A stretch of DNA of 64,000 nt from Strigamia acuminata (taxonomy: Eukaryota). The notes under the pieces are model-generated. The model saw only the letters and a list, made by a program, of their open reading frames with translations, had not been told where the DNA came from and did no database searches. The stretch's first letter is position 1. Each line of letters starts with the position of its first letter. The stretch spans positions 496,001-560,000 of the forward strand of contig OX442314.1 in NCBI GenBank assembly GCA_949358305.1. The letters run 5' to 3'. Below, one piece after another: positions 1-64,000 of this stretch. The position numbers were made by a program, and so were the translations under genes.

Positions 1-58
1 AGGTGACGAAATGAGGAAATAGAATAATATAAAATGCTAATTTGGTTTGGAAATGAAG

Positions 59-1487
59 GTTGTGCAAGGAAGCGAACCACCTTCCCCTGCGCTGCGACGA
101 GATCGAGCAGAAGCCGGAAGTGCAGTACCGCACGTACATCGAGGATCAGATGACGGACGCGTTGTTGCGGACGTGTCCCCGGTGCAAACGCCGTATCATC
201 AAGGAGTATGGCTGCAACAAGATGACGTGCACGTGCGGCCAACACTTTTGCTATGTATGTCGCGAGGCCATCAAGGACTACAAGCATTTCGACAACGGAA
301 GGTGAGTTTGTGAACAAATGGGTGAAATTGAAATTAAATGAAATCCAATTTTAGGCAAAATATCCAATTTTAGGCCAAAAATCCAATTTTAGGCCAAAAA
401 TCCAATTTTAGGCCAAAAATCCAATTTTAGGCCAAAAATCCAATTTTAGGCCAAAAATCCAATTTTAGGCCAAAAATCCAATTTTAGGCCAAAAATCCAA
501 TTTTAGGCCAAAAATCCAATTTTAGGCCAAAAATCCAATTTTAGTCCAAATATCCAATTTTCAAATAATTCAATTTTCGGCCAAAAATCCAATTTTCCAA
601 ACATCCAAAAAAAATTCAATTTTCCAAAAATCCAATTTTAGACCAAAAATTCAATTTTCCAAAAATCCAATTTTAGACCAAAAATCCAATTTTAGACCAA
701 AAATCCAATTTTAGACCAAAAATCCAATTTTAGACCAAAAATCCAATTTTAGACCAAAAATCCAATTTTAGACCAAAAATCCAATTTTAGACCAAAAATC
801 CAATTTTAGACCAAAAATCCAATTTTAGACCAAAAATCCAATTTTAGACCAAAAATCCAATTTTAGACCAAAAATCCAATTTTAGACCAAAAATCCAATT
901 TTTCAAAAGTCTAATTTCAAGTTAAAAATCCAATTTTCCAAAAATCCAATTTTAGGCCAAAAATATTTCAATTTTCCGAAAATCTCTTTTTAGGCCAAAA
1001 ATCCAATTTTCCAAAAATCCAATTTTAGGCCAAAAATATTTCAATTTCCCAAGAAGCCAATTTCAGGCCATAAATGTACATACTAATTGTATTTGAACGC
1101 AGATGTCCGCAATACTCGAACGACGCTGAACTGCATCGGCTGGAAGTGCAGGAGGGCGCCAAGAAGGCGCGGCAAGACTACGTGCAGGCGCACCCGGAAG
1201 TGCAGACGGTCGAGCTGCGCCACGACCCGACGAAAACGCCGTTCGCGGCCGTGCAGAGGCAGCAGCAGCAGTACGCGCAAGGCGCCGTGCCGATCGTCAA
1301 CGAGCGCGGTCAAATCGTGTTCCAGCGACCACCGCTGCGCCAGCCCCAACAGCCGCTCATTCCCCTCGTGAACGCGGTCCGACCGATACCGATCCGACCC
1401 GTGCTGGCGCGACCAGTGCCGAGGCCCCCGAACAACGCAGCGGCGCAAGCGGCGAACAACGCGGGCGCACAAGGCGCAGGTGCGTAA
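59..1487 (+). CDS. RNF216: RNF216/TRIAD3-like RBR E3 ubiquitin ligase, 3' terminal exons (gene starts upstream of window)
   Basis: Exons ~59-301 (donor GTGAG at 302) and 1103-1487 (after CAG) join in frame as ...NGR|CPQY. They encode the RING2/Rcat motif CPRC..IIKEYGCNKMTCTCGQHFCYVCR, preceded by EDQMTDALLRTC, which matches the RNF216 subfamily as I recall it. Q/P-rich tail. Confidence 0.8.
341..1070. repeat. Intronic minisatellite, 19-bp unit AAAATCCAATTTTAG(G/A)CCA
   Basis: Directly visible tandem array in two homogeneous blocks (aggcc, then agacc) with degenerate edges. Confidence 0.95.
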
Positions 1488-2177
1488 CTCGTTTCGTTTT
1501 TCGTCCAATTAACGAGGAGGATTTGATTCCGTTTAGCAGGCAACAAACGGAATAACTGAGAGAGAGAGGAGTAGAGGACTCGTCGTCGTAATTGAGTTTT
1601 CTTTTTGTCATCAGAGGGCGTCGTGGTGTCGGAGGATTGAAGAAGCAGAAAGAAAAAATCAATTTTATTCATCTATTCATTGTCGTTCTTTGAAATTGAT
1701 TGCTCATGTACATAGAAAAGAAAAAAAATGATTTTTCTTATTTTCTCGTCTATAAAATAAGAATAAATTAGGGTGAAGCCGATATTGGCCGTAATTATTT
1801 GTCATTTTTAAGGATCGCACCGAATGTTTGTGTTTTTGTTTTAACTTCCGGTGCCCAGTAGCGCCACCACTGGTAGTTTTTAACTAAAATGGATGCCAGA
1901 TTGTCAGGGTCGACTCTAAATCTGCTTCGTTTTTAATTATAAAGCGCTCGATAAATTGTGAAACCAGGCTAATCCTGGATAAAATAAAAATTCCTATCTG
2001 CCCATATATTTTGTTTTTCCATTTTAATGTGGAAAAGTCTATTAGTTTGAGATTTTCGGCGCGCACGAAAAAATCTGCGGTAGTAGCGCACTCTGGCGGC
2101 GATTTGAAAAAGCAATATAAAAGCCTTCTTCAAAAACGTAGTTTTTTCAATTTACTTGTTTTAATTTACTTGTTATT

Positions 2178-2555
2178 TTGTTAGAAGAAGAGGAATACGA
2201 CGAAGAAATATACGAAGAAGTCGACGACGACGGTGGAAGCGATTACCAGAGCGAAACAGACGATGAAGACGAGGACGACGACAGTGGAAGCGATTACCAG
2301 AGCGAAATAGACGAAGAAGACGACGAGGACGACAGTGCAAGCGATTACCAGAGCGAAGTGTCGTTGGACCTTTTTAATTCGTGCATCGATTCAACGGCGA
2401 GCGAATCTGAATGCGAATGTGTTCGAGTGGATGAGTGGAGTGTGGTTCGCTGTCACGACGATGAATCGTACGCGTCGTGTCGGGCCGACGACTCCGATTA
2501 CATCGACGTTGACTCGGACGTCTTCTATTCCGACGACGACATCATTATCGAATAA
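2178..2555 (+). other. Acidic low-complexity ORF/exon of uncertain status
   Basis: D/E-rich frame with three internal repeats (AGCGATTACCAGAGCGAA). TATAAAA at ~2116 upstream and AATAAA at the stop, but no in-frame ATG. Possible exon or gene fragment. Confidence 0.3.
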
Positions 2556-2762
2556 AATCAAATTGTGTGTATTTTGTTGCAACGACTAACAACTCGCTCT
2601 CATTTCGAAAATAAAAGAAAAGTCAAAGTTGTTGTTCAGTATTTATTGGATTGAGTGAATAATTGATTGCAGTAATTCGGAAAAAATCTCAAACAAATAA
2701 TAGGACCAGTTGGATAAAATTCGGATTAATTCTCATATTCGTAATAGGATCAGTTTGATAAA

Positions 2763-3571
2763 ATGACGAGCAACCGTCCTGTCGCTCTCCCATTGGCCCA
2801 GAAATCGGGCCAACCCCCTCTGGTGGCTGTTGTCGAAAAAGGCGATGTGCTAGTGCTGAGCTACAGAATGCTGCAAATTCAGGTATTTCTGAGGAATTCT
2901 AAACTCCATCTTAATTCTTAATCATCGGGTGGATTGCAGAGAGTTAAGTCGTTATGAATATCACATTGATCCTTAATTGAATGATGCGGCTCAGCGACAA
3001 CGACAACGACATTGTGGAACGTGCGTACATCGACGTTCGAGTTGAATCTTAAAAGGCGGCGACCAAGCGCAAATTGATCAAAAGGTTTGCTTTTTAATTT
3101 TGTGTTTATAAATACGGTAGTTTGATATGTTTCTATTGATTTTTATTAATTTTTATAGTTTTTTTTATTGATTTTTATTAATTTTGATTGGTTTTTATTG
3201 ATTTTTGCTGATTTATCTTGAATTTTATTAATTTTTATTGGTTTTTATTGATTTTTATCATGATTTTTCATTGATTTTTGCTGGTTTATCTTGATTTTTA
3301 TTGGTTTTTATTGACTTTTATTGGTTTTTATTGATTTTTATTGGTTTTTATTGATTCTTATTGGTTTTTATTTATTCTTATTGGTTTTTATTGATTATTA
3401 TCGGTTTTTATTGATTTTTATCATGATTTTTCATTGATTTTTCATTGTTTTGCAGCGATTTCAGCGTGGAAGAGTTTCTAGAAATGTTTCCAGATCCTGA
3501 GAACTATTTTAAAAACCAAGAGCGAGTCGTCAGCCCATCGTACGTGCTGTGGAACATGTCCTCCACTGATG
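2763..3571 (+). pseudogene. Spliced but frame-broken fragment resembling the N-terminal part of invertebrate RNF216-like proteins
   Basis: Exon-like blocks 2763-2882, 2940-3085 and 3456-3571 with GT/AG ends. The last reads DFSVEEFLEMFPDPENYFKNQERVVSPSY, similar to a motif I recall from arthropod RNF216-like proteins. In-frame stops in the middle block. Confidence 0.35.
3130..3450. repeat. Degenerate ~10/20-bp T-rich tandem repeat (TTGGTTTTTA/TTGATTTTTA)
   Basis: Visible tandem array between exon-like blocks. Confidence 0.85.
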
Positions 3572-4793
3572 GTAAATTGCTGAAAACAAAATTAGAAAAT
3601 AATTAATAAACTCATTGAAATAATTGCAGGACCGTCGGCTAAGAAAAGTAATCAATCGTATCTGTACTCACAGTCACACATGACATGTATAAAATAATGA
3701 ATGAATTATTAATTCGACAAAATTTAACAAATAGCAGCAGAAAAAAGAAAACCGATTCAAATCTGGCGCTCTTTTGACATCGCGAGCGCATTCTGGCGGT
3801 GGATTTATCAAATGCAATCAACGGCGCTTTAGATAAAGATTTTTGTAAACTTTTATTACTCTAGAATCAATAAACCTTTGGTTGAATTTTCACTTTGTCC
3901 TTGAACATAAATAAATTCTTGATATACATAAACTTACGATGAGCATTTGATCCGTTTATGCCCATTGTATTGCAATAACCAATGAGCGCTCAAGGTTATG
4001 CAATGTGTACGTGCGGCTCTGCACGTCACCACAACGGTAAATTTAGATCGAATTTGATGAAATAAAATGAAATAAAATAACAGAAGTCACCTACGACATT
4101 TTTTTTGAAGCAAAATAATCTCGTGTTAATTTTTTTTCCTATAATAAATAGATTAAATGGATTTTTTCGCTTTATTATTATTATTACATAGAAATAACGA
4201 GTACAAAGTTCGAATGACCTAATCTGTACTTGAGGCCTGGAACCTTCATTTTTTATCCCTTGTTTGTATATTTAGGTCATGGATGCGTGACACGAATCAA
4301 TAACATCTTTCACTTTCATCCGGACTTTCTTTAAATGAAATAAAAAAGATTTTCTTTAATATCAAATAAACAAAACACGACGCCATTTTTTAAAAACCAA
4401 CTTTTCATTTATTACATCATTTTATCACCAGGTTTACAGGCTCGTTCTATTTTTATCAGTATTTACGAAATTTATTATTAATAATTTGTTATTATAAAAA
4501 TGATTTAATTTATTTTTCAAAGATAAACAAACAAAACTAAAATATCTTTAAATGGCCGTTGTTTACTTTCACACACAAATTTCCTGATTGGCCACCATAA
4601 TGGGTGTAGCTCCCAACAGCCAATGGAACGTCGGTACGTCATAAAAGTCAAAGTGAAAACAAGGAAGCTAATGCACACGGTCCCATGTGTTCGTTCTGAG
4701 TCCACCTCGATGGTTTGGTGAGTAAACACGGCCATTTTATTCATTTAAAAAATCTTTAATTTCGAATTCTTCTTAGAATTGCAATCGGAATAA

Positions 4794-5207
4794 ATGTCTG
4801 AAACGGAAATCTGCGGCTCGGCGCAGCTGTGTTTCCCGAAAGATCGCTCGTGGTTCCAAGGCCACCTGGTGACGGAGGACGACAGTCAGTTCACCGTGAA
4901 GGGCGTGCGATCCGACACGAACGAGCTGTGCGACGTGTACCGAGTGAGCGTGCACGACCACGAACAGTTTTTCAACTTCAGCCTGCAGAGCGTGATGCGA
5001 ATGAGGAAGCAAAACTGCCGCCTCGAGTCGAAACAGATGAATTTCGAGTCGGTCCGTCGCTACCGAGGCCAACGGGCGGACATCTTGATCCAGTCGTCGC
5101 TTCCGGATTTAGTCGGCCGCGATTTGGACTTGTTTGTCGGTCAAATCAAGATCGTTTTCCATCAGAAACTCACGCCACTCATTCCCTACCCCACGTGGTC
5201 GAGTTAA
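4794..5207 (+). CDS. Hypothetical 137-aa protein (single coding exon)
   Basis: ATG-started ORF with the GC3-rich codon style of the real exons here. Apparent 5'UTR intron (GTGAGT ~4718 to TTAG ~4776) and downstream AATAAA signals. No family recognised. Confidence 0.5.
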   Translation: MSETEICGSAQLCFPKDRSWFQGHLVTEDDSQFTVKGVRSDTNELCDVYRVSVHDHEQFFNFSLQSVMRMRKQNCRLESKQMNFESVRRYRGQRADILIQSSLPDLVGRDLDLFVGQIKIVFHQKLTPLIPYPTWSS

Positions 5208-5244
5208 AAATATTTTCCGCTCATGCCATCGCTCGATTATTTTT

Positions 5245-5592
5245 AGTTTTTAGATGAGTTTCGACCGGTTTGCTCCGCCATCGCTCGTTTTTATGTATTT
5301 TTAGATGGAATTCGCCCAGCTTTGGGGCATTTTTTTCGTTCTGCGTTGGTTTTAATAAAGAATAAAGCGTTTAATATGATTATTTTACATTGATTTCGCC
5401 ATTTTTACATTAATTTCCAGTTTTTAGATGAGTTTTGACCGGTTTGGTCCGCCATCGCTCGTTTTTATGTCTTTTTAGATGGAATTCGCCCGGTTTTGGG
5501 TCATTTTTTTCGTTCTGCGTTGTTTTTAATAAAGAATTAAGCTTTTTATACGATTATTTCACATTGATTTCGTCATTTTTACATTAATTTCC
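5245..5592. repeat. Tandem duplication of a ~175-bp unit in the 3' region shared by two convergent genes
   Basis: Two diverged copies (~5245-5419 and ~5420-5592), each running TTTTAGATGAGTTT..GACCGG...ACATTAATTTCC. Confidence 0.85.
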
Positions 5593-5850
5593 GTTTTCTT
5601 GCGACGCATTTCGGAGGAAAATCGTTTTCGGGATGAATTTTTTGTCTTTGACACTTTGCACGTCCACGTTGAGGATTTCGTCGAGTCGTCGGTCTTCACG
5701 TTCCTCTTTGATGCTTTTCGTCGTATAGGGCGTGTATTTGTCGGACAATACGCCTTCCAAGTGGTAGCCGATGAATCCGACGATGAGCGCGACGGGGAAC
5801 GTCACGTACGGCGCATATGTCCTCAACGCCGCCATTATTAGAGGGAGCAT
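5584..5850 (-). CDS. SMIM12: Small integral membrane protein 12 (88 aa)
   Basis: MLPLIMAALRTYAPYVTFPVALIVGFIGYHLE...SIKEEREDRRLDE matches the SMIM12 signature (RTYAPYVTFPVA..VG..GYHLE; REDRKLDE). ATG at 5850. Confidence 0.93.
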   Translation of the reverse strand: MLPLIMAALRTYAPYVTFPVALIVGFIGYHLEGVLSDKYTPYTTKSIKEEREDRRLDEILNVDVQSVKDKKFIPKTIFLRNASQENGN

Positions 5851-6670
5851 TCTCGCGAAATGGGCAAATTTGGTTGGAAAAATCTGTGAGAAGATGTCTG
5901 GAGAATATTTTTTCATGTTAAATTGTAAGAATCGTTTCCGTTTTAGACGTTTTACCGTTTTAATAGTGAGCACCGACTTCCATAAACATCCTAGTTGTTG
6001 TCGACATCTAGCGTTGGTTTTGAAAACGAGGCAATAAAAATGTCGTAACTATTTTCTAATAATTGTTTATTTAAATAATGAATTACGTGGCGTTGAGAAA
6101 TAAATTTTTATTTAAAAAGGAAGGAAATAAAGAAAAACGAGTCGAACCGGTATAATTAATTCTGATAAGTAATTACGTAACGTTTGAAAAATGTAATCAG
6201 CAAACGACGCAATGGCGCCCCACAGCGGACTAATAAAATAAACACAATTTTAGCGCATTTATTGAGCATTTATTGAGCATATACTCTAAAAAAAGCACTT
6301 AATAACATAATTGGTGTCGAAATGAAACCAACACACTCGCAAATCAATGCTAAAAAAGAGAAAACCGTGGAATTACGTAAACAGTTGACACTAGATGGCA
6401 TTTAGGGCATTTTCGCCCAACGTGCGCCGTGCTCGGCGAGCCATGATCTCGTATGATCCAGTCCGATCGCTCCGATGACGATAACGATGTAAATCCGCCC
6501 TGTTCTTCGATTTGTAAATATTTTTATACCCGCTAACCACGTGTAAGAGGTAAGTGTTGAAGCAGCGAAACAAAAACATACGTTTGGTGTTTTAAATTCG
6601 ATAGGTCGCCGCTGGAATCTTATTAAATCTCTTCGATCAAATCGCGGTCGAAAAGCGAGACAAACACGTG

Positions 6671-9600
6671 ATGAGTTCGCACATTTTTGAGTCAGGGAAG
6701 CCGAGCGACACTCTAATCATATCAAAAGTGGAGGGCAAAGAGCTGAGCAACGAACTGGGCGACAGTTTTTCGGAGCAGCGCAAAAGTGACGTGCACGTGA
6801 TGGGTCGCACGGCCGAAAATTGCTCGTATCGTCTGGACGGAGAAGAGATCGCGGACTCGGACGACGAGGCGAATCCGGCCAACAGTATCATGCTGCACGG
6901 CGCGGGGTTCACGGCCGCTTCGGTGCACGAGACGTTGATGAACCGCAGGTCGGATTCGGACTCGAGTATCAGTAGTTTTACCAATTTGACGTCGGCGTGT
7001 TCGGACAAAATTGAGGAGTTGAAGGCGGAGGAGGTTCGCTGGTTTTATAAACATTATAACGATAAGAAGTGGGTCGCGTTTGTCGGATATGATTCGCTGC
7101 ATTTGGAGGAGAGGTATCGCAATTTGAACCAGGAAACGAAGGAGTGTTTGGATTTGGAGAAGATTTATGTGAGGGGAGGATTGTACGAGACGGATGTCGA
7201 GTCGAGAGTGTGTACTTCGATTTATTGGGCCGGTAATTGATTATTAGCTATTTTTATGAATGAATTCGGTGAGAAAATGAATTTTTCGCAATAAAATTAT
7301 TCAGAGAATGAATTTTTCTCAATAAAATTATTCAGAGAATGAATTTTTCTCAATAAAATTATTCAGAGAATGAATTTTTCTTAATTAAATCATTCAGAAA
7401 TTGAATTTTTCTCAATAAAATTAGTGAGAAAATGAATTTTTCTCAATAAAATTAGTGAGAAAATGAATTTTTCTCAATAAAATTAGTGAGAAAATGAATT
7501 TTTCTCAATAAAATCAGTGAGAAAATGAATTTTTCTCAATAAAATCAGTGAGAAAATGAATTTTTTTTAATAAAATCAGTGAGAAAATGAATTTTGCTCA
7601 ATAAAATTATTCAGAAAATGAATTTTTCTCATTCGTAAAATAAATTTAAATGAATTTAAAATTCGAAATTATAATTTTGTTCTTCTTTTGTTTAGGTGAG
7701 GAGTTTAAAATTATGCGTGCTACGTGGTTTCACGACGGATCGTGGCAGCCTTTGGACGAATGTTCGGCCGAGCAGATTGAAATAGCGCATTTGAAGAAGT
7801 TTCTTGGTTCTAAGTGTTCGGATTACACGCAGTCGACGCCGTCGAAAGGAGCTAAACCTGGTGCGATCATTTAGTTTAGTTTCTTGTTGCAATGATTAAT
7901 TGCTTCTGCTTTTTTTTTTAATTCGGATATTTTGGCTTTTTGTTTGAATTTATTGTATTTTTCTTAGAATTTATTCAATTTTTTAATTTTTGTTTATGTT
8001 TAGTGAGATTTTTGAATTTTCTTTATATTTAGTGAGATTTTTAAATTTTTCTTTATTTCTCTGAATTTTTGAAATGTATAAATTGCGTGTGAAACATTTT
8101 GATTTTTGAATGAATTGTAGTGATTTTGAATGTGCAATTGACGACTTTCCACGTCGATTGGAACGGGCCTCGCGAAGTTTATTTATTCAGTGAAGCGACA
8201 CCATCGAAACTAGTTCGTTCGTTTAGTCAGAGGATTGGCTTACAAAAATGTAAATTAATCTTTTTCTCCTCTACAATATCTAAATTGTAATGTTTTTAAC
8301 AAAATATTTACAGCCGGGTATCGTCTACATCGAGGATATTCGGAGGAAGCCACACTCACTGACAAACCCGCGGACATCACGCATCTTATTTTCGTCATAC
8401 ACGGAATCGGTCAGAAAGGAGAAACGAGCAAAATTATCCGAAATTGCTCAAAGTAAAAATCCATTTTACTCCATTTTGATTTCGTTTTGATGAAAAATAA
8501 CAATTTAAAGCACAAAATATTGCACCGAATATTCGTTTTGTATTCGGCTATTAGGCCTATTCGGACTAAAACCCGAATATTATGTATTTGGCCGAATAAT
8601 GAAATAATTTTGCAGTGTAACAGGATGAATACTAATAATTTAGACAATATACATTGCATTTTCCGAGACAACTTCAGATTTATAGGTCAAAATTGCATTT
8701 TTTATACGAAAAAATTCAATTTTTAATATTAAATTGCAATTATTACCTAAAAAACGCAAATTGTACAATAAAAATTCAATATTTATTTTAAAAATGAAAT
8801 TTTTAAGGCAGTAATTGCATTTTCCAAGTAAAAATTGCTTTTCAGAGGTAACAATTGCACTTTTTAGGCAAAAATCGCTATTTTTAGACAAAAATTGCAT
8901 TTTTTTACGAAAAGGACATTTTAAACTTAAAAAATTAAATTTTTTGGGTAAAAAGAACATTTTAGATCCTAAAAACTGCATTTATTAGACAAAAAGTAAT
9001 TTTTTTAAGCCAAAATTGGCTTTTTTTCAACATAAAAATAATATTCGGTTATTCGGCTTATTGAATATTCGGTGCAACCCTACAAAAAATGTTTTCGACA
9101 TTAATTACTGACTAACTGTAACAATTTTTGACATTCCAGATTGCGTGATGCTGTCACTTTCCTCAAGAAAAAATATTTCCACGCGCTGAAAGAGTCGGAA
9201 GAACGGTCGGAATTTTTCCCGGTCGAATGGAGATCAAATCTGAAGTTAGACGGAGGTTAGTAGCGCTCAAATTGCGTCCATTTGTTCGCGTTTAATCGCT
9301 TTAATCGTTGCAGACACCGTGGAATCGGTGACGCCGCACAAAATTCGAGGTTTGCGCGAACTTTTGAATCGCACGGCGATGGACATCATGTACTACACGA
9401 GTCCCATGTACCGCACCGAAGTAAGACGAGATCCGAGTTAAAGTTTCGTTTGTGTGATTGTTTTTTTTTTTGTAGATCGTCAATTGTTTGTCCAACGAAC
9501 TGAATCGGTTGTACGGAATGTTTTGTCAACGGAATCCGTCGTTCGAGAGCGGCGGCGGCAAAGTGTCGGTTGTTGCGCATTCGCTCGGATGCGTCATCAT

Positions 9601-12600
9601 GTATGATATTTTAACTGGTTTTAATCCCGTGCAGTTGTATTTAAAGGATTTGGTGGTGAGTTTTGTAGGACGGGGAAGTACAAACGTGAAGTTTAAATGA
9701 AATTTAGGGTTATTCTTAGTTTAGTTTGTGGTTGTGTGGAAAAATGCAGTTTTTGGAACGGAGCGCCATTATTTTTTGCTAAAAAAGCATTTGACTCGTA
9801 CAAAAAAATACATTTTTACATTTTTTACACTTAGAAATGCAATATTTCACTCAAAAAATGTGTATTTTCACTTAAAAATGCACAATTTCACTCAAAAAAT
9901 GTGTATTTTCACTTAAAAATGCACAATTTCACTCAAAAAATGTGTATTTCCACTTAAAAATGCACAATTTCACTCAAAAAATGTGTATTTCCACTTAAAA
10001 ATGCACAATTTCGCTCAAAAAATGTGTATTTCCACTTAAAAATGCACAATTTCACTCAAAAAATGTGTATTTTCACTTAAAAATGCACAATTTCACTCAA
10101 AAAATGTGTATTTCTACTTAAAAATGCACAATTTCGCTCAAAAAATGCACAATTTCGCTCAAAAAATGTGTATTTCCACTTAAAAATGCACAATTTCACT
10201 CAAAAAATGTGTATTTTCACTTAAAAATGCACAATTTCGCTCAAAAAATGCACAATTTTGCTCAAAAAATGCACAATTTCGCTCAAAAAATGCACAATTT
10301 CGCTCAAAAAATGTGTATTTCCACTTAAAAATGCACAATTTCACTCAAAAAATGTGTATTTTCACTTAAAAATGCACAATTTCACTCAAAAAATGTATAT
10401 TTCCACTTAAAAATGCACAATTTCGCTCAAAAAATGCACAATTTCGCTCAAAAAAATGTGTATTTCCACTTAAAAATGCACAATTTCACTCAAAAAATGT
10501 GTATTTTCACTTAAAAATGCACAATTTCGCTCAAAAAATGCACAATTTCGCTCAAAAAATGTGTATTTCCACTTAAAAATGCACAATTTCACTCAAAAAA
10601 TGTGTATTTTCACTTAAAAATGCACAATTTCACTCAAAAAATGTGTATTTCCACTTAAAAATGCACAATTTCGCTCAAAAAATGCACAATTTCGCTCAAA
10701 AAAATGTGTATTTCCACTTAAAAATGCACAATTTCACTCAAAAAATGTGTATTTTCACTTAAAAATGCACAATTTCGCTCAAAAAATGCACAATTTCGCT
10801 CAAAAAATGTGTATTTCCACTTAAAAATGCACAATTTCACTCAAAAAATGTGTATTTTCACTTAAAAATGCACAATTTCACTCAAAAAATGTGTATTTCC
10901 ACTTAAAAATGCACAATTTCACTCAAAAAATGTGTATTTCCACTTAAAAATGCACAATTTCGTTCAAAAAATGCACAATTTCGCTCAAAAAATGTGTATT
11001 TCCACTTAAAAATGCACAATTTCACTCAAAAAATGTGTATTTTCACTTAAAAATGCACAATTTCACTCAAAAAATGTGTATTTCTACTTAAAAATGCACA
11101 ATTTCGCTCAAAAAATGCACAATTTCGCTCAAAAAATGTGTATTTCCACTTAAAAATGCACAATTTCACTCAAAAAATGTGTATTTTCACTTAAAAATGC
11201 ACAATTTCGCTCAAAAAATGCACAATTTCGCTCAAAAAATGTGTATTTCCACTTAAAAATGCACAATTTCACTCAAAAAATGTGTATTTTCACTTAAAAA
11301 TGCACAATTTCACTCAAAAAATGTGTATTTCCACTTGAAAATGCACAATTTCGCTCAAAAAATGCACAATTTCGCTCAAAAAAATGTGTATTTCCACTTA
11401 AAAATGCACAATTTCGCTCACAAAATGATTTATTTACATTTAAAATGCATTTTGGCATTTTAAAGTGTTAATGTTTTGTTTGCTCTTAAGAAAATCTCGT
11501 TTTATTTGACTGATGGACTTGTACTATAACCTCGTCCCACTATCTGTTGAATTGATACGAATAAAATGTAAATTTTTTCTTGCGGATTAAAGGCCGAATC
11601 GAGTAGAGACCTAAATTCCGAGGAGGGTAAAACAACGCGACAATTAATGGACTTGGAAGCGTCGTTGCTCGAGCACGCTTCAAAACCCAAGGAATCCATG
11701 ACCGCCTTTACGGTTAAATTAAATAAAATAAAATTTAATTATTTCAATTTTTTAACGTTAAAAATTGCAAATTTCAGGTCGAGAATTTCTTCTGTTTGGG
11801 TTCGCCATTGGCCGTGTTTTTGGCTTTACGCGGATTCCGGCCGGAAACGGAACCGCTCGAGAGCATCGTTCCTCGTCATTTAGTGAAAAAAATGTTCAAC
11901 ATTTATCATCCTTCGGATCCGGTTGTAAGGCGAAACGGTTTTGTGTTTGAGAACGATTTTATCGGTTGATTCGTCATTTGTTTTAGGCCTATCGACTCGA
12001 GCCGCTGATAAAACGAGAGTACGGTGCCAACATGCCGCTTCAAATTCATTATTACGCTACAATAGAGAAAACTCCGTATGAAACGATGCCCGTAGAACCC
12101 CTTATTCCATCTCGTGATGAAAAAACGAGTTTGTCGAAAGAAAGTGTGGACGAACCGAAATCGCCGGATAAAACGTGCAAATGTGAGTTTTAATAGAAAG
12201 AAAAATCGATTTGCACATTTTTTTTAATTTCTTTTTTTTTGGTTTTAAATTTGATCTTATTGAGGAATAATTTGACTTGAAATGGATTAGGTTTTCTCGG
12301 TAATTTATTGATTAAAAACAATTTTTTTTTTTTTTGAAAAATTAGGGTAAAATCGATATTTTGATGTAAATTAGTGATGGGATTGCTTTTTTGGTTTGAA
12401 TTACTCGGAAAATCGTTTTTTGGGTTTCATTATTGTTTAAAAAACGTTTATGTAGGGTTGTTTAGTGATAAAAGCCAGTTAGGATTTAAATTATTGATTA
12501 AGTTCACTTTTCATGTGTAAATTACCGAAAAAACTTCACTTTTTTGGTGAAATTATTGAGAAAAATTGATTTTTTCGCTAATTTTATTGAGAAAAATTTA

Positions 12601-13291
12601 TTTTCTGAATGATTTTATTGAGAAAAATTCATTTTCTCACTGATTTTGTTTTGAAAAATTCATTTTCTCACTGATTTTATTTAAAAAAATTCATTTTTTC
12701 AACGATTTTAGTGAAAAAAATTTATTTTCTCAACACTTTATTGAGAAAAATTCATTTTTTCAACGATTTTATTGAGAAAAATTTATTTTTTTAATGATTT
12801 TATTGAGAAAAATTCATTTTTTCAACGATTTTATTGAGAAAAATTACTAATTTAAAGTGTTATCGTTTGACAGCTGGTCGTTGGAGCATGATTTGGCCGG
12901 GCTGGCGAAAAACGAACAACAATTCTGCCGAGCAAGATTTACTATCGATGGTGATCAAAGAAACCAAAGTGGTCGAAAAGGGCGACATTGCACCCGATTT
13001 CGCCGGAAACTTGGAAAATCACATGGAAAATCACGACGCCATGTCAGATCATTCACCCACCGCCACTGGTAACCCAAAAAAATCAATTTAAAAATATTTC
13101 TTTAAATTTAAAATTGTTTTTTTTAAATTTTTTTTGTTTTAGAAATGGACACGCGACTAGATTTCGTGTTGCGAGAAGGAAACATGGATTCGTTCGGATA
13201 TTTGGCCGCTTTTACCGCGCACACTTGTTACTGGTCCAATTACGACGTGGCGTATTTTATTCTCAATTACTTGCATCCCGGAATGGATTGA
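6671..13291 (+). CDS. DDHD1: DDHD1-type intracellular phospholipase A1 (PA-PLA1), 12 coding exons
   Basis: Exons 6671-7232, 7696-7860, 8121-8249, 8314-8452, 9140-9255, 9314-9420, 9476-9655, 11593-11712, 11778-11924, 11987-12182, 12874-13068, 13143-13291, all GT-AG and in frame. Motifs EEVRWFY, VRGGLYE, HLIFVIHGIGQK, FFPVEWRS, MDIMYYTSP, lipase AHSLG, VENFFCLGSPLAVFLALRG, DPVAYRLEPL, AHTCYWSNYDVA. Confidence 0.95.
7265..7632 (+). repeat. Intronic minisatellite (~32-bp unit GAGAAAATGAATTTTTCTCAATAAAAT(T/C)AGT)
   Basis: Tandem array in DDHD1 intron 1. The reverse complement of the same family lies at 12560-12845. Confidence 0.9.
9843..11430. repeat. 1.6-kb intronic satellite of two alternating ~20-21-bp monomers
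   Basis: Monomers AAAAATGCACAATTTC(A/G)CTCA and AAAAATGTGTATTT(T/C)CACTTA in a recurring higher-order order, in DDHD1 intron 7. Confidence 0.97.
12560..12845 (-). repeat. Inverted copy of the DDHD1 intron-1 minisatellite, in intron 10
   Basis: ATTTTATTGAGAAAAATTCATTTTCTCACTG is the reverse complement of the 7265-7632 unit. Confidence 0.85.
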
Positions 13292-14267
13292 AGCGAACGT
13301 TGACCGGATAATAATTTAATTTTTGTTTTTCCCGAGCAAATTAAGGAGTGGCGCTTACTTAATTTATTCCTCTGTAAAAAGATGTTTGTTTAGATGTTTT
13401 ATTCGACGGTTTTTATTATTATTTCTCTTTTTCTCTCCGCGTAATTTATTTCTGTGCCAACTCAGGAATTGCAAACAAAATATCAGTATTATATCAGTGC
13501 AACACGTGACCAACCCGACGTGTCCTTGCCCATTTTCTATGACAAATTGTATACTTTATTTTGTACTATATTTTTTCGTTTTTCTTTTTTAAATATTCTT
13601 ATAAAATTTTCAGTTTGTTTCGTTTTTTTTATGTTTTTTTTTTGTTTTGTTATTTACGATCAACCTGAGAGTTGTGACAATATACTCGCTCAATGTGCCT
13701 TATTTTGTCCTTGATTTGAATGTTTTTTCGGTGTATGAAAATGTCTCGAGTTGTTTGTATTAGCTTGAAAAGCGAATTATGAAAATTATCCAATTTTTAA
13801 TCAACTGCCAATATTGCGCTTCCATCCCTCGACGGTTTTCTTTAATGTCTTGGCAGAATACGAAAATAAATTTCGAGGTACGTTTTTGATGTCGCCATGA
13901 CAACTGTTGATTTATACGAAATAAAGAGAATAATTAAATGTTTTCAATTTTTTCGTTTTTATTTCACTTCTTTACGAAACGTTACAAAATGGCGGATGGA
14001 TTGTTCGTTTTGGGTTCCGGTTTCTGACACTCGATCGAGTGGCGCTGCTGCTGGGTATCTCTAAAATTTTGAATTTGTCATGTACAAACGTGTTTTTATT
14101 GACCGGATCGGATCGTTCTATGGGATTGAATTGATAATGAAATGAATGTCCGAATTCGGTATCCGAAATATCTCGTCGTGTATTTAATTTTTAGTAAAGT
14201 TTGAAGTTTTATTTCAAAGTTTTATTCAAATAGAACACAAACGTTGCCTGAAAAAACGGTACGAACG

Positions 14268-14524
14268 ATGAGCGGCAGTAAACCCGCTGTTGTCATACAA
14301 TGGTGAGTTCTTTTATTTATTTTATTTATTTTATATATTTTTATGAGAATTTTATGTGATGAATTTTCTTTTTTGTTCTAAACAGCGCTCAAACGAGAGC
14401 TGGTGGCGGCCGCGTTGTCAGAGACAAGATGGCCGATGACGACGTGCAGTTTATCTGTTGTAAACAAAAAAAAATCGAATTCGTCGACTTGGAATCGGAA
14501 GAAGCGGAAAAGAAGAAAAATTAA
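14268..14524 (+). CDS. Putative two-exon 57-aa microprotein with SIM-like motifs
   Basis: Exons 14268-14302 (donor GTGAGT) and 14386-14524 (after polypyrimidine tract + AACAG) join to MSGSKPAVVIQCAQTRAGGGRVVRDKMADDDVQFICCKQKKIEFVDLESEEAEKKKN*. AATAAA at ~14561. Confidence 0.55.
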
Positions 14525-14860
14525 GATCGATTCAATATTAGACACACATTTTTACATTTAAATAAAATTTATACTTTCCTATTTGTTCACCTGGTGGCGC
14601 AAAATAAAAATGCCCTCTTTGATCCGCTTCGTTTACATTTAATCCTACAAACAAAAATATAAAAACGGAGATTTATTTTGTTTTAATAAACAACATGAAA
14701 GAATATTAGTGGAATATTTTCTCTTATTTATTAACAGTTTATCCAAAAACTATATTTGTCGAGATTCATTGGCTCTCTAGTCACTCTGGCGGCCAAAATT
14801 GAAAACAATCACTCTATAGTTGAAAGTGAAAATGTCATGGCCAATAAAACTAAGCTTAAA

Positions 14861-15933
14861 TGACGTCATTATCGTTGTAAGCGGATTGAACTCGTGGAAT
14901 CCCTCGAATCGTTGACAGATAATGAGCGACAGCTCGAGATAACGGTCGCGAGAAAAAGAAACGTGTGTCGAAAGGAATAAATAATTTATTTTTATTTTAT
15001 TATTCTTCGCATGAAATGAAAATGAACTCGATCGACCTCCCATGTTGCGGCGCGTGCGCAAACACGCTTCGCTTTTTGACCTTTTCGAAATCGCTTTTAG
15101 TCGCGTGTAAACGTGTAGGTGTCTCTCCAGCTTCCGTCGTATTCTATTTCTTCCCCGCTAAGAATAAAATTAACCCACTCGTTTCTCATCTCGTCTGGAA
15201 AAATCATTCGGAACCCACGGTCGGGCATTGCAAATAGGCCTATTTTGATGGCGCAGGTTGAGGCCCTTTGACGTCATACGCGATTTCGGCTATCTATGAC
15301 GTCAGGCAAGGTTTGGTTTATTTGTGACGTCATATCAATAAAAATAAACATAAAAACGAGGCGAGTGAAAAATAAAATCTTCTTTAGTGGGATGTTGTTT
15401 GGTCGTGTTCGGTTTATTCAAACGAAGAAAAAAAATAAAGGGAACAAAACAATTTGTATTTCCATGGCAACGACGGAACGTAATAACATTCATTTGTTGA
15501 AATGAAATAAAATTGAAATTGAGACATAAATTTCAAAAAAATAAAATTGAAAAAAAATAAAATTTCGGTTTGAAATTAATTTAAATTGAACATAATTTGG
15601 TTGATTAAATAGATAAGATCGCAAAAGATATCTCTAAACGAGATAAAATACTTCTTTTATTCTTCCCACGCGTATCCATGGCAACAAAAACATCCCGTTG
15701 CCAAGGAAACCCGATAGATGGTCAAAATGCCAAAAGCAACATATTGGTTTCCACGGCAACCGGAGACAAGAAAATAACCCTGACCAATCCCAATTAAAAT
15801 AAAATAAATTTTTAAAAAAAAAAAATAATTTTTTTATTTTTTTTATTTTTTTTATTAACCGGCTATTTGCCAAATTTTGCGCCATTTTAACAGTCAGGTC
15901 CAAATTCGAGGCACTCGGCGACTTGTGACGTCA
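14861..15933. promoter_or_regulatory. Putative Alk upstream regulatory region: five palindromic CRE sites and three RFX X-boxes
   Basis: TGACGTCA at 14861, 15269, 15297, 15325, 15926. X-box-like GTATCCATGGCAAC (15672), GTTGCCAAGGAAAC (15697), GTTTCCACGGCAAC (15747). Followed by a CpG-rich stretch ~16150-16560. Confidence 0.55.
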
Positions 15934-16559
15934 CAAGAGAATTTGTCGTGCCATATTGTGCGCCATTTTAACGGCCAGGTCCAAATTCGCGGCGAACGAA
16001 ACATCGGCGCCTCGTGACATCACTAGAGCATTTGTAGAGTGGAGCGGACACTTCCAGCACTTAATAATGCCCCATTTATCAAACCGAATCAATCTCCGTC
16101 GCTCGTCTCGCCCGAAACCATCGATTAACGAGTCGAGTTTGTTGACGTTAATACTCGAGTCGCCCGCATCGTTCGCGTGGCGCGCGCTGCGGTGCGGTGC
16201 GGGCGAGCCACCTTCGGGCGGAGCTTTGAGCATTCCTCCAGTCGCGCTGCGGACGAGTCCATGCGGCGGGCGCGGGTGTGATTCGCCCGCGCAGGCGCCA
16301 AGTCGGCCGCCAGACGAACGGAGCCGCCGCGCGATAATAAGAGCGCGCCAGATGCCGCGCGCGCGCGCCACTGCAACGCACGATCGCCATCTTAGGAGTG
16401 AGCGCCATTGCGCACGTGTTTCGTCGGTGCGACGCTTTCGTGATGAACGCGATTTGTGGCTGCAACTCGAATAGACGCCGGGAATAGACGCCTCTTCTCT
16501 AGAAGAGCCGCATCTTCATCTCTCCATCTCTTGGTCGCCCCCAATCGTCGCAGTCGGTG

Positions 16560-19500
16560 ATGGAGACGCGAGCGGGCGCGTTCTGGTTCGGTTGCACGTT
16601 TGTGGCGTTGCTGGTCGGTGGTGGAAGCGCGTTCGACTGTGATTTCGAGGCGGAGTGTCGGTGGCTCGTTGGCGGCCAACTCGGACGAGTGAGTGCGTCG
16701 AATTTGACCGGTGGGGGTGCCGGTGGGGGAGCCAATGGGGGACTTTCGATGGACTCGACTGGCAATGCTCAAGGTAAGTTTTCTTTGTCGCGCTGTTTTT
16801 GTTTTAAGACGTTTTGCTCGTTGCTCACGTAATGTGTGTTTTTATCATTTTTCGTGTTTTTGGACGAGTTTGGTGGATCTGATCTCATGGGATTTGATGT
16901 GCTTTCTCCAGATTTTGCTGTAATTGAACAAATTTTGGTGTTTGACTAGATTTGAGTGTTTTTGATTGTATTTTGGTGATTTTGACCAGATTTTGGTGAT
17001 TATGACCCATTTTGGTGATTTTTGACTAAATTCTCATGATTTTCCCCAAATTTTGGTGTGTTTGACCAGATTTTGGTGAATTTTGGCTAAATTCTCGTTT
17101 TTCACCCAATTTTGGTGTGTTTGACCAGATTTTGGTGATTTTTGACTAAATTCTCATGTTTTTCACCAAAGTTGGTGTTTTATGGCTAAACTTTTTTTAT
17201 TTTGATTAAATGTTTGGTCCTATTAATCAAGTTTTGCAATTTGATGACATTTTGTGTTTTGTGACTAGATTTACGTGTTTTTGACCAGGTTTTGGTGTTT
17301 TGTGACTAGATTTACGTGTTTTATAACTAGATTTACGTGTTTTTGACTAGATTTTAATGTTTTGTGACTAGATTTTAATGTTGTATAACTAAAGATTTAC
17401 ATGTTTTTGACTAGATTTATGTGGTTTTGATTATATTTTGGCATCTTTTTTTATACAAGATTTGTCTTTTTGAAGAGAATTCTTGTTTTCTTGTTTTCTG
17501 ATCAGATTTTGGTGTTTTGTAACGAGGTTTTTGTTATTCGTGCTGATTCGTGTGTTTCTGTGTGTCTCTTTTTGATTATCGGATGATTGATTGTGCTTGG
17601 CGTGACATTGGCACGCTCGGGCGGGCGTGAAGGGTCAAAGGTCAAGTCTCGCGAATGCCATTTGACCGCTGCAACTGTGTGGAGACCGGAGACCCTTGGG
17701 AAGGAACGGGGAAAAGGACGCGTTTATTGTGCTTTGCTTGATGAGCAAACGTCCCAGGTGGCTTCTCGCAGTCCATTTGGCAGCGAGCCAACACCATTTT
17801 CTGTTATTTTAAACGTCTTTTTTAAGTTTTTCGTGAAAAATGACACCCCGCGACCGCAATCGTTTGATTTATTCCATTTTACGCTCCATTTTACGCCATT
17901 TACTACGTTTTTGATGTTTCGGTCGCGACTGAACTCGAAACCGATTCTAAAATAATAAATTCGATTTATTTATTGTAATTTTTCCTTTTTTTTTTAAGGA
18001 AAAAATTATGAAATTCGTATTTGGTGATTTACGGCTGATTTTTGGTCCGTCGGCCATGTTGGAAATTAAAAAACGATTCGGGACGACGAAGCGCAATAAT
18101 TTAATCTATTTGCAGCTCTAAAAGTCGTTAAATTCCTTTAAATTATACGTTTTTCCCTCTAAAATATTTTAATCTATTGTGCAACGACGTCATTCACTTC
18201 TTACGTCATTCGTGTAACAACTAACGACACAGTAGTTGCGAATTTTCGCCACCATGACGAAGACGATCGCGAGTCGTAACAAGTTGTGTTTATTATGTTA
18301 TTATCGCAGTTTTCGTGGGCGCGCGAATGTTTCCGTTGCAAAATTGAAATTCCGCAACGTCAATTGAAGTCAAACGTCGGAAATTTCGCGATGATTGACA
18401 ATTCAATCGCCGGAGAAAAGCGTAGAGCGATTTTACGTTCCGCCGTGCGATCAATAACGCCAGGCTTTAAGTGTTCATCACTGTCTCCCGGGCCTTGCTC
18501 GCTGCGGCTTTTTTCCCTTCTTTTATACACCGTTATCGATAAAATGTCTTTTTATCTCACGATTTTTATTCGTTTTTTACATTTTTATTTCGCGAATTAA
18601 ATTCTTCCTTGACCTTGAAATACTGCCCACGAAAGAGCGTCGTATACTCAACTGATCGATCAGTTAAAAGAAGGCCTAACAATATGCGCGACATCTGGTG
18701 TTAGAAATATTTGAAATTAAAATTTATTTTTTGGAATAAATCGAGTGAATAAAATTGTCAAAATAAATAATTTTGGATTATTTATTTATTTATTTATTGT
18801 AGGTCATTTTCTTTATTTGCCCGGGTCGAAAAGCGCCACCACTCGGCAGATTAACATAACAAGTCCGGTCGTGCATTCGAGCGACCGGACGTGTCGTTTG
18901 ATTTTTTACGAACATTCGGTCGGAGTTCCGGTCGACGCCATCAAAGTCGTGGTGGTAGAAACGGACAAGTTGAGCACAATCATCGGCGATAAATACGCGC
19001 ACGGCACCAACAGGTTTGTTAGGTTTCGTTTAATCATTCCTGCATTGTTCCACGTCTTCCATTTCCGGTTGACGTCACACCGAGGCTTTATCTCGGCCGT
19101 ATCTGAATTAAAAACGTTTTTTTTCTTTAAATTTAAACTTTAATTTGATTATTATCGACGTTCTTGCAATTCGAATCGATAAGTTTCGGTTGACCACAAG
19201 GAAAAGGAGGCACGAGATTTGAGCAAGCGGTGCACGTGCGCCGAGGGGTGCGACATTTGACCGAATCTCTGACAATGGCTTCCGAATCTCGCCCGAATCT
19301 TTCCGAATCCCGCCCGAATCTTTTCGAATCCCGCCCGAATCTTTCCGAATCCCACCGAATCTTCGAATCTCGAATCTTTAAATTGTATACAAATCGAGGA
19401 AAATAAAGTCAAAATTTATGATAAAAAAATGTAATAATATTTTTACAAAAAACTGGAATAACCAAGGGAATAACTGACAACTGTAAATAAATCGAGAAAT

Positions 19501-22500
19501 AAATGTTCCACATTGAAATTGTCGGAAATTGTCGTTGAAATTGTCCGTATCGGAGGAAATTATACCTGCGCACCTCGCTGCGCGGTATCTGCGCATGCGC
19601 ATTTATGATTTAGCGCGAACTTCAAATTAATCCCGGAATTCAACATTGTTCGCAATTGTGATTGAGTTGGATTGCGTGCTATTTTACCTCGTATTTTACT
19701 TTATCCTATTAAAGGTAAGACTTTTGCGGATTATTATTTTCTCATTGATTATTTTTATGATGCTTTTCGTTCCAACTACAGGTTCCTCTGGCAAGTTCCA
19801 TTCATACGACCATACGAAAATTGTTACGAAAGTCGACGATTTTTTTAGCGCTACGGTGAAATTCGAGTCAAACTTGAATTGAAATTGAATTGAAATTGAA
19901 TAATTAGTACGGTAACAGATTATGAACTAAGTGCGCGTTAATTTGATATTTCGGAAAAGCTATTTCTATTGATATCGGTTGAAATATACGTATGGCGACG
20001 TATGGGCTATTTCGGGCTATTTTCACCGATTTTGGTTGAAATGATCGCCAAATTCCTACTAAAAAAAATGTTCCTTATTCCACAAGAAAATATATTATTC
20101 GTTTTTTTTATTCTAATGAAAAAAAAATCTGATTTGATTTACTACTAACTTGTAAGTTATTAATTTAAAGGAAAATGAAACTCTTTAAAATTTGTAATTA
20201 GCAAAATAAGATCTTTTTTTTTTGTTTTTTTTTATTAAATTTGAGTATGGATTATAAATAAAACAAAATAAATAAAATATATTACCTGATTCTTTTTTTA
20301 TATTCCATACACAAATGTAATGGAATCGAATGGAATAATGAACAAATTTTTTTATAATTTACCTTACTTTTACTTATATTGGCCAATGATAGAGGTGTCT
20401 CGCAAAGATATTATCGAGGATATTATTCATTTTTTCGACCAAAAATTCATTTTTTGGACGAAAAATTCATTTTTTGAACGAAAAATTCATTTTTAGGTTA
20501 AAAAAAATTCATTTTTTTGACAAAAAATTTATTTTTTGGACGAAAAATTTATTTTTTGGACCAAAAATTCATTTTTATGTTAAAAAAATTCATTTTTAGG
20601 TTAAAAAAAATTGTTATTTACACCCAAAAAATGAGCCGGCAATAACTTCGCAATGCGTCTGCAAAAGGGCGGTTTTTTGATCCGCTTTCCGGCTACAATT
20701 ACGTCGTTTTAGGCCCGCAAAAATAGCAGCTTTACTAATAAATAATGTTTTGCTTCAGATTTCTTTTTCTGTGGGAAGGATGTCGGATGGAACGGTTTGG
20801 CAATTCGCAACAGAGAATGATATTTCGCCACAGATCCAAGCCTGCTTGAAAGCTGCAGGATATTTCACATTAACTGGAATTTCAAAAATTGAAAGCAATG
20901 AATTGATTGAAAAATATCTGCAGGATACAGCTGATCTATACGAAGATGAGAAAGAGCTGAAAGCGATTTATGGAAAATTCCATAAAAAGCCCGAGAAATT
21001 TCGTTTTGCACCTGGACAACATGAAGAAATAACACGATTTAAAGATATCTGTCGAAGGAAAATCGATGACAACGAGAAAACCGTGGTGAAAACACATAAG
21101 CGGCTGAGACTGTCAGACAAAGCTAATGATTCTTGTGGTCAGAAGTTTTGCAACTATGGAACTGAAAAAAGCACCACATCAAACACCAATACGTCAGAAA
21201 CCGACACTCATGAATCCATAATTTACACTGATGTGAAATTAAAAATGAGAAAATGGCTTGCAAAACAGACTGATCCAGCGCTAAAGAGTTTAAAACACGA
21301 AAAAGATTTTAAATTTACCGTATCCTCCAGCGAATCAAGCAGTGACAATATATTTGAACATTATGAAGTTGTGGTGTTGTGTTTGATGTGTAATGGGAAA
21401 ATACGATTGCACATCAGAGATAAACACTTTACTGTTTTCAATGCAACAAGACATCTAGAAAAGTGCGCTAAAAGGTGTAAATTTGGAAACATGACCCAAA
21501 AAAGTTTGCCATTATATTTCCGTGCAACAGGAGAGAAGAATGGGGAAGAAATAACCCACAACGATGATAATGATAATGACCAGTTTAATTATGTTACAGA
21601 AAATAATGACAATGTAAGCTTATGTACGAATGAAATGCAATTAGATCTTGAGTTGGGTGCAAATCAAGATATTGTAACAACCACGCCAATAGGTAATGAA
21701 TAAATAAATTGTTTTATGCCTTTTACAAATGATAACAAATTTTTATAAAATTGCAGAAATGTACTCCAGAGCTTATTACAGAAAAGAAAAAAGCAAAAAG
21801 GAATTGTTACAATCAAGTGCGATGTGCCAAAAGATTACCAATTTTTACAACCCTCTTGATGAAATTCGACACTTGTTAATTGAAAACAAAAATTTAAACA
21901 ACTTTATAACGCATTTGCTGCAGCAGCAAAGTACGGCAGTTACTGAAGACCACTCAAGCCTGGAACACACTGTTGAATCCACGGTTAAACCCAGCAATTT
22001 TTTGCAGCTAATGTGGGATGCAGCTATCTCAAATACCAAACGAAAACGAAATGAATACGACTCAGATTCGATAAAAGAATTTGCTATGTTGTTATTTATG
22101 TGGCTTGGACCATCGAAATACACAATTTTATATGCGAATTTAAATTCCGGTATACCAAGCAGTCGCCAGGTTGAAAGATACCTAAAAAAATTCCAAAACG
22201 ATATTACAGAGGGAAAACTAAGAATTGGTTATTTGAAGCAACATATGGAGAGGTACAACTGTACTAACAACACTGTTTGGTTAAGTGAGGATGCAACACG
22301 CCTAGTGCAATCAATCAACTATGATGGCGATAAAAATGCATGTGTTGGATTTGTCTCACCGATATCAGCAAGTGGATTGCCGGAAATTAATACGTTTCCA
22401 TTCACATCCATACCAGATGTCAAAGCTTACTTCAAAAATTATAATTTTGCTAATCAAGCATACGTTATTATGGCACAACCAATGTGTCCAAATGTTCCAG

Positions 22501-25500
22501 CCATTTGTTTTTGTTTATTTGGAAGTGATAATAAATTCACATCTACTAATGTTCTGAACCGATGGAAAACAACACTTGATGAGTGCAATGCAAATGATAT
22601 TGTGATCGCAGGTTTCAGCGCTGATGGTGATCCGAAATTATTAAGGAGTATGCAGTTATCAAGTGGTCTGTTTTGTGAACCAAAAACAGTCTTTCAAGAA
22701 AAAGAAGAGGATCCAAACAGGATTTCTTCAACTGAAAACAAATGGTTTATTATGAATGGAAACATAAAGTTTTCTCTCATTCAGGACACTATTCACATTG
22801 GGGCAAAGCTACGTTGTCGTTTGCTTAAGAAAAATCGTTTACCAATTGGACACCGTTTTATATGCATTTCACATTTACAGCATATAGTGGAAAATAATTC
22901 AAAGGATTCACATCCATTAAGACTTTCTGATCTTGATTGCCGAGACAAGATGAACTATGCAGCTGTCGAGCGAATGGTGTCCAAAAATGTTCTTGAATTA
23001 ATTGAAAAAAAAGAAGAATTTAGAGGAACATTATTGTATCTAAAAGTGATGAAATTTGTGTTGGATTGTTTTTTAGCAGACGACTTGTCTCCTCTCAAAC
23101 GAATAGAGAAAATTTGGACTGCGATTTTCATCTTACGAGGATGGAGATTCTGGTTAAAAAACTGTACCACTTGCAAGCAACTGGACAGTTTTATAACTAC
23201 CAATGCGTATCAGTGCATCGAATTAAATGGCCACAGTTTAATACGTGTTATTGAAACTTGCAGAGAAAATTCATTGCCATTTTTACCACAATTACTTGGA
23301 TCGCAACAATGTGAACAACTCTTTCGTATTGCCAGAAGTTACTCTGTTGTGAATTCAACAATTGTTAATTTCAGTCTCAGTGAGTTGATAAAAAAAATTT
23401 ATCGAATTGAATCCGAATTAGCTGTCAGAGCTTCTGCCAATTCGAATAACATTCTAAAGATGCCAAAATTAAAAAAATATTCATCTAAGATGGGTGAAAT
23501 GCCTTCGACATTCCAAAATGTTAGCTGTCCAACAAAGAATGAAATAATCATAGACGGTATTTCTAAGGCACAACGAAAAGCTGTGCTATTATTGCACAGT
23601 GTGGGGATCGGCTTTTTATATCCAAACAACATATTCAATGATAATTTACTTGTTAAGGATGTCATTGTCAGATCTGACCATTTAAGTCAAAATGAAGAGG
23701 ATGTTAGATTCGGTGGAATAAAGTTCACAACTCACATACTAGATGAATAAACAAGTATAATGTTCCAAACTAATATCAAATTACACAGGTTGAGTACACA
23801 CGCATTACAGCTTCATCGTATCAGTATAACAATTCCCATCATTCCTAGCAACAACAAAAGATAATCTCAAACAAGGTATAATTAAATAACAAACTCTCTA
23901 ACAAATCCCCCTCTTGATATTATAATTGTACACTCATTAAAAATAAAAACATCACTTATAAATTATTCAAATATCATTGTTCATTAAAATGTCCATCACT
24001 TCTTTAATTTTCACTCCGGATAAATTCTTGGTTAGGAAATCTGCTAGTTGTTCTTCTCCGGGGACATGCACTGCTTCCAATCCTTCATTCTTGATTAAAT
24101 CCTTGGCCAAATTTACCCTTCGATTCAAAAATTTCGTCCGCATCTTGTGCGTGCCTTCTGTCATCATTGTTATTACATTCAAGCTATCGCAATAAATTTT
24201 TCCTTTTCCTTGTAATTCGTTCTTGCTTATATCTTCAATTAAATTCCTGTACCACATTGATTCTTTGACACCCTCCGTGAATGCTTCCAATTCACTTTCT
24301 GTGGTTGATTGTGCCACAAAACTCTGTTTCTTTGATTTCCAGTGAATCAAATCCTTTCCGTACAGAATTAAAACTCCCGAATACGATTTGCTGTCTGGGG
24401 TTTTGTCCCAACTTGCGTCTGTAAAAACTTCCAATTCTTTTCCTTCACTTCCGTACGTCAAACCGTATTCAGCTGTCCCTTTAAGGTAACGAATTACTCT
24501 TTTCAATCCATCCTCGTGGATTTGTCTTGGTTCCTGATTATATCTCGATAAGTTTCCCAAAGTAAAGCTTATATCTGGCCTGGTATGTGTCGCCAAATAT
24601 AATAGTCTTCCTAATAGCTCTTGATACGCTTTCGCATCCACTTTTTCACTTTCTGCGCATTCGTCGATATTCTGGTTCGGTTCACCTGGGGATTTTGCTG
24701 GATTACACTTGTCCATGTTGTACATCTTCAGCAAGTTTTGTAGGTAAGCTTGTTGGTGCACTACAATTCTTCCTTCCAGCTGGTCTAATTGCATTCCCAG
24801 TACGACCTTCGCATCTCCAATAGTGACTAAATTTACCGCTTTTCGCAACTTTTCCAAAATTTTGTTTTCATATGTTATGTCGCTAGCAACTGTTAACATG
24901 TCGTCTACGTGTAGCCCTATTATCATATATTCCACTTCTACAAATATATAATATAAGCATTCGTCATCTTTGGATTGTTGTAATCCGGTCGACTTCAGTA
25001 TTTTGTCAATTAGCTCATTCCAAGTTCGTCCACTTTGTTTCAGTCCATATATGCTTCGTATCAAAAAGCAAACTTCATCTTCTCTTCCTTTTTCCTTGAA
25101 TCCATCGGGTTGTTCCATCCATATTTTTTCCTTCAATTTCGCGTTCAAATACGCTGTTTTTACATCGTGTAATCGCACACGTTTCCCACGCTTTGCTGCA
25201 AATGCAAATATAAATCTCACTGATTCAATTCTAATCACTGGCGAGTATGTTTCTTCTACATCAACTCCATAAGTTTGAGCACATCCATTAGCAACCAATC
25301 TCGCTCTGTATCTTCCCTCTGTTCCATCTTCATTTGGTTTGACTTTGTAAATCCATTTGCATTTTATCGTTTTTCTTGCTTTCTCTCTTTTTTCCAATTT
25401 CCATACACCCAATCTCTTCATTTCCATCATTTCTTCTCCCATTGCCTCGATCCATTTGTCTTTTTGATCACTGTTCATTGCCTCCTTGTATGTCTTTGGT

Positions 25501-28500
25501 ATTTGAATTTCGTGTGTTGTCAATACAAATCCCTTTTCTTTTATTCTTTCAGATCTTCTTACTCCTTGTTTTTTCAATGCTTCTTCTTTTTTATTCTTTT
25601 CAATTTCGTGTTTTCTCTGCATTTCTTCCTTGGTTGTTCCTTTTGGTCTTCCTCTTTTTCCTTTTTCGTGATTCTCATTGTTTGTTGTATTCTGCTCATC
25701 ATCATTTGGCATCATGACGTTTCCTTCGTTTTCATGTTCTGCATTTTGAATCTCTGTGTTTTCTTCCTGAATTTCTTCCTCGTTTTCAGATGACACTATT
25801 CTATCCCCGTTGCTCCCTTCTTCTAGATCGGGTTCCTTTTGTTCATTAATGACCTCTTTTTCATCTGTTGACAAATCGATGGTTTCTTCGTCTTCCTCCT
25901 CCGAGCTGTCGTCCACTCTTGGTGTGTTTGTCTCAGCAATTTCTCCTTTGTTTTTCCATTTATGCATTCCCTTTGTGGTCTCATCAAATTTGACATCTGA
26001 TGTTTCATGAACTTTGTTCTTTTTAAAATCATATATGCGGTAGGCTTTCCTGTTTGTCGCATATCCAATAAAAATTCCCACACTGCATTTGTCTTCCAAC
26101 TTTTTTCTGTGTCCTTTTCGTAACATGTACGCCGTGCATCCAAATTTTTTGAAATATGCCACGCTTGGCTTGTAGTCTGACCACACTTCTTCCGGCGTCA
26201 ATCCGTGTATTTTGGTTACACAATGATTTCGAATTTTCATCGCTGTAAGTGCCGCCTCGCCCCAAAAATATTTCGGCAATTCTGAGTCCTTTAGTAAACA
26301 CCGGATCATTTCCATTATTGTCCTGTTTTGTCTTTCAACGATGCCATTGCTCTCGGGCGTGAACGCTGTCGTCAATTGGTGATGTATGCCTCTCTCATTT
26401 AACCAATGTTCAAAACCGTCCGACGTAAATTCTCCCCCGTTGTCAGATCTCAGAAATTTCACTTTCTTTTCTTTCTGTCTCTCCCATTTTTCAATTTGCG
26501 TTTTTATGGCTTCTTCTGCTCCATTTTTCCTTTCTAACAGCGAAATGTTGATTTTTCTGGAAAAATCATCGACCATTATCATAATGTATTTTTTCCCAGT
26601 TGGGGTTTTAGGTTTGAGCGGCCCCATCAAGTCCACGTGAATCAATTCAAGCACCGTTTTTGACTGTCTATCTGTGATTGTCTTGTGCGTTTTTCTTGTC
26701 AGTTTGCTGGTGATGCAGACGTCACATATTTGCCCTTCTTCTCTGTCCTTGCACTCTATCCCCCTCACGATATTTTTCGTCTTCATCTCGCTAATTGCGC
26801 CGAAATTTACGTGTCCCATCCTTTGGTGCCATGTTTTAATTTTTTCATGGGCTATCAGTCCTCTCTCTCTTGGCATCAGTTGGGTTTTTATCACGTATCT
26901 GTCTCCAATCCTTTCTCCAAACATTGCGTATTTGTTGCATGTCATCTTCATTTCATTTTCGTGAGCAATTCGAACTTTTTCCTTGTCGTACACAACAATA
27001 AATCCTTTATCCGTCATTTTCGGCACTGACAACAGATTTTCTGTAATATTTGGTATATACAGAACATTTGTTAATAAAGTCTCAATTTTTCCCTCGTCTT
27101 GACTGACTCTGATGTCTCCAATGGCTTCCGTGTTTGTTACTCCCGACGCTGTTTCTATTTCTCTGCAGTCATCTCGTGCATTCATCAACCAGTCTCGTTC
27201 TCGTGTAATGTGGCTAGTCGCGCCAGAGTCGGATGTCCATTCAATCTGTTGTTCATTCGTTTCGGTCTCTGTTGTTTTTTCTCTCACCATCAAGGTTCTT
27301 TCCATTTTCGTCCCATTTTTATTTTTTTCACAGTGGTACACCTTGATTTTTCGTCCGGTTGACACGAGTGATTTGCGCGGAATTAATTCTCCATCTCTGT
27401 CTCGTTTGAATTCCGTTTTCCATATTTTCTCTTCTATTTCATCGCAAATGTGCTCCGTTTTTATTTCTCTCGCGGTCATTAGGTTTTCTTTTGGTCCTTT
27501 TCCTTTCCCGCGATGTCCACTCGTTCCACGTCCTCTCCCACGACCTCTGCTGGCATTGTTTTCTGTTTTCTTTTCGTCTCTGCAATCTGCGCTCATATGA
27601 CCCATTCGCCCACAATTGTAGCATTTTGGTCTGCTTCTACAGTCCTTTTTATAATGCCCTTTGCCTGAGCAATTATAACACACGATGTTTTTGAATTCTC
27701 TTGCTTTGTGAACATTTTCTGTGGGTTTTCTTTCATTGTTTTGTTTCTCTCCCTCACACAGTTTCAGTCCACTTCTCAAATCGGCCATTTTTATGTCTGT
27801 TTGAAAATTCAGCGCTTCTCTGGCATTCTGGAACTCTCTCCTCAGTCCGTTTTTTATATGAAAAATCAATTCGGTTTCTTCCATCTTTCCTCCAGCCTGC
27901 AAAAAACACTGCCTGAGTCCCTGTGCTCTGTTGCAATACTCGTCAATGTTCTCATTTTTCTCCATTTTGATGTGGGTCACCTCGTGATGCGCTTCCAGTT
28001 TTGTTCTCTCTGCGGTGCTTTGCATGTCTGTTTTTATTTGTTCCCACAAAGTTTTTGCATTCCGTTCATGCATGTAAATCATTTGTTTTGACTCACACAT
28101 GTTATCAATCATTATCATTTTTGCTTTGGCATTCATATCATCATATGCATTCCACTTCTTGTCAGCATCATCTCCTTTCACCTGACTTTGAGGTGGTTCA
28201 TCCTCTAATATCACACTTTTCCATAATTTTTTGCCTCTTAATCTGTCCTCCAATCTGCACGCCCACAAAGCATAGTTGCTGTCGGTGAGAGCGGGAATTC
28301 CTCCTCTATTGTCGTTTGGTGGCGCCATCTTGTGTTCGGAATCGCTACTATCACTGCTTTCACTTAACGTACTGTTTTGTGTGTTTCTGCTTTCACTGCT
28401 GTCCGTGTTTTCTTCTTCACTACTTTCGGTGCTTTCTTCTTCACTGCTTGGTAGTTTGATATTCTCCTCTCCTATTCCTTGTTGTTTCCAAAAATTCATT

Positions 28501-31500
28501 CACACGCTGCTCGTTGCACTGATTGGTTTCGGTTTTCGTATCGCTGCTCAAAATGTTTTTCTATTCACTTCTCAGTGCTAAGAACACTAACCGGCCTCTG
28601 CTACCATGTTAGATTCGGTGGAATAAAGTTCACAACTCACATACAAGATGAATAAACAAGTATAATGTTCCAAACTAATATCAAATTACACAGGTTGAGT
28701 ACACACGCATTACAGCTTCATCGTATCAGTATAACAATTCCCATCATTCCTAGCAACAACAAAAGATAATCTCAAACAAGGTATAATTAAATAACAAACT
28801 CTCTAACAGAGGAAGAATCCGAAACCAACATTGAACCAAATGAAAAAGTAACTCCGATATTAGATGAAGATGAGGAAACACAGGCAAATTTAGAAGTTAT
28901 GACACGAAATAATTTAACTAGAAAATTAAAAAAAGTGAAAATAAATGGACTGTCATGCTTTGTATATGCTGACCAAGAAGAACCATTTTCATTTGATGAT
29001 ATTCCAATTGAAAGTCTGTACGTGCCGTATATGATCAAACAAAAAAATGTTTTAATTCGAAAAACAACAGCTCTTAGACTTATCCATGAAAGAGGATTCT
29101 TGTCATCAGATAGACAATTACGTGTACAAGGAAAATTTTGATTGTAAATTTTAATATTTCAATAGTCTCAAATAAAACTAAATAAATGTTCATTTTATTA
29201 AATGTCTCAAATAAAATGAAAAAATATCTCCCACTTTACTAAATTTATTTGAAAAAAATCCGAAAAAATCATATGAATCTTTCTGAATCCCATCCGAATC
29301 CCATCCGAATCCCACCGAATCCTACCGAATCCCGCCGAATCCCTTCCGAATCTCCCCGAATCCCATCCGAATCCCCCGAATCTTTCCGAATCTTTCCGAA
29401 TCCCATCCGGATCTTTCCGAATCCCCCGAATCTTTCCGAATCTTTCCGAATCCCATCCGAATCTTTCCGAATCCCATCCGAATCTTTCGAATCCCAAAAA
29501 AGATTCGAATCTCTGACAAGCAGATTCTGATTGTCGCCCCCCTCGGTTTGATCTTCGTTGTCGTTGCTAGGTAACGAGAGAATCAAAAGACTAGAGCGCA
29601 CGTCGAGGGGGGCGACAATCAGAATCTGCTTGTCAGAGATTCGAATCTTTTTTGGGATTCGAAAGATTCGGATGGGATTCGGAAAGATTCGGATGGGATT
29701 CGGAAAGATTCGGAAAGATTCGGGGGATTCGGAAAGATCCGGATGGGATTCGGAAAGATTCGGAAAGATTCGGGGGATTCGGATGGGATTCGGGGAGATT
29801 CGGAAGGGATTCGGCGGGATTCGGTAGGATTCGGTGGGATTCGGATGGGATTCGGATGGGATTCAGAAAGATTCATATGATTTTTTCGGATTTTTTTCAA
29901 ATAAATTTAGTAAAGTGGGAGATATTTTTTCATTTTATTTGAGACATTTAATAAAATGAACATTTATTTAGTTTTATTTGAGACTATTGAAATATTAAAA
30001 TTTACAATCAAAATTTTCCTTGTACACGTAATTGTCTATCTGATGACAAGAATCCTCTTTCATGGATAAGTCTAAGAGCTGTTGTTTTTCGAATTAAAAC
30101 ATTTTTTTGTTTGATCATATACGGCACGTACAGACTTTCAATTGGAATATCATCAAATGAAAATGGTTCTTCTTGGTCAGCATATACAAAGCATGACAGT
30201 CCATTTATTTTCACTTTTTTTAATTTTCTAGTTAAATTATTTCGTGTCATAACTTCTAAATTTGCCTGTGTTTCCTCATCTTCATCTAATATCGGAGTTA
30301 CTTTTTCATTTGGTTCAATGTTGGTTTCGGATTCTTCCTCTTCATTTTGACTTAAATGGTCAGATCTGACAATGACATCCTTAACAAGTAAATTATCATT
30401 GAATATGTTGTTTGGATATAAAAAGCCGATCCCCACACTGTGCAATAATAGCACAGCTTTTCGTTGTGCCTTAGAAATACCGTCTATGATTATTTCATTC
30501 TTTGTTGGACAGCTAACATTTTGGAATGTCGAAGGCATTTCACCCATCTTAGATGAATATTTTTTTAATTTTGGCATCTTTAGAATGTTATTCGAATTGG
30601 CAGAAGCTCTGACAGCTAATTCGGATTCAATTCGATAAATTTTTTTTATCAACTCACTGAGACTGAAATTAACAATTGTTGAATTCACAACAGAGTAACT
30701 TCTGGCAATACGAAAGAGTTGTTCACATTGTTGCGATCCAAGTAATTGTGGTAAAAATGGCAATGAATTTTCTCTGCAAGTTTCAATAACACGTATTAAA
30801 CTGTGGCCATTTAATTCGATGCACTGATACGCATTGGTAGTTATAAAACTGTCCAGTTGCTTGCAAGTGGTACAGTTTTTTAACCAGAATCTCCATCCTC
30901 GTAAGATGAAAATCGCAGTCCAAATTTTCTCTATTCGTTTGAGAGGAGACAAGTCGTCTGCTAAAAAACAATCCAACACAAATTTCATCACTTTTAGATA
31001 CAATAATGTTCCTCTAAATTCTTCTTTTTTTTCAATTAATTCAAGAACATTTTTGGACACCATTCGCTCGACAGCTGCATAGTTCATCTTGTCTCGGCAA
31101 TCAAGATCAGAAAGTCTTAATGGATGTGAATCCTTTGAATTATTTTCCACTATATGCTGTAAATGTGAAATGCATATAAAACGGTGTCCAATTGGTAAAC
31201 GATTTTTCTTAAGCAAACGACAACGTAGCTTTGCCCCAATGTGAATAGTGTCCTGAATGAGAGAAAACTTTATGTTTCCATTCATAATAAACCATTTGTT
31301 TTCAGTTGAAGAAATCCTGTTTGGATCCTCTTCTTTTTCTTGAAAGACTGTTTTTGGTTCACAAAACAGACCACTTGATAACTGCATACTCCTTAATAAT
31401 TTCGGATCACCATCAGCGCTGAAACCTGCGATCACAATATCATTTGCATTGCACTCATCAAGTGTTGTTTTCCATCGGTTCAGAACATTAGTAGATGTGA

Positions 31501-34500
31501 ATTTATTATCACTTCCAAATAAACAAAAACAAATGGCTGGAACATTTGGACACATTGGTTGTGCCATAATAACGTATGCTTGATTAGCAAAATTATAATT
31601 TTTGAAGTAAGCTTTGACATCTGGTATGGATGTGAATGGAAACGTATTAATTTCCGGCAATCCACTTGCTGATATCGGTGAGACAAATCCAACACATGCA
31701 TTTTTATCGCCATCATAGTTGATTGATTGCACTAGGCGTGTTGCATCCTCACTTAACCAAACAGTGTTGTTAGTACAGTTGTACCTCTCCATATGTTGCT
31801 TCAAATAACCAATTCTTAGTTTTCCCTCTGTAATATCGTTTTGGAATTTTTTTAGGTATCTTTCAACCTGGCGACTGCTTGGTATACCGGAATTTAAATT
31901 CGCATATAAAATTGTGTATTTCGATGGTCCAAGCCACATAAATAACAACATAGCAAATTCTTTTATCGAATCTGAGTCGTATTCATTTCGTTTTCGTTTG
32001 GTATTTGAGATAGCTGCATCCCACATTAGCTGCAAAAAATTGCTGGGTTTAACCGTGGATTCAACAGTGTGTTCCAGGCTTGAGTGGTCTTCAGTAACTG
32101 CCGTACTTTGCTGCTGCAGCAAATGCGTTATAAAGTTGTTTAAATTTTTGTTTTCAATTAACAAGTGTCGAATTTCATCAAGAGGGTTGTAAAAATTGGT
32201 AATCTTTTGGCACATCGCACTTGATTGTAACAATTCCTTTTTGCTTTTTTCTTTTCTGTAATAAGCTCTGGAGTACATTTCTGCAATTTTATAAAAATTT
32301 GTTATCATTTGTAAAAGGCATAAAACAATTTATTTATTCATTACCTATTGGCGTGGTTGTTACAATATCTTGATTTGCACCCAACTCAAGATCTAATTGC
32401 ATTTCATTCGTACATAAGCTTACATTGTCATTATTTTCTGTAACATAATTAAACTGGTCATTATCATTATCATCGTTGTGGGTTATTTCTTCCCCATTCT
32501 TCTCTCCTGTTGCACGGAAATATAATGGCAAACTTTTTTGGGTCATGTTTCCAAATTTACACCTTTTAGCGCACTTTTCTAGATGTCTTGTTGCATTGAA
32601 AACAGTAAAGTGTTTATCTCTGATGTGCAATCGTATTTTCCCATTACACATCAAACACAACACCACAACTTCATAATGTTCAAATATATTGTCACTGCTT
32701 GATTCGCTGGAGGATACGGTAAATTTAAAATCTTTTTCGTGTTTTAAACTCTTTAGCGCTGGATCAGTCTGTTTTGCAAGCCATTTTCTCATTTTTAATT
32801 TCACATCAGTGTAAATTATGGATTCATGAGTGTCGGTTTCTGACGTATTGGTGTTTGATGTGGTGCTTTTTTCAGTTCCATAGTTGCAAAACTTCTGACC
32901 ACAAGAATCATTAGCTTTGTCTGACAGTCTCAGCCGCTTATGTGTTTTCACCACGGTTTTCTCGTTGTCATCGATTTTCCTTCGACAGATATCTTTAAAT
33001 CGTGTTATTTCTTCATGTTGTCCAGGTGCAAAACGAAATTTCTCGGGCTTTTTATGGAATTTTCCATAAATCGCTTTCAGCTCTTTCTCATCTTCGTATA
33101 GATCAGCTGTATCCTGCAGATATTTTTCAATCAATTCATTGCTTTCAATTTTTGAAATTCCAGTTAATGTGAAATATCCTGCAGCTTTCAAGCAGGCTTG
33201 GATCTGTGGCGAAATATCATTCTCTGTTGCGAATTGCCAAACCGTTCCATCCGACATCCTTCCCACAGAAAAAGAAATCTGAAGCAAAACATTATTTATT
33301 AGTAAAGCTGCTATTTTTGCGGGCCTAAAACGACGTAATTGTAGCCGGAAAGCGGATCAAAAAACCGCCCTTTTGCAGACGCATTGCGAAGTTATTGCCG
33401 GCTCATTTTTTGGGTGTAAATAACAATTTTTTTTAACCTAAAAATGAATTTTTTTAACATAAAAATGAATTTTTGGTCCAAAAAATAAATTTTTCGTCCA
33501 AAAAATAAATTTTTTGTCAAAAAAATGAATTTTTTTTAACCTAAAAATGAATTTTTCGTTCAAAAAATGAATTTTTCGTCCAAAAAATGAATTTTTGGTC
33601 GAAAAAATGAATAATATCCTCGATAATATCTTTGCGAGACACCTCTATCATTGGCCAATATAAGTAAAAGTAAGGTAAATTATAAAAAAATTTGTTCATT
33701 ATTCCATTCGATTCCATTACATTTGTGTATGGAATATAAAAAAAGAATCAGGTAATATATTTTATTTATTTTGTTTTATTTATAATCCATACTCAAATTT
33801 AATAAAAAAAAACAAAAAAAAAAGATCTTATTTTGCTAATTACAAATTTTAAAGAGTTTCATTTTCCTTTAAATTAATAACTTACAAGTTAGTAGTAAAT
33901 CAAATCAGATTTTTTTTTCATTAGAATAAAAAAAACGAATAATATATTTTCTTGTGGAATAAGGAACATTTTTTTTAGTAGGAATTTGGCGATCATTTCA
34001 ACCAAAATCGGTGAAAATAGCCCGAAATAGCCCATACGTCGCCATACGTATATTTCAACCGATATCAATAGAAATAGCTTTTCCGAAATATCAAATTAAC
34101 GCGCACTTAGTTCATAATCTGTTACCGTACTAATTATTCAATTTCAATTCAATTTCAATTCAAGTTTGACTCGAATTTCACCGTAGCGCTAAAAAAATCG
34201 TCGACTTTCGTAACAATTTTCGTATGGTCGTATGAATGGAACTTGCCAGAGGAACCTGTAGTTGGAACGAAAAGCATCATAAAAATAATCAATGAGAAAA
34301 TAATAATCCGCAAAAGTCTTACCTTTAATAGGATAAAGTAAAATACGAGGTAAAATAGCACGCAATCCAACTCAATCACAATTGCGAACAATGTTGAATT
34401 CCGGGATTAATTTGAAGTTCGCGCTAAATCATAAATGCGCATGCGCAGATACCGCGCAGCGAGGTGCGCAGGTATAATTTCCTCCGATACGGACAATTTC

Positions 34501-37500
34501 AACGACAATTTCCGACAATTTCAATGTGGAACATTTATTTCTCGATTTATTTACAGTTGTCAGTTATTCCCTTGGTTATTCCAGTTTTTTGTAAAAATAT
34601 TATTACATTTTTTTATCATAAATTTTGACTTTATTTTCCTCGATTTGTATACAATTTAAAGATTCGAGATTCGAAGATTCGGTGGGATTCGGAAAGATTC
34701 GGGCGGGATTCGAAAAGATTCGGGCGGGATTCGGAAAGATTCGGGCGAGATTCGGAAGCCATTGTCAGAGATTCGGTCAAATGTCGCACCCCTCGGATCA
34801 AACTCTCTCTAATCGATTCTTATTCCGAGCCAATTTGCCAAAAAAATCTCAAACTATAAGTCGGAGAATCTAAAATTAACGCACCCGGTTTCTAATTTTA
34901 AGATTTCGACTGATTTATGGTTCGGATTTCGTTTTTTTTAAAATTCTAGTTCAGTTGTGAATAGTTTTTTTTAACGAGTTGACAACTCAACTGGATTAGG
35001 AGATTCTCCGGCACCGCGCAGGCGCTAAAAAGTATATAAAAATGATGTAATCTAATCGTAGCCAATAAGATGGGATTATTTTGAAAGGTTACCCAGATCA
35101 GATCGTCTATTTTTTATCGGTCGAGAATCGAGATCAACAATGGACGGGAATTTGATTTTTGTAGGTGGGAGAAAGTCGATCAACGGCTGGGCGAAAGAAA
35201 TTCACCTTTCCAGGTCGTCATCGAGTTTGAACCGGGAGACGAAAACTCGCATCTGGCGATCGACGATGTTCGTCTGGAAAATTGTTTCCCCGGTAAAAAT
35301 AACCGACATTCATCATTTTCTTTTCAATTTTTTTAAATTTTGACTTTTTTAAATTCTTTTTTTAAAAGATACGTTGCCAAGTCCTGGCTCGTGCGATCTG
35401 CGCCACCATTTTGACTGCGGCGAGAAATGCATCGAGCGCAGCCATGTTTGTGACCTGCACGTGGACTGTGCGAGAGGAGAGGACGAAACTCAGGAATGTG
35501 GTGAGTTGGAATTGAGGAATACATTTTATATATTTTTTATTTCTGCATCGATTATTGTGTAGAGAAAATTCCCCACCACGCCAAGTGTAATTTCGAGGCG
35601 GACGACGACACAATGTGCGGCTGGAGTAACGATCAAACGGATCATTTGGATTGGATTCGACACCAGGGGTCGTTGGAGAAACGGGGCCCGCCGCACGACC
35701 ACACTTATAAAAATTCATCAGGTGGGAGATTAATTGACCTAATTGTGTGGACTTTGTCAAAATGTAGCCCCCAAATCTCATCTCATGTCCAGGATGAATA
35801 ATTCTTAATTATGTTGGAATTTGGGCCTGAAATTTGAGTTTTCTTAATTTTCTGAAGATTATTACTAAAATGTGGGTAAATTTATAGAACTTTAGGCCAA
35901 TTTCCTACGTTTTGGACATTTAGAAATGCTTTTTATGCTTGTTTAAGTTCTGTTCTTATTGAAAAAACTTGGTAAAAACGGGGTAATACTGCGGTATCGT
36001 ATTACCCGGCTTATTGCCGCATGCCGTTGGTCATGGGTTTATGTTTATGACCGTTTTCAAATTGCGCCAAAGAAGTCTATACTGGCATGCCGGTATAGAG
36101 CGAAACATGCCGGTACAAGTGACAAAACTGGTTTTGTTTTTTTTGTTTAAAAGAGCCCAGATGATAAATTATGTTAAAATTTGGGCCTGAAATTTAAGTT
36201 TTCTTGATATTCTGAAGATTCTGAAGATAAAATGCACTTTTTAGAGTTAAAAATGCACTTTTTAGAGTTAAAAATGCACTTTTTAGAGTTAAAAATGCAC
36301 TTTTTAGAGTTAAAAATGCACTTTTTAGAGTTAAAAATGCACTTTTTAGAGTTAAAAATGCACTTTTTAGAGTTAAAAATGCACTTTTTAGAGTTAAAAA
36401 TGCACTTTTTAGAGTTAAAAATGCCCTTTTTGGAACAAAATTTGACCATTTGAAAAGAAATATAACTTTTTCGACGTAAAAACAAATCGGCAACGTGGAA
36501 TTATGTGGTCGGATTTAAGGAGCATTAATTGTATCATTACGAAATCTAAAGGAATATTTTAAACTGAGTATTCCGAAGTTGTTAACCACTCTGTTTGTTT
36601 GAACAGGTCATTTTTTATATTTGAACATGAAGCAAAGTCACGCCGGTTTTGGTTCGAATGCCACCCTGAATAGCGCTTCGTTCCCACCTCCGCCCAAATA
36701 TCACGGACAAATCCATTCCCCTTTCTTCAACTCCTGTCAGGTAAGAGAGAGAGAAGGGAAATTGCACATTTTCCATCTGAGCGTCTGCAATTTGCTTTTC
36801 TTTTAACATCCCTTAGGTCCGGTTTGCGTATTTCATGTTCGGCATGACTTCTGGCGCTTTGGCATTAAATTGCATCGAAAAACCGCCCAGGAGGGACGAA
36901 AAAGCGACAATATTGTGGCGAAAAGCCGGCAAACAGAAGGATGATTGGATTAGGGCCACGGTGCCTCTGCCAAAACTGCTCTACAGGTGAGTGAAAGAAA
37001 ACTCGAAACGAAAGAGAATATTTGTCTATACTCCGAACCGATGTAACGTTGTCCTATTTCACTGGTGTAGTGGCACAAAAAAGTAGCCCGAAACACTAGA
37101 ATCGTAATCGAACTCCAGACATTGTGATCGATTACCAACACTTGTTTCATTGTCGAAGGTGATGCTTAAGCCTGCTATTTTTGCGGACTTAAAACAGTGA
37201 AATTGCGGTTGGAAAGCGGCATTAAAAAACGGCATTTTGCGGACTTATTGCGGGCTTATCCGGCAAATTTTTGACCAAAATTTTAAGGTTTTAAACAAAA
37301 TTTGAAGTTTTTAAAGGAAATTTAAAGTTTTTAAAGAAAATTTGAAGTTTTTAAACAAAATTTGAAGTTTTTAAACATAATTTAAAGTTTTTAAACATAA
37401 TTTGAAGTTTTTAAACATAATTTGAAGTTTTTAAACAAAATTTGAAGATTTTAAACAAAATTTGAAGTTTTTAAATGAAATTATTACGTAATACGGTATC

Positions 37501-40500
37501 ACGCAATACGCACGTTCACTTAATGTTCGTAACAAACCTCCCAAAATTGGCAAATTGCGGATTTTCCACAAAATTGCGGCATTATGGTCCGATTGCGACA
37601 ATTGCGGACTAAAAAATACCTCCAATTTCAAAACTTTTGTTGCAAAAATGCTGTATTTGCATTATCCACACTTATGAAACCATTTTGGAGAAGTTTTATT
37701 TTCGCAAAAGTAGCAGCTTTAGTGATGCTTTGACGCAGAACTACTTTTCCGCATAGTAGCACAATGTCCACAGTTAGGCGTAATTCGGATCAAGTGGGTC
37801 AACGTTGTATTGGTTTTGAGTATACTTGCATGTGTGTACATGTTGATGTAACCGCTGGGGACAGGTCAATATCCAATGGAAGTTTGTCAAGGGATTTTGT
37901 AAAGAGAATATAGTGCAGCTTACTTGTAGGGCTAGATTACTTTTTTAAAATCTTAGAATCGGGATGCGTCTTCAAAAGCTTTTTTTCTATTGTTATTCAA
38001 TGGGAATGACGTCACGTACAAACACGAAACGAGTTTTGCATACGTTTTAGAGTTTTTGAATGCAACGACTGAAATTAATGTTCGTCTTAGAATCGAAGAA
38101 AAGATAACACGTGTATAGAAAATGATGCAGAGAGACTGGTTTATGGTTTATGGTTTACGGCCGTTTATTTAGTTTGTCTCTTTTATTGCTACGGCACTAG
38201 CATCTGGGACCAAGATGTTGACCATGTGGGTAGTGTGGTCGGATTGCCATTGTTTGTGTGGGTTAGAAGACTCGCTCGGTGCATGCGGTGTTCAAGATAC
38301 GGGGAACGGCTTAACAGTCGATTCTCTAAGCCAGGACTTGTTAAACTTTTTTCACTGGCCATTCCTTTTTTCTCGAGAAATTTGTGGGCGAATCCGGATG
38401 AATAGGTTTAGGTCTACAATAGAACATTGTTATAACGAACCGCGCTATAACGAATTTTTCGTTCTAATAAATACTTAAAAATGGCTTGGTTGGTTGGCCG
38501 TAGTAGTCTGTCTTGACTAAGTATTTGAAACTGTAATGGAGTGTAAACTATTTCTAGTTGCCTTCGAAAAATCAAGATGGCGGACCCGCTAGTCCGCGAC
38601 ACACACGCTTGCTTGTGAAAGTTCAAAGTGACTCATTTATTCTAACAATAGGTTTAAATACAAAGGTAGTCGGTTTTATTGGTTCCGACATCTGAACGCC
38701 CATCGGACATATCTGCGTCATGTTTAAATGCCCCCCAGCGACATGATGTTGTCCGTCTTGAACCTCGAAACTCCACATTAGCATGCAAATAACGTGACCG
38801 TTGGTGGAGTTGAGACTTACATAACGAGGCTCGACTGTGTACAGGGTGTTCCAGGCGAACTACAGAAGAAAGAAGTTGAAGTTCAAAATTGTGTTGAAAA
38901 GTTAAATGGGAAGTGTTAGGTATACTCTGTCCAAGTGTAACTTGGGCCTATTTCCGATTGGCTGAGCCTTTTCACTGGTGTAGTGATACCAAAGAATAGA
39001 TCAAAACACTGGCTGACATTTTGAATGCTGTCCAGACAAAACAGCCAATAATAAATTTGAAAATTGTTTTGTTCCTGGAAGAAGCAAACAATACACTTAA
39101 TAAACAGGAATGTTGAAATAAACCAACATAAATCTTTAAAACAAACATTTGAGTTGCGCGACTCACAGTTTATGAACTATATAGTTATAACGTTCGCCAA
39201 AAATGTAAATGCGGGAAGTTTGTTGTCCGCCATTTGCCCGTAAAATCACGTCATTTTGCACCTTTTCGGCCGGATGTCGCCACAAACACAAGACAGAATC
39301 GCATTACAGTCTAACAATTAAATTGTGCTAGATGTGAAGTCCTGTAGTTGATCGTCCTAGGTTGTGCTAACAAGAAAGTCTTACTTGCTGCAATTTCCTC
39401 TCGGTTAATGTGTTAATTTTTACCTTCGTATTGGCGATTGGAATAAATTCAAAATTTAATGTCCTGGAATTGATTCGAAACTGTTGTTTTTGTTAGTTTG
39501 AAAGTGTGTGGTAAAAATGCAGGAATGAATTTATTCTGGCCTAACTTGTGTTGCCCAAAAGCGAGGATATTTAACCGAGGAAACTTGAATTGCAGGGTTT
39601 CGATGCTCCTTGCGGCTTTCTTTCTTTCCTTCCTTCCTTCTCCCCTGTTCAAGTGACTGGAATACTTTATCCGGTCATGCGTTAATGCACACATTCGACG
39701 AATTGACTTATTCAAATTGAAAATTCAAGTGGTGCTATCCTAACCCCAGAACAAGGATACTTTTTCAACAGATCTATCTTCCTGTCAAATTAAATGAGCG
39801 AGCGAGCCAATATGGGCCAAGTTTTTGACTAGCGTTGATCTGAAAACATGACGTCATTCCAGGCACTTAGCGATTAGCTGCGTAACTAAATCGGGCAGAA
39901 AAATTGATGTAATTTGTATTCGAATTGTGGGTGCACTTGAAATTCAGCAGCAGTTACGCGAGTGAAATGGAAACGTGACGTCATAGTCCCCCGTGGAGCT
40001 GCTTCGAGTGGAAGCCAGCCTGGTGTTGGAAACATTGAGTTGCAACCTGTTGTCGCATGCTTCTGCATATTCTCTCCAGGACTGACGTGGGGGATGAGTA
40101 CAATGAATGAGAAATGGGAAAAGGATTAGCTAAGGAGGGAAAACGACGCTTTCCCTAAAGTTCCTTCAGATCTACCACTGTATTGAGGAGAAATGGCTAA
40201 TGATGATAATTCATTAAAGGTCAAGTGCACTGAGTGGAATTTTTACATTTTCTGAAAGCTCGTAATAAAATACAAATAATAAAATACCAATAATCATCGA
40301 GAAAAAAATTCAATTGTGGCTACGTTCACGTCCGACGTGCAGTGTTGTATCTCGTTCACCAAATCGCGAACTAGTTCAAGTTCGCGTTCATCACCGTGTG
40401 AACTAGTTCAAGTTCGCGTTCATCACCGTGTGAACTAGTTCACGTTCACGTTCACGTTCACTACAATTTTTTTAAAAGTGAACTAAGTTCAAGTTCACGA

Positions 40501-43500
40501 ACTTGAACCAATAGTTCAGTTCACTCTTCCAATTTTTTCTTAAATAATTCAAATGTTTTTTTTTATGTTCTGTGGTTTGCAGATGAAAAAAAAAAACACT
40601 TTTTTTTTCTAAAGCAGTCGTTTTCATTGGTTTTAATGACGAAAACAGCTGTTTTTGCCGTTTTCGTTGTAAAAAGTGATCAAAATGAATGTTTAATGAT
40701 GAAAACGTCATCAAAACGTTTAAAACCGATGCAAAAAGTTACGTTTTTGCGATGTTTTCATCATCAAACATGGTGAACGTGAACATCGTTCAAGTTTACT
40801 CTTAAAAGTGAACTATACTCTTTCCACACTCAAGAAACACCTCTCAAAGCTTGGCTCCCATTGGCCACCAATCAACTGCAGTTCTGAGGATTAGTACAGC
40901 AGTTGATTGGTGGCCAATGGGAGCCAAGCTTTGAGAGGTGTTTCTTGAGTGTGGAAAGAGTATAAGTTCGTTTTTTTGCGTTCACTTGTAAAAGTGAATT
41001 AAGTTTGTTTTTTGCGTTTACTTGTAAAAGTGAACTAGTTCGCGATCTTAGTTCGCGAACTAACGAACACTGCCGACGTGAACGTACTATTTTCATGATG
41101 CGCTGTGATTGGTTGAGAGATGCATTGAAATACGAACTGAAAATACACAGTTTGGTCTACTTTGCTAAAAACGGATTGGGGGGGGGGGGGGTTAACCTTG
41201 TAAGAAAAAAAGAAGCTTAAACCTCGAGAACATTGACTTTGAGTAAACTTACGTTGAGGAATCGAATCGACATCAATGGATCTCAGCCAATCACAGCGCG
41301 TCATGAAAATAATACGTTCACGTCGGACGTGAACATAGCCACTGCCTATTTCATAATCACAATCCAAAAACGTAGTTAACCAAAAGCAATGCATGGTGGT
41401 CGCAGACTTCTTGCCTTGCGTCATCAGTTCAAATCAGACAGTCATGCACATGCGCAGACTGACTGTCGATTCAAAATTCAATGCGCAATTTTTTTAATGT
41501 TTTGTGATAGTTCAAAAATGTTTTTTTTTCTGTGACATTGATAGCAATTAGGATGAAGTCATTTTTTAAAGGATTTCCAATCAATCTTATTATTCGAAAA
41601 CAATGGATTGATTGAGGTCAGACACCTTGGATCCACCCAGATCCAAGAATCCAGGTCAAATGAACTTTTGAACTGACTATGTCATGCTCCCACCATGCAT
41701 TGCTTTTTGTGAAATGAGCTAAAACACGATTTCTGGGGTCGGAATTTGATTTGTTTAAGGGCTGCAATAGATCGACAACCATTTTGTTGTTCCAGATAAT
41801 CAAAATGCATTATGGGTAGTTCACACGTGACGTCATGTTTACCAGAAAACTAAAGCCATGTAAAAGCAGTAAAAGCCATCCGCATAAATAAAATCCGAAT
41901 CTTAACTTATCTGTAAAACTGAGTGCATTTAAACGTGATAAATGATTGATCGTACAATATCCAATCGGTATTGCAATTCCTGTCAAGCATTGTGACACAT
42001 TACAGGTGTAATATTGTTAATTGGGACAGTTATGTGATTTCTCAGTGTCTGCAAATTCTCATGCCGTGAGGTGTCTGTCAACACTCGCAGATATGGAATA
42101 ACGTGAACATTGAAACCGGCAATTTAATTAAAGTTGTATAAATGAAAATTAAAACTTATTGAATCCCTGTACTAAATATAAAAATATTTACATGCAGTCA
42201 GCAGTAATCGTTTATTTTACACTCGCTGCATTCAAAAACTAAAACATTTTGTGTTTTACTTCAATTTTAAACCAAAAATGACATCATTTCCTGTTTAAAT
42301 CCATGTTAAAACTTAAAATACACTTTGACTAAAATTGTTATTTTAATTTTTGAATGCAGCTGCAGTTATTGCAAATGGGTGTTATTTTATCGATGTTGTA
42401 TTGTAAACAACAACACTGGGTTCTGGAAACTTTCGGTAGAACTACGGGGTGTTCACAAAGTTTTTAGACAATTTTAAAAAATTAACGTTAGGTGATAACA
42501 AAATAATTCTTTTTGCATATTAATACGTTTAAGTTTTTTCATTTATTTTGGAAATCGATTAAGAAATAAAAATAATTAAAAAGGAAATGTATGATGTTAG
42601 GATATCCTTCGGCTGTTGAAGGGCACCCTTCCTGTGTCAGGAAAATAAATCTTCTTATTTGTTTCCACACAAAGTAATGTATTTACCATACTTGTATATG
42701 TGAGGTAAAATATGTCTAGGTTATAATATATATATTATAAATGTCTTGTCTGGTGCAAAACGACGTTATTTTGTGGGCAAATGGCGGACAACAAACATCC
42801 CGCATTTACATTTTTGACGAATGTTATAAAAATAGTTCAATTTTATTTAACGTTTGATTTTAAAATAACATAGAAAAAAAACAATAACTAATTTTCAAGC
42901 ATTATTTTTAAATCAAACGTTATATAAAATTGAACTATAGTTATAACGTCCGCCAAAAACGTAAATGCGGGATGTCAGTTGTCCGCCATTTCTAAAAAAT
43001 GGCGGATGTGAAGTCCTATACTGAAATTGTATCTGTTGTGATTACACGTTGATTTACTCTTCGGGCTTTAATTGGATGTAAACATTCACGGATACGGAGG
43101 CATTAACTTCTCATGTTTTTATGCGGTGTGGGCGACGTGGGCGTATGCACAAATGACGCCCACCTTGTTTACGAATTGGGTGTATGAAGAAGATGGGGAA
43201 GGATAACAATTCCTTTCACTCGGTTTCGCACGCCTGCAAGCAAAGCGATGTTATTAAATCTGACATTGTTCCATTTTAATATCCGGTTACCACCGTTTTC
43301 CTACCCGAGAGAATGGGCTCGAAAATCTCGGGATTTGTGCCGGGAGAATGGAAGGCACGTGACCGCGATGCGCCAACACGATTGGCCGCCCGTTTGACGC
43401 CGCCATTTGTAAAGGTCACGACGATTGAACGAAGTCGGGAATTTCTAGGAAATTCGACGATGCTCGTAAATTAATTTTGAATTTATAACGGCGGTGTGGT

Positions 43501-46500
43501 GGGTGGGGAAAGGAAACTCGGGGGAGGAAAAGGAAATTTAATAACGATTCGTGGCTGTTGTTTCGAGTTTATCGATTAGTCGAGTCTTTTGTGCGAGACG
43601 TGGCGAAGTTTTGAGTCAATCACGCTGCCATCTTAGTTACAATCTCATTAAAATTGGAATGTATGGAGTTGTATTTTTCTTTGAAAGCTATCGGTTGCAG
43701 TTCGTGGGCTCTCGGGGGTTGAGGAACCATGGCTACATCGCTCTGGATGACGTCACGTTGAGTCCGGAATGCTTCGGAATTGGTAAATAAATAAATATGG
43801 AGATTTTGAGATTTGGTTTTGGAAATTAATTACAATTTTTGATTTGTTTGCTTTTTTTTTAGGGGTTAATTTGACTGATGAAGAAAAACAAGGTAGGATC
43901 ATGTTTTGCAGTGTTTGTTTCTACTTTTGTTTGAGTCTGATGAAATTTATCAAAAATTTGATAAAATTCATTTTGAGTCTGATGAAATTTATCAAAAATT
44001 TGATAAAATTCATTTTGAGTCTGATGAAATTTATCAAAATTTATCAAAAATTTGATGAAATTCGTTTTGAGTCTGATGAAATTTAAAATTAATACAATTT
44101 GACAAAAATTTATATAACTTTCTCAAGAATTTGATAAAATTTATTGAAATTTATCAGAAATTTGACAAAATTTATTGAAATTTCTCACAAATTTGACAAA
44201 AATTTATAAAAATTTTTCAGGAATTTGGTAAAATTCATTGAAATTTCTCAAAAATTTGACAAAATTTATTGAAATTTCTCACAAATTTGACAATTTATTG
44301 AAGTTAAGGGTGCGGCGGATAGGATACAATCCGACCCAAACCGAATTCGGATTAAATTGAATCGGATTCGGAAGGTCTCAAATCAATCCGATTAAATCGG
44401 ATTGGATAATTCAAAATTTTATTCATACATTCTGGATAGGATTGGGGAAAAAACCGATCCTTATAATCCGAAATTCAAAAAATCAATTTAAATGCACTTC
44501 ATTTTAAATTCTTTTTCGACTTATTTTGGTCAGTTTTGCACTTAATTTATCCGTTTTTGGTCTTTTCTGAACTTAATTCATCAGTTTTTGGTCATTTTTG
44601 CACTTAAATTCATCAGTTTGAAACGTATGGACGTCTCAATCCTATCCGCAATCCGCACTCGGTTTGAATTGAATGAGGATAGGATGGGCCACCATTTTTT
44701 TCACAGATAGGATTGGATATTTGGTTCATCCATCTGAAATTTTTTGCACTGGATTGGATTTTTAAAAAGTTTGATTCAAACCGATTCAAACGTACCCTTG
44801 ATTGAAATTGATCAAAATTTATAAAAGATTTGACGAAATGTTTGAAAAATTGATGATTTATCCAAATTAATCTAAAAGTGGAACCAAATTCATCAAGATT
44901 TGTGAAAAGAATGGATAAAGGCAAGTGTGGCTGAAAACTCTCCAGGAGACATTTTTTAATCACATCCGAAGTAAATCCAAATTGATCAAGATTTTTAGTC
45001 GAGTTTAAATTTTGACTTTTTCACTGTTGACATCATTTGCAATAATGATTCAGCGTGAAATATAAATCACCAACATCACCGCGAAAATCCGTCGTGCAGC
45101 TATTAATCCTCTTCCTTTCATCTGGTTGAGCAAACTGCCACGTGGCGTCGATGGAAAATAATTTAGAGCCTTGGCGTTGCCACAGCGAATCAACAAGTTT
45201 TTCTAAATGCCCAGAGCCTTTGTACACAATCCAATCCACACATGGCTGACACTTTGATGATTTAATTGGAAGTGGAACTGCTTTTTCAAAGGTTGAACAA
45301 ATGTGTGGTATCGATGGTGGCCACCTGCTCGTCTTTGTACTCTTTGAGCAAATTACAAGCTTGATTGCTAACACAAAATTTGGCACAAAATGTCAACTAA
45401 AATTCAATTTGCTTTTGAAATAAGTGTGCTTGTGTTAAGTGATGGGTTTTCTACATTTTAGTGCTTTAGAAGAGTAATGAAATTATGTTTTTCCTTGAAA
45501 TACATTGGGGATAGAGTGGAAAAAATGAATGCAAACTAGATTACAATGGAGTTAAAGCTGTCGTGGAGATTCAATTACTTCTTGCAGTTTCTAGTGTTTT
45601 TATCTTTTTTTATTATACCTTCACAAAATGCATAGTTTTTCATTTTTTATTTATTTATTCATTTTTTATTTTGTATGAAATCCAATCAATGGGTTGATTC
45701 AATAGACAATTGATTTTTCTTGGTGAAAATTACGAAATACTTGTTTACTTGTGCGGTGATACAATACATGGAAATACTGTGCTTTGTTTGAACCAGAATA
45801 TTTGAGCTAGCTTTTGAATTGTAGCATCTGAATCTTGTTCTGAAAATTGGTAGGGATGCCTACCAAGTTGGGAGGTTGGTTGGTGCGCGATCGTTAGAAA
45901 GTTCCGGAAGCTCCGACTCGTTATTTGGCTTCTTATCGCTCGATTCCTCCCACGACTACAAAGAAAACTTTAGCTTTGCTGCAACTCCCGAAGCGCGATA
46001 TCTTGTTAGCATCAGAATATTTGAGTTAGTTCTGAATATTAGTGTAAACTCATGTAGAGTCGTGTTCAAAAAAACTGGACCTTCACTCTGTGCTGGGAAT
46101 TGAAATTGTGAGTAATTTTGTATTTTGCCACTAGGTGAAACACCAGGCATTAACAGGTGATAATACTTGTACAATACTTGCCAGTCTAGAGTGAAGGTCT
46201 AGTTTTTTTGAACACGACTGTACAATAGAGTGCTGATTATCAGTACGTTGGTCAAGAGAACAAATGGTGAACTGAACAGTGGTGATTGACATTTTATCCA
46301 CTTTTTAAGTCGATTTTTGTTTTCGTATCCAATACAGAAGTGTATAAAACTATACTCTTGTTGAGCTCAAGAAGACCCCCAAATCCCATTGGTCGAGCCT
46401 CATTACTACTAACTCTGTATACTACCACTAGGAGAAGTAGTTTTGACTTTTATTTATTTTTGTGATTGTTATGACCATTTAAGTTAATATAATTTTGATT

Positions 46501-49500
46501 TTTCTTATTAAAAAATGTTATTTCCATTTATGAAATGTAGTTTTATGCACATATAAATGTAAAACTCATGTTTGTTCTGTTTATTGGTTGCTTTGTCTGG
46601 AAAGCATATAATTTTGAAATTTTGGCTGTTACATAGGCAATCGATTACAATGTCTGTACATTGTAATGCAATTCTGGTATTTGGGTCTTTTTTTTTGGAT
46701 CACTACACCAGTAAAAAGGCTCGACCAATGGGATTTGGGGGCTTTTTTGAGTTCAACAAAAGTATAATGACCATTTCTTGAACAAATTAGTTTTATGGAC
46801 AGTGAATGTTCCCCGATCAGTTCGGATAATCGAAGCTTCACTGTAGTCCAAAATTTAATAAATTGATCTTTTAGGTCATTTCTTATAATTCAGCACCTTT
46901 TCAACACACTTTATTTTGACCATTGCCTAACGTAGGCTTAATCATTTTGTAGACAATGATTGTAGGCTTAGGTTGTGATTTGGTGCAATTTTGACAAATC
47001 TAGCTCAAAATACTAGGCGCATTCAATTACTGTTTGTCTAAATTTTCGGCTCGTTCAAATTTTTAGACGAAATGTTTTGTTTCTGAATGCTGCTAAACTA
47101 TCAAACTTTATCAAGAATTCCAGATCAAATTCTAGGTCATCACCAACGCTGCAAGTCGCACATGGGTACCATATTTTTTCGAGGTTTTCTTTCCCTTGCT
47201 TTTTTTCTATTGTTTCCAGTTCAAATAATAACTATAGTGATGATTATTATTGTTGTTTACTCTTAAAAAAATAACTGCTCCAAAATTGTACCTACAAGGG
47301 AACCACGTGAATAAGTCATCACAGATTTTGACCATTTTTTGGCCAGATGTCTAAAGTCTAAATTGTTGCGATCGATCTAACGGAAATTCAAGATGGCTGC
47401 CAACAAGATCCGATTTGAACGAGAGAACTCGTTGCATGGAGATTTAAACGACCTAAATAGGTCGTTTATTTTCAGCCCGTTTAAACGGGTTTAGATGATC
47501 GTTTATGAGTTTCCTGCACTACATACTCATTTCAAATTCAAAGTATCTGAAATAATTTTAAAAATATTTGCCGAGTAAATGACTTTTTCCACCCTGAGGT
47601 TGACCGTGAAATTGTTGAAAAATTGGCAGCAGCACTTAAGGCAAATGGTGGCCAACCCTGCTTTAAGTGTCTTGTTATTCTCATTGAGCACAAGGGACAT
47701 TCTGTGTCATTAATCTTACTTAACAAATCTCCTAAGTTAAAGATTGCTTGATCTGTAACAACTGCTTAAATACTATTGTGGTGCCATAACACTAAAACTA
47801 GATGATACTGTGGTGAAATACAATGGGACTGGCAATGGGACTGGTATTCGGAAAATATCAGTTACCATATTTTATCAATTAAGAGCTGCGGCTTTATTCA
47901 GAACTGCCATTTTTGTCAGCAATTACAATTTTGGTTTTTCCTTTGTTACATTTGTTTAATGTAACTAACGAAGTCTGAACGTCATGAACGAAGCGTACGT
48001 TTATCGTCCATGAGGTTAAATAAGGAAACAATACCGTACTTTTGCAAAAATACGGTATTCAATAAAGCCATCAATCATAACTAAACCTGTGTCTTTGGTC
48101 GTATTTCGGTGGATATTCATCGAGTGTGTTGTGTCCAGCGCCCCGTGGCTCTCCCCCGATCACGTGACGTCCGTCCAAACACTCACAAGTTGAATTTTTT
48201 GTTTATTTGTGAGGACCTCAGTCGCGGCTACTATTCGAGGGCGACTCTTAATCAGTAAAATACGGTATTTTGAACATGCTCAATTTAAATGCGAATTTGT
48301 TGTAACGTATCAATGAGTTTTTGCACCATCTGGTGGATACAGCCAAAAGCACTCATTGTGCAGGTGAGCTTGAAGCTAAGCAGGGAAGATTTTTATGGCC
48401 ATGGCTGTATGTCATCGGTTAACGATGTGAGATGCATTAGTGTATCTTTCTATCTCTATTCAGAGAAATTCAATACTCTCGTAGCATAAATTTTCCTGGG
48501 AACAGTAGCAAAATTGATTTGAACCCAGGCTCTGTAAGCTCAGTAAGTTGCATAATTGGAAAATCTGACATGTTTTCAATTTGCTATTTGCATTCTAATC
48601 ATTTCAATGGAAATAAAGATCAAAGCAGTGTTTGTGTTACAAATAAATGATGTGTTTCAGAAATGACACACCATTGCTCTAATAATTTGTATGCAAATGT
48701 TAGGCTCTTGTATTTGGCAATTCAGTTTGGCTGTTTGATTGAACCTTGCACATTCTGCTCACTAGCTGTTGAATAAATCATGAGTTTATCAAAATTCAAA
48801 TCAATATTCTATATAGTGCAAGTGTTGTTTTGAAAAAGACTTATTTCAAAGGAAAAAAAAAACATTTTAATCAAAATATAAAGAATTGTGCCGGATTACG
48901 CCTAACTGTGGACTGTGCTCTACGACGCGGAAAAGTAGTTCTGTTTATTTTCAATGAAATTTAGTGTAAAAAGTGATTAGAAGGATGGATTTTATTTAAT
49001 TGGTAATGAAATGTTTATTTTATTTGCTAAAATATGCTTTTTTTCCCTTTTAATCAATGAAACAATGTTAGCATAGGTTGTTGGTTTCTTTTGGCAGGTG
49101 AACAAAGTTTATTGGTTGTTTTGCCTAGTTAGATAACAATTCCGGTCTTATGGGCTACTTTTTTGTGCCACCATACCAGTGATACGGCTTGAATTAGGAC
49201 AACGTTGTATCGGGACAGAGTTCAATATTGTATACAAGTGGTGACGCAAAAGCAACTAAAGTCAGTATAGTCACTGGTAATGTGGCACAAATTGCTTTGT
49301 TGTAATTTGTGCAGTTGCATGTTATTTAGGTGCCTGTTCTGTTTTTTTTTCAATCAAGTTAATTATGAAATGTGATTGAAAAGGTTCTGGACCTGTATCC
49401 AAACACCGAGGGATTTGATTGACCAACTTGATACACTTGGTGGATTGGATGCAATCAAAACAACAAGACTCGCAAGTCAGCTGTGTCTTGTAAACAAAAT

Positions 49501-52500
49501 TAGTTTGCTTCAACGTGATTTTGATCAACTTGTCAAGGTTATTCTTTGATGCGATTCTAAGTGAATCTGATTGCCTGACCTCACTTTGATTCTATAAATC
49601 TACATCCACACCAGGCTGAAGTTGGCACCACATTCACATTCGCCCAAACTACAGATAAAACAAATATCTTTTTTTTACCACGGATTTTAATGGTTTTACA
49701 CCAAAAGATAGCGGACTTTCTCCTTAACAAACCCTGAAAAGCCCAAGTCTCGACCCCTCTTAGTTTTCGAGCGGCAACCATTTGAATATTTTGCAACAAG
49801 ATTTTTACTAAATTTCCAAATATGGTGGCACAGTTTCAAACTCGAATATCTCAGCAAGTTAACCACGGGTTCTTTTTTTTTTAAAAAACACTTGTGCTTT
49901 TCAAGGTTTGTTAAGGAGAAAGTTCTCTATCTTTTGGTGTAAAAACCATTGAAATCCGTGGTAAAAAGAATTGGGATTTGTTCTATCTGTAGTTTGGGCG
50001 AAAGTCACATTCACAAATTAATCTATAATTTAATTACTGCATATCAAAGTGGCATCAGAAATGCGCTCCTTTTCTTAAATATTTGAAAGCAATTTTACCT
50101 CCCACTGAAAAAATCAATAAGTGCATTGAAAGTTAGTATTTGTGTGGTTTTTGGCGTTTTTATAAACAACAACAAAAGAGAATGAGACCTTGCTGAACCA
50201 TGAACCGGTAAATGTGAAGTGTTTGGTTGCCATTTTTAAATTGGTTGTAACAGCAGAAACCAGGCTACATAAATCACCTGAGAAATCACTCTGGTTGTGC
50301 GGTCTGTTTTTGCAGTTTTTTACTATGGTTTATGACCAGGGATGAAAGAAGCTGGAACACTTCGTAAGGCCTTTCCGGTAAAAGATTTGGAAACGGATTG
50401 CTGTTCCGGTTTAAAATCACCATTAATTATTTAAATTAATTAAATAAATAATTAGGAGCTTATCTTGTTTATCTTCTTCGAAACCGGTGGACGGATTTAG
50501 AATCTGAAAAGTATACCCAACAGCTCGATGCCATGGTCAGGGATTAAGTGCATCGATATTAATATTAATATTGTTAATCAGTGTTGTATCGAACGCGAAC
50601 TATTAGTTCACATCCGTGAACGAAGTTCATTTGTTCACGAACTTCGTTCACTTTTAATGGTGAACGCGAACGTCGCAAAACGATACTTTTTGTTGGAAAA
50701 ATCACAATTTTGAAAAGTGAACGTGAACTATTGGTACAAGTTCGTGAACTTAAACTAAGTTCACCTTGAAAAAAATTGCAGTGAACGTAAACACGAACGT
50801 GTTCACACGATGATGAACGTGAACTTGAACGCATGCACACGATGACGAACGTGAGCTTGGAACACGTTCACATCTAAGTGAACAAGATACAACACTGATA
50901 TTAAAAAGTTTTTCTACACTACGGCCATAAATGAAAGAATGGACTTTACTGATGACTCAAAAACGGGACTTGTTGAAAAATTGGCATTTCGGTATTCGCT
51001 GTTTAAAAAACCGTTAAACCGGTAATTTTCGGTAATAAAGTAAAATAAAATAGCTACAATGTTAAATAGTTTTATTTTAATTTTCTTTTATTAAAAAGTA
51101 AAATTTTAAAAAATTTTTTTTTTTTGAAGATTTTTTCACATTTTGAATACGATTTTTAATACATTTCATGTTCTGATTTTAAAAAATTATTTTCTAGTTA
51201 ATGTGTCTGCTTAAATCAGTTAATGGGACAGAATTCAGGGTCAAGTTAATAACACACTTCTTCAACTGTGTTTGTAATTTTGACGCCATTTATAAAACAT
51301 ACAAAAAACTTTCAATAATTTTGAGAATTTTTTTTTAAATATGGTAATAACAATAATAATAATAATAAATAATAGTAAAGTATAAAAGTAGAGAAGTTGT
51401 TTTGTAAATAAATGTACTTGCTCTTTTAAACTCGAGTTTCAATCAAACAAGGTCAAGGAAAGGGAAAGGGGAACCTCAGTAAGTCAAACCCCTCATATTC
51501 CTAAAAATATTTCAAATACTATTGGACCAAATTTTTACTCAAAAAATATATACCGTAAAAAAAATAATAATAATTAATTGAAAATAAAAGTAGTTAAAAT
51601 CTAACCATTTCCATCCCTAAAATGAAATATTTCCGCGGTGTTTTCCAAATTTTTCTCCCATTAAAAATATAGGTAACAAAACCGAACTATAGACGGAATT
51701 CGGTTTTTTAAAAAAAAATACCAGTTTTTGGTACCGGTAAATACCGGTAGAGAAACCCTACGAGTGATGATCCGATAGGATTTGCACCGAACAAGAATTG
51801 GTTAATTAGCTTCCCAATGTAAAGCGATTGGTTATCTATAAATATATGAATGTGGTGTGGCTGGTTTCTGTGGTTTGGTGGAGTCATAGATAACAAGCAG
51901 CGGTGTATCTGCCTGGCAACTGGCAGGACCAATCTAGGATTGATTCTCTTATCCGGCTTGTTAGTCTTTTCTTATTTGTCTTTTTATAAAAGTGCCACTG
52001 ATGATAACGCAAAACTTATCTTAAGGCAGTGGCTAAGATCCATTCATATCGATTTGTTTCGATGTTCTCGAGGTTTTAGCTTCTTTTTTTCTTAGAAGGG
52101 GGGCATAGTCCCCCCAGACCTAACCTAATCTGTTTTTAGCAAAGTAGACCAAACAGTGTCCATATTTCAATGCATCTCTCAACCAATCACAGTGCGTCAT
52201 GAAAATAATACGTTCACGTCGTTATCTTAATTTAGTTGCGTAAATAAAAGTGGTGAGTGGCATTGAGGTATGGTTAGAATGTGAATACTAGTAGTGAGTG
52301 TTGTTTGGCAGCTTAATCGAATAAAGTGTGCACTCATTTTGCTCAATGTGTTTTTCCATCCTTCACACTCGATTGCTCAAATGCCATTGGATGAGTCGCC
52401 ATGGAAACTGAGATGGGGGGTTTAAGGTTTAATGTGGATTGTGGATCACATATAGAAAGTCAATAATTGTGCAATATCTAGTTGGGTATTAATCGAAATG

Positions 52501-55500
52501 GACGGACGAGAGAAAATTGATTGAATTTTGGTGACAAATGGTTGGGACATTGCGAGTTTGGGCCGTGTCGCTTAAGAATCGTTGGGAAGATTTATTGTTT
52601 AATCATGAGAAGCTGGCGCAGGTTTTTGCGAAAACGCCGTCTTGCACCCGCCTTTACGCCGATCGATGGCGCTCGTGGGCGGTGCGGATGGCGGATGGCG
52701 AATCGATCGATCCAACAGACAAATTCACTTCCGCGTGGGAGGAATCTAATTTAATACGCACAAACGAATAATTAGGGAATATTGGTCGGCAAAGAAAACA
52801 AGCAATAGGTATTATTACGGATTTAATACGTCAAAGCAGATTTTCTTTCTCTCTTTCTTGTTGCTAATTGGGAAAAGTAGCTATTTTTTGTTGACATTTG
52901 AAGTAACTGTTATTAATAACCACACTTGTCGACACTAGGTGTCTTCAATTTCAAATTGTGAAAAAAAACTGATTATACAAACAAATCGGCAAATAATTTC
53001 TTATCAGGAAATGAATACATTAATATAGAGTTTGCGGACATGCCTTTATCCTTATAAAAATTGATTCTTAAGATCTTATAGTATTATAACCTTATGAAGT
53101 TACGAACTTGGTTGCGGCAAATTTCCTTATAACCCTAAGTTATGTTCGTAAACTAGAAATTTTGATCACATGATAGCATGATCAAAACAACATGGATAGA
53201 GTAAGTGAAACTCTTGTAGGCTCTCTCCACAGGACAATACCCAATTTGAGAAATCATAAGGAAACGACTTCCGATTGGCTGCCTTATTTTATAAGATACT
53301 TTCATAAAAATCCATTTCCCTTATGCTTATAGTCCGTCCTTATGCTTATGATGCCATATTTTTAGCAGGAAAGTTAATGTTTGTTATTTTATATTTGTTT
53401 TTAAAAAATTTTAATATAATTAATTTTAATTTTTTAACATATATAAAATAACAAACATTAATATTACTGCTAAAAATAAATAAAAAAAATAAAAGTAAAA
53501 ATTGTCACAGACAACAGGATTTGAACCTGTGTAGAAAGATTCCTGATTCATTGCCTTAACCACTGAGCCACCACAACACACTATTGTTGCCTTCATGCAG
53601 GCAGTCATGTTGGTGAATAAAGTTATGATGTCATATGTCATGTGATATCAAATTACCTGGGTTCCAGAGTAAGGTTTGAACAGGCTAATCACCAAGTGTA
53701 GTGCTACACTTGACCTTTTTACTCAAAAAATCAAAAAATGGTGTTTCAACACACAGTAAGGAATCCTGTGTGTTTTTCAACACACAGTAAGGAATCCTGT
53801 GTGTTGTAACTGTTTATAACAATGTGAGAGAGAGGTGCATTTTAATATGAGAAAAAGAGATTGTTTAGGTCATGTGAATGTTTTATTTACAAACAATTTT
53901 AACAATTGTGGATTACACACTCTTGCGGTCTCCTTGTTAGCCACGTATGTCAATAAAACAGAAGACATGAGATAGATTCTGAAGTGAACACAGACTACAG
54001 CCTCCTCTTGTTTACTCTGCGTGATATCGTATCCGATGACAATTTCTGTTGACTGTTTCGATGCAATGCAATACAGTTAGCAATTGTGATGTACACCCTG
54101 ACCGAGCGTTGCGGATGTATCACGGGAAACTCTTCACTCAACTTGAATTATAAGAGTTTCTTCAAATAACATTAACATTAATTTAATAATAGAAAAGTGA
54201 CAATATTTACAATAAATAAAAGCTAAAACAAGAAGATATATGGTAATCTTAAAAATAGCACATTAAACTTAAATAAATCAAAGAATATTAATTATTAGAT
54301 TAGATGCATAGAATCATGCATCACACAATGGTTAGGGGCCCCAAAGAGCATTCAAATCATAAGCAGGAGGTCCTTTTCTTCATTTTGCTTTAAGGCGAAA
54401 AATGTGTAATTGTGGGTGATGTCATGAGCAGAACGGTAGAAAATTGACTCTTCTCTTTGTTTTTGACATCCCGAAAGATAGAAATTTAATTTTTCTCAAA
54501 AGGACTGCCCTGCTAGGCAAATCATTTCCCCCTGCAGTGTAGTGCTCAAATATGGGTATACAGTAACAGTTATTTGTCAACAAACTTGAAAATGAGTCAA
54601 CATAAACATAAACGTTAAATTCGTCTTTTGACATTTTGTTTTAAATAAATAAATTTTTCTTTTGTTATGGGACAAGATTAACAGTTTGCATTTTTACACT
54701 AGGTGCATTCCAAAACTCCCGTTTCAGCCATGTCGTGTTATCAGGTATGACGTCACATCGGGAAAAATTCCGTGTCTGTGGCGCTAACACGGCTGAAACG
54801 AAAACGAGTATGAAAGCACGTTTTAGCAGACACGATTTGTGTGTTAGGACTGCCATCGATGGTGCTTGGATTTTGGCGCGATTGTTGATGTGAATTCGTC
54901 GGCTGTTATAAACCTAGCCATTCTTCCATCCACAAATAAATAAAATTAGTCAGAATTTGAACATTTTATAAAGATTTTTAAATATTTTATAAATATTTCG
55001 TAAAACAAAATTGCTAAAACAAGGGCAAAATTTTTTTTTGTTTTGACGTTCCTAAACAGGCCTAAAACGACCATAAAACGACACAGAACTGAAACGCCTA
55101 ACACTGGGTTTTGGAATGCACTTACTAAAAATCCCTGACTTTTACACTAAATTTCTGAATATCACCACTATTTTTCCTTATTTCTACACAAAATAAATTC
55201 ATACACATCAAGGACTGGTTTAGGTTAGGTTAGGTTAGGTTAGGTAGAAAAAAGAAGGCGGGGTCGTGTAAAATTTATTTTTTTTTAGTGTACAAATAAG
55301 GGAAAAGAGTGTACAAATAAATGGAACCCACATATCATTGCTAAATGCGCTAAAACGATAACTTGAGGATTTGTTTACTTGCAGCAAACTCTCTTATTGC
55401 CTGTTTATCTACCTGCAGTCATTATGAAATTGTTAAAAATGAACAATAGAGAAGTAGTTCGTAAAATATATCTTTCTACTGTAGGAGAGGAAGCCGCTGA

Positions 55501-58500
55501 TTAAAAATAGCAATTACTGGTGTACTGATTATTTTTAGAACCAATCTCCAATCTTGACCTGCTAGTCCGGTCCGGATACAGTTTCAGTTGCAGTTTCAGC
55601 CTTTGTTCCAGCCAGCCACTTTAAATACATTTATTTTGCCTTGAATATAGGATATACTAGTGGAAAGCATAAGTTTGGAAACATCAATAATTCCAAAAAA
55701 TATTTTTTCTTTCACCTTTGTTGTGTGGAAATAAATGATTGACAAATATGACGAGTTAATACACATTGTTGCCCTTTTATTCAGCCTCAAAACAAAGTGT
55801 TTGAACTTAAAAAAAAATAAAAAATGAGAGAGAAATGATGATTTTTCTTCATCTGTTCCGAAGCAAAAATATGGAAATATGTGTTTCTTGTTGCAAAAGT
55901 TTAGAAACTTGAAGTAAAAAAATTAAAACCACCATTATAAATGACTTTTACCTCAGTATTTGTTAGGATGGCGCTTTCTCCTGATCACTGCAGCAATCCT
56001 TCTCGCCATTGATGATGTCAGTTTTTGTCATCCTCTGTGGTGATTGATTCTCACACTTGTGTTATTGCAGCTTTCATTTCTGGGTTTGTGAGCTCTTAAT
56101 CGTTTCTTCATCAGCAGCTAAATATTTTCCATCGGATTCATATCTGGTGAGTTACCTCACCATGGTAAAAGTGATTTTTTTTGTTTAAAACCATTTCATT
56201 GTGGTCTTGGCCATATGGAAGGGTGCTCTATCTTGTATGAAGGTTACTTGTTGGCCCAAATAAAACTCTCTTTGATGGCAATAGACTTTCCTTGAGAATC
56301 TGCTGATATTTCCCAGCATTCACTGTTTCTTCTATGAATGTTAACTGTCCTGGACCTTTGGAGGATATGCAAACCCAGATCATTAGGTTGAGGGAATACT
56401 TCACAGCTGTGTTCAGACATTTTTGATTATTTTTTTTGCCTTTTCATCGTCAAACATGGACTCCCTGGTCCCCAAATGAAAAGTAGAACTTAGAATTATC
56501 GAAGAAAATAACCGAATTCCACATTTCCGTGGCTCATGCATGCCACTTACTAATTTGTTTGTTGTTCATGTATGATTTGCATCCTGGAACTCCGGATCTG
56601 TAGCTCATACTTTTAAGTTTCCATAGAACAGTGTCTTTTGGGACTGTTATACCTGGTTTAAGTTGCCATTTAATGTGTTATTCATTGGCAAAGAGCTTTG
56701 GTTGATTCCTGACAAGTGTTTTGAGGATCTGAATCTTGCATTCTGTAGATTTTAAGGGTCTTCCAGAACGTTTTCTAGCCGATTTGACCTTTCCACCATC
56801 TTCTTTTACACATTTACAAGCATTTGTTGATGCTTGATGGGGACATCTTCAAAAAGTTAGCAATTTCAGTCAAGAGTTTTCTTCTTAGCTCGGATGTTCA
56901 CTAAAATTTGTTTTTCATCCGCACTTAACATCATGTTTGATCTTAAGTGATTTTATGTTACACTCACGTGACTAGTTATCTGATTTGACTATGTATATGC
57001 TTCTACGTCATGTGTAATCGTCAAGTTTCTAAACTTTTGCAACAGGGAACACATATTTCCATATTTTTGCTTCAGAACAGATGAAGAAAAATCGTCATTT
57101 TTCTCTCATTTTATATTTTTTTTTTAGTTCAAACACTTTGTTTTGAAGCTGTATAAAAGGGCAACAATGTGTATTAACTCGTCATATTTGTCAATCATTT
57201 ATTTCCACACAACAAAAATGAAAGAAAAAATATTTTTTGGAATTATTGATGTTTCCAAACTTATGCTTTCCACTAGTACAGTCGCAACTCTTTATAACGA
57301 ATCGCGATATAACGAATTATCGATGTAACAAATTGTTAAAAATGATTTGGTTGACCAGCCGTAGAAAACCATGTTAAATATTTTTGATATAACGAATTTC
57401 AATATAACGAATTTTCAAAACTGAGACTCACAACTGCCGATGCCCATATGTAGAAACCAAAGGAAAATGAAAAATTTACTGTTTTAGAATGACTGCCAAC
57501 CAAAAGGCAATTCAGCGAACCGATTTCTCAGGTCCCTTACGATTTGTTTTAACGAGGCTCGACTGTATTTTAATGAGTATTAAACAGTCGTTTTGAAACT
57601 GAGCTCGTCCTTATTGGTTGCGAAGGATGACATGATGAGTAATTTGTGTCCTTGAGCTTGTGATATGCCCAACCAATGGGAGTTTGTCACAAGGGTTTGT
57701 AAACAGTGAAGGTCAATAAACATGACTATCAAAAGGTCAATAAAGTTGGACATTCATTCAGGGCGGATTGAACATTGAGCGATCAGGTATCCCCTGAAGA
57801 CGAAGAGAAGAGACAAACGTTTTGAAGTAGAACTACTCTATGTCAAGGAGGACACCACCACTACTCTTGTGACGGAAGTAATTCCAGAATAAACAATACC
57901 ACTATAGAAAGCAATTTATACTTGAGGTCAATCCAAATATTTTATTTCCATCACTTTCACAGGAGTATGAGGATATATGGATTTGACTAGTACAATCAAT
58001 CATGGCAATAATTCAGGTTTAGTGATTTGTGAAAGAAAGAGGAGCGATAATTGGATGCGACACAAATTGTGAGCAATTATGTGTTGGTCACGCATTTTGT
58101 TGTGCCGGCTTTATTTGGAAGTGAGCCTGGACACGTGAACAGCACGTTTACTAACAAGGACTGTTTCAACCAATCCACAAAACTAGGGAATGTGGACTTC
58201 CATCACTGGCAGCATCTCATTAGTGGACACTAATGAGCATGACCATGTGGTAGAAAGTCACTAGTAGGGCTTAAAAATTTACATGTTGTGAACAAGGGGC
58301 CAACCACTGTATCCATCGGGCCTACCACCCAGTTTCTGACTCAGGATTTTATGTTAGCAGGGATTCAGCGGTGTTCATTTTACTTTCAAGATTTTTACAA
58401 AAAAAATTGTAATATACTCTGAACGGATACAACGTTGACCTAATTCCAGCCGGATTATGCCTAACTGTGGACTGTGCTCTACTGTGTGGAAAAGTAGTTC

Positions 58501-61500
58501 TGATTCAAAGCATCACCTTTGACAATGAAACAAGTGTTGGTAATCAATCACAATGTCTGGAGTTTGATTACAATTCTGGTGTAACTTTGTGTAACTTTGT
58601 TCGGTCAATGTTTTTACGGTATTTCAACTAATTGTCAGAAAGGATAAGTGAAATGTTGATGCTATCGAGAGCGGAAACTTTAAGACTTTATCTTGCGGCT
58701 TGGCTTTCCTTTCCCTTGTTTTCGATCGAACAAGATTTTTCAATTGTAAAAACTAAAGCTCAAGAGATGGACTGGGTGGCTTGTTGATCTTTAATAGTGA
58801 ATATTCAACCAAACCAGAGAAATCTGTCAAGTCTTTTGCATCTGCTGTTCAAGCGTACTTAGCAACTACTTCAACTTTCTCTGCAAAGACCAGATGCTCA
58901 GTTTAACCTCATTATAGTGCCACGTGTTACAGAGGGAGAGAGAGGACTTGTCAGACCAGAAACACAAGACAACATGCAAGTAAAAGTGACCCCCAACCTA
59001 AACCTTAACTACTGATGGAGTTGTTGGTTAAGAAGTTACAACTTGCAACAAAGCTACAGTAATACACAGTATGTCTCTCTGGAGTTTTCAAAGCTAGTCT
59101 TGTCAGAAATGTGACCTACACAGTAAAACTAACTTGCTCAAGCAGTTTTTTCTTGTGGTGAACTTATTTTCTTTGCTTTTATCAAACAAAACAATTGAAT
59201 TTAACTCTTAGGCCTATTTCCTCTCTTTTTTTAGGTGGACACAGAAGCAAGTTTGCAAATGATAAAGTGGTATTTCCTGCTACACTAGCAAGTAAGTTGA
59301 TCTAATATGGAATAGAAAATATTGTAGATGAAGTTTTTTCAAACTTTTTACCATTGCGACTCATTTTTAAGAATGGCGATCTTCCGCACCCCACTTCGTT
59401 ATCAATGCATTAAATTTTTCCTATCCTGCAAAATTCATCACTTTGGGGTCTTACAATAGCTACAAATCTCCATTTTTGGGAGTTTTGGTTGGTTTTTGGA
59501 GGATTTTGGGTTGTTTTTGTAGATTTTGAGAAATTTTTGTGAGTATTTTGAAGCTTTTGCTAGTCTGCGGTGTATTGCAACCGTAAGTTGGAATTGGAAT
59601 TGACAAAAATTGAAAGAAAAATTAAAAACAAATTTTGTAAACAAAAAATTTGGGCGACGAAGTGATAGAACATCGTTGCACCCCACCAAAAATCAGCTCG
59701 TGTCCCACAGTTTGAGAAGCACTGTTGTAGATTATGTTAATTACATTATGCAATCACCGTCCTATGGGATTGCTTTTGTGCACCCCGTTGTTCATTGTTT
59801 TCAATGCTTCTCGGTGAAATTAGGGTGCATTAATGTGCACTGTGCGGTTGCAACGCTCTATCCTATACCTCGAGCCGGCAGCACATTTTCAAACTGCAGG
59901 CGCTCTTGAAACTATTGATGCATTAGTCATTCCTGGCCACAAAATCAGCACAGGGATTCCTGAAGCGCCTGCAGTTACAGTTAGTAAATGTGCAAGTCGG
60001 CCGTGACATATACTACGTTTACATGCACTGAATATTTTGAGTGGTGAATAATTTGAGTGGTGAAAAAATCAAATTGTTGTGTTTACATGCAGAAAATAAT
60101 TTGTTATCACGTTTGTATTTCGAACAATGGGGAAGTGCTGGTAGCGTTGGACGCATGCGCAATAAAAATAGTTCACTCGAATTAAACAACCTTCTGCGAG
60201 GGATTATTCATTACTCGAATAATCCTTGTCATCTCTGTTTACATGACAGTTGTGCACACGGAATATTTCATCTCACTCGAAATATTCCATGCATGTAAAC
60301 ATAGTAATAGTGACATTGGAATCGTCATGTTTTAACACCTAATTTGTGTTTTTACCGTGACGAATGTGCAATTTTGCAAAATATTTTGCGAACCTAAAGG
60401 CTCGTTTACATTGTTGCGAAATTGCGTTCGAATTGATACGAACGCGACAATTTCGCGCGTGAAAGTTTGTGTGGCAACCCTTCGCACGCGAAATTTCAGA
60501 GTAGACCTGAGGTCTACTTTTTGGCTTCGCTTGGAAAGTTTGCACGCGTTGGCCAATGACAGACGAGATAGCGTATGTCGTCACCAACTTCACAATTGAT
60601 TCAAAATGGCAGCACCACGTTGGACAAGTGAAACGAGACTTCACTTCATCACTTCTCTTTGCTTCATTGAGAACATGAGAAGCAAATCTTTTCATGTGAA
60701 TCTTTGGGCGCGACCATTTCGCGTGCTAAATTTCGCAACAATGTAAACTAGCCTTAAGAGGTGCCAGAGTGAAAAGGTTGAGAATCATCGGTTCTTAACT
60801 CTTGACTTTTAAAATAAAAGTATTGTTTTGAGCTAATTTTTTTACTGGTGTCACTTAAGACATTTTTCTCAAGTGGCGTTGCACCCCCAGGGAGTGTGTG
60901 CACGTGCACGTGCACCACCGGTGAATGAAGAAGTGCCGGTCTAATAAATGTAGGCACATTTTGTCTAGACATTTTTAGCACTTAATGTAGTTTTGATGAA
61001 AATGTTGGTTAATTAAGTCGCTCAGCTGTAATTAGTAATTACGCTCGACGTGTGAAATGTCAGGAAAATTAAACGTAAAAGAAGTAAATGTTTAACAAGA
61101 AAAATGGTCGATCGATAAGAATTTTAAGGAACGTGTCGCTCGCATCATTTTCGAATTAATAAATGAATGTAGGGAATAAATTCATGCTAATATGTGCCGT
61201 AACTTTGGAAATTAGACACATGTTGTTGACATTGGTTTTCTTCGACAACTCATTTGATTATTCATTATTCCAATGAGGATGCGGCATTTCAATAAGATTT
61301 GAAAAGATATTTATGGAAATTGTTTTTCTCAAATTTTTCTCAAATTGATTAGTTGGGTACATCAGTGACATAACTGAGTTCAGCGTTTCCCAAACTATGA
61401 GGCGTGCCTAACTGGTGGAGCGCACCCATCACGCATGCCTAAATAGGACAAGCTTTTTTTGCAAACTTATGTAAAATTTTATGCAAAATTATATAAAATT

Positions 61501-63631
61501 ATATAAAATTTTAAGCAAAACTGTATAAAATTTCTTTTTTTCTTTTTAGTAGTTCATTTTTGAAAAATTTAATGATCAATATATGAAGTGGGGCACGGAA
61601 GATCGCCTTGCTTAAAAATGGGTCGCGATGCTAAAAAGTTTGGAAACCCCCGACTTAGTTTAACACTTAGCGATGCCTTAGCAAGAATTACTTGTGTTTG
61701 ACTTGTTGTGATTGTTATTAGGATTTAAATTTGAGACGTGTGGAGCAAAAGGACGTTTTGGTCCCACTGGTGCAATGTGCAACAATACATACTCAAGATC
61801 GGGCTTAGCGGTGGACGTAGTGGAAGGAAGAAACATGAGTGGGATTCAACTGTGGACGGTTAACAAGACAGGATTTTACAGGTGAAGGATGAAATGAAAG
61901 CATCAAAGTACAGTCGAAACTCTTTATAAGAAATTGAATGGTGTTATTTTTACTTTCGCTGATTTATGATGCTTTACAACATAAATCAGCGAACGTGGCC
62001 TTTTTCTTAATAAGTAATTTAAAAAAAGAGAGAATTAACCTAGAACGACTGAAACCGGTCATTTTGACCGGTTGAAATAGCATGAACGATACACAATATA
62101 TGAACAATACATGCATAATATGTGCGTACAATGTTTTGGCGTCAAATTGAGTTGATTTAAATTCAGAACATTTCAGAAGAAATTCAGCCATTGTAGTGAG
62201 GTGTTGTTAGTAATACTAGATCCAGTCAATCTACCGGGTGACCTAAATAAAACAGGCCCAACTATACAAGGAGGGTTACTAAGGGTGTCTCAAAAAATGT
62301 ATACACTGTTGAATTAATTATACATTAGTTATTAGTTTCTGGTGAACTTTTTTCTGTTCTTTCGTTCGATGTTTAGTTTTTGACAATCGGAGATTTTGTT
62401 CTCAAGGTATTTGCGATTTTAATCAATTTTTGTCCCAATTTGCCAAGTTTGATTGCACTAGTCATTTCTGAATTTCAGATTTTGTGCTACTTTTTGAATC
62501 TTCAGCAGTACTTTTGTGGATTTCTTCAGATGTATCAGTATGAGATCATGCAAAATTTTGCTAGAATTTGAAAGATCTTGTGAAATTTTGCTATGTAGAT
62601 TTTGGTAAATTTTGCTATGTAAATTTTGTTAAATTTTGCTGTGTACATTTTGTTAAATTTTGTGAGATTTTACCTAAAGTAAAGTGATATGGTACCACAA
62701 AATCGAGAGTAAAATTGATTAAAATTGCAAATATCTCGTGAACGAAAGTTCGGAGAGGAATAAACTGACCAAGAAACGTTAATTAAACAACACTGCCCAG
62801 CTTCTGTGTGTGACAGGACGGTTGCCGGTGTAGCGTGCCTAACAGCACTGCCACACAGTGAGATAGGTGACCCCACCCCCAGACAACGAATTAAAGGTCA
62901 AAACCCAACAATCTGGAGTCCCTGTCTCGTTATTACGCGAGTATGCGTCCCTCCCATTGTAGTAAATCCCCATACTGCATTGGGTAAGACCATATCCAGT
63001 CAAAATTGATGTATACTGTATTTAATTGAACAGTGTGATCGCGCAAGGAGCTGGAGGTGGCAAAGGGGCGCGCACCGCGCACACGAGTCACGGCGCTCGG
63101 GTTCACGCCGTGTTGAAATGGCGCTCGGGCGACGCCATCCACATCCTGGTCGGCCAAGAAGGGTCCAGCACGTGCCAATGGGTGAGAAAAAGGCTTAAAA
63201 ATAATGTTGGCTTTGAGCCGTTGACTGTTTGTTTGCATTTGCATTGACTTTTGCAGGGACATTGCTCGCAGCCGTTGACGCAGCAGGAGTCGGGCATCCG
63301 GGGATTGGCGCACCTGAAGGCGGCCAATGCGATGAATCGAGGGAGCGGAGGTGGCGGAGGTGGAGCCACTTATGTTTTCCAGGTGCGATGGAATTAACGC
63401 GCCCAATCGCTCGATTGGGGCAATAAACGAGCGGTATGAGCGCAGCGTTTATGACCTGTGTAATTAATGGACAGATGGACGATAGTGGACGTGCGCGCCC
63501 GCTGCTCGTGGCTGCAGGTGGCGGTGGTTTCTCGCTCGATGACCCGATGCCGGAGACCGTTAATCCGGACGCGAGGGCACGGAATACAAGCGCGCTTCCG
63601 AGGGCTGGAACGGGGCCCAGGAATGGAGCGG
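16560..63631 (+). CDS. Alk: Anaplastic lymphoma kinase (ALK/LTK family) receptor, extracellular-domain exons; gene continues past window end
   Basis: In-frame GT-AG exons 16560-16773, 18803-19013, 35165-35292, 35369-35500, 35563-35721, 36607-36740, 36817-36986, 43688-43782, 43863-43892, 59235-59291 (tentative), 61722-61881, 63034-63181, 63257-63382, 63475-63631. Domains: signal peptide, MAM (CDFE..C.W ... LAIDDVRLENC), LDLa (CIERSHVCDLHVDCARGEDE), MAM2 (CNFE...CGW; IALDDVTLSPECFG), then FETCGAKGRFGPT, GAGGGKG, ILVGQEG, GGGGGATYVF, PLLVAAGGGG of the ALK glycine-rich domain. Confidence 0.93.
16925..17430. repeat. Degenerate ~21-bp tandem repeat in Alk intron 1
   Basis: Units such as TTTTGGTGATTTTTGACCAGA and TTTACGTGTTTTTGACTAGA. 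Confidence 0.8.
19590..19601. promoter_or_regulatory. NRF1/Ewg-type palindrome TGCGCATGCGCA in the transposon 5' region (mirrored at 34436-34447)
   Basis: Perfect consensus just upstream of apparent non-coding 5' exons (donors GTAAG ~19715, GTAAC ~19912; acceptor CAG ending 20758). Confidence 0.45.
20780..23750 (+). pseudogene. Copy-A transposase, C-terminally truncated by the copia insertion
   Basis: Exon 20780-21692, 64-nt phase-1 intron 21693-21756, exon from 21757. Identical to copy B up to ...SQNEE, then reads 16 LTR-derived residues to a stop. The lost 109-aa C-terminus sits beyond the element at ~28809-29141. Confidence 0.88.
23702..23903 (-). repeat. Copia 3' LTR
   Basis: Direct repeat of 28607-28808 with one substitution seen (CATACTAGATG vs CATACAAGATG). 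Confidence 0.97.
23967..28499 (-). CDS. Copia gag-pol polyprotein (1510 aa): Gag, two CCHC knuckles, protease, integrase, RT, RNase H
   Basis: CYNCSGKGHYKKDC and CYNCGRMGHMSADC; WTSDSGATSH; WHQRMGH..CDVC; DLMGP / RSDNGGEF / NGIVERQN; YRARLVANG, LHVDDML; FTDASW, STTESE. PR-IN-RT-RH order is diagnostic of copia. Confidence 0.97.
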   Translation of the reverse strand: MNFWKQQGIGEENIKLPSSEEESTESSEEENTDSSESRNTQNSTLSESSDSSDSEHKMAPPNDNRGGIPALTDSNYALWACRLEDRLRGKKLWKSVILEDEPPQSQVKGDDADKKWNAYDDMNAKAKMIMIDNMCESKQMIYMHERNAKTLWEQIKTDMQSTAERTKLEAHHEVTHIKMEKNENIDEYCNRAQGLRQCFLQAGGKMEETELIFHIKNGLRREFQNAREALNFQTDIKMADLRSGLKLCEGEKQNNERKPTENVHKAREFKNIVCYNCSGKGHYKKDCRSRPKCYNCGRMGHMSADCRDEKKTENNASRGRGRGRGTSGHRGKGKGPKENLMTAREIKTEHICDEIEEKIWKTEFKRDRDGELIPRKSLVSTGRKIKVYHCEKNKNGTKMERTLMVREKTTETETNEQQIEWTSDSGATSHITRERDWLMNARDDCREIETASGVTNTEAIGDIRVSQDEGKIETLLTNVLYIPNITENLLSVPKMTDKGFIVVYDKEKVRIAHENEMKMTCNKYAMFGERIGDRYVIKTQLMPRERGLIAHEKIKTWHQRMGHVNFGAISEMKTKNIVRGIECKDREEGQICDVCITSKLTRKTHKTITDRQSKTVLELIHVDLMGPLKPKTPTGKKYIMIMVDDFSRKINISLLERKNGAEEAIKTQIEKWERQKEKKVKFLRSDNGGEFTSDGFEHWLNERGIHHQLTTAFTPESNGIVERQNRTIMEMIRCLLKDSELPKYFWGEAALTAMKIRNHCVTKIHGLTPEEVWSDYKPSVAYFKKFGCTAYMLRKGHRKKLEDKCSVGIFIGYATNRKAYRIYDFKKNKVHETSDVKFDETTKGMHKWKNKGEIAETNTPRVDDSSEEEDEETIDLSTDEKEVINEQKEPDLEEGSNGDRIVSSENEEEIQEENTEIQNAEHENEGNVMMPNDDEQNTTNNENHEKGKRGRPKGTTKEEMQRKHEIEKNKKEEALKKQGVRRSERIKEKGFVLTTHEIQIPKTYKEAMNSDQKDKWIEAMGEEMMEMKRLGVWKLEKREKARKTIKCKWIYKVKPNEDGTEGRYRARLVANGCAQTYGVDVEETYSPVIRIESVRFIFAFAAKRGKRVRLHDVKTAYLNAKLKEKIWMEQPDGFKEKGREDEVCFLIRSIYGLKQSGRTWNELIDKILKSTGLQQSKDDECLYYIFVEVEYMIIGLHVDDMLTVASDITYENKILEKLRKAVNLVTIGDAKVVLGMQLDQLEGRIVVHQQAYLQNLLKMYNMDKCNPAKSPGEPNQNIDECAESEKVDAKAYQELLGRLLYLATHTRPDISFTLGNLSRYNQEPRQIHEDGLKRVIRYLKGTAEYGLTYGSEGKELEVFTDASWDKTPDSKSYSGVLILYGKDLIHWKSKKQSFVAQSTTESELEAFTEGVKESMWYRNLIEDISKNELQGKGKIYCDSLNVITMMTEGTHKMRTKFLNRRVNLAKDLIKNEGLEAVHVPGEEQLADFLTKNLSGVKIKEVMDILMNNDI
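28607..28808 (-). repeat. Copia 5' LTR
   Basis: Adjacent to the PBS (plus-strand CCTCTGCTACCA, 28595-28606). Confidence 0.97.
29546..29603. other. 58-bp host spacer between the inverted transposons, bounded by reverse-complemented TSDs and containing an RFX X-box
   Basis: Begins GTTTGATC (reverse complement of GATCAAAC at 34796-34803), ends GCGCACGT (reverse complement of ACGTGCGC at 19234-19241). GTTGCTAGGTAAC at 29563-29575. Confidence 0.93.
29604..34795 (-). mobile_element. P-element-superfamily DNA transposon, copy B (intact, 5192 bp)
   Basis: Reverse complement of copy A with constant coordinate sums (54037 outside, 59149 inside the copia), so no net indels. Same TIRs; uninterrupted transposase. 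Confidence 0.95.
30008..33257 (-). CDS. Intact P-element/THAP9-like DDE transposase, two coding exons, ~1061 aa
   Basis: Exons 33257-32345 and 32280-30008 join the 317-aa and 766-aa ORFs in frame (..TPI|EMYSR..). Motifs WLSEDAT (D1), GFSADGD (D2), QDTIHIGAKLR (DxxH), DKMN, FITTNAY..IELN, LGSQQCEQLFRIARS (E) follow P-superfamily order. Confidence 0.88.
36228..36432. repeat. 21-bp tandem repeat AAAATGCACTTTTTAGAGTTA (~9-10 copies)
   Basis: Near-perfect array; explains the repetitive ORFs at 36174-36493. Confidence 0.97.
37030..37826. mobile_element. Non-autonomous TIR element (relatives at ~48890-49230 and ~58413-58580) hosting a nested MITE
   Basis: Imperfect TIRs TACTCCGAACCGATGTAACGTTG / CAACGTTGTATTGGTTTTGAGTA. 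Internal sequence recurs in reverse orientation at the two other loci. Confidence 0.7.
37167..37721. mobile_element. hAT-like MITE with 8-bp TSD GTGATGCT
   Basis: TIRs TAAGCCTGCTATTTTTGCG / CGCAAAAGTAGCAGCTTTA; TSD at 37159-37166 and 37722-37729. The related copy at ~58507 has a single (empty) site. Internal 21-bp tandem repeat. Confidence 0.88.
38417..38837. mobile_element. Degenerate pogo/Tigger-like MITE
   Basis: TTATAACGAA subterminal repeats and ...ACGAGGCTCGACTG end, as in 57279-57565. Confidence 0.55.
40340..41072. mobile_element. hAT-like MITE (CAGTGTT...AACACTG) with 8-bp TSD CCGACGTG
   Basis: TSD at 40332-40339 and 41073-41080; GTTCAC/GTGAAC subterminal repeats; relative at 50579-50897. 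Confidence 0.9.
40816..40962. mobile_element. TA-flanked perfect-hairpin MITE (Tc1/mariner-type target)
   Basis: Arms 40814-40879 and 40899-40964 are perfect reverse complements (66 bp including the TA), with a 19-nt loop. Confidence 0.88.
42779..42991. repeat. Imperfect inverted repeat (~90-bp arms) of a dispersed repeat also seen at ~39173-39245
   Basis: AAATGGCGGACAAC...AATAA vs TTATT...GTTGTCCGCCATTT. Confidence 0.75.
43928..44300. repeat. Tandem repeat (42-bp, then ~32-bp units) after the Alk micro-exon
   Basis: TTTGAGTCTGATGAAATTTATCAAAAATTTGATAAAATTCAT repeated, then degenerating. Confidence 0.8.
44305..44800. mobile_element. Old hAT-like MITE
   Basis: TIRs TAAGGGTGCG / CGTACCCTTG; flanks ATTGAAGT / ATTGAAAT (7/8 TSD match); GGAT/ATCC subterminal repeats. 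Confidence 0.6.
46057..46220. mobile_element. TA-flanked MITE with 33-bp TIRs
   Basis: GAGTCGTGTTCAAAAAAACTGGACCTTCACTCT / AGAGTGAAGGTCTAGTTTTTTTGAACACGACTG, with TA on both sides. Confidence 0.8.
46351..46766. mobile_element. MITE with ~55-bp imperfect TIRs
   Basis: TATACTCTTGTTGAGCTCAAG..CCCCCAAATCCCATTGGTCGAGCCT vs AGGCTCGACCAATGGGATTTGGGGG..GAGTTCAACAAAAGTATA. Confidence 0.75.
49637..50005. mobile_element. Foldback/MITE with ~110-bp TIRs
   Basis: 49637-49748 pairs with 49890-50005 (TTCGCCCAAACTACAGATA... / ...TATCTGTAGTTTGGGCGAA). Confidence 0.8.
50579..50897. mobile_element. hAT-like MITE, same family as 40340-41072
   Basis: TIRs CAGTGTTGTATC / GATACAACACTG; GTGAAC repeats; TSD not clearly preserved. 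Confidence 0.8.
53506..53578 (-). pseudogene. tRNA(Ser-like)-derived remnant or SINE head
   Basis: Minus strand GTTGTGGTGGCTCAGTGGTTAAGGCAATG...ACAGGTTCAAATCCTGTTGTCTGTG has A-box, B-box and T-arm, but poor acceptor and anticodon stems. Confidence 0.6.
54701..55123. mobile_element. PIF/Harbinger-like MITE
   Basis: TIRs AGGTGCATTCCAAAAC / GTTTTGGAATGCACTT with 3-bp ACT on both sides. Confidence 0.65.
55220..55244 (+). repeat. (TTAGG)5 interstitial telomere-like repeat
   Basis: Five perfect TTAGG units. Confidence 0.8.
55657..57276 (-). mobile_element. Decayed Tc1-family transposon with ~255-bp IR/DR-type TIRs
   Basis: TA-flanked CTAGTGG...CCACTAG; TIRs ~55657-55912 and ~57021-57276, each with outer and inner AAGTTT(G/A)GAAAC. 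Minus-strand remnants VIFFDNSKF, FIQDRAPFH and W*GNSPDMNPMEN correspond to the Tc1 D,D,E motifs; frame is broken. Confidence 0.9.
57279..57565. mobile_element. pogo/Tigger-like MITE sharing a TA with the Tc1 right end
   Basis: TA|CAGTCGCAACTCTTTATAACGA ... TTTTAACGAGGCTCGACTG|TA, with TATAACGAA repeats. Confidence 0.75.
60011..60306. mobile_element. Harbinger-like MITE
   Basis: TIRs TACTACGTTTACATGCA / TGCATGTAAACATAGTA. Confidence 0.7.
60398..60754. mobile_element. PIF/Harbinger MITE with TAA TSD
   Basis: TAA|AGGCTCGTTTACATTGTTGCGAAATT ... AATTTCGCAACAATGTAAACTAGCCT|TAA. Confidence 0.88.
61381..61652. mobile_element. Degenerate hAT/Charlie-like MITE; inverted relative at ~59332-59398
   Basis: CAGCGTTTCCCAAACT ... 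AGTTTGGAAACCCCCG ends; 61586-61650 is reverse-complementary to 59332-59398. Confidence 0.5.
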
Positions 63632-63679
63632 GTAAGTCAATTATTACTCTGTATTTATGCATTATTATTAGACCTCGGA

Positions 63680-63821
63680 TATTTATGCAAAATAAAAATA
63701 AAAATATGCAAAATAAAAATAAAAATATGCAAAATAAAAATAAAAATACGCAAAATAAAAATAAAAATATGCAAAATAAAAATAAAAATATGCAAAATAA
63801 AAATAAAAATATGCAAAATAA
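63680..63821. repeat. 21-bp tandem repeat ATGCAAAATAAAAATAAAAAT
   Basis: Direct observation. Confidence 0.95.
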
Positions 63822-63903
63822 GTGCACAGTGTTCCTGATATAAATGAATTGTAATTTAGTAATTACAATTTACTTTTTTCTATATTTTTTATTTTTTTAT
63901 TTG

Positions 63904-64000
63904 TTGCATTTTTGAGCGTAAAAATTGCATTTTTGAGCGTAAAAATTGCATTTTTGAGCGTAAAAATTGCATTTTTGAGCGTAAAAATTGCATTTTTGAG
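63904..64000. repeat. 21-bp tandem repeat AAAAATTGCATTTTTGAGCGT, running off the window
   Basis: Direct observation. Confidence 0.95.

What the first reader, a model, noticed from the sequence alone, without database searches (positions are those of the whole stretch)
19234..34803. 15.5-kb transposon palindrome inside Alk with swapped, inverted target-site duplications (58-bp micro-inversion)
Seen: two apparently identical 5192-bp elements lie tail-to-tail 58 bp apart, and neither is flanked by a direct TSD. The order is ACGTGCGC-[A>]-GTTTGATC..spacer..GCGCACGT-[<B]-GATCAAAC, i.e. TSD1-A-rc(TSD2)..rc(TSD1)-B-TSD2. The predicted empty allele is ...GCGGTGC ACGTGCGC TCTAGTCTTTTGATTCTCTCGTTACCTAGCAACGACAACGAA GATCAAAC TCTCT... 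Known: exchanged TSDs mark TE-generated inversions (Galileo, P superfamily, in Drosophila buzzatii), and P elements hop locally. Inference: either a local hop followed by recombination between the inverted copies, or a one-step duplicative/hybrid-end transposition. The centre may still flip, like an invertible segment.
Basis: partly seen in the sequence, partly recalled or inferred. Interest (0 to 1): 0.92.

Follow-up and report, generated by a model that had tools for sequence, protein, structure and literature searches.

The report
Transposon palindrome with swapped insertion scars
In an intron of an animal's Alk gene, two identical copies of an apparently recently multiplied P-like transposon face each other around a reversed 58-base piece of host DNA, likely left by one aberrant jump; this is a known kind of event at an unusually small scale, and an assembly error in the orientation is not excluded.

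Summary
Observation confirmed. Two 5192-bp elements (0 differences once a copia insert is set aside) lie tail-to-tail in an Alk intron with exchanged, inverted 8-bp target duplications. A public run shows the predicted empty allele. The transposase folds like Drosophila P transposase, has DDE and DxxH, but no THAP domain was found. Contig depth suggests about 10-15 near-identical copies in two runs, about one diverged copy in a third. Hybrid-element insertion (one step) and local hop plus crossover give letter-identical products; my odds are 0.50 and 0.30, with 0.13 for an assembly flip. No long reads were available, so orientation is untested, and the segment that turned may be 58 bp or 6.6 kb. 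The signature and both mechanisms are in print (PMC2775673); this scan noted swapped duplications in two other genomes. New here are the 50-bp offset, which makes a palindrome instead of a chromosomal inversion, and a candidate non-engineered hybrid-element inversion. Host transcription would make a hairpin RNA like maize Ac killer (untested).

The parts
18803..19013 (+). Alk exon (MAM domain) upstream of the occupied intron
   Evidence: Pfam MAM E 3e-4; AG/GT ends and an open frame across the inferred splice to 35165
19234..19241 (+). target-site duplication t1 (ACGTGCGC), outer copy
19242..29545 (+). element copy A: 5192 bp plus copia insert; 14-bp terminal inverted repeats with one mismatch; CCGAATC repeats at both ends (8 and 18 copies, none elsewhere in the element)
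20780..29141 (+). transposase gene of A (exon 20780-21692, 64-nt intron, exon from 21757), interrupted at 23701 by the copia, behind the catalytic glutamate
   Evidence: intron inferred from GT/AG and frame
23702..28808 (-). Ty1/copia retrotransposon: 202-bp LTRs (23702-23903, 28607-28808; 1 mismatch), one 1510-codon gag-pol frame, duplication GAGGA; in arm A only
29546..29553 (-). reverse complement of t2, at the 3' end of A
29554..29595 (-). 42-bp host spacer, reversed against the empty allele; holds an RFX X-box-like palindrome at 29563-29575
   Evidence: X-box consensus recalled, function untested
29596..29603 (-). reverse complement of t1, at the 3' end of B
29604..34795 (-). element copy B, 5192 bp, uninterrupted
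30008..33257 (-). intact transposase gene of B: exons 33257-32345 and 32280-30008, 1061 aa predicted; D178, D289, D343xxH346, E519 (numbering from the Met at 32278)
34796..34803 (+). target-site duplication t2 (GATCAAAC), outer copy
35165..35292 (+). Alk exon (end of first MAM domain) downstream of the occupied intron (19014-35164: 16,151 bp filled, 639 bp empty)
   Evidence: Pfam MAM E 5e-3; a contig of run X4 joins 35291 to 35368, as a spliced transcript would

Best explanation
Two identical copies of a P-like cut-and-paste transposon sit tail-to-tail around a reversed 58-bp piece of an Alk intron, likely made in one step by hybrid-element insertion. Shown: the anatomy, the empty allele, the intact transposase of copy B and its P-type core. 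Inferred: one copy first inserted at one of the two targets with an ordinary direct 8-bp duplication; after DNA replication the transposase took the 3' end of the copy on one chromatid and the 5' end of the copy on the other and inserted this pair into a target 50 bp away on the second chromatid; in one of the two possible orientations this duplicates the element, reverses the DNA between old and new site and exchanges the duplications, with no further recombination. The copia entered one arm separately. Which target came first cannot be told. Predicted, untested: transcription through the arms yields double-stranded RNA against the whole family.
For: A symbolic walk-through of the route gives exactly the observed order. 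PMC2775673 (12 passages) says the outcome of hybrid insertion resembles ectopic recombination except that the copies are identical rather than chimeric; here they differ at 0 of 5192 sites and no host base is lost or doubled beyond the 8-mers. PMC7642927 (10 passages) calls hybrid element insertion the predominant route to P-induced inversions in experiments. The core is P-type: best 2 of 23 Foldseek matches at E<=0.001 are Drosophila P transposase (2e-11, TM 0.68 on the target; next family 8e-5). The family looks recently active: element-to-flank depth about 15 (X1) and 10.5 (X2) with 0 other letters in 13 of 14 listed pieces, against about 1.1 and 1.5-6% other letters in X3. Two independent insertions within 50 bp have a chance near 1e-4 for 12-20 copies in an assumed 150 Mb, so one copy almost surely begot the other. 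One event is needed instead of two.
Against: Identity of the copies does not discriminate, since a local hop also copies the neighbour and the family is nearly uniform. The rival gives the same letters. No single-copy precursor and no reciprocal footprint allele was seen; the contigs could not have shown them reliably. Head-to-head P pairs from ordinary local jumps are common in screens and found in 8 of 85 wild-derived strains (PMC5932611). The allele lasted long enough to take up a copia, which leaves time for a crossover. No read spans an arm, and no junction contig of this allele was listed; its only trace is an X2 contig that begins exactly at 34796, while X1 and X3 contigs pass that place unbroken. 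PMC7642927 knew of no wild inversion made this way.
Confidence: 0.5

Rival explanations
1. Local hop, then crossover: a copy jumped 50 bp and landed in inverted orientation, each copy with its own direct duplication; later a crossover between the identical arms reversed the middle (58 bp, or 6.6 kb with the copia) and exchanged the duplications. The middle could go on toggling at a low rate.
For: Same product letter for letter. This is the accepted route for Galileo, BuT5 and foldback inversions (PMC2775673, PMC3698922, PMC7642927; passages); for In(2L)Cy the authors infer transposition followed by recombination with the donor. Inverted P pairs arise readily (PMC5932611). 5.2 kb of perfect inverted identity and transposase-made breaks favour crossover (established knowledge). 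One LTR mismatch beside 0 arm differences (P about 0.04 under one clock) is a weak hint of arm-to-arm exchange.
Against: Needs two rare events within a young burst, on a haplotype whose flanks show 0 differences from the empty allele over 1040 (X1) and 948 plus 413 (X2) letters. The copies are not detectably chimeric, though that could not show here.
Confidence: 0.3
2. The two inverted copies are real, each with an ordinary direct duplication, and the assembler reversed the 6.6-kb middle across the identical 4460-bp arms.
For: Reversing the middle restores two direct duplications. The arms are 100% identical and the family is multi-copy. All 6 listed runs are short-word contigs, so nothing tests orientation.
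Against: The window has no N and runs through many tandem and dispersed repeats, which points to long reads (inference); reads over about 4.6 kb from either flank fix the orientation. The inner arms (about 738 bp) are too short to mislead long reads.
Confidence: 0.13
3. The palindrome does not exist on one molecule: it is a chimera of two single-insertion haplotypes (one at each target) or a fold-back product of amplified DNA.
For: All four junctions would also exist in a mix of two single-insertion haplotypes (reasoning). X1 and X3 contigs cross 34796 unbroken and the X2 contig crosses three of the four junction points unbroken, so the reads at hand mostly show the empty allele. Amplified libraries give palindromic reads (PMC13265396, search listing only).
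Against: A fold-back would mirror flank and copia too and would not stop at element ends with two different 8-mers. A haplotype chimera needs a join over only 58 bp. Contig building removes low-depth links into high-depth repeats (recalled), so missing junctions prove little. Other palindromes in the window are 82-96% alike, not perfect.
Confidence: 0.07

Closest known systems
Galileo inversion 2z3 and BuT5 inversions 2s, 2x3 of Drosophila (PMC2775673, PMC3698922; 12 passages each)
   Same: P-superfamily elements in opposite orientation, exchanged target duplications, one copy of each target in the uninverted allele.
   Different: Those span chromosome segments and the 2z3 copies are chimeric; here the targets are 50 bp apart, the copies are full-length and identical, one still encodes an intact transposase, the duplication is 8 bp and the terminal repeats are 14 bp.
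Hybrid element insertion by Drosophila P elements (Gray, Tanaka and Sved 1996; not held; known through PMC2775673, PMC7642927 and PMC3744419 passages)
   Same: Predicted product: inversion flanked by two identical inverted copies with exchanged duplications and no loss of DNA.
   Different: Described from laboratory crosses; this is a different, uncharacterised element in an assembled genome, and the route is inferred.
Inverted tandem P-element dimers (PMC5932611; 12 passages)
   Same: Two copies side by side, formed quickly during a burst.
   Different: Those dimers are mostly head-to-tail double insertions into one target, 8 bp apart; here two targets 50 bp apart are used and the host DNA between them is reversed.
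Maize Ac killer composite insertions (bioRxiv 10.1101/2020.01.07.897926, abstract and outline) and Mu killer (PMC3440606, listing and start of abstract)
   Same: Inverted duplication of transposon sequence inside a host transcription unit, for Ac made by alternative transposition.
   Different: Those are shown to make double-stranded and small RNAs and to silence in trans, from fractured copies; none of that is tested here, and the copies are whole.
Intramolecular replicative transposition of IS26 and Tn4401 (PMC4471558; 12 passages)
   Same: One step gives two inverted copies, a reversed segment and the same pattern of 8-mers.
   Different: Bacterial replicative chemistry; P-type transposases cut both strands, so the sister-chromatid route is the counterpart.

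Membership tests
P superfamily of DNA transposons | DDE triad with D(2)H motif | tested here: met
   D178 (119 of 121 aligned rows), D289 (121), D343 (121), H346 (120), E519 (120); motif named in PMC3698922
P superfamily of DNA transposons | fold of P transposase | tested here: met
   Model pLDDT 83.9; best matches 6P5A and 6PE2, E 2e-11 and 2e-10, 13-14% identity. Pfam PF12017 in 3 of 12 homologues scanned, not in the window's own protein; sequence searches of PDB found nothing
P superfamily of DNA transposons | terminal inverted repeats and 7-8 bp target duplication | tested here: met
   14-bp repeats with one mismatch, 8-bp duplications; P has 31-bp repeats and 8 bp (PMC3698922)
P family proper (P, THAP9-like) | N-terminal THAP domain | tested here: not met
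   No Pfam family at E<=0.1 in either long frame; Atlas look-alikes are unnamed arthropod and rotifer clusters. A small unseen upstream exon is not excluded. Filed as P-like, not as a P-family member
Galileo | long foldback terminal repeats and 7-bp duplication | tested here: not met
   14-bp repeats, 8-bp duplication
Inversion by ectopic recombination (criteria of PMC2775673) | opposite orientation, exchanged duplications, single targets in the uninverted allele | tested here: met
Inversion by ectopic recombination (criteria of PMC2775673) | chimeric copies | tested here: inconclusive
   0 of 5192 differences, but the family is nearly uniform, so chimerism could not show
Inversion by hybrid element insertion | identical flanking copies, no deletion or duplication of host DNA | tested here: met
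   necessary, not sufficient
Inversion by hybrid element insertion | single-copy precursor allele and reciprocal footprint allele | not testable with these tools
   only short-word contigs of 4 runs of this organism
Transposon killer alleles (Mu killer, Ac killer) | inverted duplication of transposon DNA within a transcription unit | tested here: met
   inside an Alk intron; 29300-29850 folds as one perfect stem, which follows from the identity
Transposon killer alleles (Mu killer, Ac killer) | double-stranded RNA, small RNAs and silencing in trans | not testable with these tools
   no RNA run on record among the 6 listed

The most novel reading that the evidence does not exclude
A spontaneous hybrid-element inversion, a route so far described from laboratory crosses, caught during a lineage-specific burst of an undescribed THAP-less P-like family; because it sits in a transcribed intron, it is an animal counterpart of maize Ac killer, an allele through which the transposon's own error produces the hairpin RNA that shuts the family down.
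Probability: 0.15. Interest if true: 0.72.

Novelty: new variant of a known kind. Interest (0 to 1): 0.42.

Why it matters
PMC7642927 noted in 2020 that no wild inversion was known to come from hybrid element insertion although it dominates in P-element experiments. Here the precursor alleles may still segregate (the empty allele on a matching haplotype does), so population long reads could decide between the two routes, which old inversions cannot. The allele also offers a direct test of whether aberrant transposition starts transposon silencing in animals as it does in maize, and of what a 25-fold longer, self-complementary intron does to Alk splicing. If the orientation is an assembly error, what remains is an ordinary inverted local hop in a young family.

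Tried and rejected
No whole genome is held, so other copies and their target sites could not be read. No RNA holder listed; X4 held 0.09 of the words and gave nothing at the left flank. X1 and X3 gave no true cover of the left flank although they hold 0.99 and 0.77 of the words of 13000-19233; the tool warns that a filter drops records, so this hole is not used. Sequence searches of PDB with the transposase and with its 121-row profile found nothing. A search for longer relatives of the first exon found none, which is weak. No palindromic symmetry at either target (6 and 8 of 20 positions). hAT, RAG/Transib and Galileo assignments were considered and dropped. A site-specific invertase is not needed and none was seen among the frames of 17000-37000. 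PMC12368964 (11 passages) and PMC3439972 (2 passages) added nothing. Gray 1996 could not be read; Figure S1 of PMC2775673 was seen as a legend only, and its supplement list was fetched but no file opened. A look-up of earlier notes on this genome was empty.
Full report
Observation. A self-comparison of the window gives one perfect inverted pair of 4461 letters and one of 738 letters, 58 bp apart; one letter at each outer end is a chance match, so the elements run 19242-29545 (A) and 29604-34795 (B, reverse). Both begin and end with a 14-bp inverted repeat (one mismatch) found nowhere else in the window at up to two mismatches. A holds a copia retrotransposon of 5107 bp with 202-bp LTRs, one long gag-pol frame with 7 Pfam families above their cut-offs, and a 5-bp duplication. 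Without it A and B differ at 0 of 5192 sites.

Host gene. Frames on either side match the first and last thirds of a MAM domain, followed by LDLa, a second MAM and a glycine-rich stretch; the last matches ALK and LTK structures in the best 8 of 34 hits. The insertion lies in an intron, 19014-35164, inferred from GT/AG ends and an open frame across the splice; it is 16,151 bp filled and 639 bp empty. The organism is not known to me; the named relatives of the transposase are arthropod, the closest from a centipede at 55% over half the length.

The element. B encodes a predicted 1061-aa protein in two exons. Pfam finds nothing in it, but 147 relatives were found among 6201 candidates, 3 of 12 scanned relatives hit the P-transposase HTH model, and a model built on 121 rows (pLDDT 83.9) matches Drosophila P transposase best (E 2e-11; Hermes and RAG1 follow at 8e-5 and weaker). 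D178, D289, D343xxH346 and E519 are kept in 119-121 of 121 rows, the DDE and D(2)H pattern named in PMC3698922 (12 passages). No THAP domain was found, so I call it P-like rather than a P-family member. In A the copia interrupts the gene behind the catalytic core.

Evidence from reads. Six runs were listed, four of this organism, all kept as short-word contigs. On 18760-19271, a 485-letter X2 contig covers 18829-19241 without a difference and continues for 72 letters; the 30 shown are the reverse complement of 29566-29595, and 72 is what the empty site predicts. On 29546-36150, contigs of X1 (3195 letters) and X3 (3234) come in from the right flank, pass 34796 and go on for 2155 and 2168 letters that are not B; if they cross the empty site they end at 17129 and 17116, beside the only repeated 31-mer of that flank at 17108, so I read them as empty alleles too (inference). 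The X2 right-flank contig starts exactly at 34796, which suggests a second path entering there, the outer junction of B; this is the only trace of the filled allele, and the other three junction points leave none. Median depth over hand-picked element bins free of short repeats (9 for X1, 5 for X2, 5 for X3, of 30) against 4 flank bins gives ratios of 15, 10.5 and 1.1; the tool warns that depth is no copy number, so these are rough. Of the 14 element pieces listed for X1 and X2 (the longest of 1126 and 2256 laid), 13 have no other letter and one has two; the 7 listed for X3 differ at about 1.5-8%. X1 and X2 belong to one study and may be one strain or the source of the window. The picture is a recent burst in one lineage and an old remnant in another.

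Mechanism. Two independent insertions within 50 bp are improbable (about 1e-4 for 12-20 copies in an assumed 150 Mb), so one copy came from the other. Writing out the pieces shows that two routes end in the same order of parts. In hybrid-element insertion, the 3' end of the copy on one chromatid and the 5' end of the copy on its sister insert together into a target just beyond the second copy; one orientation gives the observed allele at once, and the left-over ends would join into an allele with an excision footprint. In the two-step route a local hop makes an inverted pair with direct duplications and a crossover in the arms reverses the middle. PMC2775673 (12 passages) states both and separates them by identical versus chimeric copies; that test fails here because the family is uniform. 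I put 0.50 on the one-step route because it needs one event in a short time, 0.30 on two steps, 0.13 on an assembly flip across the 4460-bp arms and 0.07 on a chimera; these odds are judgement, not computed. The size of the turned segment is undefined under the two-step and flip readings: 58 bp or 6.6 kb give the same letters. Toggling would need only homologous recombination and is untested.

Unexplained. The copia LTRs differ at 1 of 202 sites while the arms, which must have been separate at least as long, differ at none; under one clock this has a chance of 0.037. A reverse-transcription error, arm-to-arm conversion or smoothing in the assembly would each explain it. The 42-bp spacer holds a match to the RFX X-box consensus (recalled) on both strands, with 0 such matches in the 48,446 bases outside the insertion; an open regulatory site may have drawn the element, which is a guess.

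Comparison and novelty. Exchanged duplications are the published mark of Galileo, BuT5 and foldback inversions, and one-step routes are known from P, maize Ac (3 passages of PMC3744419) and IS26. This scan noted two larger cases in other genomes (unchecked notes). PMC7642927 knew of no wild inversion by hybrid insertion. The phrase occurs in 13 papers of the library; I read passages of 4 and saw the other 9 as listings, and neither these nor the listings showed a spontaneous case with targets tens of bases apart; subscription journals are mostly missing, so this is weak. Whether the source is wild or a laboratory line is unknown. The maize Ac killer work (abstract and outline) shows that inverted duplications made by alternative transposition can silence their family; this allele has the anatomy for it, since an Alk pre-mRNA would carry both arms, but no RNA data test it.

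Verdict. Real in the assembled sequence, anchored by a true empty allele, made by a young P-like element through a known class of event; the route and the orientation remain open. New variant of a known kind, interest 0.42.

Noticed in passing
window 29604-30014 joined to 34373-34795: An internally deleted derivative of the element, about 852 bp with 18 extra letters at the joint, has joint depth 16,369 in X1 and 282 in X3 against flank depths of about 67 and 30; X2 shows other joints and very high depth over the same ends. It suggests a non-autonomous family that multiplied strongly in one lineage.
   Followed up: partly
window 30008-33257 and proteins P0001-P0120: The transposase belongs to a large unnamed P-like clade without a Pfam hit; its closest relative is from a centipede at 55%, the rest at 29-40%; three scanned relatives carry Ulp1 protease and PHD domains at the C-terminus.
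   Followed up: partly
window 29563-29575; 15462 and 15676: An RFX X-box-like palindrome in the reversed spacer, and two half-site-like motifs upstream of Alk; consensus recalled, function untested.
   Followed up: partly
window 23740 and 28645: Single mismatch between the copia LTRs although the transposon arms are identical.
   Followed up: partly
window 55655-57278: A 1.6-kb element with 258-bp inverted ends (96% alike) in a later Alk intron; flanks not resolved into a duplication.
   Followed up: no
window 40791-40988, 42779-42991, 53357-53478: Three short diverged palindromes (82-87%) in Alk introns, MITE-like.
   Followed up: no
window 20405-20630 and its mirror 33408-33612: A 20-bp AT-rich tandem array inside the element before the transposase start, with very high depth in all three deep runs, so probably a piece of a genome-wide repeat carried by the element.
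   Followed up: no
window 1-16500: Compact genes upstream of Alk: a RING/IBR-like frame near 57-302, a short frame at 5587-6048 on the minus strand, and a WWE-containing DDHD-type phospholipase-like gene from about 6600 to 13100 (WWE by Pfam; the other names recalled from the translations).
   Followed up: no

What the first reader, a model, noticed from the sequence alone, without database searches (positions are those of the whole stretch)
29604..34795. Intact, probably active P-superfamily transposon with an atypical, THAP-less transposase
Seen: a 64-nt phase-1 intron fuses the 317-aa and 766-aa ORFs into ~1061 aa. The core has P-like D (SEDAT), D (SADGD), DxxH (QDTIH) and E (SQQCEQLF). The N-terminus lacks the C2CH THAP pattern; it has a helical domain (..LKAAGY...FRFAPGQH..) and a CxxC...HxxxC finger (CLMC...RHLEKC) more like a BED finger. 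TIRs are only 14 bp and start CG, unlike the CA of canonical P elements; TSD is 8 bp. Inference: a divergent, poorly described P-like lineage with a different DNA-binding module, young enough to be a candidate for an active transposase.
Basis: partly seen in the sequence, partly recalled or inferred. Interest (0 to 1): 0.8.

Follow-up and report, generated by a model that had tools for sequence, protein, structure and literature searches.

The report
THAP-less P-type transposon, inverted twin copies
This is an intact jumping gene with an identical inverted twin beside it; its enzyme is predicted to fold like the fruit-fly P-element transposase but lacks the usual THAP DNA-binding part, and it likely represents a large, apparently undescribed animal branch of P-type transposons that has moved recently.

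Summary
Real, and richer than reported. 29604-34795 is a 5,192-bp element (TIR 13/14, tips CGAGGGG) with a stop-free 1,061-aa spliced frame. The core model matches Drosophila P transposase best (Z 25.3; Transib 13.1). No THAP was found in it or in 62 relatives scanned. The N-terminus is a helical, weakly SAM/HhH-like domain plus a C2H(C/H) finger, and sits on one chain with the core in intronless relatives.

A 100%-identical inverted twin (19242-29545, split by a copia) lies 58 bp away and the two 8-bp TSDs are exchanged. That pattern fits hybrid-element insertion or recombination; an assembly flip is not excluded. A public run holds the empty site and deletion derivatives, so movement is recent.

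The family is large (2,030 clusters at E<=1e-30; named members are all arthropod and uncharacterised or mislabelled). It shares C[G/A]AGGG tips, 8-bp TSDs and ~10-bp subterminal arrays pointing the same way at both ends. No description turned up in nine paper searches. Repbase/Dfam, splicing and activity are untested. The scan earlier noted a THAP-less fungal P element on other DNA. Verdict: new variant of the P kind.

The parts
29604..34795 (-). Copy B: full-length intact element, 5,192 bp
34782..34795 (-). 5' TIR (tip CGAGGGG), 13/14 match to the other end
29604..29617 (+). 3' TIR (tip CGAGGGG)
34665..34776 (+). 5' subterminal array, ~10-11-bp units (11 CGAATC cores, all on the sense strand)
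29653..29874 (+). 3' subterminal array, ~10-bp units (20 cores on the sense strand, 1 reverse): same direction as the 5' array, not inverted
33429..33612 (.). AT-rich 20-bp tandem array upstream of the gene; role unknown
32345..33257 (-). Transposase exon 1 (ATG at 33257; 304 codons plus one base)
32943..33236 (-). N-terminal helical domain (aa 8-105), weakly SAM/HhH-like, family-wide
32550..32840 (-). Alpha/beta domain (aa 140-236) with C201, C204, H225, C229 putative zinc site
32281..32344 (-). Predicted 64-nt phase-1 intron (GT..AG, 19% GC); no RNA evidence
30008..32280 (-). Transposase exon 2: HTH region, RNase H core with helical insertion, C-terminal tail; D483, D594, D648/H651, E824
19242..29545 (+). 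Copy A: inverted twin, 5192/5192 identical to B once the copia and one copy of its TSD are set aside; exon 2 interrupted by the copia
23702..28808 (-). Copia LTR retrotransposon inside copy A (1,510-aa ORF, 202-bp LTRs with 1 mismatch, 5-bp TSD GAGGA)
29546..29603 (-). 58-bp spacer, inverted relative to the empty allele; begins and ends with the reverse complements of the two TSDs
19234..19241 (+). TSD 1 (ACGTGCGC); partner is its reverse complement at 29596-29603
34796..34803 (+). TSD 2 (GATCAAAC); partner is its reverse complement at 29546-29553
19014..35164 (+). Host intron of a MAM/LDL-receptor-A domain gene; now 16,151 bp, 639 bp in the empty allele

Best explanation
The 5,192-bp element is an intact transposon with an identical inverted twin, and likely a recently mobile cut-and-paste member of a large THAP-less branch of the P superfamily, whose predicted 1,061-aa enzyme would cut and join DNA with a P-type DDE core and make 8-bp target duplications. 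Shown: termini, open frame, conserved D/D/DxxH/E, exchanged 8-bp duplications, an empty-site contig, deletion derivatives, and the same end anatomy in distant relatives. Predicted: the P-like fold of HTH, RNase H and helical insertion. Inferred: splicing; that the N-terminal module (helical SAM/HhH-like domain, with a zinc finger in some sub-groups) takes the job of THAP plus coiled coil by loading several subunits on the ~10-bp (one helical turn) subterminal arrays; that the same-direction arrays make the two ends non-equivalent, as P ends are; and that the core recognises the short C[G/A]AGGG tip, whose 3'-terminal G is the same base as in P. The twin arrangement most simply arose in one step by hybrid-element insertion: one end from each sister chromatid inserted 42 bp beyond the first TSD, inverting the spacer (about 45%). 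Local hop followed by recombination is about 40% and an assembly flip about 15%. The copia most simply inserted into copy A afterwards, leaving B as the intact copy.
For: Fold: exon-2 model (pLDDT 83) best matches 6p5a, Foldseek E 4.4e-11 against 3.2e-5 for the next family; VIA Z 25.3, 395 of 442 residues, rmsd 4.4, against Transib 13.1, RAG 11.1, Hermes 8.4. Pfam P-HTH PF12017 in 5 of 32, 3 of 30 and L008; above cut-off in P0003, P0242 and L008. ESM Atlas: all ten best hits with a family share a family or clan, and the listed rows are P-type. Exon fusion: L008 holds module plus core in one intronless 1,588-aa frame; 10 of 18 new relatives with a long N-terminus carry helical domain and finger on the core's chain; exon 1 scores 57.6 bits on a profile of those 10 alone, best of 500 shuffles 9.4. 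TSD: perfect 8 bp in L004, L005, L007, 7/8 in L028. Recent movement: twin 5192/5192 identical; a contig in run X2 joins 19241 to 29595 on opposite strands with 8 shared bases, i.e. the empty site with one TSD copy, depth 234 against 288 for the unique flank; three joints that skip internal parts with 5-, 8- and 19-nt filler, and a loose end at a tip into another flank in each run. End anatomy: 15 of 20 inward CGAGGGG in 41 loci are followed by an array, 1 of 5 outward; arrays point the same way at both ends in 4 of 4 distinct elements with both ends in hand. HEI gives exchanged TSDs with identical copies (PMC2775673, passages).
Against: No sequence-level match to the solved P transposase: phmmer and profile searches of PDB found none at E<=10, and the window protein reaches PF21787 only at E 0.13. 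Identity in the structural match is 13%. No tree with canonical P, Galileo or 1360 proteins could be built, so the branch's position is not shown. The SAM/HhH likeness is weak (Z 5.4, within the range the tool calls common) and no Pfam SAM family passes. 62 of 66 measurable relatives with the helical domain have no room for the finger before the core, so the finger is not the universal binder. L008 has both tips but no matching TSD. Identity of the twins does not favour HEI strongly, because the family is homogeneous (2 of 17 listed variant sites lie in the element). The empty-site joint is listed for X2 only, and both runs are one study. The copia LTRs differ at 1 of 202 sites while the presumably older twins differ at 0 of 5,192.
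Confidence: 0.78

Rival explanations
1. The group is already catalogued (for example as P families in Repbase/Dfam) and this is simply one more member.
For: The family is very large (2,030 representatives at E<=1e-30, 7,162 at E<=1e-3) and occurs in well-studied insects. THAP-less P elements are implied in fungi: P is reported from Pucciniales and Allomyces (PMC5751038, passages) while THAP is restricted to animals (PMC7776569, passages).
Against: No named relative is called a transposase: 9 named among 120 listed and the named members are 'uncharacterized' or 'hypothetical', one mislabelled BOP1-like. Nine paper searches returned no description in their listings. PMC3698922 lists only P, 1360 and Galileo.
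Confidence: 0.4
2. The lineage is a separate superfamily, sister to P, with its own chemistry (possibly no GTP requirement).
For: No sequence match to 6p5a even with a 118-sequence profile. Own N-terminal module, tips and arrays. The slot of the GTP-contacting D528 (three residues before the catalytic E531 in PMC7776569) is Q in 118 of 118 rows.
Against: Relatives pass the curated cut-off of the P HTH model and touch PF21787 down to E 5e-4. The insertion domain superposes on P's. 8-bp TSD and 3'-terminal G are as in P. Repbase merges groups that converge in iterated searches (PMC4455052, passages).
Confidence: 0.2
3. The twin arrangement came from a local hop in opposite orientation 58 bp away, followed by recombination between the two inverted copies, not from one hybrid-element event.
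For: Gives the same exchanged TSDs (PMC2775673, PMC3698922, passages). P elements hop locally (PMC7776569, passages). A homogeneous family leaves no chimeric trace.
Against: Needs two events instead of one. No intermediate allele is seen, although short-read contigs could not show its orientation.
Confidence: 0.4
4. The TSD exchange is an assembly artefact: the inner segment was flipped between the two identical 4.45-kb arms, and the real locus has two ordinary insertions with direct TSDs.
For: Flipping the inner segment restores direct TSDs for both copies (follows). No contig spans the structure.
Against: An assembly that separates two identical 4.45-kb arms and a nested copia probably rests on long reads, which would fix the orientation (inference). 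The element, its TSD length and the empty site do not depend on this point.
Confidence: 0.15

Closest known systems
Drosophila P element and transposase (PDB 6P5A/6PE2; PMC7776569, passages read)
   Same: HTH, split RNase H and helical insertion fold (Z 25.3); D, D, DxxH, E order; 8-bp TSD; 3'-terminal G; internally deleted derivatives; non-equivalent ends; intron-containing gene.
   Different: No THAP or evident leucine zipper; helical SAM/HhH-like domain plus C2H(C/H) finger instead; 14-bp TIR starting CG against 31-bp; long ~10-bp arrays in direct orientation against single 10-bp sites and 11-bp inverted repeats; D1-D2 spacing 111 against 73; D528 slot is Q; 13% identity; 5.2 kb against 2.9 kb.
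Zebrafish Pdre2 / THAP9 (PMC10983969, passages read)
   Same: Short TIR (13 bp), 8-bp TSD, P-type core.
   Different: Pdre2 starts CATAC, has THAP and 12-bp inverted subterminal repeats, and keeps the GTP-contact residues.
Galileo and BuT5/P of Drosophila buzzatii (PMC2775673, PMC3698922, passages read)
   Same: P-superfamily elements found as inverted pairs with exchanged TSDs at inversion breakpoints.
   Different: Those elements have THAP transposases; the Galileo copies are chimeric, with 7-bp TSDs and long TIRs. Here the inversion is only 58 bp and the copies are identical.
Fungal P elements (PMC5751038, passages read)
   Same: Classed as P in a kingdom that lacks THAP (PMC7776569), so THAP-less P cores are not unprecedented.
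   Different: Not compared directly. The group here has named members only in arthropods and its own N-terminal module and termini.
Transib/RAG1 and hAT (Hermes)
   Same: RNase H core with helical insertion (Z 13.1, 11.1, 8.4); hAT also makes 8-bp TSDs (recalled).
   Different: Much weaker structural match than P; Transib makes 5-bp TSDs with CAC tips (recalled); no hAT Pfam family in 62 relatives scanned.

Membership tests
P superfamily (wide sense) | RNase H DDE core with D(2)H motif, closest to P transposase | tested here: met
   motif definition in PMC3698922 passages
P superfamily (wide sense) | P-type HTH before the core | tested here: met
   model residues 75-559 align to 6p5a 130-566; PF12017 above cut-off in P0003, L008, P0242; the window protein itself has no PF12017 hit
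P superfamily (wide sense) | Helical insertion domain of the P type | tested here: met
   395 of 442 residues of 6p5a superpose; no PF21788 sequence hit in the window or in 62 relatives
P superfamily (wide sense) | TIRs and 7-8-bp TSD | tested here: met
   8-bp duplications against the empty site; direct 8-bp TSDs in L004, L005, L007
P superfamily (wide sense) | Phylogenetic grouping with known P transposases | not testable with these tools
   no canonical P protein sequence was returned by any search; trees hold family members only
P superfamily (wide sense) | GTP dependence and 17-nt staggered cleavage | not testable with these tools
   biochemical; only the D528 slot could be mapped from published numbering (Q in 118/118)
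Named animal P-type families (P, Galileo, THAP9) | N-terminal THAP (C2CH) domain | tested here: not met
   no PF05485 in exon 1 at E<=1, in 32 relatives at E<=0.1 or 30 relatives at E<=0.01; ligand order is C2H(C/H); no THAP-like frame in the 1.4 kb upstream of the ATG
Named animal P-type families (P, Galileo, THAP9) | CA...TG termini (general rule recalled; Pdre2 CATAC in PMC10983969) | tested here: not met
   CG...CG in the window; CAAGGGG at one end of L003, L025, L028
BED zinc finger | C2H[H/C] finger with the BED profile and fold | tested here: inconclusive
   ligand order fits; zf-BED only E 0.055 in 1 of 42 rows
SAM domain | Five-helix SAM fold | tested here: inconclusive
   top rows for model residues 2-110 are SAM and HhH domains, CNK SAM Z 5.4 (77 aligned, rmsd 2.8), SLy1 SAM 5.1, NusA AR2 4.8; below the tool's level for a clear match
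Transib / hAT | Core closest to Transib/RAG or Hermes | tested here: not met
   Z 13.1 and 8.4 against 25.3 for P
Existing Repbase/Dfam family | Match to a catalogued consensus | not testable with these tools
   neither library is available

The most novel reading that the evidence does not exclude
An unnamed, widespread animal sister group of P elements, possibly deserving its own subgroup or superfamily, that replaced THAP with a SAM-like module which polymerises along helically phased, same-direction subterminal arrays, and whose insertion domain may no longer need GTP (invariant Q at the D528 slot). This copy would be a ready, intact, recently active enzyme for testing it and has left a fresh one-step hybrid-element inversion.
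Probability: 0.25. Interest if true: 0.82.

Novelty: new variant of a known kind. Interest (0 to 1): 0.6.

Why it matters
P transposase is the only transposase known to use GTP and relies on THAP to find its ends (PMC7776569). A large natural branch with the same core fold, a different front end, different end architecture and a changed GTP-contact position makes two questions directly testable: how general GTP use is among P-type enzymes, and how DNA-binding modules are swapped together with their binding sites. An intact, recently mobile copy is also a candidate new gene-transfer tool. The family escapes Pfam in most members, so many 'uncharacterized' arthropod genes are probably these transposases, and the CRAGGG tip with 8-bp TSD offers a way to classify their non-coding derivatives.

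Tried and rejected
Direct TSD at 29604-34795: rejected. Alternative acceptors at 32266 and 32251: frame-compatible but remove part or all of the YSR motif; a strict pattern found that motif in only 5 of 13 relatives with room for it, more by eye, so this support is moderate. Hidden THAP exon upstream of the ATG: none seen in three frames; an acceptor-like site just before the ATG suggests a 5' intron. RNA check: no RNA holder listed; no evidence either way. Single-sequence search of exon 1 against longer proteins: nothing at E<=1. PDB sequence searches: no P match; N-terminal profile only weak rows, including two SAM-domain entries at E 0.8-1. Fold search of the N-terminal model: Foldseek nothing at E<=0.001; VIA top 50 list no THAP or BED entry, which does not exclude them. 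Homodimer prediction of the helical domain: no answer, score 0.00, alignment not used. Viral contigs: 4 pattern hits, none a relative. Prokaryote genomes: one degraded hit, L041, in an archaeal bin, probably a mis-binned eukaryotic contig (inference). Trees: the window protein is a long branch with no well-supported sister; P0001 and L024 dropped out for short coverage, L004/5/7 were left out as near-duplicates. Contig depth ratios (element about 1,000 against flank 50.6 in X1; 3,200-3,960 against 287.6 in X2) hint at roughly 10-20 copies, but the tool warns that depth is no copy number. No whole genome was held. PMC8195603, PMC3579696 and PMC5718144 (passage searches) held nothing relevant; the Kojima 2019 review was not held. 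No supplementary files were read; supplements of the cited papers could list members of this group.
Full report
Observation. The element spans 29604-34795 (5,192 bp). Both tips read CGAGGGG and the TIR matches at 13 of 14 bases. On the minus strand two frames are joined by a GT..AG intron at 32344-32281 into 1,061 codons from ATG 33257 with a single terminal stop. The intron is 19% GC against 35-36% in the exons. It is one of 21 frame-restoring pairs, and no RNA run was listed to test it. The claimed TSD does not flank these coordinates: the left 8-mer is GCGCACGT and the right GATCAAAC.

The locus. A second copy lies inverted at 19242-29545, split by a copia element (23702-28808; 202-bp LTRs, 1 mismatch; 5-bp TSD). 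Without the copia it is 5192/5192 identical to the reported copy. The flanking 8-mers are exchanged: 19234-19241 is the reverse complement of 29596-29603, and 29546-29553 of 34796-34803 (chance about 4e-6 and 2e-5). Inverting the 58-bp spacer gives each copy a direct 8-bp TSD. A contig of run X2 joins 19241 to 29595 on opposite strands with 8 shared bases and 42 bases on the short side, which is the predicted empty site, at depth 234 against 288 for the unique flank. The joint is not listed for X1, and both runs are one study. The whole structure sits in one intron (19014-35164; 639 bp when empty) of a MAM/LDL-receptor-A gene. The runs also show three joints that skip internal parts of the element with 5-, 8- and 19-nt filler, one loose end at a tip into another flank in each run among the rows shown, and few variant sites in the element (2 of 17 listed). 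Together these point to a young, homogeneous, recently mobile family; current activity is not shown.

The enzyme. The window protein has no significant Pfam or PDB sequence hit (profile). It has 147 relatives at E<=1e-3 in the word-based search, 120 listed: best 55% (Strigamia), the rest 29-40%. A profile of 118 sequences (the window plus 117 of the 120) finds 2,030 representatives at E<=1e-30 and 7,162 at E<=1e-3 (the weak tail may include other P groups). Named members are beetles, thrips, mosquitoes, a sandfly, a wasp and a centipede, none named as a transposase; many more come from unnamed records. The exon-2 model (pLDDT 83) matches Drosophila P transposase best: Foldseek E 4.4e-11; Z 25.3 over 395 residues, against Transib 13.1, RAG1 11.1 and Hermes 8.4. 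The P HTH model PF12017 hits 5 of 32 and 3 of 30 relatives and L008, three of them above cut-off. D483, D594, D648/H651 and E824 are essentially invariant. The position three residues before the catalytic E, which is the GTP contact D528 in P (PMC7776569, passages), is Q in 118 of 118 rows. The other GTP contacts could not be mapped with confidence.

The N-terminus. No THAP was found in exon 1, upstream of it, or in 62 relatives scanned against Pfam. The exon-1 model (pLDDT 83) has two domains. Residues 2-110 form a helical bundle whose best matches are SAM and HhH domains at modest Z (CNK SAM 5.4). Residues 139-236 form an alpha/beta domain with C201, C204, H225 and C229; it is BED-like in ligand order only. 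The module is the family's own. L008 encodes it with the core, a Ulp1 protease and a PHD finger in one intronless frame. Ten of 18 new relatives with a long N-terminus carry both domains on the core's chain (one of the 18 is a spurious motif position), and exon 1 scores 57.6 bits on a profile of those 10 alone against at most 9.4 for 500 shuffles. The helical domain is found in 67 of 120 relatives (profile partly built from them), but in 62 of 66 measurable cases it lies 119-165 residues before the first catalytic D, with no room for the finger. These finger-less proteins fall on one side of a strongly supported branch. So the helical domain is the constant part and the finger is optional.

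The ends. Among 41 related loci, L004, L005 and L007 are 99.8%-identical copies of a 6.5-kb relative (31-34% protein identity to the window) with tips CGAGGGGTCCGACACA and perfect 8-bp TSDs. L028 has a 7/8 TSD; L008 has both tips but no matching TSD. Fifteen of 20 inward-facing CGAGGGG are followed by a short-period array, against 1 of 5 outward-facing (several rows are near-identical copies and one is a neighbour of a true tip). Variants CAAGGGG (L003, L025, L028) and CGAGGGA (L037-39) occur, so CG versus CA is not a sharp divide. The array unit differs by family while its period stays 8-12 bp, and in 4 of 4 distinct elements with both ends in hand it points the same way at both ends.

Mechanism. 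The best reading is P-like cut-and-paste transposition with 8-bp TSDs, and gap repair producing deletion derivatives. I infer that the N-terminal module loads cooperatively on the phased arrays in place of THAP and the coiled coil, and that same-direction arrays make the two ends unequal. Binding and oligomerisation are untested. For the twin, hybrid-element insertion from one site predicts exchanged TSDs with identical copies, and ectopic recombination predicts chimeric copies (PMC2775673, passages). Because the family is homogeneous the two cannot be told apart here. Short reads cannot fix the orientation either, since both copies face the spacer with the same end, so an assembly flip remains possible.

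Comparison and novelty. It works like a P element and meets the core, insertion-domain and TSD criteria of the superfamily, but fails the THAP test of the named animal families. THAP-less P elements are implied in fungi (PMC5751038 and PMC7776569, passages), and the scan noted one on other DNA. Short TIRs are known (PMC10983969, passages). Nine searches of open-licence PMC and bioRxiv (listings seen, passages read in PMC3698922, PMC3985635, PMC4455052, PMC10824691 and bioRxiv 2026.09.03.748810) gave no description of this group. Repbase, Dfam and subscription journals were out of reach, so prior cataloguing is quite possible. Verdict: a real, intact, recently mobile element of a large, apparently unnamed THAP-less branch of the P kind; new variant of a known kind; interest 0.6.

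Noticed in passing
window 23702-28808: Intact-looking copia (1,510-aa ORF) nested in copy A; multi-copy in both runs. Its LTRs differ at 1 of 202 sites although the presumably older P-type twins differ at none of 5,192; unexplained (RT error, sequencing error or conversion).
   Followed up: partly
window 20144-21876 (same as 32161-33893); 19681-29184; 34660-28928: Joints in run contigs that skip internal parts of the element with 5-, 8- and 19-nt filler: deletion derivatives, two of them only about 0.75-0.8 kb long (MITE-like).
   Followed up: partly
window about 16500-35800 (+): Host gene with MAM and LDL-receptor-A domains; one intron has grown from 639 bp to 16.2 kb through these insertions.
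   Followed up: partly
window 35800-36500: Very high-depth repeat ends near 35806 and 36167 (54-nt direct repeat) and a 21-bp tandem array at 36187-36480; probably another abundant small element.
   Followed up: no
window 341-1075, 9823-11449, 16912-17439: Long tandem-repeat tracts; the one at 341-1075 resembles the element's internal 20-bp array (73% over 176 nt).
   Followed up: no
window 6605-13311 (+): Gene with a WWE domain exon at 6605-7240 and downstream exons that look like a DDHD-type phospholipase (label recalled).
   Followed up: no
L008 1111-5877; L006 6881-10626; P0005, P0009, P0010: One sub-clade of the family carries a C-terminal Ulp1 protease and PHD finger; another (64 labelled rows) lacks the zinc finger.
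   Followed up: partly
L005 8962-13178; L004 4681-5664; L006 upstream of 4885: Young copies of the relative are themselves interrupted by other insertions of about 4.2 kb, 1 kb and unknown size.
   Followed up: no
L041: Degraded family member on a 778-kb contig filed in an archaeal genome bin; neighbouring frames look eukaryotic, so probably host contamination.
   Followed up: partly
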